A stretch of 64,000 nucleotides of DNA, taken from NCBI RefSeq assembly GCF_001949145.1, contig NW_019091356.1, positions 4,446,934 to 4,510,933 of the forward strand, given 5' to 3'. Positions 1 through 64,000 of the stretch are shown here, piece after piece (position 1 is the stretch's first letter; the number at the start of each line of letters is the position of its first letter). The notes beneath the pieces are model-generated. The model ran no database searches. It was not told the origin of the DNA and saw nothing but the letters and a program-made list of their open reading frames with translations. Made by a program: the position numbers and the translations under genes. The stretch is from Acanthaster planci (taxonomy: Eukaryota).

Positions 1-16
1 GAACATGTAAGATGTA

Positions 17-600
17 NNNNNNNNNNNNNNNNNNNNNNNNNNNNNNNNNNNNNNNNNNNNNNNNNNNNNNNNNNNNNNNNNNNNNNNNNNNNNNNNNNNN
101 NNNNNNNNNNNNNNNNNNNNNNNNNNNNNNNNNNNNNNNNNNNNNNNNNNNNNNNNNNNNNNNNNNNNNNNNNNNNNNNNNNNNNNNNNNNNNNNNNNNN
201 NNNNNNNNNNNNNNNNNNNNNNNNNNNNNNNNNNNNNNNNNNNNNNNNNNNNNNNNNNNNNNNNNNNNNNNNNNNNNNNNNNNNNNNNNNNNNNNNNNNN
301 NNNNNNNNNNNNNNNNNNNNNNNNNNNNNNNNNNNNNNNNNNNNNNNNNNNNNNNNNNNNNNNNNNNNNNNNNNNNNNNNNNNNNNNNNNNNNNNNNNNN
401 NNNNNNNNNNNNNNNNNNNNNNNNNNNNNNNNNNNNNNNNNNNNNNNNNNNNNNNNNNNNNNNNNNNNNNNNNNNNNNNNNNNNNNNNNNNNNNNNNNNN
501 NNNNNNNNNNNNNNNNNNNNNNNNNNNNNNNNNNNNNNNNNNNNNNNNNNNNNNNNNNNNNNNNNNNNNNNNNNNNNNNNNNNNNNNNNNNNNNNNNNNN
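17..600. other. Assembly gap (N run)
   Basis: Run of N bases. Confidence 0.99.
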
Positions 601-1856
601 TAGGCCTATATGATTATATGACTATACTACTACGACTATATCGCATTTGCAGAGATTGTAGTAATGGATCATTGAGTTCTGTCACAATTACCAAGGTTGT
701 CTTAAAGGGTAGCTGCATCTGCAATCAATGTTTTTGATTACAAACCTTTAAAATGCACCTTTATGCGTCGGTAAACTTTATTTTTAACTTTGGTTTCACT
801 ATTTCAAAGGGTATTTTAATGCCTTTTGATTTTTTGTGCTAATGGGATTTCCATATTCATGAGCAAAACTGTGATGTCATGCCAGGAAGAAGCCTCCATG
901 TTCCATTGGTTTGTACACAAAAAAGTGGTGCATTTTTGCAGATTTGTCTCCCATTTTACACTTCGCTTGATTGGAAGTTCTGAAGGTTCTTCAAAATCTG
1001 CCTTAATTTTTTCAACACGAAAATGTGTGTGTGGAGGTGATTCAATGGCCCATCCCCCCGGTCAAAAGTTGGGGGATGTATACCCCACATCCACCGGGAT
1101 TTTCGCGCCAGTACCATAATAAAACTGCATTTACAGGTGCATGTTCACTTAATTTTTGTTGCTTGTTGACTTTTGGAAAGGAAATAGCCAAGGTTAAAGA
1201 TATTGACAATGGTCAAAAGAGGAGCCAGCCACAGCCAGGAGCTTCCGGGATTTCTAAATGCAAGGTTGTTCTTGCTTGATATACAAGCAAAGTAGTTTGG
1301 AAACAAGCGAACAGTAACATTTTATGTCGGCCATCAAGCAGCAGTTGTCGTAAATTCGATTTCTTTGGCATTTTATTTGTCTCCAGCATGTTATTTGTGG
1401 CGCTTTATAATTCCACTGTTCAGACGGTTCATTCAAGTAATCATGGACGCTTCCCTTTGCGCGTTTGCGATGAGGAATCACATGATTGCATTTCCATGGT
1501 AACTACTGAAAGCTTATGTGTTGTGAAAGGGAAAAGATGAATTTAAAACTATATCTTAATTGCAATGAGTGTGAGTTGCTTTGCCAAAAATTGCTTTTTT
1601 GCCTCGCAGTGTGCAAAGAAAAAGTTGAGAAAGGCTCCACACGGGCCACTTTTCTTGTCATTGTGTATTAATGGCGAATTTACCAAGTCCAAGTCGCTTT
1701 AAGGAATTAATTGCCTGCTTCGGGTCATTTATTTCAATTCTATCAAGATAAAATTAGACTGTGTTAGCGAAGTCAATCAGTGATGTACGCCTCCATTGTT
1801 TGTTTCCATGGAATAGGGATGGTGTGACTTTTGTATGGTGTTCTAAAGCGGACAGG

Positions 1857-2141
1857 CAAATGTCGTGTGTGTGAGTTGGACAGTCGTGTTTGTGAGTTTG
1901 AACGTCGTGTCTGTGAGTTTGAACTTCGTGTCTGTGAGTTTGAACGTCGTGTGAAATGGAAAGTCGTGTTTGTGAGTTGGAAATTTGTGTTTGTGAGTTT
2001 GAACGTCTTGTGTGTGAATTTTAACGTCGTGTGAGTTGGTAAGTCGTGTTTGTGAGTTTGAACGTCGTGTTTGTGAGTTTGAACTTCGTGTCTGCGAGTT
2101 TGAACTTCGTGTTTTTGAGTTTGAACGTCGTGTGTGTGAGT
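1857..2141. repeat. Minisatellite, ~21-bp unit (TGTGAGTTTGAACGTCGTGTT-like), roughly 13 degenerate copies
   Basis: The unit is visibly repeated and produces 7-aa periodic ORFs on both strands (RVCEFER / HDVQTHK). Confidence 0.9.
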
Positions 2142-5100
2142 GGTCAGGGCCAATTTCACGGATCACGAGCATGATTTTTTCCCTCGATACAATGATTACT
2201 GAGACACATATAATATATCATGATACCCACACAAGTTTGAATGATAAACGTAAATGTGATATTCATGCGCCGCCCTTAACATTTACCATCCAAGTATTCG
2301 AGTTTTGTATTGAAAAAAAAAGGGATACTCGATGCTAAAAGGCATCGGAGCGTTTGAGATGTTTTTGGCAGTTGGCATGGTCGTTAATTTGTACGGGGGA
2401 TAAGTCAGTTTTTAATTTTGTTTGTTACTCTTTGTGTATGTCTACATTGGATGACTTTGTTCGTGAATGGTAAATCACTCAAAACCATCTCAAACCATCT
2501 CAGAACTCGTCCGGGACATTTAAGTTGCGGATGGCAACACTGACTTAAACCACAAGAAGCCCTGCATTTGTCCCGGACGTGTTCCGGAGGAATTTTCATA
2601 AGCAACTTGTCAACCGTTAACGGCTGTTTACATTTGGCCTCATTGCAACCCACACAACAGGTGGCCCACATAAATGGCGCTATTGTAATGTTTACTTCGA
2701 GTAGAATTGACACACCGTGTGTCTTTGAGTGCCGGCCTGAAACAAACCACAATCGGGGGGAGGAGGGGGGTGGATGCAATAAAACTAACTGCTTCATTGC
2801 GGGAAGATTGCCGACAAGATTGTTAATAATCCCACAACTGGTCCGGGACAAATTTGAGTTGACTCCTTATTAGCATGCTAGTGTTTTAGCTTTCCTGAAG
2901 TCCTGCCAGGCCAGTATGCATATGGGACCATAATACTATCGGTGCCCTTGTCGAAGGTACAGCATCCATATTTATAGCGTTCAGCTCCCGTATAGATCTA
3001 CCTAAAACTGACATCTGTTGCCTTCCAGACTGTTTGAATAGTTGCCATGGTCGTTAATTTTTACAAGTGTGTTTATAAAATTTGTTGTTACTTATTATGT
3101 ATGTTTGCATATATGTTGGAGGATTAGACCAAGCTATATGCTAATGAAGGGTAATTCACTGAGAGATGTTACAGCAGAATATTGCTCGCATCTTTGGTGG
3201 CAGTTTCTGAGGTGCGCAAAGGGACACTGCTTCAAGTTGCTCGGTATAGAAAGCCAATTCCATGAATGCATCCATACACATTTCGCACTTAACCGCCATT
3301 TGACACAGCTCTTCCACTTTCTGTAATATCCTAACTTTGCTGACGATGACGTGAAGGCTGCAAATTCATTATTTCTTCATCTACAATGACAATGGAGAGT
3401 CCTGGTAAAGTATAACTATACGTACACAAGAGGTGGCGAGAATTAAGTCCCCCGAGATATGTCGCATCGTTTCCATCCTCTGAGAGCCAATCTCACAGGG
3501 GAATCATTATAGATCGTTGACTGCAATGATAAGACCATTCCATCTTACTGGAAAATATTTGACACCGCCTGATCATGACGTCTCCAACAAATCAGATTGC
3601 GATATATCTGAATGCAAAGCTTAACACAAGGGGGGAGCATTTGCCCAGAGCATTGTAGGCTGTAATCCTTCCAAGTTCTTGAGATAAATACTCGGATTGC
3701 GACTATGATTACATTCATCCACCATTGTCGTAGCAGTTTCGAGTGCACTTTGCAATGTCGGCAAATTGGCACAGTTATGTGAAGAATGAGAAGCTTTCGG
3801 ATAAAACGTGCCATTAATCAAATCCTGTCTCGAATATGACGGAGTTTATCATAATGTCATAAGTCAATAAGTCTTCAGCCTATCTGGTTTTAAAACTAAC
3901 CAAACAGATTCGATTTTCAAAAAAACATACTGAAACTTTGTGTGGGATCAACACTTTGATCCCGGATTCATTAGTCACGAATATAATACTCCATCTTGTT
4001 AGCTTGTTAGCAATGTCTAAACAGTTTCCGAACCAGGTTCATCTAATAACAAACATACACAGAATGGTTATGTTCCATGGTGAGCCCATGTAACCAAACA
4101 AGTCGAATGGATGGATATTAACAAAGGCAGCATTAGACCTTTTGGTAAATGTTTTTAGATGTCATGAGTAAAGTTGACCGTTTGGAAGTAGGCTAAGCTC
4201 TTAGGGGTGCGCCCGTAGGGGACAGGCTCTAGATTTGGGTATCGTTAGTGATCTCATGTCCCTCTCGCCCCAAGATGAAGGAGACGGAGAACCCAGGCAC
4301 GGGTCCAAAAGGGAATTGGGGATTCACCTCCCCCACCGAAACAAAAATAAAAAAAAACATAAAAAAAAACAAATAAAGCATGTATAATAAAAAGATAACT
4401 TGATACTACGTATTAAGGTAAGTGCATCGGTCAAATGTGATGCATTACCTGTGTCTTCTCCCGTCCGCAAACCCGGATATTAATTTTTCTTAATGTGACC
4501 GGCCTGACTCCTTGCCCCTCCCTCTTGGAAAAATTCCTGGATCCGCCCCTGCATTGGAACCCTGTGCTATCGACCCCAGTCGTCCTTGAAGGCCACTTTA
4601 AGAATATATAAAGAGAGGGACCCTATCGGACCACTGTCTTCCTTCCTCCATGGTCAAACCACAGAGCAAGGACCGTGGAGGTAGCGTCAAACCAAGATGC
4701 CATTTTTTCTGCGCCCTATTTCTGAGGACCTCAAGAAAATGAAACAAGAAAGCTGTTTTGAATAGGCCGGGTTCCCTCCGATCAAGGGCAGACAGCATTC
4801 AAAAATTTGTTCACCTACTATTTACACAGCATCGATAAGAAACCCCTTTAATTCATGTGGACTAGGGTTTGTGGTTCCAAAATGTGGCATAGGGGCGCGG
4901 GATCATGGCCTGTCACCCGGCGTTTATTTCACACCATGCTGTGAAAATAGTGTTTAACACTGACACTTGCATAGTTGCGCGACCGCGTGACCTCCGGTGG
5001 AGTAAACACAGCCCCCAGTCTGGCTAGCAAGCTCGATCGGCAGGGTGGATGAAACTTGTTCCAACCGGATCGATATACGTACGTGTCTTGCATGCCATGT

Positions 5101-5368
5101 ACAGTACATGTACACTCCATCGGCTCTTCACCGAGATAGCGTCCACTGCAAGCATAATAATGCATAACGCGTAAGTCTTGGGTGCCTAATCGTATTCAGA
5201 GGTTTTAGTCAGCGTGTCTGCTACTAGGCCTGTGTAGCGCCGTTCACTGCTGAAAGCATTGCTGAGCCAGATCACACCCACTGATGTTCTTATTTTCTCC
5301 GAGTCAGACAAATTTACAATGTGCCATTAAGACCTTAGTCTCAGACGTTTAACACAGAATTCCCAATC

Positions 5369-5956
5369 ATGGCCTGCTTTGGTTGTTGCCGACAAAGATC
5401 AAGCGACTACGTGGATGGGGAGACAGGAATAGAGATGAAGAAGGCATCATCAGAAGACAACTTGGTGGGCACCCACACCCACTACAAAATATTTGTGAAG
5501 ACTGGCGATCGCAAAGGCGCTGGTACAGATGCTAACATCTACATCATCCTACACAACGAGAGTCTTGTCGCCTCCAAAGAGATCAAGCTGGACCGGCTGT
5601 TCCATGATGATTTTGAGAGGGGGAAGACCGACGAGTTTAAGACCAAACTCCCCGTCGAGTTTGGTGCCGTGGCGAAGATTGAGCTCTGGCGGGACGAGTG
5701 CGGCGCATTCGACCCGTGGTACCTGGAGAAAATCGACATCTTTGAGACACCCAAGGAAGGGCCCAAGAAGGGGCCGTACGAGTTCCCCGTCCATCGGTGG
5801 ATTCAGGCCAATAAAAGGGTGTTTTTTCACCGGTATGACTCCCTGCTACCCCAGAATGATCCCCTGAAGGACACGCAGAGGAAGGAAGAAATGCGGGAAT
5901 TACGGCAAATCTATCAGTTCAGGAGCCAGGCCCCGGAGGCGGGAATTCCATGTCAG
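5369..5956 (+). CDS. Lipoxygenase 1 variable first coding exon A (Cys-rich N-terminus + PLAT/LH2 domain), 196 codons
   Basis: ATG at 5369. PLAT motifs [31 protein letters not shown] and FPVHRW. Ends ...GIPCQ at CAG|GTGGGT, phase 0, compatible with the phase-0 constant exon at 14151. Confidence 0.85.
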
Positions 5957-6399
5957 GTGGGTAGGCCTGCACAAAGCGGTTGAATGATGGCTATATCGGG
6001 TGTGTGCACGTAAGATTCTACTCCAGGTTAGAATTTTTTTGGATTGCATGAATCTACACTGACTGTCAGAATGCGACAAGAGCGTGCGTGCGGGTGTTTG
6101 CGTCGCGAGACGCGCTCCAACATTTGTGGTACATGTGTGGAGTCATGGCATGGTCAGGCTGATTAAATGAGATTTTTTTTTATACTCCTTTTATAAAATT
6201 CTGGTTCTTTGTGGATCTGTCAAGCATAATGCAGACATCCTTGATGCTCAAAACATCTTCGTTAACTTCAGAGTTGTGTATTATCATTAGTTGTTCTGGT
6301 AAAAATGTTAATACATATATTATAGGGCACAGTGTCTCCCAGTATCCGTAATTGAAAGGCGTTGATGCGTTATCATTATATATGCGCATTGGGCTCGTA

Positions 6400-6650
6400 A
6401 CATCTGAACATTCCTGAAACCATCTCAGCTCCTTGGGGAGTATGCTATCTTGATGCCACAATATCAGGTTCAAACGGCTAAACACAATATCCATGCCTCC
6501 GTAGGTGCCTATTTACTCACTCCTTGGTTGGAGAGAAGCACTGACGAAGGGGTAAAGTGACTTGCCCTTTAGATCGCAAAATGCTGCCACCAGCTGGATT
6601 CGAATCCCCAACCTTGTCACTCGAAGCCAGAAATGCTAACCACTACAGGT
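6400..6650 (-). mobile_element. tRNA-derived SINE (CORE-like), degenerate
   Basis: The minus strand reads GTAGTGGTTAGCA (A-box-like) ... GGGATTCGAATCC (B-box-like), followed by GGGCAAGTCACTTT, which resembles the CORE-SINE motif. The 3' boundary is approximate. Confidence 0.55.
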
Positions 6651-7401
6651 CAAATGCCGTATACACGAGACCAATGTGCCCCAATGCATCAATGATCCTC
6701 AGCATTATGTATCGCTTGTCAAGTTAGATTATCCTAGAGGTTGATGTTATTTCTTGTTTGGTTTTTTCTATCGTTTGGGTGTCATATTTGTACACCCATA
6801 GATACTCTTCGGCTAGTTTGAAATAGTATCCATGATGGAAAATGTTAAGTTGGCTGCAGATGGCTTCGTTTATTTGTTAAGCAAGAAAAATGTGACCTTT
6901 CATCAACACCCTCTCGTCATCGAGCGGCTTGTTTACATGATATACACCCCATAAAACAAACAAAGAGTTATGATATGGGTCTGGTATGTTATTAGACCGA
7001 AGAAAGAACGGACTGAAGATACTAATGCTGAATATTCAAATCAGTACTTTTCCCTCCAAATTGACTGATCAACTTCTTCGGGTTCTCTGATGGGGCGGAC
7101 GAGAACCACAAATATTCAGAAGATACGACCCCTCAGCACCTTTGAGATATGGTTGAGATTGTACCAGAATTTTACAACCGGGTTTACCGGTTGTAAACTT
7201 CCTGATAACCCCCCAGAGGACAAAAATCCACGTTTTTAACCTTCAGACTAGAACCCGGATATGCCATGTTATCATCATTTCAAACAATGAATATGTATGG
7301 CCCCTTTCGTAGTATGACAAATGGAATCTGTTGAGTGCTGTATGTGTGCGTCATATGTCTGAAAATATGGACGGGTTTTGAAGAACATGAATGCTTGGTC
7401 C

Positions 7402-7569
7402 CAGCGGCGTAGCGAAGGCATTTTCTTGGGGGGTGTGTGCCCGGGTCAATTTGCTGACTGGTCGATACAATTTCAGTTTCATTTGCCGACTGACCCTTTA
7501 TTTGCCGACTGAAAAGAATTATTGGGGGTGCGACATCCCCCTCCAACATCCCCGCTCGCTACGCCGCTG
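7402..7569. mobile_element. hAT-type MITE with 8-bp target-site duplication
   Basis: Terminal inverted repeats CAGCGGCGTAGCGA...TCGCTACGCCGCTG. CTTGGTCC is duplicated at 7394-7401 and 7570-7577. Confidence 0.85.
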
Positions 7570-8444
7570 CTTGGTCCGGATATAAAAGAATTATTGAGGG
7601 GGTGCAACACACCCCCACACCTCCCACATCCCCGCTCGCTACGCCACTGCTCGGTCCGGTTACTGTGAGTGTGACGGGTGTGCTATACAGAATGACAGAG
7701 AATAAAAGATTCATGGAAAGCTGTTCCGTCACAATGAGTGACTTAGGTCATTGTTAGAAGCCTGTTTGTTGTGCCAATACCCGGCTACATGGATGGTTAG
7801 GCATCGGTACAGCCTACAGGTGTACGTGTATATGTACTGTATGTGGTTCATTAGCCTGCATGGGAAACCCAGCTGAGAATGGCTTCACTGGCAAATTATC
7901 CAAGTCTTGGGCCAAAAGTCTACTAGCGGGGTTGGTGTGATTAGGTCAGGTCATGAAGTCAAATTCCCAACCCTGAAGCGCACTGTGAGCATACCCTTTC
8001 CATTCATGGCTTTCACTGAACCGTACAAATCCAAGATGCGTCACTGGACTACCCTATTTGCTCCAACCATAGAGCTAGGATTGTGTTCCTAGCTCTATGC
8101 TCCAACCATGCTCCAACTGCTATCTTGCGAGCATTGTGTTAAAGCGGCCTCGACCTTTCTTGCACCACCATACACGGATTGAGTTCACACGGACTCCATT
8201 GGGCCACACGTACACACAGGGAGACTGTAAATACATTGCATATGATGTACAGTGTATCCGGAAGCCACACGGGTATTAAAGATTAGCCGAATCGCACACG
8301 GAAACTTTTACTAGAATTGCAACGCACCAGTTGCGTGATAGCTGTACACCGACTTACACGTACATGTACACTGCACACCAGCAAGGTGGTCAATATTACA
8401 AACTTTGAACACCATTCTGGACTGTCTACGGCGTTTTAACCACT

Positions 8445-8951
8445 ATGGATGACGAATACAAGGCTACTAGCACCCATACGATTTACAAGATCCTCGTCAA
8501 AACCGGGGATATGAAAGGTGCTGGTACAGACGCCAACATCTACATCATCCTGCATAACAAGAAGAAGGTGGCTTCCAAGGAGATCAAGCTACACCGCAAA
8601 ATCCATAACGCCTTCGAGAGGGGCCACACCGACAAATTCAAAGCCAAGCTGCCGGCCGAGTTTGGTGCTGTTGAAAAGATCGAGCTGTGGCGGGACAAGC
8701 ATGGCGCCTTCGATGCCTGGTACCTGGAGAAGATCGACATATTTGAGAAACCCAAGGAGGGGCCCAAGAAGGGGCCGTACGAGTTCCCCGTCCATCGGTG
8801 GATTCCGGCTAGGAAGAGGGTCATGTTTCACCAGTATGATACGCTGCTCCCCCAACATGATCCTCTCAAGGAAACGCAGAGAAAGGAAGAATTAGAAGAA
8901 TTCAAGGGGACTTACACTTTCAGAAGTCAAGCCCCAGGTCTTCCATGTCAG
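8445..8951 (+). CDS. Lipoxygenase 1 variable first coding exon B (PLAT/LH2 domain, no Cys-rich extension), 169 codons
   Basis: ATG at 8445. Motifs [31 protein letters not shown] and FPVHRW. Ends ...GLPCQ at CAG|GTAAGG, phase 0. Confidence 0.85.
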
Positions 8952-10237
8952 GTAAGGCAATGTTCTGATGACGTCAACGGGAAATTTTATCATTCCTTGA
9001 ACTCTGAAAGGTCTCGGCATTCATTTTAAAAGTGCTGATAAGTGATATTTACAGATCCTTGGGAGGGAGGGTAGCGATCACGATGATTTTGAGGAATATT
9101 TATTCATATTTCTCCCCCGAACGCGTGACCGTTTGTAAAAAAGTCTTGAATGAAGGCTAACCTTTAGGTCGTGTCATGGGTACCGTACCACAGGCGTCTC
9201 TGGTTTCCGGTTCGGAGCAAGCTCTGGGTCCAATGTTATGTGTGGTTTTCGCCGACAGTCAACTCGTTGCCTACTGATAGGTCTATCAAGAGACGAATAA
9301 ATATTGCTGATTTACTGATGGTCTTCGGAAAGTACCGGCCAAACCTACGGCAATTTTCAACTTTATCCCTATAGGAAAATCTTTCCCGTGGCCCGGTACA
9401 CTTTTTTTCTAGCTTTACCGGTCTGTCTTCAATTTTAGCGCCAATCACAAACCGACAATAATCGTATCCGCTGTAACCGATACCACAAGTGAACCCACTC
9501 CAAGATACTCTCATCAGGAAAACTTTGATATCATGCGTTGTTTGTACAATTTGACTGCTGACATTTTTCCACAATCATCGGCTGTATTCTGTTCTGTGTT
9601 TGTAGACTTCATTTCCTGGTCATATTATCGTCCCGTTGACCTTCGATGTCGGAAATCCATGTACACACCGCAGAAGTTTGGCAACTACAAACAGGCTGCT
9701 TCTTTGCCCTGTGAACGTCGTATTCTCAAAATGAAAGGCAATTTCAAAAGCGGCCGTTCTAGTTTAATTAAATGAAGTAGAACTTTTGAAAATTGGTTTA
9801 CAACCAAAATGTATTGGATTGGGGACCATGTGCATTATGTGTGATGGTAGATGGACGGGGTACTGTATTATATTATGCTATTTTCTACAAACATTTTTTC
9901 AAAGTACATCGTTTTGCTCGTAAAACGCTAGGTCGTCGTGCATCGCCATCTATTTTATTTGATCATTGTAAGCATACTTGGTGTCCAGATCCACTTTGGA
10001 ACTGAACAATAAATATACTTACGGTCGTAAACAAGTACTTATATATTGGTGTTCTAAGGGGACGGGTTTTTCGAGTATCCCCTGTAAGCTTTGACTATCC
10101 TTTTATAAACGCTGGTTTAGGAGTTCGTGCTGAAGTACCCGTGGGATCCAATCGACTGTCTTTTGTTCAGAGGGATTTCGTTAGGGGAGATTCCGTTTGA
10201 ACTGTTGAGGATTCAAGAACGCAGAGGAGCCTGCAAG

Positions 10238-10723
10238 ATGTCCTGGTACCGCGTGGTTGTGAAGACGGGGGATTTGGTGGGTACTGGCACCGATGCAAAC
10301 GTCTACCTTGCCCTCTACAACACCGCTAATGTCCGATCCGAAAGCTTCAAGATGGACAACCAGTCGAAGAACGACTTTGAGCGGGGCCAGGTGGACTTGT
10401 TTGCGGTCAGGTTGAAGCGGGCGGGCTTCGGTAGCATCTCCCGGGTCGAGGTTTGGCGGGACGCGGCTGGGACTTTTGACGCGTGGCATCTGGAGAAGAT
10501 CGAGATCCACGATGCTGGAGGGCCCTAGAGAAAGGGCGGGAGGTCCCTGGCTGTCTTGCCCGTGCATCAATGGATTCTTCCCAAAAAGAAGATGCAGTTT
10601 ACCCTGTTCGATTGCTGTTTGCCACAGCGAGATCCTTTGGCCAAGACTCAGAGGAAAGAGGAACTGAAATATTCAAGGAAGAGCTACAAATTCAAGCCTC
10701 AAGCATTTGGACTTCCTTCTCAG
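10238..10723 (+). pseudogene. Lipoxygenase 1 variable exon C (divergent PLAT domain) interrupted by one in-frame TAG
   Basis: ATG at 10238: MSWYRVVVKTGDLVGTGTDAN...NDFERG...AWHLEKI...GGP*RKGGRSLAVLPVHQW...GLPSQ. ORFs 10127-10528 and 10556-10834 are in the same frame, separated only by TAG at 10526-10528. Donor CAG|GTACCC at 10723, phase 0. Confidence 0.75.
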
Positions 10724-12054
10724 GTACCCATTCTGAGTACCTTACACTATAGGTGTTACATTTACACCTGGTCCATATGTTCACTCATACGAGTTAAACT
10801 CGTAAAGCTACTTCAAAATTGTTTTATTAGCTAAAGCTTACAGTGCGACCTTCTTTCACCCCAAGTGCGGATTGACATCATCAATTTTTTTGAGGGGGGA
10901 GGGTTTTCAGAAAATTTCCTGTTCAAATATTGAAACAGAAAGAAAAAAAGAACGACCCAGGTCTAACATCCGGCCTCGAGTTCACACATCGGTCTGTATA
11001 TGTAGTCTGTTATTAGCTTATATCATCAGAAGTCATGTCCGTCACTGGATGAAGTTATAATTCCGGCAGATCTATTTCCGATACATTGTAAAAGTCACCC
11101 ATTTCACCACCTTGGGATTTCCCGACCAAATTGTCGATTTACACTTCCAAGAGCCATGTTCCCTGCCATGTTTATTTCTGTTGGCTTGCTCTTTAGCGGC
11201 CAAAGGTTATCTACTTCTGTCCTATTATTGCAGAAGAGAAAGTTGGAAATATTCCAAGCAATATAGCATTTTCACTGTGTACAGCTCTACATGGACATAG
11301 ATCTGGATTCCACGTCCCATGGTCCCATCATGTCTCAGTTGCAGTTGGATATCCAAATTTTTGTTCAATAATTCTGAACCCAAGGTGCTTGCATGACGCG
11401 AGGAAGCCAACAGAAACGTCACTGTATGGTGACAGTGCAAGTTACTTGGGGATGGGGATTTCGGTTGGACAGTCATTGATGACTGTCTCGTAAGCTCGTG
11501 TGGGATCTGCATAATCGCAAAAGAATCGAACACATTCTCAATCCCAGGGAATACTAAAATGGTTCATTCGACTGGTGTGTTCCTCTTTATTCGTTGAAGC
11601 ACAAAGTATAAATACTTTTCTAAGGTGGATATTTATCATTCGCAACACAGAAAACTTCACATCAATAGACTGAAGCTCCTCATTGTCTGTCAAACTCCAC
11701 ATCTATAAAAACACTTTTTGGCCGATCTCCCTCGGCAAATGATCAGTCCCTGCGTCACCGCATGTCCTGCTCAAAAATTTGCATATTCATATGAAGGCGA
11801 AACGCACTCTTTTTCCTGTTCACTGAGGCAAGGTAGAATCGTATTGTTGATACAAGGTCGCTGTATTAAAAAAGAGGTCAAACTGGAATTCGCACGGGCA
11901 GTGTACTCGGTGTGTGTTGGGTGTGAAGGGTCGTATTGGCCACTCTGCTTACGTGCAGACTCTTGTTTCGGGCGTTGTCATTGCCGAAGAGAACCACTCG
12001 CTGAAGTTTAGGACGGGGGCTTTGAACTTTAATTGACGACGGCAGTTCTTCATC

Positions 12055-12645
12055 ATGTCCCGTCTTCTGTGTTGTTGTGGTAATGGGTCGTCTAACGATG
12101 TCTCCGACGGTCAGGCTACTGCAATGAAAGAAGCGTCATCCGACGATAACTTGGCCGGTGCTCACACCCACTACAAGATCCTTGTGAAGACTGGCGATCG
12201 CAAAGGCGCTGGTACAGATGCTAACATCTACATCATCCTGCACAACGAGAATGGAGTCACTTCCAAGAAGATCAAGCTGGATCGGCTGTTCCACGATGAC
12301 TTCGAGAGAGGGAAAACCGATGAGTTTAAGGCCAAACTCCCAGCTGACTTCGGCGCTGTACATGAGATCGAGCTCTGGCGGGACGAACACGGTGCCTTCG
12401 ACCCGTGGTACCTGGAGAAAATCGATATCTTCGAGACGCCCAAGGATGCCCCAGAGAAGGGGCCGTACGAGTTCCCCGTCCACCGGTGGATTCCGGCCAA
12501 GAAGAGTGTCATTTTCCGTCAGTATGACTCACTGTTGCCTCAGCATGACCCACGCAAAGATTCACAACGCAAGGAGGAGATGGAGGAAATAAGGGAGATT
12601 TATCAGTTCAGGAGCCAGGCCCCTGAAGCAGGGTTACCTTCTCAG
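12055..12645 (+). CDS. Lipoxygenase 1 variable first coding exon D (Cys-rich N-terminus + PLAT/LH2), 197 codons; proximal to the constant region
   Basis: [10 protein letters not shown]... with PLAT motifs. Ends ...GLPSQ at CAG|GTGAGT, phase 0. Confidence 0.9.
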
Positions 12646-14150
12646 GTGAGTACCCAATATCGTATGAGGTGACCAGCAGCGATATCACTGTTAAAAGGTC
12701 ATTCCGTTTTGCAAATAACTCGACAAAAAATGAATAATGTCTTCGGGGATAATGTATTACTGCGAAACCATTCAGCATTTTGGAAACGCAAGGTGGCAGT
12801 AAACTTTATCCAGCATGTACATACTTCATTAATTTTTAATCCGTTACCATAGTAATCTGGGATCATAATTCTTGTCAAATCACTCTAAAAATTGTCAAGA
12901 TGGTCTTTCTTCCAAGGATTAGGCCTAGGCTCTACTTGTTAACAAATCATGCCATCCGAGGTTAGTTAATGTTGTGTAGTATTTTGTTCCCAACCTATAG
13001 AACGGAATCTTCCAATTTGCATTTCAAAATAAGCATTGCAACTTTTATTGTACCACTGTGTGCTTTTGCTGTGGTACGTCGACATCCTGTCCTAGAAAAG
13101 GACATTTCTGGAAAAGGCCCCATGGAGGAAATGCTTTTATAGTCCATGGTACAACTGATGAAGTGAATCCGCGTGTACGTGGAACCGTAAGTTGTAGACT
13201 TTGATCTGGGAGCTGCATCGTGGTTCACACGCAATTCGCAACATGAGTCAGTATGGCCACAGGTCCGTGGTTGAAAAAGTCAGGATCACATTTAACCAGA
13301 AATATTCGAATTCATATTTGGCCTACACTTTGATTATAAAATGTCGCTTACGAGCGAGATGCCCACCGTCATTCCCCGACCCCGATTTCAGTGGCCTTTC
13401 AAGCTAGTTTAAGTGCTCGAGGCAAAGGTGACAACCAACTGTCCTTTGAGTAATCTCTGAAAAGGTTCGAGTTCGCTTTGTATTTTTCACAAGTGACGTC
13501 CAGGTACCTGGTATCACAGAGCTAGGAACACATTATGCTTGTATCAAGGTCAACTCCCATAGGGCCGGGGCCTATCACTGCATTCTGCAGTGGAATATTT
13601 GCTCAGGGATCCTCTGCAGAATTGAGAAGGATGATGTTCTCTACGCTTTGGATGAGTGACTGAGAATGGTGCAAATGGCACTGACACGGTGCTGTTTGGG
13701 GTTCGTCTTTGTATAACCAATTGGGGGGGGTCAATTAGCATACGTTCCCGACCTCCCTCGTCTGCGACCCGGCTTCCAATTCCACCTGGGCTGGCCATGG
13801 ACTGACAAGTGGATTGGAGTTTTAGTTCCCGCGAAACTCTGGACTACACTTCCTTTGCCAGAAACCTCGGTTTTCTTCAATAGAAAATAAATTATTCAGT
13901 TGACTTGTATTTCGCCCTTCTTCCCAACAGACAACAGGTGTATGTATTTTCGACTTCTTACATTCATCACTGACCCACTTTCTCGTTCATCAGCGCACTT
14001 CTGTAGCAGAAAAATCAAGGAGCGACAGCTGCTCTTCAATTTCAAGTTGAGAAACTCAATGCAGCATTCAATATTACGAGAGGGCATTTTTAGACTTGGT
14101 TCCTGTTATTTCAAATACTGTAAATATTTTGCTTATACTTTTGACGCCAG

Positions 14151-17100
14151 GTGGCCGAGCTGCCAAGTGACGAGAAGTTCTCCTTCGATTATTTGGTAAG
14201 TGAGGCATGCAGGGACGTTGCCTTAAATATCAGCGAGTCATAAATTGTGGATTTATATTATGTTTGTGTAACAAACTGGTTTATAATTTATGCTAATAAA
14301 CGACATGCCTACGAATACCTTGCCTGACGTGCAATATTGATTGGCTGTCCCGTCAAACAAAAACATTTTATTTTTTTTCCTATGCCCAGTTTGACCTCGT
14401 CAAGAGAAAGGCTAACCTACTCCTGCAAAGCAAACTGTCCAAGACATTTACGGGCAAGTGGCGCAACCTGGATGATCTCAAGAACGTCTACCACGGGGTG
14501 TTCCCTAAACCTGATGTAAGGCATTTCGAGACTTTTGTTGTCTTCGGTCCATAAATCTGTAGTACTTTTTCTCTAGATTTGAGAGTTCCATGTAAATGGC
14601 GACCAATGCATGTAACTCTATGTGCAGTGGATGGGCAGAAGGCGTGGTTTAAACTGAAGTTTTTTTTCTGGTTCAGAGTTACTTCATACTTTCGTATTCT
14701 ATAAACTAAGATACAAAAATGTATCAATCTAATTTCAAACATAGAGTGTTTATTCATTGAATATGTTGTGCCCTCTACTTTGGGGTGAAACCACTTCCGT
14801 GTTTTATATTTCAGGGAATGCGGATGTGGCGTTCTGACATCGAGTTCGGTCTGCAGCGACTGATCAGATGCAACCCTACCCAAATTCGACTCTTCACGGA
14901 AGTCCCAGAGAAGTACGTGAAGCTAGAACGAATTTCCTTCTGGGAAAGTTTTTTTATGGGATTAAAGTATCTGCAAGTACTATCCCATCTGAGGTTACGA
15001 ATGGCGGTTTCTTTGCTGTGAATAAGTTTGACGCTAACACTCATTGGTGTTATCTGAGGCAGTATTTCCACTGCAGTCGGTATTACTGAAGAAAACGCGT
15101 AGACTTATTTGAGGGAAATTCTTGGGTAAAACGGCAGCGTACATAACCGCCCCGAAGAGCTCTGAACGACGACAAATTAGCAAATGTAGTCTGGCTCCTT
15201 GACCTGGAAGGTGATTGTTTTGATGAATCCAAAATGCCCGAGTCAGACTTACAATTGGGCTTTTTATTTCCCGGGCCTTTGTATCCAATCGCATTTGAGT
15301 AGTGCCGCATTCTTAACTTGTCAGGTTTGGTGTGACCGATGAAATGGTTGGACCATTCTTGGAAGGCATGACAATCCAGGAGGCTATCGCGAAGAAGAAG
15401 CTGTACTACATCGACTATGAAATTCTAAAAAACCTTCCCGTTAAACAGGGAACACCGGTAAGGGCACATCAGCATTTTCTGAGAAGGTTACAGTTTCGAG
15501 CCTCCAAGACCACACACTTCCTTCTTCAAAATAATGCCCCCAATGTTTGCACTTTGTGAGTTTTTATCTCAGTTTCTTTGAGACGTGGAAGCCTGTTGAT
15601 CCCTTAACCCTAACCCTCCTCAAACCTCCAAAATCCTCTGGGTAGTTTTGAAGGATTTTGGAGGATTGAGACTGGATGCAAATTTTTAATGTAAAAAATC
15701 GGAGGATTTTGGAGGATTGGATATGGTTTCTCGTAAAAAAGAGCCCGGGCGGGTTCGGGTTAATGTGGATTTGTAATTTGCACTTGAGGTATAGATTCAT
15801 CTGGAGAGAGAACTGAAGTTTCGTCGCCCTCGTTCTGAATGTTTGTGCTGTTTTATGCCAACCGCATGTTGAGTATTACGAAGAGTGTATCATTTTAAGC
15901 CCTTTTCCCCGAAATAGAAGCATTTTGTAAATTCTGCTTTGTTTGCAGGTTGTTTCACCGATTGGACTGTTCTTTGTGGATAAGAACAAGCATCTCATGC
16001 CTGTTGCTTTGCAGTTGGAGCAACAGAAAGGACCAGATAACCCGGTAAGTCTTTTGCTATGGTTATAGTTTGCTTGGTTGATTTGAGATTGATCACAGGT
16101 AAGTTAGCTGATTGAAGATTGATCTTTGGTCAGCTGCCTGATTGAAGGCTGATCACAACTTAATTGCCAAGATTGATCGCTGCTTTGTTACCCGGTTGAA
16201 GATTGATCACAGGTTAGTTGCCTGATTTAAGATTGATCATAGTTGTCTGCCATTATTGACGATGTATCTTTGGTTAGCGGTTAGCTTGATTGATCACTAA
16301 TTAGTTACCTGATTAAAGATTTATCTTGGTTTTCTGCCTGATTGAAGAAGGATCGCTGGTAAGCTGCTTGGTTTAGATTTTTTGTCCTTGAATAGATAGC
16401 TGGATATTCCATGGTTGACCGCTCCATTGTGACCTCGATAGCTGAGTTGCCTGAGATAATATGTCAAAAGCTTTGTTTGTTAACTTATTTGCTGTCTGAG
16501 CATTTCTTATTTGTTGAAACTCTTCAGGTCTTTCTGCCCAGCGACCCGGAGTACACCTGGCTCTTGGCCAAGATGTGGTTCAACTTTGCCGACGCGTCGT
16601 ACCACCAGTCTTGCACCCATCTGGGCCTGACCCATCTGGTGATGGAATCCGTGGCGGCTACCATGCATTGCGCCCTCTCTCCTTCACATCCGCTCTTTCG
16701 GCTCCTGGCACCGCACTTCCTGTTTCTCATGGCCATCAACAGGTACACACACCTCATGGTCGACTAATTTTTGTAGTCAAGGGAAGGCGGTGAATTGTTG
16801 GCAAGGCTGTTAACAGGAGGGAATCATATGTAGTAATCGAAGCTTTTCAGAGATGAAATGAAGTAGGGAAAGATGCTAGTTACTCTTTTCTCTGTGTTTG
16901 TAGACATCAGCCAGTATTCATAGGACAATTTGATCATGTTTAAACTTTGTCTTCTGTATTTATTTCCTCGCTTTCTTCGTAAACGCAGCCGTGGTCTTGC
17001 TCTTCTGATCTCAGTCGATGGCTGGGTGGATAAGACTATGAACATCGGACGTGACGGGATGTTTGAGCTGATTGGCCGTGCCTTCAAGCGTTGGCGCCTG

Positions 17101-18889
17101 AATGTGGAAGGTACCATCATCAACGATTTGAAGGCACGCGAGGTCGATGACACCAATGCACTTCCAGACTACCACTATCGAGATGATGGAGTGCTGATTT
17201 ACGAGGCGATGGAGAAATACGTCAGAGTTGTTGTGGAATCACATTACGGTGAGGACAAACTTACGTCTCCATATTCAAAACGAGTCAATCACAGGGGCTC
17301 ATTCAGCTTGATGTTTTTACATTGGACTCCATGTATCGCAACTAATTTTAATTATATCCTGTATTTCAATGTGCGACTTGAACATCCAAGACACTTCATT
17401 TTTTGTTTTTAATAGAAACTCCTGATATGATTACTGGGGACTATGAACTCCAGGAATGGGGGCGTTTGATGGCCACGCCCCAGGATAACGGAGGAGCTGG
17501 TGTTCAGGTATTAACTCAAATATATGTAACATTTTCAATTCTAGTTACATATTTCACGAAACGGCTCTGGAAAGGGCAAGAAAGTACGGTATGTAGATTT
17601 GTGCCAGAACTTCGAAATAGACACCTCATTTCAAACCGAAATTTATTTGTATAACTAACTCACTCACCCCAGGGTATTCCGGCAGACGGCAAGTTCGCCA
17701 ACGTTGAGGATGTTATCAGCACTGTTACGCCTATCATGTTCACCTGTAGCGTGTCACACTGCGTGGCCAACTTCTCCCAGTATGACGACTACGCCTTCCC
17801 TCCTCATTATCCTGCTGGCATGAGGATGCCCCCGCCTACAGATAAGGTAAGATTTACACTAAATTCCATGTAACATTGGGTAAGATTTACCCAAACTAAC
17901 ATGAGAATCGTGTTTTTATCTGCATTCGATTTCGTTTAAATATTGTTGGTGAATGAAATCCCCTAGCTGCAGAGACAGACATACAAAGATATAAGAACGG
18001 CTGTGGTTTTGTTGTCTATTTTCTCTTACGTTTTCTCCGCCTTAAATTGCGCAACAAAATTCCTTACTGTCGCCAAACTGTAAATTATCCGACAAGGTTT
18101 GCACTGTGTACCGTTTGCCTTTGTGCTTTTGTCTTTCTTTTTCTGTTTTAATTTTTTGACTTTTACTGAGTAATTATTTGTTCTTAGTCCCCGCGTTCTG
18201 AGAAGGACATCTTAGACAACTTACCTGAGAAGAATGTGACGGTCGATGTCATGACAGTCACTCGTCTGCTCAGTGAGAAGGCCACCAATAGTTTGGGTGA
18301 CTTTGAAATGCAGTACGGATTCTGTCCTGTTGCTGTCAAGGCCCTGGAACAGTAAGAGCATTGAAAAGAGATTTTTCCCTTGTTCAAGGCTCAGCGAAAC
18401 TCACACGGAAGCCTTTCACAATACAAACAGTGAAATTTTGTAATTTGGAAATCTAATCGAAATCGTTCTCACTCGTAGATCTGATTTCATGTGTAACCAT
18501 TTCGTCGTCTTCCATACCAATATCATGCTTTTTTAATGAGAACTTCTGAACACTAAAAATGGATTCGTTTGTTTCATATTTCTAGTCTGTATGCTTTTAA
18601 CAATCTAAACATATTCTGTATGAACGGCATGTATCACTCTTGTATTACGTGGAGAGCGTTTTTACCCCATGTAGATTACACCAACACGTTCATAATATCT
18701 ACCATCTTAATTTTCAGTAGATCGTTTTATATATTAATCTTTTTAATCCACATCTTTGCCTTTTTCTCCATCAGGTTCCGGAAGGACCTAAAGCAGATTG
18801 AGGTCATCATCGATGAGCGAAACAGACATCGGGAGTTTCCTTATGATTACTGCCATCCCAAGGAGGTCCCAAACGCTATCAGTATCTAA
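14151..18889 (+). CDS. Lipoxygenase 1 constant region (catalytic domain, 11 exons, 505 aa)
   Basis: Exons 14151-14195, 14390-14515, 14815-14912, 15325-15457, 15949-16044, 16528-16742, 16989-17248, 17416-17507, 17673-17846, 18188-18351 and 18775-18889. All introns are GT-AG and the phases join into one open frame. LOX motifs: [19 protein letters not shown] (Fe ligands), SHCVANF and C-terminal PNAISI (terminal Ile ligand). Confidence 0.93.
15608..15759. mobile_element. piggyBac-like MITE in a LOX1 intron
   Basis: Flanked by TTAA at 15604-15607 and 15760-15763. Imperfect terminal inverted repeats CCCTAACCCTCC / GGCGGGTTCGGG. Absent from the equivalent LOX2 intron. Confidence 0.55.
16075..16380. 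repeat. Degenerate ~29-bp tandem repeat (TTGAAGATTGATCACAGGTTAGTTGCCTGA-like) in a LOX1 intron
   Basis: Repeated GATTGATC / TGATTGAAG cores. A related array sits in the same intron of LOX2. Confidence 0.75.
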
Positions 18890-19218
18890 CTACGAATCCT
18901 CTAAACTCCATGGAGTACAGGGAGAGGAGATAAAATGGGCAAGTTTGGAAAAACCCAGCTTACCAACGCTCTGGGAATAATTCTTCGGTTTCACGACGAA
19001 GTGACGTATCGTGGATAGTTTCCCCACCACGACATTACTTCGTGGTGAACCCGACGAATGTCTGAAAGAATTGCCTTGTATTTCAGAAAAGAAAATGCTG
19101 ATAAAGAATTACTCAATGTTTCAGGAAAAAAAATGAATGCGCAAAAATGAAATAATATGCGCCAAGTCGTAACAACTTTGAGGTTATTACGTAGATATGC
19201 AGTTTTTCGTTTTTTCCA

Positions 19219-19224
19219 AATAAA
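19219..19224 (+). terminator. Candidate polyadenylation signal of LOX1 (AATAAA; a second one at 19459-19464)
   Basis: AATAAA about 330 nt after the stop codon. The aligned region of the LOX2 3' UTR has ATTAAA. Confidence 0.45.
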
Positions 19225-21283
19225 GGTTGGAGGTTAAAGAAATCAATTTACTGTTTCAGAAATTCGTAGAAAGTGCTAGTTTTTGCTTTTGCGGAGCGGT
19301 CAAGTACGCTTTTTAAAACGTAAAAGTACTAGACACTCTATAGCTTTTCTGTTTATTGGATACCGTACCTTACTATTAAGATGACACCTGCTATGCAGTA
19401 TTAAATAGAACATGTAGCGTGCTTACATATGTATGGCTTTTTGGTTTCACTGTATCTTAATAAACTGTACCGAATTGTTGCTTCTCAAAACTATACGGTT
19501 TGAAGCTTATGACGTGGGCATTTTGTGTCGAGTTTACGCAATATTTTGTCACGTACCGTTGTCTTGTTGGGAGGTTGGTGGTGCCTTGCATGGGTTTAGG
19601 TTTTAGGTTTACATGTGATAAGTAATTCCAAATACATTGTACAGCTAAATATTTTGGATTGCAAAGTACTCATACTTCATACTCATTCAGTATACACGTA
19701 TGTTTTCCTTCATTTTGTAAAGAGGGCTGTGGTGGTTTTTTTTCTAACCATTTAGTAATTCAATTATTGGGTGTCAGTTCCTTGCGAGTCCCTTTATACG
19801 CGGAGGTTAATTATGGTTTCGAACATTTTTTGAGTCTGGGGCTGCAGGAAACGTATTTTTCTAAAAGACTATCAAGTAAACAATATTGTTAAGCTACTGT
19901 TATTATTAAGCGATGGTTGTGAGGATTCAGTAGTTTCCTTCGGCGATGCACAGGCGGTGCAGATGTCTGGATCGCATCACCGGTGATGCGGCGCATGAAT
20001 GACTGGCTGTAGTTGGTAAAAACCAGCCGGTGATTACCGGCCCAGTATACGGTCTAACCAAGTAGCACCTTCGCGGCAAGACTAAACAACCTGTACAGGA
20101 TCGAGACATTATGAATGACTACATGTTACTTTGCATTGAGTTGTATGATCCAGGATTTGTAAACATTTGTAATAAATAAGTCGCCAACAATTCTTTTGAC
20201 GCAAGAGTCTATAAACTTTTCGTTGTAAACGGAATTACGTATTTTGCTGCAACAATTTTTCCCCTATAAACAGGACTCTGCACTCGCACTCAGAAGCGAA
20301 GATAAGTTTGTTAAAAGCGAAATTTTGTTCCTGCCGAGTTAGTAATAATGATAGTCCATTGTACATACATGATTTTACTCTTTCTTTGCAAGAAGCTAGC
20401 TGGTTAAAGTATTTCTATTAATACTCGAAAAGCAACACACTCTTTGTCGTTTATTTAACTTGTACACGTCGGTTGAATATAGATTTATGGCTAGTTTTAT
20501 TTCCGAATGTCTAGTTTTTGTTGTCTTCACCTGGGTTTGGACGACTTTTGAACATTTCAGAGTTCGTAACTGTTTATAATGCGGCTATAAGTTTTGAATG
20601 CAAATAAACATAGAGCAATTATTTTGGGTGTAGTTAAACTTGGTGATCACAATCTTTTCATTTTACTCCTCAGTGGTCGAAAGTAGTTCTGATTTATACC
20701 CATACTTCAAGCCATTTCAAGCACAGCGACATTCCAGAAACAAAGCACAATACCTGTCTAAACGCTGAGCAAAACAGATTAAAGCGCTTTCCGTTATTAC
20801 CCCTGCTCACAGGGCCCATGAAACATTCCAAATACCATCTAAGCTCCCCAGGGACAGAATTCCTTTGGTTTAAAATTTGTCTGTGACCATTTTCTGGGGA
20901 TTCTTTCCTCACTGACGTCTCAGCAACTTAAAGTAACGTCGTTTTGGCCGATGATGGCGTCCTACCAGGCAGCTGCCAACGATTCGGGGCCGGGAAGTCT
21001 AGTTCCCTGCCCAAAGATTCCCTGACAACTCTTGATAAAAAATCTTGGGTCAGGTACACTGATCTCTGTACCCTGGATAGGCAGCTCTGCTCTACCAATG
21101 ATAGCCAGCACGATATGCGGTAAGGGGGAACCCCCAATGTGATGCACAAGCTGTATACCCTAAGGTTGTTGCGCCAAAATGCACCCCTCTTAAAAATCTG
21201 AAAGGAATTCCAAAGATGTCATCAACACAAAAGAAGACACAAGGGGGGGTCCCCTTTGCCGCATATCGCTCATCATATGCCTC

Positions 21284-21607
21284 TGTTACGCCCCAACTAT
21301 AGCATCAGTCCCAACTATAGTTGGGCCCGTCCCTACTAGAGTGCTACAGTCGGACCGGCCCAACTACAGCAGAGAGATCCTGTGTGCATGATGTGCCCAG
21401 CATGTGCCAAAGTCATATTGTTTACAAATGTCATGTCACTGGTCATAGAGCTAAATGCCACATTTTTGATGAATTGTGTCAAGTGTGAGACACATTGACT
21501 CGAATAATGTTGAGACATTTCCCTCAGACATCGGTCAAAAATAGTTGGGCCAGCCCGAACTGCAGCTCTACAGTTGGGACTCAGTGTCCCATAGTTGGGG
21601 CGTAACA
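21284..21607. mobile_element. Non-autonomous TGT...ACA element with 4-bp target-site duplication (Ginger-like MITE)
   Basis: Perfect 17-bp terminal inverted repeats TGTTACGCCCCAACTAT / ATAGTTGGGGCGTAACA. CCTC is duplicated at 21280-21283 and 21608-21611. Internal CCCAACTATAG sub-repeats. Confidence 0.8.
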
Positions 21608-21891
21608 CCTCCAATTCAGAAGCGACTGCGCGGCCATCTTAGGCTTCTTCAATACAACGGCAGTTTTCAAGTCACCGGCTCAAGTGCCATGCAAGTACAT
21701 GTAGGTCCCATTGTATTGAATACCCTAAGATGACTGCGTGGTCACTTCAATTCACACATAGGCAGTTACTGCTGAGCTGCCTATCCAGTGTATCATGGAG
21801 GAGTGTATAGAGATCAGTGGTCATCAGGCATCACCCACGGATATAAATAGATATGACGCAAGGGTCAGAAATTGATAGCCTGAGCGTTTTT

Positions 21892-22010
21892 TTATTTCGT
21901 CAGCGGCAACATCTCAAAACTGAGGCTTTTCCCATATCCAGTGGGCAACAATGCGAGTATGTCCCCACTGAGAGCATTTTTCAGGCATAAAGCCTGCATT
22001 GGTCGAAGAA
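21892..22010 (-). pseudogene. Fragment of a RecQ-like (SF2) helicase N-terminal motif
   Basis: LRPMQALCL...GDILALLPTGYGKSLSFEMLP matches the RecQ Q-motif plus Walker A (LPTGxGKSL). Truncated at a poly-T tract. Confidence 0.6.
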
Positions 22011-23290
22011 AGTTATATTCTGCATTTCGCCGGGCATTTCGGCCAAGGTGACCTTTGATTTCAGGGTAAATAACGCGTGGCATTACCGTTTTCTGTTACC
22101 GCTGACCGTTACCGCGCGCGCGATATGGGCCTTTCAAAATGGCCTGTCCCAACCTCACCGCGTCAAAGTGATTAGTCTAAGCAGTTTCGCGGAAATGGTT
22201 GTTCCTGTTCTCTTGATCAGTACGAAGCCCTTCCACCTTTATATGCGCACTCAGCATATTCAAAGCACAGCAAACGTGGACAAAGCTCCGTGAATACACA
22301 CCATGGATAAACATTTTTTTCAACGTCGTACCTCACAATTAAAGGTTCCTGTGTCTCGACGCTGTGGGTCTATTTGAAATAATTATGACAGACACTATGG
22401 GGGCGCTATTTGGTTTGTGTAAAATCTTTTCTGTCTGGTCAAAATTTACCCACTTCTGTGTCCGCCTTACTTCACAAAAGCTAAGTCAATAACGACAACC
22501 AGTAAAACACATAAACACCACACCTTTGGCCCTGACCGTCGACCGCGCACAGCCTAGTAACTCGCAGAAAAGTCAATCCAGAGGGGAGACAAGCAATCAA
22601 CGTGACAGCACACGCGACAGCCATAGACATGGATATGCTCGAGTAAACTCTTTGTGCACTTATTGTAACTACATTAGAATGACAAAGAACAGCCTCTAAT
22701 CAGACACCTACAACGCATAATTTCTCGACGAAACAGTTGGTGAAACACATCGCCTGTCCGGACGCGACCAAAGGACAACCCATATTTTTCCAGAGAGGAG
22801 CAAATCTGTCACTACGGCCACTACCAACGGTGGTGTCGGAAGATCCTCGGTGGCAAATTATTTCAGGGACCAAAGAAAATTAAAACATGGATCATTCCTC
22901 CATGGTAAAACTTACTTCCACATACATAGATTGTACACAGATTGGCGCTCATGGGCGCCGAAATTCTTTTATCCGACGTCTTTTATCCGAATGTCTTTTA
23001 AAGTTTTATCTGTAACTGTACTAGAAAAGTAAAACGTACGTGTACCGCTTTTGCATTGTGTCCAACTCCTGTTCACTGATCCAAGGTTGAACCTGTTGTG
23101 TTGGCGAGGTCAAAGCAGGAAGGTCACTTCAATAAGTTCTAAGCTGTGTTCTGTGTACAATATTGGAAAGCACTGTAAACATCAGTTTAAGCCAGGCTGA
23201 ACGTCTCCAGCATTGCCATTAGGAAGGAGCATCGCCGTCCGCTGCGTTCGGTGGAGAGCTTAGACCGCAACTTACAAGCCTTTTCCCACC

Positions 23291-26200
23291 ATGTCCCGTC
23301 TTCTGTGTTGCTGCGGCAACAAGTCGCCTAACCATGTTTCCGACGGTCAGGCTACTGCAATGAAAGAAGCGTCATCCGACGACTTGGCCGGTGCTCACAC
23401 CCACTACAAGATCCTTGTGAAGACTGGCGATCGCAAAGGCGCTGGTACAGATGCTAACATCTACATCATCCTGCACAACGAGAATGGAGTCACTTCCAAG
23501 AAGATCAAGCTGGATCGGCTGTTCCACGATGACTTCGAGAGAGGGAAAACCGATGAGTTTAAGGCCAAACTCCCAGCTGACTTCGGCGCTGTACATGAGA
23601 TCGAGCTCTGGCGGGACGAACACGGTGCCTTCGACCCGTGGTACCTGGAGAAAATCGATATCTTCGAGACGCCCAAGGAGGGGCCTAAGAAGGGGCCGTA
23701 CGAGTTCCCCGTCCACCGGTGGATTCCGGCCAAGAAGAGGGTCATGTTCCGTCAGTATGACTCACTCTTGCCTCAGCATGACCCACGCAAAGATTCACAA
23801 CGCAAGGAGGAGATGGAGGAAATAAAGAAGATTTATGAGTTGAAGAGCCAAGCTCCTGAGGCAGGCATACCTCTCCAGGTCAGTACCTCAAGAATTCAAA
23901 GCTGTGTACGGTGAACAACAGTTATTTCCCTCTTAACAGTAAGTTAACAGTAAGTCAGTTGACTCGAAAAAACCTTGTCTTTAGGAGTTAGGCAAATTCA
24001 GTTCAAAGTATTGACTTTATTAATTCTGTCATCTTAGGAATTTGGGATCAAATCTCTTGTACAAATGTAAACTTTTATTATTAAGCTGGATCTTTCTTAC
24101 AAAGATTGGGGTCTACTTGTTGGTAAATCAGAATATATCATCCAAAATTAAGTTAGAAGGTAACAAAGTTGATGTAGTATAATAATCATGCTACCGGATG
24201 TGAGAAACCTTGATATTATAGGTCATGATATTCCAATGTCTTCTTTAGAGCCTGGTATTTATTTATGTATTTGAAAATCTTTAGACAGGACATCAGCTCT
24301 AAGGCTGTTTTACATCATAGTCCTGTGTAGTACAGAGACAATGGACAATTAAGAGGGTAAAATGGTAACATTAAAATTAACTAACAAGGGCATAAAAACT
24401 GTTTTTAAAAATACCTAATTAAAAATAAAGCTTCTTATACATAATTTTAAACCGTCCAAAGAGGATGCATTTTGGACTTTAGCTGGTATGTTGTTCCATA
24501 TAATAGCTTCAGAATAGTTGAGAGATTGCTTAACACATTCCATGTTGGGCCTAGGGACCACAACATTAAGGGAATCAGCGTTTTCTAGTGTTAAATCTAT
24601 GGTATAGTGATTTAGATTAGATGCAATCAACATCCCGCCCAATTAGTAAAGGAAATTTCCGAAAGAGGTCCTGTTGTACAACGAATTAAGCTAATTCCAC
24701 GCTATACGTTGCGAAAAATCCTTCTGGAAACGGTGCCATTGAAGTTTGGTAGATTTTGAACACAAAAATTTGACCTACTTGAAATTTTAGTCCACACGCT
24801 ACGGCACACGTCACAACGCCCACTGATCTGTGGGTGACAAAGTCAAGATCAGAATCAACAAGAAATAGGCTTATTCGAATTGACGAAATTTGGTGGTGAC
24901 GCGTCAAGATGCATCTGCATTAGAAGACGGTCCTCTTTTCTTTAGTAAGTTGTTATCAATTGAACTCAATGAGGTATACAGTGATTCCGGCCTCGGAATC
25001 TAGCTGCGTAATTTGCGTGATCAGTTTTCTTTAAGCTAGGTATCCAGTGGCGTATATTTACGTCGAACTTTGTTGTGAGTCATAGAAAGATAGAGAATTC
25101 AGCTTCCCTTACCTGGAAGGCTTTCTACGACTATTCTGGTCAAAGAGAACTGCTTGTTTATCATCACTTAAAGTCAAAGTTTTTCGGCGGTGAGGTTACT
25201 GATATTTGATATTTTCACTGCGATGATGAGTGCGACTGAAAGGCACATAGGCTACTGCGAAATAGAGAAACCATTTTGGACTGTTGAATTACACGCATCG
25301 TTTATGAAGATATTGCAACGTGTGAGAAATCCACGTTTATTCCCCGGCCTCGGTGTCTTTATGGGTTCTTGCTACCTGCTGTATGTTTAACAACCGTCCT
25401 TTGTTATTTTTGAAAGGGTATGGGTTTGCTTTGTATTTTTCACCAATGGCATATCTGGCCTTGATGTCTTTACTGAGCATCAAGGCCAACTTGTTTATCA
25501 TAGCACTTCGCACTGAAATATTCAGTCAGGAAAAAGAGCTGTTAAAAGTCCTTATACGCGTTTAAGTGTATAACCTTTGAACTTGCACCAACATGGATAC
25601 CCTCTGGTAGGCTACCGGCCAGACCAGAAATGCCTGGATCTCTAGTTGTGCAGTTTTGATGACAAGAGGAAATGTTTGGTGTGGTTTATAGGTTTAAAAC
25701 ATGTTGTGTGCATACTTAATTGGTACACGTTGTGGGAAGTTCCGTTTTGCTTAGTTAAGGAGTCGTTGTACAGGTTGATGTACAAATGTAAAAGCATTTC
25801 CATCCTACGACAATATGGATTTATTTTTGGTTCTTATCAAATTCAGACTACGCTGCTTTACTTTTTCAGAAACCGAAAATTATTTCATTTGTACTTCCTG
25901 TAGAATTCGTAGGTTTTATACTGAATTGTGGCTTTGCCTTTCTCTCCTGTCGGTATAGGCCTCTGCATTTTGGCATTGTTACGTTTATCCGCGCACTTTC
26001 ATTTCAGAATGGAACCGCAACTGTTCTTCAAGTTGACACATTTATTATATATACATGTATACATCTTTCAAGTTTGTGAAAAGGCAATCGGGAACTTGGG
26101 TTCTTTATTTCAAATACTGTAAATATTTTGCTTATACTTTTGACGCCAGGTGGCCGAGCTGCCAGGTGACGAGAAGTTCTCCTTTGAGTATTTGGTAAGA

Positions 26201-29200
26201 CAGGAAAGTTACTCGGAATAGGCCTATCAAATTATTTATGAATTACAGATCCTTTATGTATTTATAGCTTAACAAATGATACGACTGCCCGTGAATGCCT
26301 TCCATCATGTTCAGACTTAACGTTTGGTTTCGTGTATTAAAGCAAGAACTTTCTCTCTAATTTGTTGTTTCTCCTGTGTCCAGTATGACCTCGTTAAGAG
26401 AAAGGCTAACCTACTCCTGCAGAGCAAACTGTCCAAGACATTTACGGGCAAGTGGCGCAACCTGGATGATCTCAAGAACGTCTACCATGGAGTTTTCTCC
26501 AAACCTGATGTAAGATAAGACTCAGTTTTCCGTGGAGGAGCCTTTAGCCAACAGAGGGTCAAATAATGAGGCACATGTCTGTTGCAAATTAGACATTCGT
26601 TTCTTATTTCTTAAACCCGTCAACCTGTGTCTCTTGATCTGAGCAACGTGCGTGCTGCATTAACAAGCTTTTCGCCATCATCAAACTTGAATGTAGATAT
26701 ATGTTAGGGTGAAAAAATAAAGGACTTTACTAATATAAATTCTAAAGAGTGTCACGTGTTGAGTTTTTTGTGCTCTCTCAGCGTGGAGCTAATTGTTTCG
26801 TAAATTTCAGGGAATGCGGACGTGGCGCTCTGACATTGAGTTCGGTCTGCAGCGACTGATCAGATGCAACCCTACCCAGATTCGACTCTTCACGGAAGTC
26901 CCAGAGAAGTATGTACAGCTAGAGCAAATTTTCTTCTGGGAAACATTCAGAAATCTAATTCCTTTGCATCTTTTCACGAAGACTTATGAATCCATGAAGA
27001 GCTCATACAATCTACCACAGGCGTCTGGAAGTTTAATCTGTCAAATGAGAATTCTATGCCTAGGGCAATTGCATCCTTAATTGTACTCTAAAATGATGGG
27101 TATATCTGACATCCAATTGGACACTTGTTGCGGACAGGGCAATTCATATGAAATCGCATTCTAAAATTCCTTTATGTAAGTCAAATGATAGAGCTTTATA
27201 TCCAGTCAGGATAAAGTTCCCCGACTTTTGTCACTTGTCAGGTTTGGTGTGACCGATGAGATGGTTGGACCATTCTTGGAAGGCATGACAATCCAGGAGG
27301 CTATCGCGAAGAAGAAGCTGTACTACATCGACTATGAAATTCTACAAAACCTTCCCGTTAAACAGGGAACACCGGTAAGGACACATCAGCATTTTCTGAG
27401 AAGGTTACAGTTTCGAGCCTCCAAGACCACACACTTCCTTCTTCAAAATAGTGACCTCCAATGTTTCCATTGCATAGGTTTCTTTAATTTATGAAAGGGA
27501 AGGCCTTTTGCTCCTCCAATATGGATGTGTATGGAGATTCTATCCATTCTTTTCCTCCGCTGTGAATCCAGTCAAGGTTCATCCGGATATTGAAAATGGG
27601 TTTGTACTGGCTTTTATTTGTAAATTCTTTTGTCAGGTTGTTTCACCGATTGGACTGTTCTTTGTGGATAAGGACAAGCATCTTATCCCTGTTGCTTTGC
27701 AGTTGGAGCAACAGAAAGGACCAGATAACCCGGTAAGTCTTTGGCCATGGTTGGTTGCTGGTTGTGGCTGACTGATTTGATGGTTTGCTCAGTTGCTAAG
27801 TTGATTAAAGATTCCTTGCTAGTTATCTTATTGGAGATTGATCACTGGTTGGCTTCCCTAACTGAATATTTAGCTGTCTGAATGAAGATTGGTTACTGGT
27901 TGGCTGCTATTGAAGATTGATCGCTGGTTAGCAGCCGGATTGAAGATTGATCACTTGTTAAATGATAAATAAATTTCTTTGCTCATTTTGTAAAAAAGAG
28001 ATCACTGCTCAAGTGCATGGTCGGCTAGCTTATAAAGATTGACCGCTCTAGTGTGACCCCGGTTGTTGAGCAGCCTGTAATAATCTGTTGAAAGCTCTGT
28101 TTGTCTGTTAGTCTGTTAACTAATTGGTTATCTGTGCATTTCTTGTTTGTTGGAACTATCTTCAGGTCTTTCTGCCCAGCGACCCGGAGTACACTTGGCT
28201 CCTGGCCAAGATGTGGTTCAACTCTGCCGACGCGTCCTACCACCAGTCCTGCACCCATCTGGGCTTGACCCATTTGGCGATGGAGTGCGTGGCAGTTACA
28301 ATGCATCGCACTCTCTCTCCTTCACATCCGCTCTTTCGGCTCTTGGCGCCGCACTTCCTGTTTCTCATGGCCATCAACAGGTAGGCTACATACACCTAAC
28401 TCTCGTACTGAAACGAATTGTTTATTGAAACAGGTGAGGGCGCTGTATTAATGGCACATGTATAAACAGAAGTAGATTATCATGAAATTTTATTTTAGAA
28501 AGAGGAAACTGATACATCAGTTTACATCCTACAAGGTGCCTAATTTAATCACCTGTTTCCTCGGTGGATATACAGTATAGACTATGTTACCCATGGCCAA
28601 ACTATGATTGTATTCAAAATCCTCATAAACGCAGCCGTGGTCTTGCTCTTCTGATGTCTGTCGACGGATGGGTGGATAAAACGATGAACATCGGACGAGA
28701 TGGCATGTATGAACTGATTGGCCGCGCCTTCAAGCGTTGGCGCCTGAATGTGGAAGGTACCATCATCAACGATTTGAAGGCACGCGGGGTCGATGACACC
28801 CAAGCACTTCCCAACTATCACTATCGAGATGATGGAGTGCTGATTTACGAGGCGATGGAGAAATACGTCAGAGTTGTTGTCGAATCACATTACGGTGAGG
28901 ACAAGTTCAAGTCTTCATGTTTGAAATGATTTGGCTCATTCAGCTTGATAAGCATTTTGTCACCAGACTATAGTATCGCTACGAATTTTAATCACACCCA
29001 GTATTTCAACGTACGACCTGAACATACCAGACACTTACTAAACTTGTTTGTACTTTATAGAAACTCCTGACATGATTACTGAGGACTATGAACTCCAAGA
29101 ATGGGGGCGTTTGATGGCCACGTCACAGGATGATGGAGGAGCTGGGTTTCAGGTATTTAGTCAAATAGTATTTTAAATGCAGATGAGTATCTCACTGCTC

Positions 29201-30384
29201 TGCTCTGTAAAATGAGCAAATGTATGCAGATCTGATCAGGACTTCTGAATGGATCCCCAAAAGCGAACCGAAATTTGTTCAACTGGAGTAAAGAATGCGA
29301 ACTAACTAATTTACCCCAGGGTATTCCGGCTGACGGCAATTTCGCGAACGTCGAGGATGTCATCAGTACCGTTGCGCCCATCATGTTCACCTGCAGCGTG
29401 TCTCACTGCGTGGCCAACTTCTCTATGTACGATGACTACGCCTTCCCTCCCCACTGCCCGACAGGGATGAGGATGCCCCCACCCACCGATAAGGTTTGAT
29501 TTGTGACCTGCTCATTTAGTTCTTACGTCAGAGCAACATTAATGACTCGCGCCAAACCGTATGAAATTTGCATTGAAACTCGTATGCTTGTTTTTGTTTA
29601 TTTTTTTGTTTTGTTTGATTCTTTATAAGTTATCATTTACCTTTCTTACATGAAGTCTCCACGGACTGAGAAAGACATCTTAGACAACCTGCACGATAAG
29701 ACATTGACGGTTGATGTCATGATAGTCACTCGTCTGCTCAGTGAGAAGGCCACCAATAGTTTGGGTGACTTTGAAATGCAGTACGGATTCTGTCCTGTCG
29801 CTGTCAAGGCCCTGGAACAGTAAGACAATTAAAAAGAGAGATGTTTCCCCTTTTCCAAGGTTCTTCAAAACTCTTTCATCACAGATTTACGGAAACAGGA
29901 CGTAACAGTTCAAATTTTGTCACATGCTGATCTTATTAATATTGTCCTCATTGCATAGCTTTTTGATATTTGACCATTTTGTTGTCTTACGTGCCGTTTC
30001 TGTGCTTTTTCTAGTATGACCTTTCCTGGTGGAAATTGAATAAGTTTACAGTCAATTGATTAATGTCAAATTAATTAATTTAATTTAAAAGTCAAATTAT
30101 TGATTTTGTTTTTGAACGGCAGAAATAATTACTACACTGCCACTGTACATCATTTTGTATCCAATGGCTTACTCGAACATATTCATAACATACATCATCT
30201 TAACTTTCAGTATATCGGTATTATAGAAATAATCTTTTTAATCCACATCTTTGCTTTTTTCTCCATCAGGTTTCGGAAGGACCTAAAGCAGATTGAGATC
30301 ATCATCGATGAGCGAAACAAAAATCGGGAGTTTCCTTATGATTACTGTCATCCTAAGGAAATCCCAAATGCTATCAGTATCTAA
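23291..30384 (+). CDS. Lipoxygenase 2 (PLAT + catalytic domain, 12 coding exons, 701 aa)
   Basis: Exons 23291-23878, 26150-26194, 26384-26509, 26811-26908, 27242-27374, 27637-27732, 28166-28380, 28635-28894, 29061-29152, 29320-29493, 29656-29819 and 30270-30384. Constant-exon sizes and phases are identical to LOX1. HLGLTHL, HCVANF and PNAISI are intact. Confidence 0.93.
24400..24620 (-). mobile_element. 3' fragment of a non-LTR retrotransposon (CR1/L2-type ORF2 C-terminus) in LOX2 intron 1
   Basis: Translation [42 protein letters not shown] resembles the conserved 'P+P..E..K.SFSY.G..LWN.LP..++...SL..FK..L' ORF2 end. Confidence 0.6.
27765..27960. repeat. Degenerate tandem repeat homologous to the 16075-16380 array
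   Basis: Repeated TGAAGATTGATCACTGGTT-like units in the equivalent intron of LOX2. Confidence 0.6.
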
Positions 30385-30550
30385 CTACGAATCCTTTACA
30401 CTCCATGGAGTACAGGGTGAGGAGATAAAACGGGCGAGTTTGGAAACACTCCACTTTCCAACTGTTTGGAAATGGTTAATGTCATAAAGAATTGTCTACT
30501 GTATTTCAAACAACCGAATAAGTAAAAATTGAAGTTTCTGAAAGCGATGT

Positions 30551-30608
30551 AGTAAAGACATCGAGGCTACCGCATCAAGAGTAAAGACATCGAGGCTACC
30601 GCATCAAG
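30551..30608 (+). repeat. Perfect 29-bp direct tandem duplication in the LOX2 3' UTR region
   Basis: AGTAAAGACATCGAGGCTACCGCATCAAG occurs twice in tandem. Confidence 0.9.
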
Positions 30609-32046
30609 AAACACAATGATTTGTATTTCTTTTTTTTTCTAATTAAAGTTTTGAGATTAACCCAATCAATTAGCTTTTTTCAGAAAAGCACAGCTAGGGA
30701 TTTGTAGCTGTTGCTTGCGTGTCGCTTACGAGTTCGCTTTGAAACCATCCGTGACTTCATGATATAAGATAGATTCTGTTATGCACTATTCAGATATTGG
30801 TATGCTTGAATGGCGATGCTTTAGGTTACTTTGTTTTCGTAATTTGCGCAGCAGTGTATTTTTTTCATTGTTTATAGGTTATGTTTTATAGCACTTTGTG
30901 ACAAGTTTATACAATTAATATTCTGCTATGGACGTTTAGGTTTAGGTTTACGTTGCCGGTAGTTTTTAATGTACTGCGAATTAGTCTGTATCCAAAGGTT
31001 TTTATGGTATTTTTGTAGTAGGGCCTATACGTTTATATTTGTACGTGGTTTCGTAAAGAGGGTGGCGGTTTTTAGAAGGTCTTTAAGCATTTTTCAAATC
31101 ATTTGCTTGTACATGTATACGCGTGTGTTATTTTTGTCTGTTACATGAAGCTAGCTGAAGTTTGTTTTTTAGTGTCATGGTAATGTGAAGCAACGCATCC
31201 CATTATACTTGTTTACGTTGTTTGAGTACCCTGTCCGTAAGTGTGACGTCACTTCAGTTTAAACCACGCCCACTGCACACAGAACTAAGTGGATCCATGG
31301 AACTGGAAGTTTACGTGCAATTTTTAGTGTTCGTCCAATGGAAGCTTGTAATCAGTGGTGCATGCGCGTGTATGACGAAGTCACTTATGAACCGGATAGT
31401 GGCCAACAATTGTAGAACGTTCCAATTTCTATTTCAGAGTTCTCCACCGTTTACAACATTCACCAAGCACAGTTTTCAGTTTTTGAATGTAAATTAAAAA
31501 CTAACAGTCACTTTTTGTAATTTGGTTATCACGATTGTTTTAGTTTCATGTTTAAATGTGGACCTAATCATCTAACTTTGTTAATTTTGTCTTATGATTT
31601 TTCTGTGCTTATTTGGTTTGCTCTTGGGTTTGAGGGCGCTTTTTAAAGAACTGTTTTTATCAGTGAAATGTCATGGTTATTATCAGATTTCATCCTTTCT
31701 TCTCCCAACCTGTTCCGCGTTTCAAGCCTTTCAGTTCAGTCGATGGACCGTTTAAACATTTTTCTTTCCACTCCCAATACATGGTAGAAAGCTTTGGGTG
31801 TTTTTCACAAAGGTTTTCCATTCCTTATCCAAATTTCATTCTTACCGATATTTTTCACCACCAATACATGTACTACAAAATCCTTTGGGAGGAACTAGGT
31901 ATTGTCCTGAACCCAATTAAAAGATTTGTTTTTGGAAGGGGCTTCTATAACCAAGTTTAATAAATCCATGCTGTCTTCCGATTTCTTGCCGCCAAATAAA
32001 TAGAAAAATAACTACAACTTCCACCACTACTTGTCCTTGGTCATAC

Positions 32047-32052
32047 TTTATT
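32047..32052 (-). terminator. Candidate alpha-tubulin polyadenylation signal
   Basis: TTTATT (AATAAA on the minus strand) downstream of the gap that hides the tubulin stop codon. Confidence 0.5.
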
Positions 32053-32275
32053 GCCTCGTGGGTTTTCAATAATTCCTTTCAAAATACAAGAATTCAAATC
32101 AAGTATTAAACAACTGAAAATAAACAATGATTTCCAAAAGTTTTGTGAAATCTATTGAGGTAATCTGTCGTTTTAATGAAATACACTTTAACAGAATGCT
32201 GTACCAAAAGTACTAAATGGCGGTCTGACAGAATGCTGCATCACAGTTAAGGACGGTTCGACTCCTCTTTTTTTT

Positions 32276-32939
32276 NNNNNNNNNNNNNNNNNNNNNNNNN
32301 NNNNNNNNNNNNNNNNNNNNNNNNNNNNNNNNNNNNNNNNNNNNNNNNNNNNNNNNNNNNNNNNNNNNNNNNNNNNNNNNNNNNNNNNNNNNNNNNNNNN
32401 NNNNNNNNNNNNNNNNNNNNNNNNNNNNNNNNNNNNNNNNNNNNNNNNNNNNNNNNNNNNNNNNNNNNNNNNNNNNNNNNNNNNNNNNNNNNNNNNNNNN
32501 NNNNNNNNNNNNNNNNNNNNNNNNNNNNNNNNNNNNNNNNNNNNNNNNNNNNNNNNNNNNNNNNNNNNNNNNNNNNNNNNNNNNNNNNNNNNNNNNNNNN
32601 NNNNNNNNNNNNNNNNNNNNNNNNNNNNNNNNNNNNNNNNNNNNNNNNNNNNNNNNNNNNNNNNNNNNNNNNNNNNNNNNNNNNNNNNNNNNNNNNNNNN
32701 NNNNNNNNNNNNNNNNNNNNNNNNNNNNNNNNNNNNNNNNNNNNNNNNNNNNNNNNNNNNNNNNNNNNNNNNNNNNNNNNNNNNNNNNNNNNNNNNNNNN
32801 NNNNNNNNNNNNNNNNNNNNNNNNNNNNNNNNNNNNNNNNNNNNNNNNNNNNNNNNNNNNNNNNNNNNNNNNNNNNNNNNNNNNNNNNNNNNNNNNNNNN
32901 NNNNNNNNNNNNNNNNNNNNNNNNNNNNNNNNNNNNNNN
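32276..32939. other. Assembly gap covering the alpha-tubulin C-terminus
   Basis: Run of N bases that interrupts the tubulin ORF after ...IATIKTK. Confidence 0.99.
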
Positions 32940-34817
<1,878 letters not shown>

Positions 34818-34929
34818 GTTTGCAGAGTAGTTTCAGTTGATTTTGACGAAGAAAAAGATGTGATTTCGTGTTCAAAAGGGGAGATGTTTTCCAACTTGTC
34901 TCTGTGCTACGTTGAGACTCAGTAAGAAT

Positions 34930-34991
34930 TATGACGTCGCTGTTCCAAACACGGGGTTTTATAGGGTGTGCTCGTCTTTCGCACCTATTGG
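34930..34991 (-). promoter_or_regulatory. Alpha-tubulin core promoter (TATA, CCAAT, CRE-like)
   Basis: Minus strand: CTATAAAA at 34957-34964, CCAAT at 34987-34991 and TGACGTC at about 34932, lying about 115-175 bp upstream of the ATG. Confidence 0.6.
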
Positions 34992-36529
34992 ACAGTGGTC
35001 GTGTAGCAACAGACGATCAAATATTCATGAGTTACAAACATAACGTTTTTGTTGTATGTTGTCGATGTGTTTCGGTGTGGCTGAGAGTGAAGACTAGTAA
35101 ATAAATTGGCACAAACGACACTGATAAATACCTACACCCCACCCCCAAAAAGTAAAGAGAAAAACACTATACAACCGTGCAAGGTCTTCAAGACATATTT
35201 CAATCTATTTGAGTTCAATTTCATGAGGAATCTAATGATTTTGCTGGAGAAATTTCCTCCAAAGTAAATGGAGTTCTGATCCATATCGCTATTTGAGAAA
35301 TGATGCCCCCGCTTCACTGCAACATAGAAACTTTTTAGGACCCAATTTCACCCCAAATTTCACACCGTTCATACGAGCTTGCATTTCTGTTGACAACATC
35401 TACGTTTCCACTACCGTAATCCTAAAAACTTGTTTCTGAGCCACGGAACCCCTCTGGAGCAACGGCACACTGTCAGCGCTAAGTTGTGTATACCAGGCAC
35501 GAAATGGGACAGAGGGGTACCCTCCCAACAAGTCCGATCTCTATACACACTCCAGCCTGTTGTCACTTAACTCATCCCAACCCAGATGTCTGAAAAAATT
35601 CCTGAGATACCAGAATAACAATGACCAACACAAAGGCGGGGGGGGGAGTTCTCTGTCTCACAGTTTGCTTCATATGAAGTTGTGGGCCCGTTTACTCGTC
35701 TGTAACGTAGGCCCTAATCGGTTATGGGGTCCGCTTCTTTGGGGACATTTTTCGTAGTGCATAAGATCCGCAAAATTCAGCGATTAATTTTTAAGGTTCT
35801 TCCACGGTGCCTCAGTCTGTAAAGATTAAACATAACGAAGAGAAGATGGGTGTTGAAATATCATTTTTTCTCTTATCAATTCTCCCAAAAGAGAATTTGA
35901 TTAGATTAACTTACACATAAACTAATAATAATTATGCGTGTTTAATTATATAAAAATTCAATTTCATACGAGTGACCACTTCTTCACAGAGTAAAATAAA
36001 CACTTAAATCTACTATACATTTTAAATTTCAATACACCATCATCTTACAGTAGTTCCAAACAATGACGTCTCAATCACATGACGTCCGATAAACAGGGAT
36101 TCCGTATTTACCCACTAGTTATATTTCAACCACGCAACCAAGGACGTGTAACTCGTTCAGCAAACACCACGGTTTGAGCTAAGGAATACACGCAGCTGCG
36201 CAGTGTACATGTGGCTTACTATTCTTTATTAGAATGAACTCAACAATCGATAGTGGTTGTTCGTGTTCACTTTCACAATGCATTGGAGCGCCGTCTAATG
36301 TACTGTGGGAGTACATGTACTTCAATAGCCAATGAGTACCAACCGTTTTTTTTTCTAAAGGCACTTGAGAGACAGAATGAAATCTGACTGGAGAATCGGG
36401 GTGGGGTGGGGTCACTCACGGGAAAACCACGAGAGGGAGAATAAAGCTTCACATTCGTCGCATGTTTTCCTCTCTTGCCAGATACTGATCCTTTGCCAGT
36501 TCTCATGTGCAGTTCATGCTCTTTCACGA

Positions 36530-36890
36530 TCCATTCCCAAGAAGCTTCAGCGCATTCAGAATTCCGCCGCCAGACTTGTTACACGTTCATCATCTAAGCA
36601 ACATATCACTGCTATTCTTCGCACTCTTCACTGGCTACCAGTCAGTCAGCGAATTGCTTTCAAAATTCTACTCCTCACTCACAAATGCATCCATGGCTCA
36701 GCACCAGCATACCTCCGTGGACTTATTCAAGTTTACCAGCCACAACGCATCACTCGCACTAAGACTCATGGACATCGTTCCTTCAAGCATGTATCACTAT
36801 CGCTTTGGAACTCTCTTCCTCACCATATCAGAATTATCAATAGCGAAAATGATTTTAAAGCAGTTCTCAAAACTTACTTGTTTCATTAAT
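36530..36890 (+). mobile_element. 3' fragment of a non-LTR retrotransposon (L2/CR1-type ORF2 C-terminus)
   Basis: KLQRIQNSAARLVT...HITAILRTLHWLPVSQRIAFKILLLTHKCIHGSAPAYL...SLWNSLP...FKAVLKTYLF is the characteristic LINE ORF2 tail. 5'-truncated. Confidence 0.85.
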
Positions 36891-37890
36891 TTTTCTTAAT
36901 TGTTAATTACATATAACGGGTTTGCCCTTACCCAACGTATATTAATATTAATTGTTGTTTCTTGTAAAGCGCAGCGAGACCTTGGTGTGATGCGCTACAT
37001 AGAAACCGTGTTATTGTTATTGTTCCCTCTGAGAATCAAACTACTTAACTTAAATTATCAAACTAGCAAGGCTGTGATTAGTTTGTTTTGAAGAATGTAC
37101 ACGTAAAGAGCTTTAAGTTGCAGAAACTTGTTTAATGGTTTAACGTCAGGCGAGCATAGATAACAAGATATATTTAGGATTTACGTTCTACATGAAACGC
37201 TTTCAAAGACCCCCCATAACAACGTCTAGCAATGATAACTGTGAGCAGATTGTACAATGAATTTGGAAATTTAAACTAGTAACCATTTTATTTATGTGGA
37301 ACAGTTTCGCCTACAGATGTCGGTTTTAATACATGTATCCTTTTCACTAATTAATAAAAAAGTTTGTGCTTTAATGGATATTTTGCACTTGTTTTCTTTT
37401 ACACTTTTTCTTAACATCTAACGGAACTATGGTTCTGTTATCTAACTGTGGAGATTTAGTTGAAATTTGACAAGTATATGTACGTGCTGGAGGGATAAAG
37501 TCAGTTGCAGGTTGCTGAAGTGAGGCCAACCAATGAAGAGTTACTAGTGGGAATCTAAGATTTGCTTCGGAAATTTTAAACAACAAGCAAACTTCAATTA
37601 AATTGGTGACTTGAACAATTTACTGTTCCTCACAGCAAAGGAACTGCAAACTAAAGAACTGCTTAGGTTATTTATGTACATTATTCTGACAGCCTTCAGA
37701 AAAAAAGTGTGATTGGAGCCATTCATCATAATCACCAGTATGAAAACATGTTTGATAAAACGATGAAAAGCAGTTTTCTAAAGAAAATAAGAAGCAAACA
37801 TTTCACAGTTTTGAAACACAAATAAAGAGTAACAGAAAACCAAAGAAATCATAAATCCACGCTTACTGTATAAGACATTATCCTCAAAGA

Positions 37891-40800
37891 TTACGTTTGC
37901 AATAAAACGGGCGTGTCAATGACGACGCCATCAGAAGCAGACGCGTTCATTTGGTCCTCGGATGTTCTATTGTTCCCTGTGGGCGTGGTCTCAACATTTA
38001 ACTTCTCCTTTACAGCTGCCGTCACCGTTGGTTCCACTTTAATGCAGTGCGTAACATGTTTAGTGGGGACATCATCACATTTCACAAATGGTGTAGCGGG
38101 TTGTTTGTCCGTTCTTTCATCTGGCGAGGAGCATGCTGCATTTGGAAAAACTCCTGGTTTATCGTTCTCTACAGGTGCTGACGTCTTACTCTCGCCAGAG
38201 GAATCTTTCAACGGTGAGGGCGACAAAGTGGCACTGGACAGGGTATAGCTGATTGGTGGAGCGTCGCGCTTTTGAGATGTCTCTTCAGGCTTGTCAGGCT
38301 TGGACACAATATCGGGCCTCGTGGTGGCCGGGTCAGTGTTTGGCATCGCCATAGTTAGTTTGGGTAATGAATCTGGCTTTGATGACGCCACACTTGAAAC
38401 TGACGATGCACCTTCCCCCTTTGGTAAGGCCATGACTGAATTTGATGAAATCATGTCCAACTTTGGTGAAGCCACTTCTGCTTTAGAAGAGGGAGATTGA
38501 CCTTTAACTGACGTAACAGGAACTTGAGGTGACGTCACGTTGGCCGTTGATGGCGTCTTACCAGGCTCTGTTGGTGACGATACGGGCTTTGGTGAAGGTT
38601 TAGTAGGATTTAAAGAACTCGAATCAGTCTTTAACGAGTTGGCAGTGGCAGGTGGAAAGTAGTTCACTGTTTTGGGTACAACCAACGAGGTGTTGGTTAG
38701 AGTCTTTACTGACGTCAACACAGGATTCGCTGACGATACAATGACAATAGTCTTACTCTGTGTGTTTGTAGAAGACCCCTGAGTGGGGATGCTTATTGCG
38801 GAAGACATTTTTGGTTTCTCAGGTTTACCAGACAGTGACTTTTTCTGAGGGCCGGCATTACCGTCCTGTGAGTGGGTCTGTCTGGACTGTCCGGGCGTTT
38901 CTGATGAAGGTGCTTTGGTCGGCTTGGCTGGACCTTTGACGGATTCTCCAGGAGGTTTTCCTTTACCTTGTGGCTTCTCAAATTGTGCCTCCTTGGTTTG
39001 AAGAGAGGGAGGGCTAGGTGATTTGGTCATGTTCCCTTGGCGTTGAGCTGCAGGGGATGAAGGCTTCTGACTGGCGCTCCTGGATGGAACAGAATCGGAG
39101 GATGAAACACTGGACTGACTTCCTTTTCGTCGTTTGGAGAAAGGTTCAAAGACTCTGAACAACAGAGGCAGAGGTCCATTCTGTAGAGAGAAGGGTGAGA
39201 AATAAGCATTTGATTATCTTAAGAACATTAAGAATCTTTAGATATTCACCTGCTCCTAGACCAATAAATGATTATTTTATTGAACTATGTTTGTTTCTAT
39301 GAAGCCTTACCCGTCTCCAAGTGTAGATGTAGGCGATGTCCATCAAGGTGTAGTCATCACGCAAAGGCTCATCTTCACCATTCTGGTGAACTACTTCGAT
39401 CTGAAATGACAAATCAGAGCAATTCTAGACATAAATGGAAAACAAGACGACTTCTTTAATTGAAAAAAAAATCAGTTGTGACTCACACGACTGATTTGGG
39501 CTGAATTTTTACGTTGTCGTCATGTCTTAGTACGATATACTTCACGCTATGCACCTTGCCTTCCTGATTCGTTTCCCTGATTTGTTTTTATTCATTAATG
39601 TTTTTTTGGGGTACCCTGTGAGCTGGAGAGAGTCCAAATTTATTCCTGATGAATTTCTTGATGTGAGAGACGCAAACGGCAGCGGGACAACGTAGGTATC
39701 TCTTCTCCACCACCTGAAATTGGGAATAGTTAGTGGGCAATTGTTATTACATTGTTGTACAAGTTAAATCAGTACAACCGACAACACTGAAGTACCAGAA
39801 TTAAAGACCAAATATTCAAACCACTGCTCAAGCTAAAACAGGGGTCACTATCACTGAAGGTGTGGTTGGTGTTGGATGGTTGGTTGTGGACAGTCATCTC
39901 TGCCCTACACAGATGATTGCAATTAGGCAATGCCTGCTGTATTACACTCACGTCTCCACCCAGCCCGTTTGCATCTCCGTTGGAACGTTTGCCGTTGGCG
40001 TTGGTGTCTCCTTCATCCCTTATCTTCTGGCCCTCATCCTTCTTTGGCTGCGCAAAGTAGTAGTCCAGGGATAGACTGATATACTCATCCTCGGTATAGA
40101 TAACCAGAGAATCCTCGCACACCTCCCCTCGTTCCTCTCTTGCGTTCGGCGACTGCATGCTGGTACCTGAGGGAAAGGGGGGGGGTTGCCAGAAATACGT
40201 CCAAAAGATGAACTCAATTTAAGCAAGGAATAACCATTTTTGAAGAGATATAGATGATCTTTAGGCTATTCAGCAAGAGAAACGTCTCTGTAAGGAAACA
40301 ACCCATTATGACAAACAATGTCATCTATTTGAAGCCCATCGACACAATTTTCGGCAAAATGGGATTCAAAACTAGTCAAAAGATCTCCCACCCCTCAATA
40401 CACCTTGTCGTAAGCAGACCATATTATTCTTCCGATACAATCCAGGATTTCTAGGCAGAGGCAGACTTCATTATCTTTAATTTAGACAGCAGCAAAAGGC
40501 CCGCCGGGAGAAGGCAACTGCAAAGGATTGTACTGCGAATCTCCAGGACAATTTTAGGGAAAAACACAACAGGAAAAAGGCAGGTGTTTCCTCAAGGCAT
40601 CCAAAATTGACAAAATAAAACGTACTAATGGACAATATAAGGGAAACTGACGGAGCAGACGCCCACAGAAAGATCGGACGACAAATATGTTGTGTCAGTT
40701 TCGCACTTACTTGCTTGAGGGTGCTTGGCGTAAAAATCTCTTCTCCGTTTCATTTCATCTAAAATGAGTAAATCACAGAGTAACTGAAAATGAATACTTT

Positions 40801-43800
40801 CTTTAAGTATGTAATACATTAATTTTCTGAGCTGGCTGACACATTTATCTGATGTTAAAACACCTACACAAACAAAGAAAAAGCCCAAAATGTTTCACGC
40901 TTAATGACTAAAGGGGACGATTTCTTGGTCCTTACCTTTGAAAAGATTTGGGACCAGCTTGTACACCAAGTTCTGTAGTGTCTTGTCGGATCTAACACAA
41001 AAAGACAAAAGAGGAGCAAAAGAGAAAAAAATACCATAACCAAAGAACCACATAACAGTGTTTATGAAATACAGTGCAGTTCCCCTCAGCAATTGGAATG
41101 GATTTCTCCAGTAAACAATTCCACTGCAGGCGTTAAAGGCTAGCTATAGGCTAAAGCGCGCACTAAAGTATACTTACCATAACACATTTTATATACTTAA
41201 AAATATATTAATATAAGGACGAACCTTATATTCAGCAATGGCCTGGTTTTGTGCACTATTGTGTCACATCGCGGACACTGTCGACTCTGACGTAGATAAG
41301 CTACAATGCATGCTCGACAGTCTGTGGAACAAAAGAACAAAAAGGTCAGAGCACACACTCAGAAAAAAGAAAAAAACCAAAAAAGTCGAAGCAAAACAAT
41401 AATCTGCCAGGTACTTACAGGTAGTTACAGGTTCTCCTTTGATTGTAGGCCTTTAAAAGCCTCCTCCCTCGATCTTCATAAATCCTCTTATCAAACTTAG
41501 ATGTGCGCATGCAGATGGGGGCGGGAGCATCACAATCATACAATCTGTCTTTTTTCTTTCAAGAAGATATAGCCATGGGAGGTAGTTAAGCCATTTAAGG
41601 ATGATCTCTATATATCGAGTGATAAGAGGAAAAGATCCATTTCTTTCACTGATTATGTGCTCCACGTAGTGAGACTTTCTTTTATCGTCTGACCTTAAAC
41701 GCATAGCGACAAACAACACGTCCGTATGCCCGTCATATGAACGTGTAGTCGGGAGTCATTCAGAGGTATGAATTTTATTCAAAGGGCGCCCTTAACATCT
41801 TATTAACCAAACCCAAATAAATTTACTCCACACGAGCAGAGACGACAGTGTATATCTAAGCAGGCCAGGGTTGTCAAAGAATTCGTAGGGGACAAGCGAA
41901 TAACAAGGTTTAATAACCGATTTCAAGGACCCTAATTTGTTTTAAGGTTTTAAAATAAAAGTGGGAAAAGGCTGGAAGAATTTGCATCATTATAGAAAAT
42001 TCTCATTTAAAAGGTGGTCTATTGAAAGTTGCCAGTGGAATTCCACAAGGATTTCTTACTTCACAGGCAAACAGCAGTGTGTCGCTCCCTTACAAAATGA
42101 AGGCTGATATGAAAATGAGACGCCGCGTCCAGAAAGCCTTGAATTCATTTTTTAAAAACGAAAGACGTCGGCCTCATAAATATGCTGGATTTGACAGCGT
42201 AAGGTTTTTCTGCTCATAAGAATTGGTTTTGCGGAGTCGGGGAAAATCATTACCACTTTAAACTAGGAGCCCATTTTTCCTGAGAGGAAATCAGATTGAT
42301 CATGAGTTCTGCGAATTTGTGGCTGACGAGATTAACTCCGCAACACCCACACAAGTTTCATAACATAATGAATTCAATACTTGGCAATTTGGAATTACAC
42401 ATGCAATTTCCCACTGAAAATTACAAAGATTAAACCAATACTCTTTGAAGGTTTATCTTGACTCAACTCAAGACTACGTTAAGACCGGAGATTTATTTTC
42501 AACACACCCCTACAGGTGTCTCGTTTTGCTCAGACCGCAAGGACTAAATGACGCCAGAATATAAGCTGCTCGAGCGAGCTTCAGAACTTTCAATGTAGAG
42601 GTGCAAGGGGCGACTGTTGCGAAGATCAGGAAAGCTGTTTGTTGGCTGACGGGGAGCCAAGATTGTCTGAGACGGAAATTGAGTTTGAGCCCTTGGACAG
42701 ACGTGGTTCTTCGAAGGGTTAGTGGAAAAAAAAAACTCCTCAGTTTTCTAAATCTGGAATAACTTACAATTTCGTCTGGCTCGTGTAAACCGTTAGAATT
42801 TGCACTTTTCTGAGTAAAGATCTTTAGCAATTGGTTCCATGTCTAAAGGCGGTGGATTTTATGGCGCTTTTTTACATGGCGGTTTCTTTAACAATGATGA
42901 TGAAAACTAAATAAATATAATAAGAGTATACAAGAAAAACAAGTAATAACTGATACCATACACAGGGTAACATTGCGAAGATATCGCATCATTTGTATTT
43001 TTTTTTTTTTTTTTGGTTTTCAAAAAAATCGACTTGGACTGCGCGAGAGTTAATAGTACAGTCTTGAATGTATGATTCCACCTCCCCCCTCCCCCCCAAA
43101 AAGCCTCGTAGACGTGTTTTGTTTGAAAAACAACCTCCCCCGGATAAAAACCACCCACATCAAATATATATAATCATGCAATTTTATAAAATACAGGTAA
43201 AGTATCTGTTTCGCAGTTTCCACCATCCGAATAGAATAAATGAAATTACTTCCCAGGAATGTTTACACGTATATGAACGTCTATCCAGCAATCATTAGCC
43301 CACATCATGCGTTTTTTCTTCGGATCAGGTTTTTTTTCTAAAGCCTTCCTCGAAATCGTTAATTTCCACAATTAGCAGGAGAGTGGAACACTTACGAAAG
43401 TCACAGCCTCTATTTCATTTTCCAGTAACGACTACTGGTCATATGAGATGAAATTACACAATACCGTAACTGGATTATCAACGTGGGAAAAGATATTGTA
43501 TTATATATTGTATAATTTTGTATACTGTATATTTTATCGAGCACCACAGAGAATATGTGACGGAGAAATCATATTAAATTGTCTTGTGGTCATTCTCAGA
43601 ATTCAACATACAAAATGAAGTTCTATATGTAGTATTTTCACTCTCACTTTGCTTTGACGTCCCACTGATATAAGCGATAAATCCCACTGAAGACAGACGG
43701 TTAGCTATAAAACAAAACCTCTGCTCATAAGCTTTGCCCATTAGAGAATCCAGTCGCCTCCGTCGGTGAAGAGAACGTGTGGTCTTTAATTTTCTGAAAG

Positions 43801-45890
43801 CGAGACCACAGGCCTCTGTCTCAAAACAGAGGAGTAAATCTATTCAGTTGGGTTTGCTTTGACATTTGATTTTTTTCTCTTCCAGGTGGAAGGAATTCAT
43901 GACAGTTTGCAAACAGTTATACAATGTACCTTCTTCTTGTTTGGTTTCTTTCGAAATGAGGGTTAAAATGCTGAATGCTTTCTATGCAGGATCGTTTACA
44001 TGTACTATTTGCCCGAATCAGCCACAAGTTGTTAGTAACTTTACACCACATGTCGATTAAAGTGACAATGCCCGATTTTCTTTCCTGGACTGTATTTCAC
44101 GTCACGAAGTAAATTCTTTCATTTCAGCTGCAAAGCTTGAAACGTGCCTGAACATCGATTGATAGGTGTACTAAAAGCTGGGTCCAGAACCGTCTTTTTT
44201 TCAGGTAAATTCTTATGGCCTGTTGTGGGGTGGGGCTAGATTTGGGGGCTTTTTCACGCTTTACGAAAGAAAGGGAAATGATATAGATTAAAAAATCTCT
44301 TTACTCTCATTAGGTAAACAAAAAATGGCTAAATTTTTTTTGGGGGGGTTGTGGTGGTGGTGGCCCTGTTGCCCCCCCCTGGAACCACCATGGCTGTGGT
44401 TTGTAGCCATAATCCAATCCACACGTAGATGTGGTAATTAAGGTCGAGGTATTGTGTTGATACACGATGCATTACATACAGGGCACTTCTAACAAAAGAA
44501 AACGTATGAAAAAGCACTTCTTCTGTTGGAGTCCACACAGGAAAATTTTCAACATGGGATTCGAACCAGCTCCATTTCTAAACAAGTGCATTTGTAGACA
44601 AGCCCAACGGACACCCTTACACCAGGTACACTGTAGACAGTCGAAAAAGGGTCTTAACGTTAACTGTTACTTTATCTGTCTACTCCTCATAGGGCAAAAC
44701 ACCGGCACGGTTATTGAACAAATGCCAAACATGAAGAGGCGCCGTGCTATAGCCGCGAGAAACGGACAAAAATGCCATTAAATGCGGGAATCACCATACT
44801 TCCTGTCTCGTTTCTGTATACAACGGGAATTACGGTATACATTCGCCGAACAGAGCAGAAACTATAGAACAGGGCATCAGTGGGGTTAGGCAGTGTGGAA
44901 GCGACTGTTTCCGGGATGATGAGCATCGATTTGGATATGACTGGCACTACGTGGAAGGGATGGATTTGTTTATGCGGTTCAGTTTGCTTAGATTTAAAAG
45001 AAACATTGAAAAAGATATTAAAAATATACTTCTGTGAACTGCTCAACAACTTGCATGATCTGAAATGTTCATATGGAAGTTCAAAACACTGCAGGGAACC
45101 TGATCTTTTAATGTTATCTCAACCTGTTTCATTTTACGAAGTGAAACAGTCGGGCAAATAAACTTTAGAACAAAATGACGGCCATATTAACTGAGGCCGT
45201 TTTTATACTAAGTACCAGATCACCAACGTGATCAACATTGGAACACGTACACATGTATACAAAGAATTGGATAGTCAATTTGATTTCGTTCGCCATCATT
45301 GGTTACAGTACGTTTAACAATGACTGGACAATAGGCCTAATGTTCATAACTGTTTTGTGCACCGGAAACTAGCAGATCAGAAATTTAAAATCAAAGTTTC
45401 ATTGAAGGCATTTATGGCTACCCAGTAATGTAAAGAAACTATATACAACTACATGCAATCCATTTGTGTGATGCAATCGTATCAATCGTCAATGCAATGT
45501 AAGGAAATGGATGCTGACGAAATAAGTTCGAGAGAAAAAGTGCTTTGTGTAAAGTGAACGATCAGGAGTGTTGCAAAATCAGGAATCGCCAAAATATAGC
45601 TAAACAAGCGCAAACATATACTGCTACTGTCTTGTTATACTATCCTAAAATGTTCACGTATTTCAATCTTTTCATCCTGTGCGACTTTTATTGTTTTTTT
45701 CCTTTTGCAATGTGCAAGTATCTACATAGGAGAGTGATAAATTGATACAGAGAGTCATGGGTGGTTTTTACTTACAGGAGTGAAGGCATTCTATCATAGT
45801 CGTCGCATCAATCAGGTAACCGCCACATAATATGCAAATTAGATGGGGATTGACGTCAGTAATCTTCAAACGCGTAGGCCGATGCATCAT
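37891..45890 (-). CDS. BMI1: Polycomb group RING finger protein, BMI1/PCGF2-4/Psc family, about 668 aa
   Basis: Exons 45887 (or 45890)-45776 ([37 protein letters not shown]), 41321-41225 ([25 protein letters not shown]), 40991-40936 ([18 protein letters not shown]), 40758-40711 (EMKRRRDFY), 40166-39952, 39713-39615 (RYLRCPAA), 39400-39311 ([15 protein letters not shown]) and 39180-37891 (NGPLPL + long S/P/T/K tail). The RING and RAWUL motifs match BMI1. Confidence 0.93.
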
Positions 45891-45990
45891 TGGAAAGTAT
45901 GGGCAAAGTCTGCAAGATAGAAGAAAAAGCTTGTAAGGGAAAGAACCATGAACAAAATATAATTGACGCATTTAGATTAAAACGGATGAA

Positions 45991-46016
45991 AAACAAACAA
46001 ACAAACAAACAAACAA
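45991..46016. repeat. (AAAC)n microsatellite
   Basis: About six consecutive AAAC units. Confidence 0.85.
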
Positions 46017-48924
46017 AAACATCCTAAATCATGTAGGAATATTTGTCCATAATGAATTATGCATTTGAAAAGATCTGAATCATTTTTCCTGAAGACTACA
46101 TGTGAACGAATCATTTCCTTTAATAAGACACGGGACATTCGGAGAACATTATTATACAGTGACGGAGTTAAAAAATTAATTATTAGACATATTCCCTACT
46201 ATGATTAAATATTCAAGTTTTGCTTGTGTTTGTCTATCGTTTTCTCCTTCTGGACGATCTCTCGTTAGGGCAGTCTAGAGAAAAGTACTTAATGGCTGTA
46301 AAGAGATAATCTTGCAAGAGATTTTTTTAACAGCTGAATGTCTATAGAAAGGCAACATCGCCTCTTGTTAGGGCTTGATGGATATAAAACTATGGAATTT
46401 ACCAATCGTTGATGCTCAGTGGATCCGTGTGAGGTCGGGGCATGTATTAGCAGTAATAAAAACTATCTAATTCTAGCAGATTTGTAATGCTTCTTGATTA
46501 AAAACAGGTACGTTCAGGGGAAAGCCATTTCCAATGACCACTGTCTTGCAAACTTTCTTCTTTTCTTTTTTTTTTGGTCCGTTTTGTTTCTCGTGTCCTG
46601 GCAGCTCCGACACTGCAATTCATAAGGCGACCACAAAAAAAAAAATCTCCCGAGAAAGGGACTGCTCCAAGAAGTGGACGACGGAAATCAGACGGGAAAT
46701 GACTGAGCTTCCTAAAGCAGTTATAAATAATTGAACTGTTGAATAGGTCCGGCGCTGTAATAGGGAATGACTGTCAAGGAATTTGAAGGTGTTTAGCAAA
46801 CATAAACTTGTTTTCTGTCACAACTGTATTTGCATAATTTGATCCAATCGTAAGGGCAAAGGTCGAACTTCACATAATCCTCTGCTGCTTTAATGGTGCC
46901 ACAACACGAGTAACTCGTCAGCAAACCGGTGAGAAACGAAGTATTGTGGATTACTTCAAACACAGTTCGCGTTTTTGAGGGTGAGGATTAAGCTTTCTCG
47001 AACCTCTATGCTCGAACCAAGGGGAACCCACCTCTAGTCAGACTACGACTTCACTTTGGCCTTAGGTCAGCAGGAAAATTAGTTTAATTTTTATTTATTA
47101 AAAGAACTCTGGTCACAAAGTTCCCATCCGCGTAAACTTATTGTAGGCCAAGTTTGAGTTCATAGAGAAAACAAAACAGCACTCAGATAACAGACAACGG
47201 CGTGTTTTCCTTTGCTTTTTGTGTTTTCTTTTATTTCTTTTCTTTCTTTTCAGAAAGTTTCCACGGGAGCTTCGCTTCAGGGAAAAAAAATCTTATCTTC
47301 ATTTCAAAGCAATTTGTAGACACATTCACAACAAAACGGTTACATCGGAAAGGCTTCCGACATTTTCGATCTCATTGACAGATTAATTGGTTTATTGTGT
47401 CCAAAAGTCTCTAACAGTATTGATGTTTGATTACTGCACGTTGTATTTATGCTTTGGTATTACGATATCTCTGTTTATTTTATTGGTTACATAATTAAAT
47501 TTCAGGTCAATTAAATTCTAATATATGTACACAAACAGGCAAAGTACATGAAGCCCGTAGCGGATAAACTATCTGGATTGACAATTCTGTATGTTTCCAA
47601 ACATTTATCATAGCTGATATTACCATATATTCTGTCTTTTCCCCGGAGTGATTTTCATTTGCGAAATGGAGGGGTTGGGCTATTTTTGCCGATGCACACT
47701 GTTAGGTCCCAACGATCTCGAATGTACACTGGACACTATGCCCGAGCGGCGTTTTTTCTTCTTGTTGTACGGTTGTTCTGTTGTATTTTTTTTTTTAGAA
47801 ATTGTTTTACTTTCTTTTACCGATTGTTGCTTTGTTTTAAAACCACAAAATGTCACCCACAAACTATTTTATTCCTGTAGTCAGGTCAATTAAGTGAAAT
47901 TCAGAACACATAGAGTATTTTGATCCTTCATAAAACGCGTATCAATAAGTAAAAAAAACCCTTTAAACTTAAGATTTGGATACATCTGTTTACAGCCGAC
48001 CTATGTAGCTGACAGCGACAAATGTCATAACAACAATGCAAACGGTAACAGAATTGCAAACCGGTAACGCATGGACACACAGTTTGATTAGGAATTATAA
48101 TGAAGAAGTAAGGCATTTATATAGCCCTACAACACTCAGAAACATGCAATGTGAATAATCGTAACTTCCTCTGCACTAGGCTTTGTTCCGGAACGCTAAC
48201 GATGTGCAGATAAAGGCGAAATAGCGCATGCACTTTGGAAGGTCGGAAATTTCCTCACATGCACAGACTGATCCAAAGCCATTTCCGACTGGGAAATGAC
48301 CAGCACAGGTTAAGTTCATAAAAGTCCGAATTGACGCCGAAGTCGTAAACAATTGACTTATTTGTAACGATGGAGCATCTCACTAAGCGACCAAATTAAA
48401 ATAAGGCGGGTGTCGTGAAGAAAAACATGAATTTAGCAGCGATTTTCTGGAGCGACGACAACTCAGTTTGGGTGGTACTCCAGATTTAGGGCTCGTCTGG
48501 GTTAAGCTTGGGATACAACCAGGCTCCAGTTTCAGCTAAACCAACGAAAACATGATGGCAAGATTGGTTACGATCCAACAGAGTTCAAATAAAGGGAAAT
48601 TGTGTTCAGGGCAAGCGGTAGAGGCAATAGGAAGGTAGGAACGCGGCGAGTCAGTCACCCTTTCCGACTGGGTGACACTGGGCGACGCGCGTGGGACTTA
48701 ACCACCATCAGCCTGTCTTCAATCTCGCCGAACTACCGTCTCGACACCCTCCCCCAAAACCGAACAATTCCGACGACTACAACAAAATCAGACGTAGCCA
48801 TCACTTCATTCGTTAGTGGATTGTCTGTTACACAAGGCGTATAAACTGCGTGGGGATAAGCGGCCAGCAAGTGTGTTTTTTCAGCTAATTCTGGTCGGAT
48901 TGTTATGCAGTTTACGTTACGTGC

Positions 48925-49306
48925 GCGGCCATCTTGTATAAATTCACTGGCTCATCAAAAAAGGCCCGGCCCACACACGTCGGAACAAATCCCTCCTTCT
49001 GGAACAATACTCGACACTGACACATCACCATACGAAATTAAACAGTAAACACCACATAGATAACGGATTACCTTACAGCTACTCGTAAAGGCGGCGCGAT
49101 GAGTCGTAAAAAGCCGAAAACGCGGCAGACTTTTTCCGCGGCGGAGACTGAAACTACACGGTGTTACATAGCACTGTACGTGTACAAATCGCTACGAGAA
49201 TACAAGGGCTGGTCGTGCGTGTGGCATGGCCAGTGCACAGACATAGAAATACGTAGGTTGTGCACACACCGCGAGCAAGGCGGTGAATGGTGCATATAAT
49301 CACGTG
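48925..49306 (-). promoter_or_regulatory. Candidate promoter / non-coding first exon of the BMI1-like gene
   Basis: CpG-richer region with CACGTG at 49301-49306, a minus-strand donor AAG|GTAATC at 49071 and a YY1-like AAGATGGCCGC at 48925-48935. The ATG exon begins with an acceptor (TTGCAG| at 45909), so an upstream non-coding exon is expected. Confidence 0.4.
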
Positions 49307-51988
49307 ACCAGTACTGAATTCCATAGTGCCAGAGTCTAGAGCGTGTTGTACGTAAATGCGCTGTTAGCGAGGTGGTGCGTTAAGCGAGAAACGCAACAAG
49401 GCCACATCATACTCGCATCCGCGCTACGTGGTTTGAACAGATGTCGAAAAAAACCTGCATGTATATGTCAAACTTCAATAGATTGTACATACCTTGTTAC
49501 GCATGCTAGACAGGAATTATCACATTATGAGACGATTTTCCGTTGAGATGAACCAATAAATTTAACCCAGACGAATCTGAACGATAGGACTGTTTTTAAG
49601 AAAGCATTTCCGATTATTGGTTAAGTTTTGGGAAGTATTAAAGTGTTAACAATTGTGATTAATGACTACGAAATAACAGCGGCACAAATCAGATTCCAAA
49701 AATCTCTTTTTTACTGACACAAGTTCAGTGGTTTCATCTTACTCGTTATTTGCTCTCTGAAACCTCAACGGAAACTCATACCTGAAAAGGAAATTTATTT
49801 GCACTTACAGAGAGAATTTTGAAAAAGAAAACTAAAAAAAAGATGAAAATTTAAAGGACTGGACTTATTGGCTTAATTCTTTAGAAGGACAAAGTTTAGG
49901 CGTTTGAAACTTTTTCACGAATTTTGTCACCTTCGAAAAACTAGAAAATCCATGATTATGCCTATAACACTTTTGAAGCCCAAGTTCTTCGTGGGTCCAA
50001 CAATCTCCTGGAAAGATCTGCGAGATGGCGAGTGTCTTGACCACAACACACAAGTTTTTATAACGTTTAATTGAATTAAATTAAAATTAAATTGCTTTAT
50101 TACCACATTAAAGACCACCTAATAATAACAACGGGAAAACATATTCAAACGAAACAACGCACGTTTGTCATGACACTGAATGAAGTTTAAAGTCAGCATG
50201 TAAACCAGTCAAGGAGAACAATATATTAATTGTTTCCCGCTGATGTTGCGCCGGAAAGCGTTGGCAAATGAAATGATCAGAGGTTGTCCACAAGGCGACG
50301 CGAGTTTAGGCGGGAGGCCATCCCAGTGGGCAGAGCCAAACAGGTCTTGACTCTGAAGCAGACTGGTTGAGACTCGACGGACAACTGCACATGAGGGACC
50401 GCAGATGCCAAGTTCGTTATATGGTTTTCTTATGTAGTTTCCAAGTGGGCATGACCTACGACATTGAGAGACACAGGGAGTTAGACCCCCTTCCGTTGGC
50501 ACAGTCTGGGCCATAGATATCTTAACACTGGTCGTTTTTATGTCTTGTCAGCTTGGCAAATCCATAAACTTTTCTTCCAGAAGTACAGACAAATTGAAAC
50601 ATTGTGTTTTTATTTTTCTTAAAAGTAACAAATAAGACAAACAGGATATCAGAAAAAAATAAGTCTTTTAATGCAGTTATAAACCCAAAAGCCAGTTACC
50701 ATACTGCTCACTATGCTGAGTATTGGAACAAGAATGTGAAATTATGAATACAAACAACATCTGAAATGGCGAGTTATAAAGATTTCAGATATTCCTTGAT
50801 TAGAAGTACAATCTAAATCACTGATTCCGGTCAGGAACTCTTAAAATAATAAATAAATTGGCTTGATCTAAAGCCAGCCTGGACGCAAGGCTGGATATAG
50901 GGCCTACCAAGTTTGGACTGAGTTCAGTGGACAGACACCTGACACCATGAAAACTGAATGAGTTGCTTCTGAATCCAATCAAGTAGAGCAATCCCATTCA
51001 TCTTTCATTTTCATAAAAAATTCCATATCAGACTAATGTCCATTTTAAACAAGGAGACTTTATTGAAAAATGTTTAAGTGAACAACTCCACATTCATGAC
51101 AATACAAAGCCACGTGCGTTTCAAAATCACATGATTCGATTCATAAATTGATGAAAGAATAATATGTAAGGTAATAAACAGCAGATTTAAAATCAGTCTG
51201 CGATGTTCCGGTACTAACATTCCCGCTGCAGCGACGAAATGGACCAAAAGGAAAAGTGAAAGCTTACATGTAACTCTTACAACTGTTCACAAACTTCCCC
51301 GAAATATCTACAAAATATCTGTAACGTTCCTTCGGTATTCCTCTCTTGTTTTAACTTGGGAATTCCTGGTTGAGCGGAGTACAAGGTAATAACGAGGAGA
51401 TTAATAACGGGGTTTTATACAGGCAGGGGACTCTCCCCAATTTTCACAAATAGTCTTTCAAAGTCATTCTTCCAAAACTGCATGATGTCATACGAGGAAA
51501 AATGTAAAAGTCAAGAGTGATGAAAATGACAACATGAATGTCATGAATGGTTTTTCTTTTAGAAGAAAAAAGGAAATCAAACACAAACAATCCGTCGCTT
51601 ACATGTTCCTGAAATAACCTGTTCTATTGACATCAATCCTTGTTTGATGTCAGTAATCAAAATCCTGACATACCCATATGGCAATGAGCCCGGATGTTTC
51701 AAACCTATGTATTTGGGTAAAAGTTAGTTTTAACATCCTTGGTGGGCGGCAGTTACACGTTTATCCTGTCAGTTCGTACAAGATGAAATTTGGGTCTAGG
51801 GTACCGACGCATTGATTTGGCCATCATTCCGGATAAATTTCAGGAAAAGGCCGTCACAACAAATTGTCCGGGTCGGACACATGCATTCACTTCAAGAGTT
51901 TGTTTCATGGCTATTCAACAGCCGGCTGGTTTCAACCAGATCTACGAGCACGTCTCAAGTTCAACCATTATACTCCGACTCCCTGGGA

Positions 51989-52386
51989 GCGGCCATCTTT
52001 AATTGTGTGACGACATCGCCGAACCGACAATATTTCGCGCCAAAAAAAATTATTCGCCTCTTTCATGCCCAATACTTACCGTGAGACGAAAAAGGAAGGT
52101 GACTGAATAGAGACCCACACTTAACCTGCTGAGGCGCAAGTTGGAGACACAGAGGCCTCCGAAAGTGGAAACACGGAAGGGCTTCCCTCTTTTTTTTACC
52201 CCGAGACGAGACTGCGTAGACGCGCACGCGGGGACCCCGCTTCCAAACACACCGAATACGTACATACTGTACATGTACAGTACATGTACGTGTACATGTA
52301 CATCAGCACAAAGCTGAGCCAGCCTGCCTGCCTGGCCGACTAGCCAGACACACTGTAAATCCAATGACAACTTGATCACGTGATCA
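51989..52386 (-). promoter_or_regulatory. Second candidate promoter / non-coding first exon (minus strand)
   Basis: Palindrome TGATCACGTGATCA at 52373-52386, TACATGTA cluster at 52261-52302, strong donor ACG|GTAAGT at 52079 and YY1-like motif at 51989-51999. Confidence 0.4.
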
Positions 52387-55300
52387 CCGTTTTCTCTGAC
52401 GGTTCATGTCGTATGAGGCGCTCGGATTTGCTCAGCCCAGCCGGGTGTCGATCAATGGAGAAGAAAGCGTCTCAACTTTATTTTCTCTCCTCTGGTAAAG
52501 ATACAACAACTGACTTGTGATTTCTAATTACGAAGATGGCAGGGGTTTAAAATACACAGGAAGTTTAAACTTTATAATGATGAGGTTTAATCCAGCTTTA
52601 TTCCGATTAATGGCAAGTCTTCTTTCAAGACGTTTCTGTATCACAGCTCGCAGGAAATCGCTGCTTTGTTTCCGCTTACCATGCATGCAGGTGTACCGTG
52701 CTGATCATGGGCGAAACGAAGACAGCAATGGGTGAAGAAAATTACAGATATCTTGTTGCCTTACGAAACCCAATCAACTGGTGTTAAGAAACTTGCAAAG
52801 TGAAACTTGGAAATTGAAATTTTGAAAAACAAAACAAAACAAAAACGAATTGCTTCTCGCAGTCTTGCGTGTGTAAATCAGGGAACCTTGCCCGTCAGCA
52901 GAAAGTGCATTTTGAAAAGGCACTTGTTGCGAAAGCAGAAATTGTAAATCAACTTGCTGCTGTAATTTGCCCGACAAAAAGGCGATGATGCCTAAAGGGG
53001 AAGTATCTGGACTTCAAGTGTAATTATGAAACACCTGCTGAGGGGCCAATTTCATAGAGCTACTTAAGCACGAAAAACCTTACTTGATAAATTAGGTAAC
53101 CAGCCAAAACTACATGTGATGTAAATTGTTTTTTGCTGTTTTTTGGTTAGCATGACAATCAGATAGAGTTTGAGCGGGTAGCCTTTGTTTATTAAGCACA
53201 TTTTTTTTCCTGCAGAATTGAAGGCTTTATCCTGAATAAGGACGCTGTATATCACCTGCTGTTGACTGTCAATCATTCAAAAGACAAGTCACACCATTTT
53301 TCAATCATGTTTTGTAGATTCTCGTTAACGTAAAACATTTGGTCACCTGACACTGTCATGTGAAGATAATAAAATTCAGTGCATTGAAGTTTGATCCTTC
53401 GTGCTCTCTTGTACCCATGTTATATTAGAACAAAATGTGCTACGAGTTCATCAAACGGGAATTGAAACACTAATCAGTAATGGTTTCACACAAGAACTCA
53501 CAAAAGTAACAATTTCCTTGAAAAATTGACTCAGGCTTTTATATGAATTTAGTTGGGAGATTGGAAAAACTTTATCGAATGCTCCAAGCGCACTCTACAC
53601 AGAAGTTTTAGGGTGAAATGCCACACAACGGGGGGCCTTATATTTTAGTCGCCAAGCATTGTTTTGGCACATTGTCAAACCTCAGGAATAATGCGTCATC
53701 GTTTCCCTTTGCTGACAGCAATGTATACTCGTGAATAAATTTCATTGCCTCATTGGACATGGGAAGGGTGTATACTTTTTGGAAGAGACAGCGACACGGT
53801 TCAAAACCAATTCGATAGGCATTTCGGAAAATACCATTCTTATCGGCTTTCAAAGCAAAATTAACTGCCTTTCACAAAAAATAGATGGCAATGAATGCGC
53901 TGCAATGTTTGACTCTAACTCAATCATAATATTATGAGTCGAAGAAATCCGACAATGCTTAAGACTTACATCCGTTCACACTGCTTTGAAGTATTTGGTA
54001 ACAAAAAAGACAAGTTCATCATAAGTGTTTGATTTGCAAACTGAATCAATGTAGCATTATACGACAAAATTCAACCGAACTACGTCATTTTTTCGCATCG
54101 ACCGTCCTCAGTGTATACAGGTACTAACGCGCAGTTGAAAGACATGCTTGTAATCTGTTATGGCCATGGGAAAATGAAAACTGAAACCTCTTTCGCGTCA
54201 TTTCAAAACTGGTGATTCGAAAGCGTTTGAAACATATTCACTTTGAGTGGATGAGTTGAACTTAATTCCCAAATCTGACCACTGATACTACAAATCGGTT
54301 ATGATTCACATTAAAACGAAAAAATGTGTAGATGGTTCAACAACTATGACGAGTAACATTCCAACTCATCCCACAACATAATAGACATCAATGGGTATTC
54401 TGGTTATCAGACTGAAGGAGATTTGAAGTGGCGGTAAGCACACAGAGTCATACAACACAGCTGTCGCCAATATTTGCCTCTTTTGGTAGAGGCCGAATGT
54501 CATTTACTTCGTATTAGTCGCCGTTACGGATGCGCGCCGGTCGTCATAAATTTCTCGTAATCAAAGAGCAGTGCACTGAAACCTATAACATCAGTTGGTC
54601 AACGATGCTGCAGCGTTATTGTTTGAGTTGTCTTACTAGAACCTTTTTGATTTACCAGATTTATTTCAAAAGACAACAGCTGTAAAATACATTTACTAAA
54701 AAAACGCAAAACAAAAATAATACAAAATAAAAAACAGGCCTACAAGAGAAAGAATCATTAACATGCCGAGCCAGTGAGTTAGCAGGTGGAAAAGGTGAAC
54801 CGTAACCTATCAGGAAGGCCACGACAAGAGCCAGTACTGATGCCTCTAACAATAATAATGCATCAACAATTACAAACACAAGGAGAACAATGACAACACG
54901 ACCCCAAATGCATTGATGTGTCATGTATTTGGCAAGTTCGGTTTTCTACGACGCATGCCTAAAATGAAGCTCGTCACATGGGCCTGCATGGGTCGTTCTG
55001 GTACAGCAATAACGCGCGCAGGGTCCGCCTAATTAGCACCTAGGCACATACGCCGACTGGCTTGCATGTTTTCTTCTCGAATGACCTTGCTTTTTTTGAA
55101 ACACCGAGCTGGCTACCTCTTTCAGAACGAACCGCGATTGAAACTCTTCGGCGTCATAATCAGTTATCTTTTATCTTTTGATTGTTTTTTTTTTTATCCA
55201 GGCCAGTGTTAGTTATAGGTCACGCTACAGGGCCGAGTGATGTCAACGAATACTGACTAATACAGGGACCCAACCATCGCATTTTCCGGCTAATGTATGA

Positions 55301-58300
55301 CAGTCGTGAATGAACTTCATTCCTTCGATAAAAGAGACTGGAATCGGAGGCCAGTGTTGCTAGTCTCGTTCTTGTGCAAAAGTACTTCTCCCTCCCCCCC
55401 CAAAAGTAATTACATCAGGAATCATCCCTGGTCTTTTGATCAATGTGTACAAAATTGCGTATACTGTATAGCCAAACTTTAGCCTTTTCGTTAAGTTGCC
55501 TGTATAGGACCTTAGGACCTTCTATAGGACCAGAAACGTTCCTTCGACGGATAATTACGTTATTCCAAATCGTGTACACAGATAATGAAACCTCTAAATT
55601 ACTGTGTTTAATCGTTTCTTTTTCTCGATCTGTCTGTCGTGTGTTGCCATGCGGCTATCAGAATGTGTGTTTTCACGATGAAAAGTTTGTAATTTCTATT
55701 TAAAAGAAGTGGATGGATCATAATGGTCAGCGAGAATTTCTTAAATAAGAAATAACGAGGTAATATCACCCCCAAAATCGCTCAGGTTGCACTGTCAAAT
55801 CAATCGAAATTCATAATCTCCAACACTGGAATATGCCTATATTACTCTCGTTCGTTTCTTACTGGCTGCCCTTAAATGAAATAATCTCTTACATATGTAA
55901 ATTTAAGCCTTTATTTTTATGCGTAGTTTTAAAGAACAAAGCCAAACTGTCCGACATTTAGAGATTTTTCACTGTAGCAGCAATCACACTGACTGTATAC
56001 GGTACACTTGTGGAAATCTTTTGGTTGTGACTAAAAGCGGAAAAAGTCGGGGTCAAGTGTCCTTAAACCAAACCGTCTGCCCACAGATCAGACTCCCCCC
56101 TTCCCTTCAACGTCAGTTTGAGCTTCAACACCCGGTTGGGGTCTACAGTCTTTCCGTCTCGACTTTTATAGTCTGGTTCTGTTGAGCGAGCGGACTTGAA
56201 GATGGTTGGGTCTATCTCTAGGTTTATAACCACCTTCTACGATATCCCTTACTACAAACATGCGAGGCCGTGCTCCGCCAACCTCTTCTGAGCGATGCGC
56301 GGGTAATCATAAAGAAACAAACAGTTTTTCTGTTACAAACGAGGGTGGATGGAGGATTGTCAGAAGGGGGTGGGAACTTGGAGGGCCATAAATTCGAGCG
56401 TTCGGTGCTAAGCCTGAAGTCACGACGTATCGCACTGGATTGAATTTAAAACCATCGTTGTATTAGCTGTTTTGAGGAACACACTTCTTTCCAAAAGAGG
56501 TTGCCAAATTTGTGCGTTAGTTGATGTAATAAATTATCAACATTTAACAACGACCTTATTTCATTTTCAACAATGGCTTGATTTTTTTTCATAAATTTGC
56601 ACGACAAAAAGATTCCCAAACAAGACTATTCGAACTCATAATATAACAAAATCAAGACATTTGAAGGGAGGGACATTTAATTGCTATACAGATGCTTGCC
56701 TGACTCACCGGTAACGATCGGGGAAAAAACATGGGGCCATGACCCCTGTTGACCCCACCCCGGATCCTCAGGCCCTTGGGTGCGTGGAGCGCCCCCGGTG
56801 CACCCCTCTGATCCGCCACCCACGAACCTTCATTTCATATTTTCAACAGTTCATAATAATGCCTTTTGTGAGTACAAGGTTGATAATGTAAGGGGGGGTT
56901 CTCTCAGTGTTTCAAGGATTGCTACCCAAAGTATGGGCAATCAAGATTTCATCTATTCATTACGCGTTCACAAGTACGCATCAGTAATTTCATCACTTCT
57001 TTTTTATCCAACTTCTGCTCTATTGGGTACACTGTCGCCACAATAGATATATCACAGCATTTAGCGAAAAGCAACTACCTCGTATTTCAATACAAAGCCC
57101 ACCCCATGATGTCCACTCTCGACTTCCACGTAATAAGACTCATTTTTATATCAAGTTAAAATATTCTTCGAAATTTGAAGTATATTTGATGGACCCACTG
57201 TCAAAGATGCTGTTCGTTATTAAGTCAACATCGGTATTCCGACATTACGGGCGGACAACATACGCGAAACACAAGAACAAATCACTGACGATATTGGAAA
57301 ATGACAGTGAATTAATTTGCCTATATCGAAGTGCTAGCTTTATCAGCTTGAACTTTGATCTTCACCAACAACCAAAGTAGCCATATCTCATGTTTATTAG
57401 GCTATTGTGTGGATTACGTGTACAGGACCAGCAGAATTTTGGATTCGCTCACGTTCCGCACGAAAATGACTCACTGTCTTGATTCAAATTTTGTCTTTTA
57501 AATTCTAGCACGCTTTTGAACATATGAAATGTAGAATGCAAATGACACAATTCATATAGAAATGTTCTTTTCAATCAATCTTACTTCTTAAGTTTCGTTT
57601 TCCTTTGAATACCATCAGGATAAATGTTTGTTTTCGTTCTTGTTTCAAAGGATGTGGTTGTTTGTTCTATTGACGCAGCTGAACATGCGTCAATGCGTTC
57701 CGATAACGTCCCTCCCCCGGCAGCTTATTCGCGGTGTTGCATGCTCTGTCGCGCTGCATTCAGCTCACCCACATTATCGTGTAGAGTCTCGTCTGCCAGC
57801 TCTGATACCTTTTGTAGCGGAAAGGCTATCCCACATGAACCCCAATTCTGCCGGAGGGGGGGTACAGACCCGGAACCTTAAGACGTGCAAGAAACCTAAG
57901 CAGAGGGCGACGTTCTTATTCCTGACCTTTAAAAAAGAGACGGGCATGCGGGGTAACGTGAGCGTGTCGCTAAATATTTTCATATCTCACCATGGCGTCA
58001 CGACCAAAGAGCGGCACCGAAGTTTCGGACCCTAAACTCATTTGTGAAGTCTACGTAGGGCTAAATTCTACATGTACGTCTTACGGTCTACTGGAATCCG
58101 ATAGACTTCTGTGATGAAGAGAACACGAGGAGAGATATTATAAAACTGGTATTTTTGAGCAACATTGCACTATTTTTTTCTAAAGCACTGTTTCTAAGAA
58201 GCTCGGTATAATTTTTATAGTGGTTTTAGTTTCAAATTCTGTTTCGTTATACAAAGCAAATGTGGAGAGTTCGGAGCCAAAATGACTCACTAAATCTGTA

Positions 58301-59789
58301 GAAATTATGAGAAAATCTGAATAGAAGAACGTTCAATAAACTGAATAAAGCCCTCTACTCTTTCCCTGTGGAACTTTCATACACAAGCTAAAATTACACA
58401 AATTTCGATCTTGCATTTCCCTTACGACAGTGAAAAACAATTTTAAAAATTCAGTCACCCGGACTTGTTAATCGACTTCCTCTTTCCTTGTTAGCTTTTG
58501 AGTTTAGCTTTGCTATCGTCCGGCTAAAAATTACTCAAGATTTTACACGAGTTATGAGTAAGTACTGTGTGAAATCAAATATTTACAGCGTGGGAAAATA
58601 AAAAAAAGAAACCCCACTTGATATACAACGAACAGCAAAACGAACTTTCACGAGTACGCGCATTGGTCATTTTGAAACAGAGAACAAATCTCTAATAGGT
58701 CTATATAAAGATAACAACATATACTTTTCTGTTTACTGAAGTTTGTTGCTTTAGCAAATCATTCTTTCGTTTTACCAAGAAAACAGGAACCCCATAAAGC
58801 CCACGAAGCGCTTTCAATTATGCAGATATATCTTATTAGATGAAGTAAGTCTTGGGTTAGGTTACGACTTACAAAAGTCACACGAGGATGTGTGGAACTA
58901 AGTAGCTTTTATCAGTCCAAGTTGTAAGCATAATCAAACTACCTTTGCATTTGGTTTCGGATGCGTCTTTAATCGTCGAAGTTAACTAACCGTTGATGAT
59001 TAATCGAATGGAAACAGTTTGACAAGACACGGTTTAATTGATTATTCATAACATCGATTCCGGGAAGATAAATTTCGTCATGTGCACTGCCGTGAACAAT
59101 ATTCAAAGTATACTACTACAAGGCTCGTTTCGTTCTGAGAAAAGTTAAAACATGGAACATGGTATGCCGAGTGCTGCATGTTTATTCAAAAGTATATTAC
59201 GAAGGATGTTGGCCTTTTTCGTACGCGATATTTTTGAAGGTTCGTGAGGAAATATGAAATACTCAGCTTTAGGTGATCGAAGTGTGAAATCGGTATCAAA
59301 CCTGACTAACGTTGATAAACAATCGTGCTTGAGGGAATCGATTCAGAAACAACATCCAAGTTGTTAACTCTTCTTCTTCTTTGATCGTCTGCAACAATCT
59401 GAAAATAAGCAGTTTTGTTTTTTTTTTTCTTTCTTAATAGCAAATGAAACAAATAAATTATCCATAGGCCTAATGAATCGGTCAAACTGACATGTTATCT
59501 TAAACTTCTTTTTAAGACTATGACTTTTTCTTCTGAGGGTGATTATCTTCGGTCTCTGGGTTCGGCTTGATCGCCCTGTTTGCTTAAGCCAAAACGGCGT
59601 TCGGTCGTCGGGTAGAAAATAAATGTCAGTTTCGCTTGGTTTTGAGCGAAGACGTAGCGAGGAGCGCGGGACATCGCCAGCATCGAGCCAGCCAAGCTTT
59701 CTGGACTTCAATGATTCACCCGGCCAGTGGGTACCGCTGGGAACCCCGTCAGATATTAATGGCTCACAGGCCCACGACAACACCGTGAA

Positions 59790-60296
59790 CATACATGTAC
59801 ATCCGAACCGTGCACTACACACTGGCTGATAAAATGCAGCCGCTATTGACTGGAATTCATGTCACGTGACGACCAACCGCCATTCATTTCCCCTGCACCC
59901 GAACGAACGAACGAACGTGTGCAGCAGGAGCAGTATATGTTTTTTTCCCCAGATCGCCTACGTGTTTAGAGAGGGAGGCTGGGTAGGGCACAGTTCGCAG
60001 TGCACAGACTTCACACAGCAACGGCCTTGCATGGCAAGTACAGCGTTCGACCACGTACAGTTCTTCTCTGCACAGGCCTAGTCCGACCGTTGGCGCGAGG
60101 AATACAGTCCGTTTTTCGGCCCGTTTGGACGAATCCGGGGAGGAGACCGCCAAATTTAAGGTAAAACAGATTGTCTGTTTCATATACTGCTTGATTTCGT
60201 ATGGGTTCGGTGTAACATGGCTCAGAAGTGGTGTAAATTTAACAACGATCGTGGCCACTTCTGCAGCGGGAGATTCGTGACAAATTCAAGATGGCC
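59790..60296 (+). promoter_or_regulatory. Candidate promoter / non-coding first exon of an unidentified plus-strand gene extending beyond the window
   Basis: CpG-richer region with GTCACGTGAC at 59861-59870, donor AAG|GTAAAA at 60161 and YY1-like AAGATGGCC at 60288-60296. Confidence 0.3.
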
Positions 60297-63200
60297 ACTG
60301 CGCTACAGCTCCCTGCCGCTGGGAGACTTCCTACGCAGGATTCGCTGAAATCGCTGTCATCCGGCCTCGCTTGAGTCTCAAACAAAGAACACGAGACATT
60401 TGTATGATTTGACCAAACGAAATGCAGTGTATGTAAGGCTTGACGAGCTGGTGTGTGGCTCTGCGTAGTTGTTTTTCGGGTGTAAATCTAGTCAATTTAT
60501 CGCACTTGTTTCTACTAGCCGAGGGATGGCTGATAGTGCGTGCACGTAAAAAACAAGACAGGTTACTGATAAACTACTCAGCTGTTGTGAAGCTTCGATC
60601 TCTCCAACATCGGTGTTTCTTGTTACCACGTTCAGAAGAGATTTTTGTCTCTGCTCTTGCGACTTCACACACGATATATGATTTTTCTTCGTTGGAGAAC
60701 AAACTGAGCAATCTCGTTTCTAGCAGCCTCTTTTAAAATGCTAATTTCTCACACCATCGGATATTTTCCCGTATGTAAATGTCGCTTTTACCTCACCCCG
60801 CAAGGTGCCGAATTCAGATTGAAAAATATGGTCAGGTATGTTGCTTACTTAGCAAGGGATTTCTGATGTTCCGTTCAATGCAGCAGCCTCAGTTCAGATT
60901 TTCCGAAGTAAATCTGGGACGTTCTCGATTTCAAAGTTAGCGAAAATCGCGGAGGCCGCGCTGCAGGAAATGTGCGTGGACGCCAATTGGATCGCGCCAC
61001 AGCGGGATAAGCAGTTTCACGGGAATTCCGAAATCAACCCGACTGGAACACAAATGCTGGGGATTGAGCTAATTTTAAATTTCCAGGGAAAAGAAGACGT
61101 TCGGGACTGGTGAACGTCCAGGTAATTCTTCCATTTCTCTGTAATTAGTAAAGACACCGTGACCACCCATGTGGAGATTTGAAACTCTCTTGGCTTATAT
61201 ATTGTGTTCTGAAGTCAGTAATTGGAAGTGTTGTTTGATCCCTGCACCGAGATTCCTTCTGGAATTGTACCATAAATCCCCGCGATTGTTTTCGTTTCGT
61301 TTTGCGTTCTTGATCTATTAAAAATCGACCCAAGCAACACCCGTGGGTTTGGGGATTGAAGACCGATTGATCATGTAACTCAGTCCAGCTTGAAAACGGG
61401 AACGTCGTGTCTTCCCCCGCCCCGGCAGACGGAGTGTTCAGGTGTCTGACTACACCTCAGTAGCAGCAGCCAACTTTAATTATTCATCAGTGGCAGTGGT
61501 ATGATATTTTCTCCTCCCAATCAGACCCGGTAGGCATAAACGTATCGTCGTTTGAATGTACCTTTGGATACTTGTGATCATAACTTTATGATTTACATCG
61601 TGTGTTGGCCAACAGCCAAGAAGTAAGCGAACACCGAGGGTAAAGGGAGCCACTTCACCCACCGAATAGCACCGTAAGTAACGAGTCCTTTCTCTAACGG
61701 AACCGACTGGACACGTTCTTACCATGTTCTTATCGAGCGGCAACAGTTGAGCTCATCAAGAACGGGTGAAGAGGCGCCGATACCGATAAATGGAGGCATG
61801 CTACTCGTAAATTGTGTCGGGTTGTTTTCTTCTTAACACGTCATTTCACTGGATAACGTGCGACGCATTATTTTGTATGTCGTTACGATCTGTTGGAGTT
61901 GCATCCAGAGGTACTGGTAGGCGTTTCATTAAAAGTAAATACGAGCCAGGTTCGACTTAAAATAGACTCGAAAACTGAAATGGAAGACAGTATTAAGGCA
62001 TTACCGACAGCGACAGACGTCATGAAAAACAAAGTAGATAAAAAGAGGACGTGCATTTTGTATTTTGCTTGACATTAAAGGTAAGTAGATTGTCGGGCTT
62101 ACCATTAACTTTGAAGAAAGGAGGAAACCTCACATCGTCAATGATAATTGTTGGCATAAAACTGACGACCACAGCGAGCTATTTTTCTATCTGGTACTAA
62201 TTAAATTCACAAGGCGAGAAATTTTCACTTTGAAGTTCTATTCTTATATACGTCGTCAAGCTGTGACTATATGGATGAATACAAAATGTGCCTTTTCAAA
62301 AATAAGTTATATCCAAAGCACAAAAAAGACGGCAGTGCGCGTGTAAAATACAGGAATCTGGAAATGATTTATTCGAGAATAATGAATACGTCATGAAAAA
62401 CCATCAACGTTTCATGCATAGTAAACGACTCTCAAACGGTTGAGTATGGCGCAGTTTCGTAAGGTTTTTTTTTACAAGACTCCAACAAGGTTTTCATTTC
62501 GCCAAGTCATCCATCTAAAAGCACACGTGATTTAACCATGGATCACTTAGATTAAATCCACCAGACAGCTTCTGTACACCTCCAAATCATGTCTCGCTTT
62601 CGCCCCAGTCTGGCACCCACACACCAGCCTGATTTCAACCTCCTATTGACATCAGGCCACCGCGTGTCTGAGGCCTATCTTGAAGCTGCCATGATCAGTT
62701 TAATCCCGAGCTAACCTCGTGCTGACAACGCATCGAGAAGTGCGTTTCTGCGTTCGATGCTCATTACGAAATGAGGTGAAAGTCCCACACATGTTTTCTT
62801 GGCACTACCATACCAGTCCCAAAGCTGCAAGTTCCGCCACGGAAATCCAATTTGGATGAATGAAATCGTGGAATGATCACATTTACGTGACATTATAAAA
62901 AGAAAAAGAAGACAAACAAAAAGTTTTCAAGCTATATCCATACTGCTTGGTCAAACTATTTTGATAAAAATCAATCCATAAAGTCGAATTGACTTAGCTT
63001 TGTGGACTACAACCTGTATTGAACACACTAAGTCTTATGGTCACAGATTTGCAAACTGACAGCTCCGTTCAAGTATGCTCACAAGCAAATTAACGCGTTC
63101 AACTGTATGACTATTCTGTGGAAACGTTCTTCTTGGAACGTGTACACTCGTTTTGATGATGTCAGTCATTTAATATTATGATTTGCAGTTTCCATGGTAG

Positions 63201-64000
63201 CGTCGAACAAGGCAAATGCCGCCAAGTGTACTTTCGAGACGTTTCGTTCCACGGATTTCCTTTTCCTTATCATTATAAACATTTTCAAGGAGAAGTTGGT
63301 TTCTCTTTAGTTTAAAGCTGCCGCATATCATTAACATTTACGAAGACAATATATCAACACCGCATTGTCAAAACAGATATACACGAACACCATAAAATAC
63401 AGTGGCAGGCAAATGGCAAACAAAGCACAGTGACAGCCTCTTCTAGAATCAATTAAGGAGAGAATTTGTCTATCTTCCCATAAAAAAGACTGGTCACGCT
63501 ATTTCCCCTACTTTGCTACGCACAGGTTGCAAAGTTTATACATTTGGTAAGGGTGCTGACGATCGCATGAAAATTGGTGATTGTTGCAAAACGAACATAA
63601 CAAATTACCGCATGAATACATAGTTGTCACGTGCTAATAACATCACACATTGTAGGACTACTTTAACGTTTGCTCAGTGTTGGTCGATCCACAGAGAGAT
63701 GCGAGACGACATAGCCTTCTGGTACGTACGATCAGCAGACAGGCGTCTTTGACGTCATTGCGATATTCTTGATGTCATACTGCAACTTCCTTTGATTTCT
63801 TAGAATGGATAGAAAGCAAAATAAACATTAAAATCCAACGAACGCGACGGGTTAAAAATGTATTGACGTAGGCGTAAACGGCCATAAATAGCGGCTAATT
63901 GCATTATTTTGGGGAGCTGTCCAGGATGTGGTGTCCTCTTGTTCACAGTCCAAGGTTATCAACAATGAAAATGACCATTAACTTTACACTCGACAAGCAC

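What the first reader, a model, noticed from the sequence alone, without database searches (positions are those of the whole stretch)
5369..18889. Lipoxygenase with an array of four interchangeable PLAT-domain first exons feeding one constant catalytic region
Seen in the sequence: four exons (5369-5956, 8445-8951, 10238-10723, 12055-12645) each start with their own ATG and encode a whole PLAT/LH2 domain. Each ends at the homologous codon (..GIPCQ, ..GLPCQ, ..GLPSQ, ..GLPSQ) with a phase-0 CAG|GT donor. I found no catalytic exons between them. The only downstream partner is the phase-0 exon VAELPSDEKFSFDYL at 14151, which starts an intact 505-aa catalytic region. Established: animal LOXs normally have one PLAT plus one catalytic domain, and the PLAT domain governs Ca2+-dependent membrane binding. 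Variable-first-exon/constant-region arrays are known for clustered protocadherins and UGT1A. Inference: promoter choice or mutually exclusive splicing would give about 701, 674, (667) and 702-aa isoforms with the same chemistry but different membrane-targeting modules. I do not know of this design being described for a lipoxygenase.
Basis: partly seen in the sequence, partly recalled or inferred. Interest (0 to 1): 0.93.

Follow-up and report, generated by a model that had tools for sequence, protein, structure and literature searches.

The report
Lipoxygenase with swappable front domains
A sea star gene makes one fat-oxidising enzyme in three versions by splicing any of three duplicated front-domain exons onto the same catalytic part, a design also seen in gene models of scallops and other bivalves, abalones and a barnacle, and likely used to send the same enzyme to different places in the cell.

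Summary
The array is real and used, but it has three working cassettes, not four. Raw RNA reads join A, B and D each directly to the constant exon at 14151, in proportions that differ strongly between runs. No cassette-to-cassette joint and no shared leader exon was listed. C has an in-frame stop and only background reads. The window is Acanthaster planci; RefSeq already lists the three products as isoforms X1-X3. Patiria has orthologous A-, B- and D-type heads on one tail, and the cassettes are under purifying selection (dN/dS 0.07-0.12). New here: the same swap, at the homologous residue, appears in gene models of 11 species (2 sea stars, 8 molluscs, 1 barnacle). The heads group by phylum, so the design probably arose three times. 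Heads differ in targeting-type features: Cys-rich tails, Met-Gly starts, long basic presequences or none, and sea star B lacks two acidic residues of the Ca2+/membrane loop. Likely function, untested: promoter choice sets where and how the same enzyme docks. It is a variant of the UGT1/protocadherin design; six paper searches found no description for a lipoxygenase.

The parts
5369..5956 (+). Variable first exon A (coding part): 37-aa tail with 3 Cys in the first 12 residues, PLAT domain and linker; gives the 701-aa isoform
   Evidence: Pfam PLAT; joint to 14151 in 9, 6 and 3 reads of X13, X17, X14; identical to the head of RefSeq XP_022087837
8445..8951 (+). Variable first exon B (coding part): short tail without Cys, PLAT domain with loop LHRKIHNAFE; gives the 674-aa isoform; 5' UTR reads reach back to about 7950
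   Evidence: Joint to 14151 in 5 of 5 RNA runs: 3, 1, 69, 36, 14 reads; XP_022087846
10238..10723 (+). Pseudo-exon C: the most divergent PLAT cassette (45-47% identical to A, B, D), in-frame TAG at 10526-10528, no frameshift
   Evidence: no joint listed in the 3 RNA runs and depth at intron level; recent loss suggested by simulation
12055..12645 (+). Variable first exon D (coding part): 38-aa tail with Cys-Cys-Cys, PLAT domain and linker; gives the 702-aa isoform; many molecules begin at about 11960
   Evidence: Joint to 14151 in 4 of 5 RNA runs: 3, 34, 63, 5, 0 reads; XP_022087827
14151..18889 (+). Constant region, 11 exons: 14151-14195, 14390-14515, 14815-14912, 15325-15457, 15949-16044, 16528-16742, 16989-17248, 17416-17507, 17673-17846, 18188-18351, 18775-18889; 505-aa lipoxygenase catalytic domain
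   Evidence: Open frame; all 10 introns seen as GT..AG joints in 4 of 4 runs; Pfam Lipoxygenase E 1e-59; iron-ligand motifs and Gly at the stereo switch by alignment to solved structures
18890..20435 (+). Long 3' UTR (end approximate)
   Evidence: High read depth continues through the 19772-20435 bin in 4 of 4 runs
23291..23878 (+). First exon E of a second, tandem lipoxygenase gene; recent copy of D
   Evidence: 94% nt identity to D; dS 0.08; reads in 3 of 4 runs; RefSeq XP_022087860
26150..30384 (+). Constant region of the second gene, 11 exons, 92% aa identical to the first, open frame

Best explanation
One lipoxygenase gene splices any one of three tandem first exons (A, B, D), each a whole PLAT domain with its own N-terminal tail, onto one shared catalytic region; each exon likely has its own promoter, and the choice likely sets where the enzyme docks and how it depends on Ca2+. 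Shown: the three junctions, their run-dependent use, purifying selection, orthologous cassettes in Patiria, and silence of C in the runs laid. Inferred: separate promoters (from read profiles, no CAGE). Predicted: A and D are lipid-anchored through their Cys clusters and keep the acidic Ca2+/membrane loop; B has no Cys tail and has His and Ala in place of two loop aspartates, so it would be more soluble and less Ca2+-driven. The product is predicted to have R stereochemistry in all isoforms. The whole PLAT module sits in one exon that holds the ATG and ends in phase 0, so a duplicate of that exon with its promoter is at once usable; this probably explains repeated origin in sea stars, molluscs and a barnacle.
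For: Junction reads A/B/D to 14151: X13 9/3/3, X17 6/69/63, X14 3/14/0; B/D in X16 1/34 and X20 36/5. Use differs between runs even when counting distinct read starts (A:B:D chi-square p 2e-8; X16 versus X20 p 2e-11). Junction sums match the gene-1-type exon 2-3 joint (15 vs 15; 138 vs 146; 17 vs 25), and gene-2-type reads are few (0, 7, 7). Depth is near zero upstream of A and rises separately before A, B and D. dN/dS 0.07-0.12 among A, B, D with dS 0.95-2.0; the 4 variants inside B that were displayed are all synonymous. Patiria X1/X3/X2 are the best matches of A/B/D (78.6, 80.5, 81.6% identity); tree support B+PmB 99/94, D/E/PmD 99/96. The second loop Asp is present in 34 of 34 non-B rows of alignment A1 and is Ala in both B rows; it aligns with D417 of coral 8R-LOX, in the loop whose W413 and F414 are listed as membrane-inserting and which is deleted in the Delta413-417 structures. 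12 of 18 groups of proteins sharing an identical last 300 aa swap the whole head at the homologous Q|V, in 11 species; tail types differ within each species.
Against: No localisation, acylation, Ca2+ or enzyme data. Tissue and stage of the runs are unknown, so differences may be between individuals. Libraries show both mate directions equally, so strand and true start sites are not shown. No shared upstream 8-10-mer among A, B and D, unlike the motif reported for Ugt1. A and D have the same tail type and nearly the same loop, so targeting alone does not explain keeping both. A+PmA orthology has only 77/83 support. Asterias rubens and A. amurensis have one annotated head each. The other species rest on public gene models whose genomes and reads I could not see. 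The assignment of these aspartates as Ca2+ ligands is recalled; the primary papers were not held. A review passage says hydrophobic side chains, not Ca2+, are the main driving force of membrane binding (PMC10889196).
Confidence: 0.7

Rival explanations
1. The cassettes are kept for their promoters: the array divides expression between tissues or stages, and the protein differences are tolerated drift.
For: Use differs strongly between runs; flanks share no sequence; A and D have similar tails and loops.
Against: B's tail loss and both loop changes are kept in two genera while the rest is under strong constraint. In four scallop species the head types are kept, with distinct tail classes.
Confidence: 0.2
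2. The heads tune catalysis (substrate choice, allosteric control through the PLAT-helix 2 interface) more than location.
For: PLAT removal or mutation alters rates and substrate specificity in other lipoxygenases (PMC7436259 passages). Each cassette also carries about 45 linker residues that pack on the catalytic domain.
Against: The interface Trp motif (HRW) is identical in A, B and D; the clearest differences lie in the tails and the membrane loop.
Confidence: 0.07
3. Orphan duplicates or an assembly collapse: A and B are dead copies, or each belongs to a hidden whole gene.
For: Whole-gene duplication did occur here (gene 2), and C is such a dead copy. Short reads cannot tell perfectly identical hidden constant regions apart.
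Against: A and B junction reads exist; dN/dS about 0.1; contigs of run X9 cover 7501-8789, 8780-11127, 11178-12132 and 12563-14178 at depth 14-18, equal in the last intron and between cassettes; the independent Patiria annotation gives the same three heads on one tail.
Confidence: 0.03

Closest known systems
Vertebrate variable-first-exon clusters UGT1, UGT2A and GCNT2 (PMC1885805, passages read)
   Same: Tandem homologous large first exons, each spliced alone to shared constant exons; an enzyme; pseudo-exons in the array; birth-and-death turnover. GCNT2 also has three variable exons.
   Different: In UGT1 the variable exon holds the substrate-binding half; here the catalytic domain is constant and the regulatory, membrane-binding domain varies. 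The paper calls those clusters vertebrate-specific; this one is in invertebrates. No shared upstream motif was found here.
Clustered protocadherins and chelicerate sDscam (PMC4835542, abstract read)
   Same: 5' cassettes chosen by promoter, joined to a constant 3' region; sDscam is an invertebrate, convergent case.
   Different: Those give tens of cell-recognition isoforms; here 2-5 heads on a cytoplasmic enzyme, with run-level bias and no evidence on stochastic single-cell choice.
Tandem exon duplication-derived N-terminal substitutions (39 events in human; PMC8373072, passages read)
   Same: The general class: duplicated 5' coding exon plus alternative promoter gives homologous N-termini, usually deeply conserved.
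   Different: The term ALOX does not occur in that paper's main text (supplements not seen); here a whole folded domain is swapped.
Coral Ca2+-dependent 8R- and 11R-lipoxygenases (PDB 2fnq, 3fg1, 3vf1) and human 5-LOX (3o8y)
   Same: Closest solved structures (E 4e-104 to 2e-92; TM 0.85-0.89); same PLAT loop motif; Gly at the stereo switch as in the two coral enzymes.
   Different: One fixed PLAT domain per gene as far as the papers read report; no Cys-rich tail; product of the sea star enzyme unknown.
RefSeq isoforms XP_022087827, XP_022087837, XP_022087846 (Acanthaster planci)
   Same: The same three proteins, already predicted by automated annotation as isoforms X1-X3.
   Different: No description of the design, of pseudo-exon C, or of its spread across phyla was found.

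Membership tests
Animal lipoxygenase | N-terminal PLAT domain plus lipoxygenase catalytic domain | tested here: met
   Pfam PF01477 and PF00305 above cut-off for the B and D isoforms; model of the B isoform pLDDT 91, pTM 0.92, TM 0.85-0.89 to solved lipoxygenases
Animal lipoxygenase | Iron ligands: two His of the His-rich helix, third His, Asn, C-terminal Ile | tested here: met
   H394, H399, H581, N585, I702 of the D isoform align with the conserved motifs of 5-LOX and coral enzymes; their role as ligands is recalled
Animal lipoxygenase | Dioxygenase activity on polyunsaturated fatty acids | not testable with these tools
   Needs an assay
R-specific lipoxygenase | Gly at the Ala/Gly switch | tested here: met
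   G437 aligns with Gly of 8R- and 11R-LOX and Ala of 5-LOX; the rule and its exceptions are in PMC13059375
Variable-first-exon/constant-region cluster (UGT1, Pcdh type) | Tandem homologous first exons upstream of one constant exon set | tested here: met
Variable-first-exon/constant-region cluster (UGT1, Pcdh type) | Each variable exon is spliced alone to the first constant exon | tested here: met
   A, B and D joints in raw reads; no cassette-to-cassette joint among the 11 joints listed (threshold 3 reads from 2 starts); not met for C
Variable-first-exon/constant-region cluster (UGT1, Pcdh type) | Each variable exon has its own promoter | tested here: inconclusive
   Read profiles fit (separate ramps, no leader joint, near-zero depth upstream of A), but there is no CAGE, and 106 loose-end rows were not shown
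Variable-first-exon/constant-region cluster (UGT1, Pcdh type) | Conserved DNA motif upstream of each variable exon | tested here: not met
   No exact 8-, 9- or 10-mer shared by the 600 bases upstream of A, B and D; degenerate motifs were not tested
Mutually exclusive internal exons (Dscam1 type) | A common upstream exon spliced to each alternative exon | tested here: not met
   No joint into any cassette from 2400 onward in 3 RNA runs; in-frame stops 6-12 codons upstream of the A, B and D ATGs
Multi-PLAT proteins (LOXHD1 type) | Several PLAT domains in one chain | tested here: not met
   No cassette-to-cassette joint; each annotated isoform has one PLAT

The most novel reading that the evidence does not exclude
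Invertebrate lipoxygenases have repeatedly evolved an address-label cassette system: in sea stars, molluscs and a barnacle, independently, one catalytic region is fed by 2-5 whole PLAT exons that carry different lipid-anchor signals, a mitochondrion-type presequence or no signal, often with one head whose Ca2+/membrane loop has degenerated. Promoter choice would thus route the same oxylipin or lipid-peroxide chemistry to different membranes, including possibly mitochondria in bivalves.
Probability: 0.45. Interest if true: 0.85.

Novelty: new variant of a known kind. Interest (0 to 1): 0.72.

Why it matters
Where a lipoxygenase acts decides what it makes and what it damages, and vertebrates settle this with separate genes. 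Here one gene offers natural domain swaps on a fixed active site, which makes a long-argued question directly testable: what the PLAT domain and its Ca2+ loop contribute to location, activation and substrate choice. Repeated origin in three phyla would make it a clear case of convergent gene architecture. It also means gene-level counts in sea star, scallop, abalone and barnacle transcriptomes pool isoforms that may behave differently. Recalled, not checked here: an 8R-lipoxygenase product triggers oocyte maturation in some sea stars; this predicted R-type enzyme is a candidate source.

Tried and rejected
No whole genome is held for the window, so related genomes were judged from protein records only. 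The run search listed no indexed holder on record as RNA; raw-read runs were laid instead: 5 of the 9 offered, from 3 studies, 18-24% of each read. In one search the A joint was not among the 15 rows shown (17 hidden), so A counts exist only for the three RNA runs. A search with cassette C read through its stop found no intact C-type isoform (1 unrelated hit among 610 candidates; weak evidence). The search of 50%-cluster representatives was swamped by multi-PLAT proteins and added nothing. Clusters of four sea urchin species groups, spider, Hydra, Trichoplax and Mytilus californianus showed no head swap (10 clusters); only the barnacle cluster did. Six of 18 shared-tail groups were not head swaps (exon skip, alleles or orthologs, an N-terminal extension, an internal difference). 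One cross-phylum clade of short, untargeted heads was rejected (AU p 1e-50). The Owenia row failed to parse and was left out of the head tree; one Dreissena head kept extra residues that the column filter dropped. Shared promoter words: none. Papers not held: Eek 2012, Bender 2016, Neau 2009. PMC7693274, PMC9682198 and PMC11270918 passages did not bear on the question. Three look-ups of earlier scan findings gave nothing on this design.
Full report
What is in the sequence. Four PLAT cassettes lie at the stated coordinates, each from an ATG to a phase-0 CAG|GT donor at the homologous Gln. A, B and D are open and score as whole PLAT domains. C has an in-frame TAG at codon 97 and no frameshift. 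Eleven constant exons (14151-18889) give an open 505-aa catalytic region. There is no N gap in the array, no catalytic remnant between cassettes, and similarity between cassettes stops at the exon edges. A second gene follows: one first exon E, a recent copy of D, with its own constant region, 92% identical in protein.

Identity. The spliced products are identical to RefSeq proteins of Acanthaster planci, listed as isoforms X1 (D, 702 aa), X2 (A, 701) and X3 (B, 674). The design is therefore implicit in automated annotation.

RNA evidence. I laid 5 of the 9 raw RNA runs offered (3 studies, 18-24% of each run). Reads joining A, B, D to 14151 were 9/3/3 (X13), 6/69/63 (X17) and 3/14/0 (X14); B and D were 1/34 (X16) and 36/5 (X20), with the A row not shown. 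All are GT..AG. One search listed 11 joints in all; none involved C, linked two cassettes or brought in a leader exon from 2400 onward. Depth over C matched the introns. Depth was near zero upstream of A and rose separately ahead of A, B and D. Cassette use differs between runs (p 2e-8 on distinct starts); tissue labels are not available, so this may be tissue, stage or individual. Junction sums match the gene-1-type exon 2-3 joint, so the partner is gene 1's constant region. Contigs of run X9 cover the spacers and the last intron at equal depth, against a collapse, though the tool warns that such depth is no copy number.

Selection and age. dN/dS among A, B and D is 0.07-0.12 at dS 0.95-2.0 (Nei-Gojobori, 156-158 codons). 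Patiria miniata has three isoforms on one tail whose heads are the best matches of A, B and D; B+PmB and D/E/PmD are starred clades, A+PmA is 77/83. C is older and more divergent (45-47% identity, dN/dS 0.19-0.39), yet has one lesion only; a neutral copy keeps at most one lesion with probability 0.22 at 5% divergence and 0.02 at 10%. So C was lost recently, or its stop is a polymorphism; I could not tell which. Asterias has one annotated head.

How the heads differ. A and D begin with three Cys in the first 12 residues, as do their Patiria orthologs and Asterias; B has none. That such clusters are S-acylated is recalled knowledge. The loop [10 protein letters not shown] of A and D aligns with LDKWFHNDFE of coral 8R-LOX, residues 410-419 by my count, whose W413 and F414 are listed as membrane-inserting (PMC1934363, table passage) and whose 413-417 stretch is deleted in several crystal forms. 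B has LHRKIHNAFE (Patiria LHRILHDAFE): both aspartates are replaced, and the second is Asp in all 34 non-B rows of alignment A1. That these aspartates bind Ca2+ is recalled; the primary papers were not held. Reviews support Ca2+-dependent membrane binding through PLAT loops, and also caution that hydrophobic residues drive binding (PMC7436259, PMC10889196, passages). The constant part keeps the iron-ligand motifs and has Gly at the stereo switch, predicting R products, with known exceptions (PMC13059375 passages). The B isoform models confidently as a normal two-domain lipoxygenase.

The design is not confined to sea stars. Among 335 proteins held, 104 were full-length lipoxygenases; 18 groups shared an identical last 300 residues; 12 of them swap the whole head at the homologous Q|V. 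They come from 11 species: Acanthaster (3 heads), Patiria (3), Mizuhopecten (5), Pecten (5), Argopecten (4 held), Ylistrum (3), Dreissena (3), Potamilus (3), Haliotis rubra and H. asinina (2 each) and the barnacle Amphibalanus (2, seen in two records). Heads are 40-60% identical in molluscs and barnacle. A Tegillarca model has two heads fused in a row, probably a mis-join. The sample is biased: I chose clusters whose names said isoform. Sea urchin, spider, Hydra and Trichoplax clusters showed no swap. These are gene models; I saw neither their genomes nor reads. Within species the tails fall into classes: Met-Gly with Cys, 53-81-residue basic tails with 0-1 acidic residues in the first 30, and short tails. 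Reading these as myristoylation/acylation and mitochondrial signals is inference. One head in scallops, Dreissena and the barnacle also lacks the first loop Asp, and the barnacle head lacks both.

Origin. The catalytic tree broadly follows the species tree (quick tree, 48 rows). Heads group by phylum: sea stars 99/98, molluscs 95/97, arthropods 96/90 (46 rows), and a cross-phylum clade of short heads is rejected. The simplest reading is three independent arrays; one old array with complete turnover in each lineage is not excluded. In molluscs the Met-Gly-Cys heads of scallops, Dreissena, Potamilus, Tegillarca and gastropods group together (92/93, not starred), so the bivalve array may be old.

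Mechanism. Shown: one-of-three splicing to a constant region, with variable use. Inferred: separate promoters. Predicted: different anchoring and Ca2+ dependence with the same chemistry (0.7). Rivals: regulatory division only (0.2), catalytic tuning (0.07), artefact (0.03).

Comparison with what is known. The layout is that of UGT1, GCNT2, protocadherins (PMC1885805, passages) and sDscam (PMC4835542, abstract), and belongs to the class of duplicated N-terminal exons, 39 cases in human (PMC8373072, passages). It differs in swapping the regulatory domain on a fixed active site, and no shared upstream motif was found. Six searches of the held library found no description for a lipoxygenase; a recent crown-of-thorns genome paper mentions these genes only as lacking the allene oxide synthase part (PMC13644484, one passage). 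Most subscription journals are not covered and no supplements were read; those of PMC13644484 and PMC8373072 could bear on novelty.

Verdict. Real, expressed, conserved; three working cassettes and one pseudo-exon; a new variant of a known kind of gene design, probably convergent in three phyla. Interest 0.72.

Noticed in passing
window 23291-30384: Second tandem lipoxygenase gene from a recent duplication of D plus the constant region; some stretches, including an intron edge at 15316-15551, are 97% identical between the genes, which suggests gene conversion. RefSeq also lists a form that skips its 45-base second exon (P0003).
   Followed up: partly
window 14166: All reads and contigs laid carry G where the window has A (Ser to Gly, as in gene 2); the reference allele is rare or an error.
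   Followed up: no
proteins P0265/P0327 (Physella) and P0316/P0261 (Biomphalaria): These snail lipoxygenases differ, or carry a tandem repeat, in the segment just behind the head (helix 2 region), which looks like a duplicated, mutually exclusive internal exon at the substrate entrance.
   Followed up: no
proteins P0049, P0052, P0057, P0058, P0056 (Branchiostoma): Amphioxus lipoxygenase models fused to a cytochrome P450 domain (PF00067) or a TIR domain (PF01582), by precomputed Pfam hits.
   Followed up: no
protein P0009 (Patiria): A 1385-aa model that is two whole lipoxygenases in a row, probably two tandem genes merged by annotation; both have Ala at the stereo switch.
   Followed up: partly
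window 32247-34300, minus strand: Alpha-tubulin-like gene (Pfam Tubulin) interrupted by a 664-base N gap.
   Followed up: partly
window 37891-40218, minus strand: Exons that resemble the C-terminal part of a BMI1/PCGF polycomb protein (recalled resemblance; no Pfam hit for the piece tested).
   Followed up: no
window 36359-36889, 6400-6620, 7430-7660, 20990-21870: Repeat remnants: a piece resembling a LINE reverse-transcriptase end (recalled; no Pfam hit), and short high-copy elements that attract many reads and contigs.
   Followed up: no

Follow-up and report, generated by a model that had tools for sequence, protein, structure and literature searches.

The window analysed here, 64,000 nucleotides of Acanthaster planci (crown-of-thorns starfish) DNA, contains a lipoxygenase (LOX) locus. 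It is probably best explained as one LOX gene in which tandem first exons, coding for a PLAT domain with or without an N-terminal tag, are placed on a shared catalytic region and in which the choice of exon is likely to set the access of the enzyme to membranes: the A and D forms are predicted to be S-acylated and to possess a likely calcium loop, and the B form has neither. Since tag and loop occur together in A and D and both are missing from B, exon choice would set where the enzyme makes lipid signals.

Organization of the LOX locus

The encoded proteins were identical to RefSeq isoforms X1-X3. LOX1 has four first exons (cassettes A, B, C and D), which are paralogous, arranged in tandem in one shared reading frame and each code for a whole PLAT domain; all four, and also the first exon of LOX2, end with a phase-0 CAG|GT donor. 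All features lie on the + strand and each first-exon interval begins with the coding ATG. Cassette A (5369..5956, the coding part of the exon) starts MACFGCCRQR and comprises the Cys tail (codons of C3, C6 and C7 at 5375-5389), an acidic linker, PLAT and the first catalytic-domain helix. Cassette B (8445..8951, starting MDDEYKATSTHTIY) is devoid of the Cys tail and its PLAT carries His50 (8592-8594) and Ala56 (8610-8612) where Asp is otherwise conserved. Cassette C (10238..10723, starting MSWYRVVV) is a bare, divergent PLAT exon with an in-frame stop and an intact donor, and cassette D (12055..12645) contains a Cys tail (C6-C8 at 12070-12078), an acidic linker and PLAT with an intact acidic loop. 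No catalytic exon was found between the cassettes in the window, and tblastn revealed no sixth cassette within these 64 kb.

The cassette starts given in the initial annotation were confirmed at the ATG codons, including the identity of the first ten residues of LOX2 with those of D. Pfam placed the start of PLAT at residue 39 in A, 14 in B, 4 in C, 40 in D and 39 in LOX2, so B and C indeed reach the domain almost directly, with no Cys cluster, and the linker from the Cys cluster to PLAT, previously put at about 25 aa, is about 30 aa long. The cassettes do differ in their N-terminal extension as proposed, but the difference is not confined to the tail: the entire PLAT domain, including the calcium/membrane loop, is swapped and the cassette exon also codes for the first catalytic-domain helix (residues 168-182 in the structure model).

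The constant region of LOX1 (14151..18889; exon model and read joints) consists of 11 exons at 14151-14195, 14390-14515, 14815-14912, 15325-15457, 15949-16044, 16528-16742, 16989-17248, 17416-17507, 17673-17846, 18188-18351 and 18775-18889, coding for a 505-aa catalytic domain with the iron-ligand His motifs and the C-terminal Ile. Joined to these exons, A gives RefSeq isoform X2 (P0006), B isoform X3 (P0064) and D isoform X1 (P0063). LOX2 (RefSeq P0059) is a tandem duplicate of cassette D and the catalytic exons, with a single D-type first exon (23291..23878, Cys codons at 23306-23314; 92 % aa identity to D) and an 11-exon constant region (26150..30384); LOX1 and LOX2 are 92 % identical across the last 420 aa. 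Gene conversion complicates the comparison of D with LOX2, since the two do not differ at all in codons 33-130.

Both PLAT (PF01477) and lipoxygenase (PF00305) Pfam domains scored above the cut-off, and the predicted structure matched the fold of 5-LOX and 8R-LOX (E ~1e-52, TM-score ~0.84). The iron-ligand motifs (His pair, His/Asn motif and C-terminal Ile), present in LOX1, LOX2, Patiria and Asterias, aligned with those of 11R- and 8R-LOX. Product chemistry should be common to the A, B and D isoforms since the active-site residues are encoded by constant exons. Gly437 aligned with a Gly of coral 8R-LOX at a position that we take to be the R/S determinant, which suggests an R-specific enzyme.

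Expression of the cassettes

The raw RNA runs carried the same species label but came from other individuals and unspecified tissue, and 18-24 % of each run was sampled. Joint-spanning reads linked A, B and D to LOX1 exon 2 at 14151, which makes the postulated exon choice real, and all ten introns of the LOX1 constant region were confirmed as read joints. Across three runs the junction reads numbered 9, 5 and 6 for A, 3, 1 and 69 for B and 3, 34 and 63 for D, i.e. the A/B/D proportions (9/3/3, 5/1/34 and 6/69/63) differed strongly by run (chi-square p 5e-15). Read-start clusters were seen at 8173 and 11960, the latter upstream of D. Each cassette may be driven by its own promoter, since RNA read depth was contiguous upstream of each cassette ATG and no joint from an upstream exon or from one cassette to another was found among the joints listed (15 of 16).

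Cassette C, counted earlier among the variable cassettes without a Cys cluster, is broken in this genome. It contains TAG in frame at 10526-10528, no C junction was present among the joints listed (15 of 16) or on further examination of the runs, and RNA depth across C is the same as in the introns on either side. C is 44-46 % identical to the other cassettes. DNA run X9 has a sense codon at the stop position, and DNA run X12 retains the stop. As weak evidence, a protein search with cassette C returned no C-type lipoxygenase and one multi-PLAT protein only.

Start codon and Cys cluster of cassettes A and D

The Cys cluster would be skipped if translation began at the inner Met (MKKAS / MKEAS), a danger raised in the initial annotation. 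RNA reads span the first ATG, which is preceded by an A at position -3 in cassettes A and D and in LOX2 and, in cassette A, followed by a G at +4. Similarity between D and LOX2 starts 4 bases upstream of this ATG (just 12 of 56 bases match in the UTR from -60 to -5); codons 1-10 differ by 4 silent and 0 replacement changes, few in total, and codons 11-15 by 3 replacements. Because of the silent-only changes in codons 1-10, translation looks to start at the first ATG, not at the inner Met. All five long cassettes retain the inner Met, whose codon has a purine at -3 in A and D, and three short open reading frames lie upstream in A; untagged forms may thus also arise from A and D.

The cluster was said to have been retained in A and D despite their divergence, and this holds more widely: the CC pair is kept in 5/5 diverged starfish long cassettes and its neighbours vary. 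The number and spacing of Cys vary too (C3/C6/C7, C6-C8, C3/C7/C8). At the background Cys frequency of the family, at least two Cys in 9 residues would occur by chance with p ~0.009 and at least three with p 0.0003. In the structure model (built from an 84-row alignment, mean pLDDT 90.6) residues 1-34 of D have pLDDT below 50, and the A/D-type tail is predicted to be disordered, with the conserved Cys in an exposed stretch. The first 30 aa of D contain 2 basic and 4 acidic residues, no Gly2 and no long basic patch; Gly at position 2 is absent from the A, D, LOX2, Patiria and Asterias forms, which have Ala or Ser instead. The A/D cluster is likely S-acylated. The part of the earlier switch proposal in which exon choice adds or removes the Cys cluster stands, but "constitutively anchored" was an overstatement, since S-acylation without a Gly2 myristate is reversible. 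The view of an N-terminal Cys cluster as a typical palmitoylation signal has a precedent in LIMK1, whose Cys7/Cys8 are, in the excerpts of PMC4429338, a proven and sufficient signal. The A and D tags are nearly alike, and therefore the tag alone fails to explain why both A and D exist.

Likely calcium loop of the PLAT domain

A and D keep the acidic loop (Asp-Asp-Phe-Glu and the upstream Asp76), which aligns with that of coral 8R- and 11R-LOX. B and its orthologue Patiria X3 keep the Glu of the loop and lack two conserved Asp (Asp76 to His, Asp82 to Ala); of the 89 PLATs aligned, 82 have Asp at position 82, and Ala occurs there in B and Patiria X3 only. The net charge of PLAT is +8 in B and +5 in Patiria X3, compared with -2 in A and -4 in D. 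One of the lost residues (Ala in B and Patiria X3) corresponds to the Ca2+ ligand Asp44 of 5-LOX, a mapping that presumes a three-residue deletion in the crystallised construct. 5-LOX binds calcium via Asn43, Asp44 and Glu46 (PMC5113960), and equivalents of this set are present in A and D but not complete in B. The alignments thus indicate a likely calcium-binding loop in A and D. With two loop Asp absent, B is doubtful as the plain Ca2+-recruited form that it had been taken for, though it retains the equivalents of D48, D55, E84, D110 and D116, so some calcium binding may remain.

Related genes and similar systems

All three isoform types recur in Patiria; in the tree B pairs with Patiria X3 (support 100/97), and D and LOX2 group with Patiria X2 (99/94). 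Among complete-looking homologues 78 of 121 have Gly2, 37 of these with Cys within 10 residues as well, and ten have Cys but no Gly2, eight of which are these starfish proteins. The Met-Gly start is likely a myristoylation signal, and its frequency makes lipid anchoring look like the norm of the LOX family; the starfish Cys cluster sits where the wider family has a Met-Gly-Cys tag. Recurrence of the swap in other animals was missed earlier. According to database isoform models, scallops, mussels, other bivalves, abalone and a barnacle swap PLAT at the junction used in starfish; their N-termini are Met-Gly-Cys, mitochondrial-like or bare, and in mollusc sets a Met-Gly-Cys form is repeatedly accompanied by bare or presequence ones. 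The starfish sets and those of molluscs and barnacle would stem from separate duplications.

A single origin of the bare starfish and bivalve cassettes was rejected (AU p 1.5e-5, 17 vs 19 rows) for a group defined after the tree was seen. A clade of starfish and 25 bivalve cassette rows was also rejected (p 6e-6), but unfairly, as further mollusc rows fall within that set; starfish with all 40 mollusc rows gave no rejection (p 0.33).

Tandem paralogous first exons of similar length and frame with shared downstream exons are described for UGT1, GCNT2 and clustered protocadherins in the excerpts of PMC1885805; such clusters also share a broken member and lineage-specific duplication with starfish LOX. 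The variable exon of UGT1 codes for the substrate-recognition domain, whereas that of starfish LOX codes for the membrane-targeting domain and tag, with a constant active site; the LOX cluster further differs from those in the excerpts in being invertebrate, in having three working members and in its enzyme family. PSD-95, SAP97 alpha/beta and GRIP1a/b (PMC6365469, in part) resemble LOX in alternative N-termini with or without near-start Cys, thought to alter location, but their ends are short or unrelated modules with proven acylation, while LOX exchanges a whole duplicated PLAT with a tag predicted to be acylated. LIMK1, also an enzyme with adjacent Cys (7-8), is targeted by residues 1-15 alone and, unlike LOX, is a vertebrate kinase with no exon switch described in the excerpts of PMC4429338. 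Coral 8R-/11R-LOX, human 5-LOX and ALOX15B share fold, iron ligands and the acidic PLAT loop with A and D, but solved LOX enzymes have a single PLAT and no Cys tail in the aligned chains. ALOX15B, a further precedent, is reported to be S-palmitoylated at Cys106, which controls its membrane location (PMC12463027, in part); that site is internal and not isoform-switched, in contrast to the predicted N-terminal, exon-switched site of starfish LOX.

No description of a LOX PLAT-cassette swap was found in the literature searched, though supplements of invertebrate genome papers may mention one. The excerpts of PMC11270918, PMC2763107, PMC7693274, PMC4806843, PMC8740744, PMC10889196 and PMC9682198 held nothing on LOX cassettes, acylated N-termini, residue-level ligands or starfish 8R-HETE.

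Alternative explanations

The cassettes could mainly supply several promoters, as in UGT1, so that expression is controlled by tissue or stage, the tail and loop differences being by-products with little effect on location. Cassette use does vary strongly between runs, A and D are similar in tag and loop, and tissue-specific expression is known to be achieved through variable first exons with their own promoters (PMC1885805, in part). A promoter, however, does not need duplication of a 160-200 codon exon, the tail loss and both Asp changes of B are common to Patiria X3, and the repeated pairing of Met-Gly-Cys with bare or presequence forms in molluscs also makes this account unlikely. It is compatible with control of membrane access by exon choice. 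The Cys cluster might instead bind metal, form disulfides or sense the hydroperoxides that lipoxygenases produce; D lacks Gly2 or a long basic patch for first membrane contact, which fits. This is still less probable, given that Cys number and spacing are variable, unlike a metal site, that the cluster stands in place of the family Met-Gly-Cys tag, and that hydrophobic residues precede the Cys pair, as expected for acylation.

Slightly more improbable again is that the swap serves to adjust catalysis (substrate choice, allostery or stability) with location secondary. The exon carries the modelled helix 168-182 as well as PLAT, and in other LOXs PLAT removal or mutation changes rates and substrate specificity (PMC7436259), but active-site residues are in constant exons and the sharpest differences of A/D from B are the tail and an exposed loop. 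That A and D are translated mostly from the inner Met, the Cys tail being rarely made, is very improbable in view of the context and read coverage of the first ATG, the point at which D/LOX2 similarity begins and the silent-only changes, despite the kept inner Met, the upstream reading frames of A and one unnamed NCBI model (P0067) that begins next to that Met.

Implications

If exon choice sets membrane access, the Cys pair on the disordered A/D tail would be acylated by a zDHHC enzyme, tethering the lipoxygenase reversibly close to fatty acid released by phospholipase; the Met-Gly(-Cys) myristoyl/palmitoyl tag found in the wider family may have given way to the tag made of Cys only. B would be soluble, or held on acidic lipid via its basic PLAT, and its control by calcium would be weakened. 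A broader proposal, whose chances we consider even, is that invertebrate LOX genes (starfish, molluscs, barnacle) have repeatedly expanded the exon that precedes one conserved intron into an array of address cassettes sending the core to the membrane (myristoyl/palmitoyl or palmitoyl-only), to mitochondria (presequence) or to a soluble, calcium-blind state; promoter choice would then route oxylipin output, and lipid anchoring, not calcium recruitment alone, would be the default targeting of this large LOX clade.

The location of a lipoxygenase determines which lipid pool is oxidised, the textbook route being calcium-driven PLAT binding. A fixed active site with swapped PLAT and tag provides natural matched controls for the effect of targeting on oxylipin output, and N-terminal acylation, unmentioned in the literature searched, is pointed to as a common feature of invertebrate LOX. 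Starfish eggs make 8R-HETE, which triggers maturation; if the LOX described here is the R-specific enzyme, its isoforms would give a direct handle on this process.

Organization and splicing of the LOX1 cassettes

Two lipoxygenase genes, LOX1 and LOX2, lie in tandem on the + strand of the window. The first exon of LOX1 is represented by four mutually paralogous cassettes, A (5369-5956), B (8445-8951), C (10238-10723) and D (12055-12645). All four code for a PLAT domain and end in a phase-0 CAG/GT donor, and the constant region of LOX1, 11 exons long (14151-18889), encodes a 505-residue catalytic region. LOX2, with constant exons of its own downstream, has a single first exon (23291-23878), which resembles D. 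Neither catalytic exons between the LOX1 cassettes nor an additional cassette beyond A-D and the LOX2 first exon was found within the window. The D, A and B forms correspond to RefSeq isoforms X1, X2 and X3 of the Acanthaster planci 'arachidonate 5-lipoxygenase-like' gene, and the proteins are therefore already present in the automated annotation, under a single generic name. The LOX2 RefSeq isoform P0003 (686 aa) skips the 45-base exon 2 (26150-26194) and so loses 15 residues in the PLAT-catalytic linker region. Codons 33-130 of D (12151-12444) are identical in DNA to the LOX2 first exon, the two exons having diverged on either side of this block, which is likely to reflect gene conversion or very recent duplication. 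Gly437 of LOX1 (exon 16989-17248) aligns with a coral 8R-LOX Gly at what we take to be the R/S determinant, a hint that the enzyme may be R-specific.

Cassettes A, B and D are genuinely spliced. Junction reads from A/B/D to exon 2 numbered 9/3/3, 5/1/34 and 6/69/63 in three raw RNA runs, of which 18-20 % each was read, and the proportions differed strongly between these runs of unspecified tissue (chi-square p 5e-15). The 15/16 joints listed for these runs included none from cassette to cassette, none from upstream into a cassette and none from C. At position 14166 all listed RNA reads carried G in place of the A of the window (Ser to Gly, as in LOX2), which is either an allele difference or a place where cassette reads are indistinguishable from LOX2 exon 2.

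Read depth across C equalled that of the flanking introns in the three runs, and two further RNA runs placed merely 6 and 2 reads on it, with no joint and no loose end. The in-frame TAG of C (10526-10528) was retained in DNA run X12, and in DNA run X9, labelled as another organism, its position is a sense codon and the frame is open. Since the stop is kept in one run and open in the other and no RNA joint is listed, C is a cassette that either broke recently or is polymorphic, and it is silent in all five raw RNA runs examined. The exon choice proposed in the initial annotation therefore stands for A, B and D and falls for C. In one X9 contig codon 2 of C (10241-10243) also encodes Cys, through a C>G change at 10242.

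N-terminal Cys tail

Three isoforms of Patiria miniata match the starfish cassettes of the window, two with the Cys tail and one bare (without it), and the one Asterias model is Cys-tailed. In the PLAT tree B paired with Patiria X3 (support 100/97) and D/LOX2 with Patiria X2 (99/94); A was closest to Patiria X1, in an unsupported pairing. The Cys cluster noted earlier as common to A and D was borne out, the CC pair being retained in all five diverged long (Cys-tailed) starfish cassettes among variable adjacent residues. Similarity between D and LOX2 begins 4 bases 5' of the first ATG, the UTRs matching at chance level; codons 1-10 hold four silent changes and no replacement, and codons 11-15 three replacements. 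Because of these silent-only codons, the retained CC, the point at which similarity begins and the A at -3 of the first ATGs, the Cys tail is most likely translated and under selection.

Residues 1-34 were unfolded in an alignment-based structure model (mean pLDDT 90.6) that matches 5-LOX and 8R-LOX. S-acylation of the A and D tails is a prediction. As precedents, LIMK1 is palmitoylated at Cys7/Cys8, residues 1-15 being sufficient for targeting (PMC4429338), and Cys106 palmitoylation controls the membrane location of human ALOX15B (PMC12463027).

Family N-termini were counted in the 121 proteins, out of 164, that were apparently complete; the sequences are related and the counts are not independent. 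Met-Gly opened 78 of the 121, with Ser/Thr at position 6 in 47 and Cys within the first 10 residues, mostly at positions 4-5, in 37 of these; we take this pattern to be a myristoylation signal, with or without palmitoylation. Cys without Gly2 occurred in 10 homologues, eight of which are these starfish proteins. In the starfish proteins, then, a palmitoyl-only tail seems to stand in for the lipid tag found across the family.

Probable calcium loop of the PLAT domain

The calcium ligands of 5-LOX are Asn43, Asp44 and Glu46 (PMC5113960). Coral 8R- and 11R-LOX have their acidic loop at the aligned place where A and D have Asp76...Asp81-Asp82-Phe-Glu84, and there the crystallised Stable-5-LOX has Gly-Ser directly before Phe-Glu-Arg-Gly. 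Allowing for what is presumably a three-residue shortening of Stable-5-LOX, Asp82 would be 5-LOX Asp44. Of the 89 aligned rows, 82 have Asp at this position, and Ala occurs there solely in B and Patiria X3; both also have His at the Asp76 position and Ile or Leu for the loop Phe, and retain the remaining acidic positions. The net PLAT charge is +8 in B and +5 in Patiria X3, versus -2 in A and -4 in D. Since the loop of B has lost Asp82 and Asp76 and its PLAT is basic, calcium-driven binding is predicted to be weak, which speaks against the Ca2+-recruited form initially suggested for B. A and D would combine a tether with a calcium loop.

PLAT swaps in database models of other invertebrates

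Grouping of proteins with identical C-termini yielded further isoform sets (database models, known here from protein records alone) that have about 507-513 residues in common and differ in the entire PLAT region, with a swap junction aligning with that of the starfish. They comprise five forms in Mizuhopecten, four each in Argopecten and Pecten, three each in Ylistrum, Dreissena and Potamilus, 2-3 in three Mytilus species, and two in Amphibalanus and in each of two Haliotis species. Besides bare forms, scallop sets include one that starts Met-Gly-Asn-Cys and one extended by 53-55 residues; the extension (6-8 Arg/Lys, zero Asp/Glu) is mitochondrial-presequence-like by composition only. In abalone and Potamilus, bare forms stand alongside Met-Gly-x-Cys or Met-Gly-Cys-Cys ones, and the three Dreissena forms of the set are all bare. 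The swap was absent in 7 of 10 clusters examined (Patella, Physella, amphioxus, corals, urchin, two sea cucumbers), and also in horseshoe crab, Nematostella and the second scallop clusters.

Starfish cassettes formed one clade (100/98) separate from mollusc cassettes, and the catalytic domains split likewise. Tree tests rejected a common origin of the bare cassette types and did not reject a sister relationship between the starfish PLATs and the mollusc PLATs as a whole. The trees are most simply explained by separate duplications; alternatively, an old cassette array may have undergone turnover.

Models from Tegillarca (P0010), Argopecten (P0080) and Mytilus (P0195) are over-long; P0010 has two tandem PLAT regions, the first with a basic presequence, and the gene caller has probably joined separate cassettes in it. 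Five Branchiostoma PLAT-lipoxygenase models (P0049, P0052, P0056, P0057, P0058) are fused to PF00067 (P450) or PF01582 (TIR).

Other features of the window

A tubulin gene (Pfam Tubulin, Tubulin_C; alpha-type by eye) lies on the minus strand at 32940-34102 and runs into an N gap (32276-32939). The exons at 37891-40218 (minus strand) belong to a gene whose product has a long tail rich in Ser, Pro and Lys, and had no Pfam match; one of them is, to our eye, reminiscent of BMI1/PCGF proteins. Repeats occur at 6397-6447, 6580-6610, 7512-7662 (a short duplication, missing in one contig), 14585-14630 and 1859-2141 (a tandem array), the intronic ones drawing RNA reads from elsewhere.

Discussion

The reading we favour, with reasonable confidence, is that promoter choice would determine the first exon and thereby both the PLAT domain and the tag: A and D would be reversibly S-acylated and calcium-responsive, B would lack a tag, its surface would be basic and its calcium site weakened, and the catalytic core would be the same whichever exon is chosen. 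That the cassettes serve as promoters only is rather unlikely. It is improbable that the cluster holding the conserved CC pair consists of redox or metal Cys, and a catalytic tuning by the swap, set beside a constant core, has quite a low probability.

Translation mainly from the inner Met, initially named as a way in which the Cys cluster would be skipped, is very improbable. This Met (5435, 12124, 23360) precedes the acidic linker and is shared by all five of the long starfish cassettes, and cassette A has three upstream ORFs; against it stand the silent-only codons 1-10 and the A at -3. Leaky scanning may nevertheless yield untagged A/D forms. The inner Met position is close to the start of B, which may have descended from the inner start.

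The favoured arrangement works like the variable exons of UGT1 and protocadherin (PMC1885805) and the palmitoyl splice variants of PSD-95 and GRIP1 (PMC6365469); unlike all of these, starfish LOX1 swaps a duplicated targeting domain with the active site fixed. Searches of the open literature turned up nothing on LOX PLAT cassettes or on acylated N-termini of invertebrate LOXs. The LOX1 cassette system is real, expressed and conserved, and cassette swapping is wider than the initial annotation had seen.
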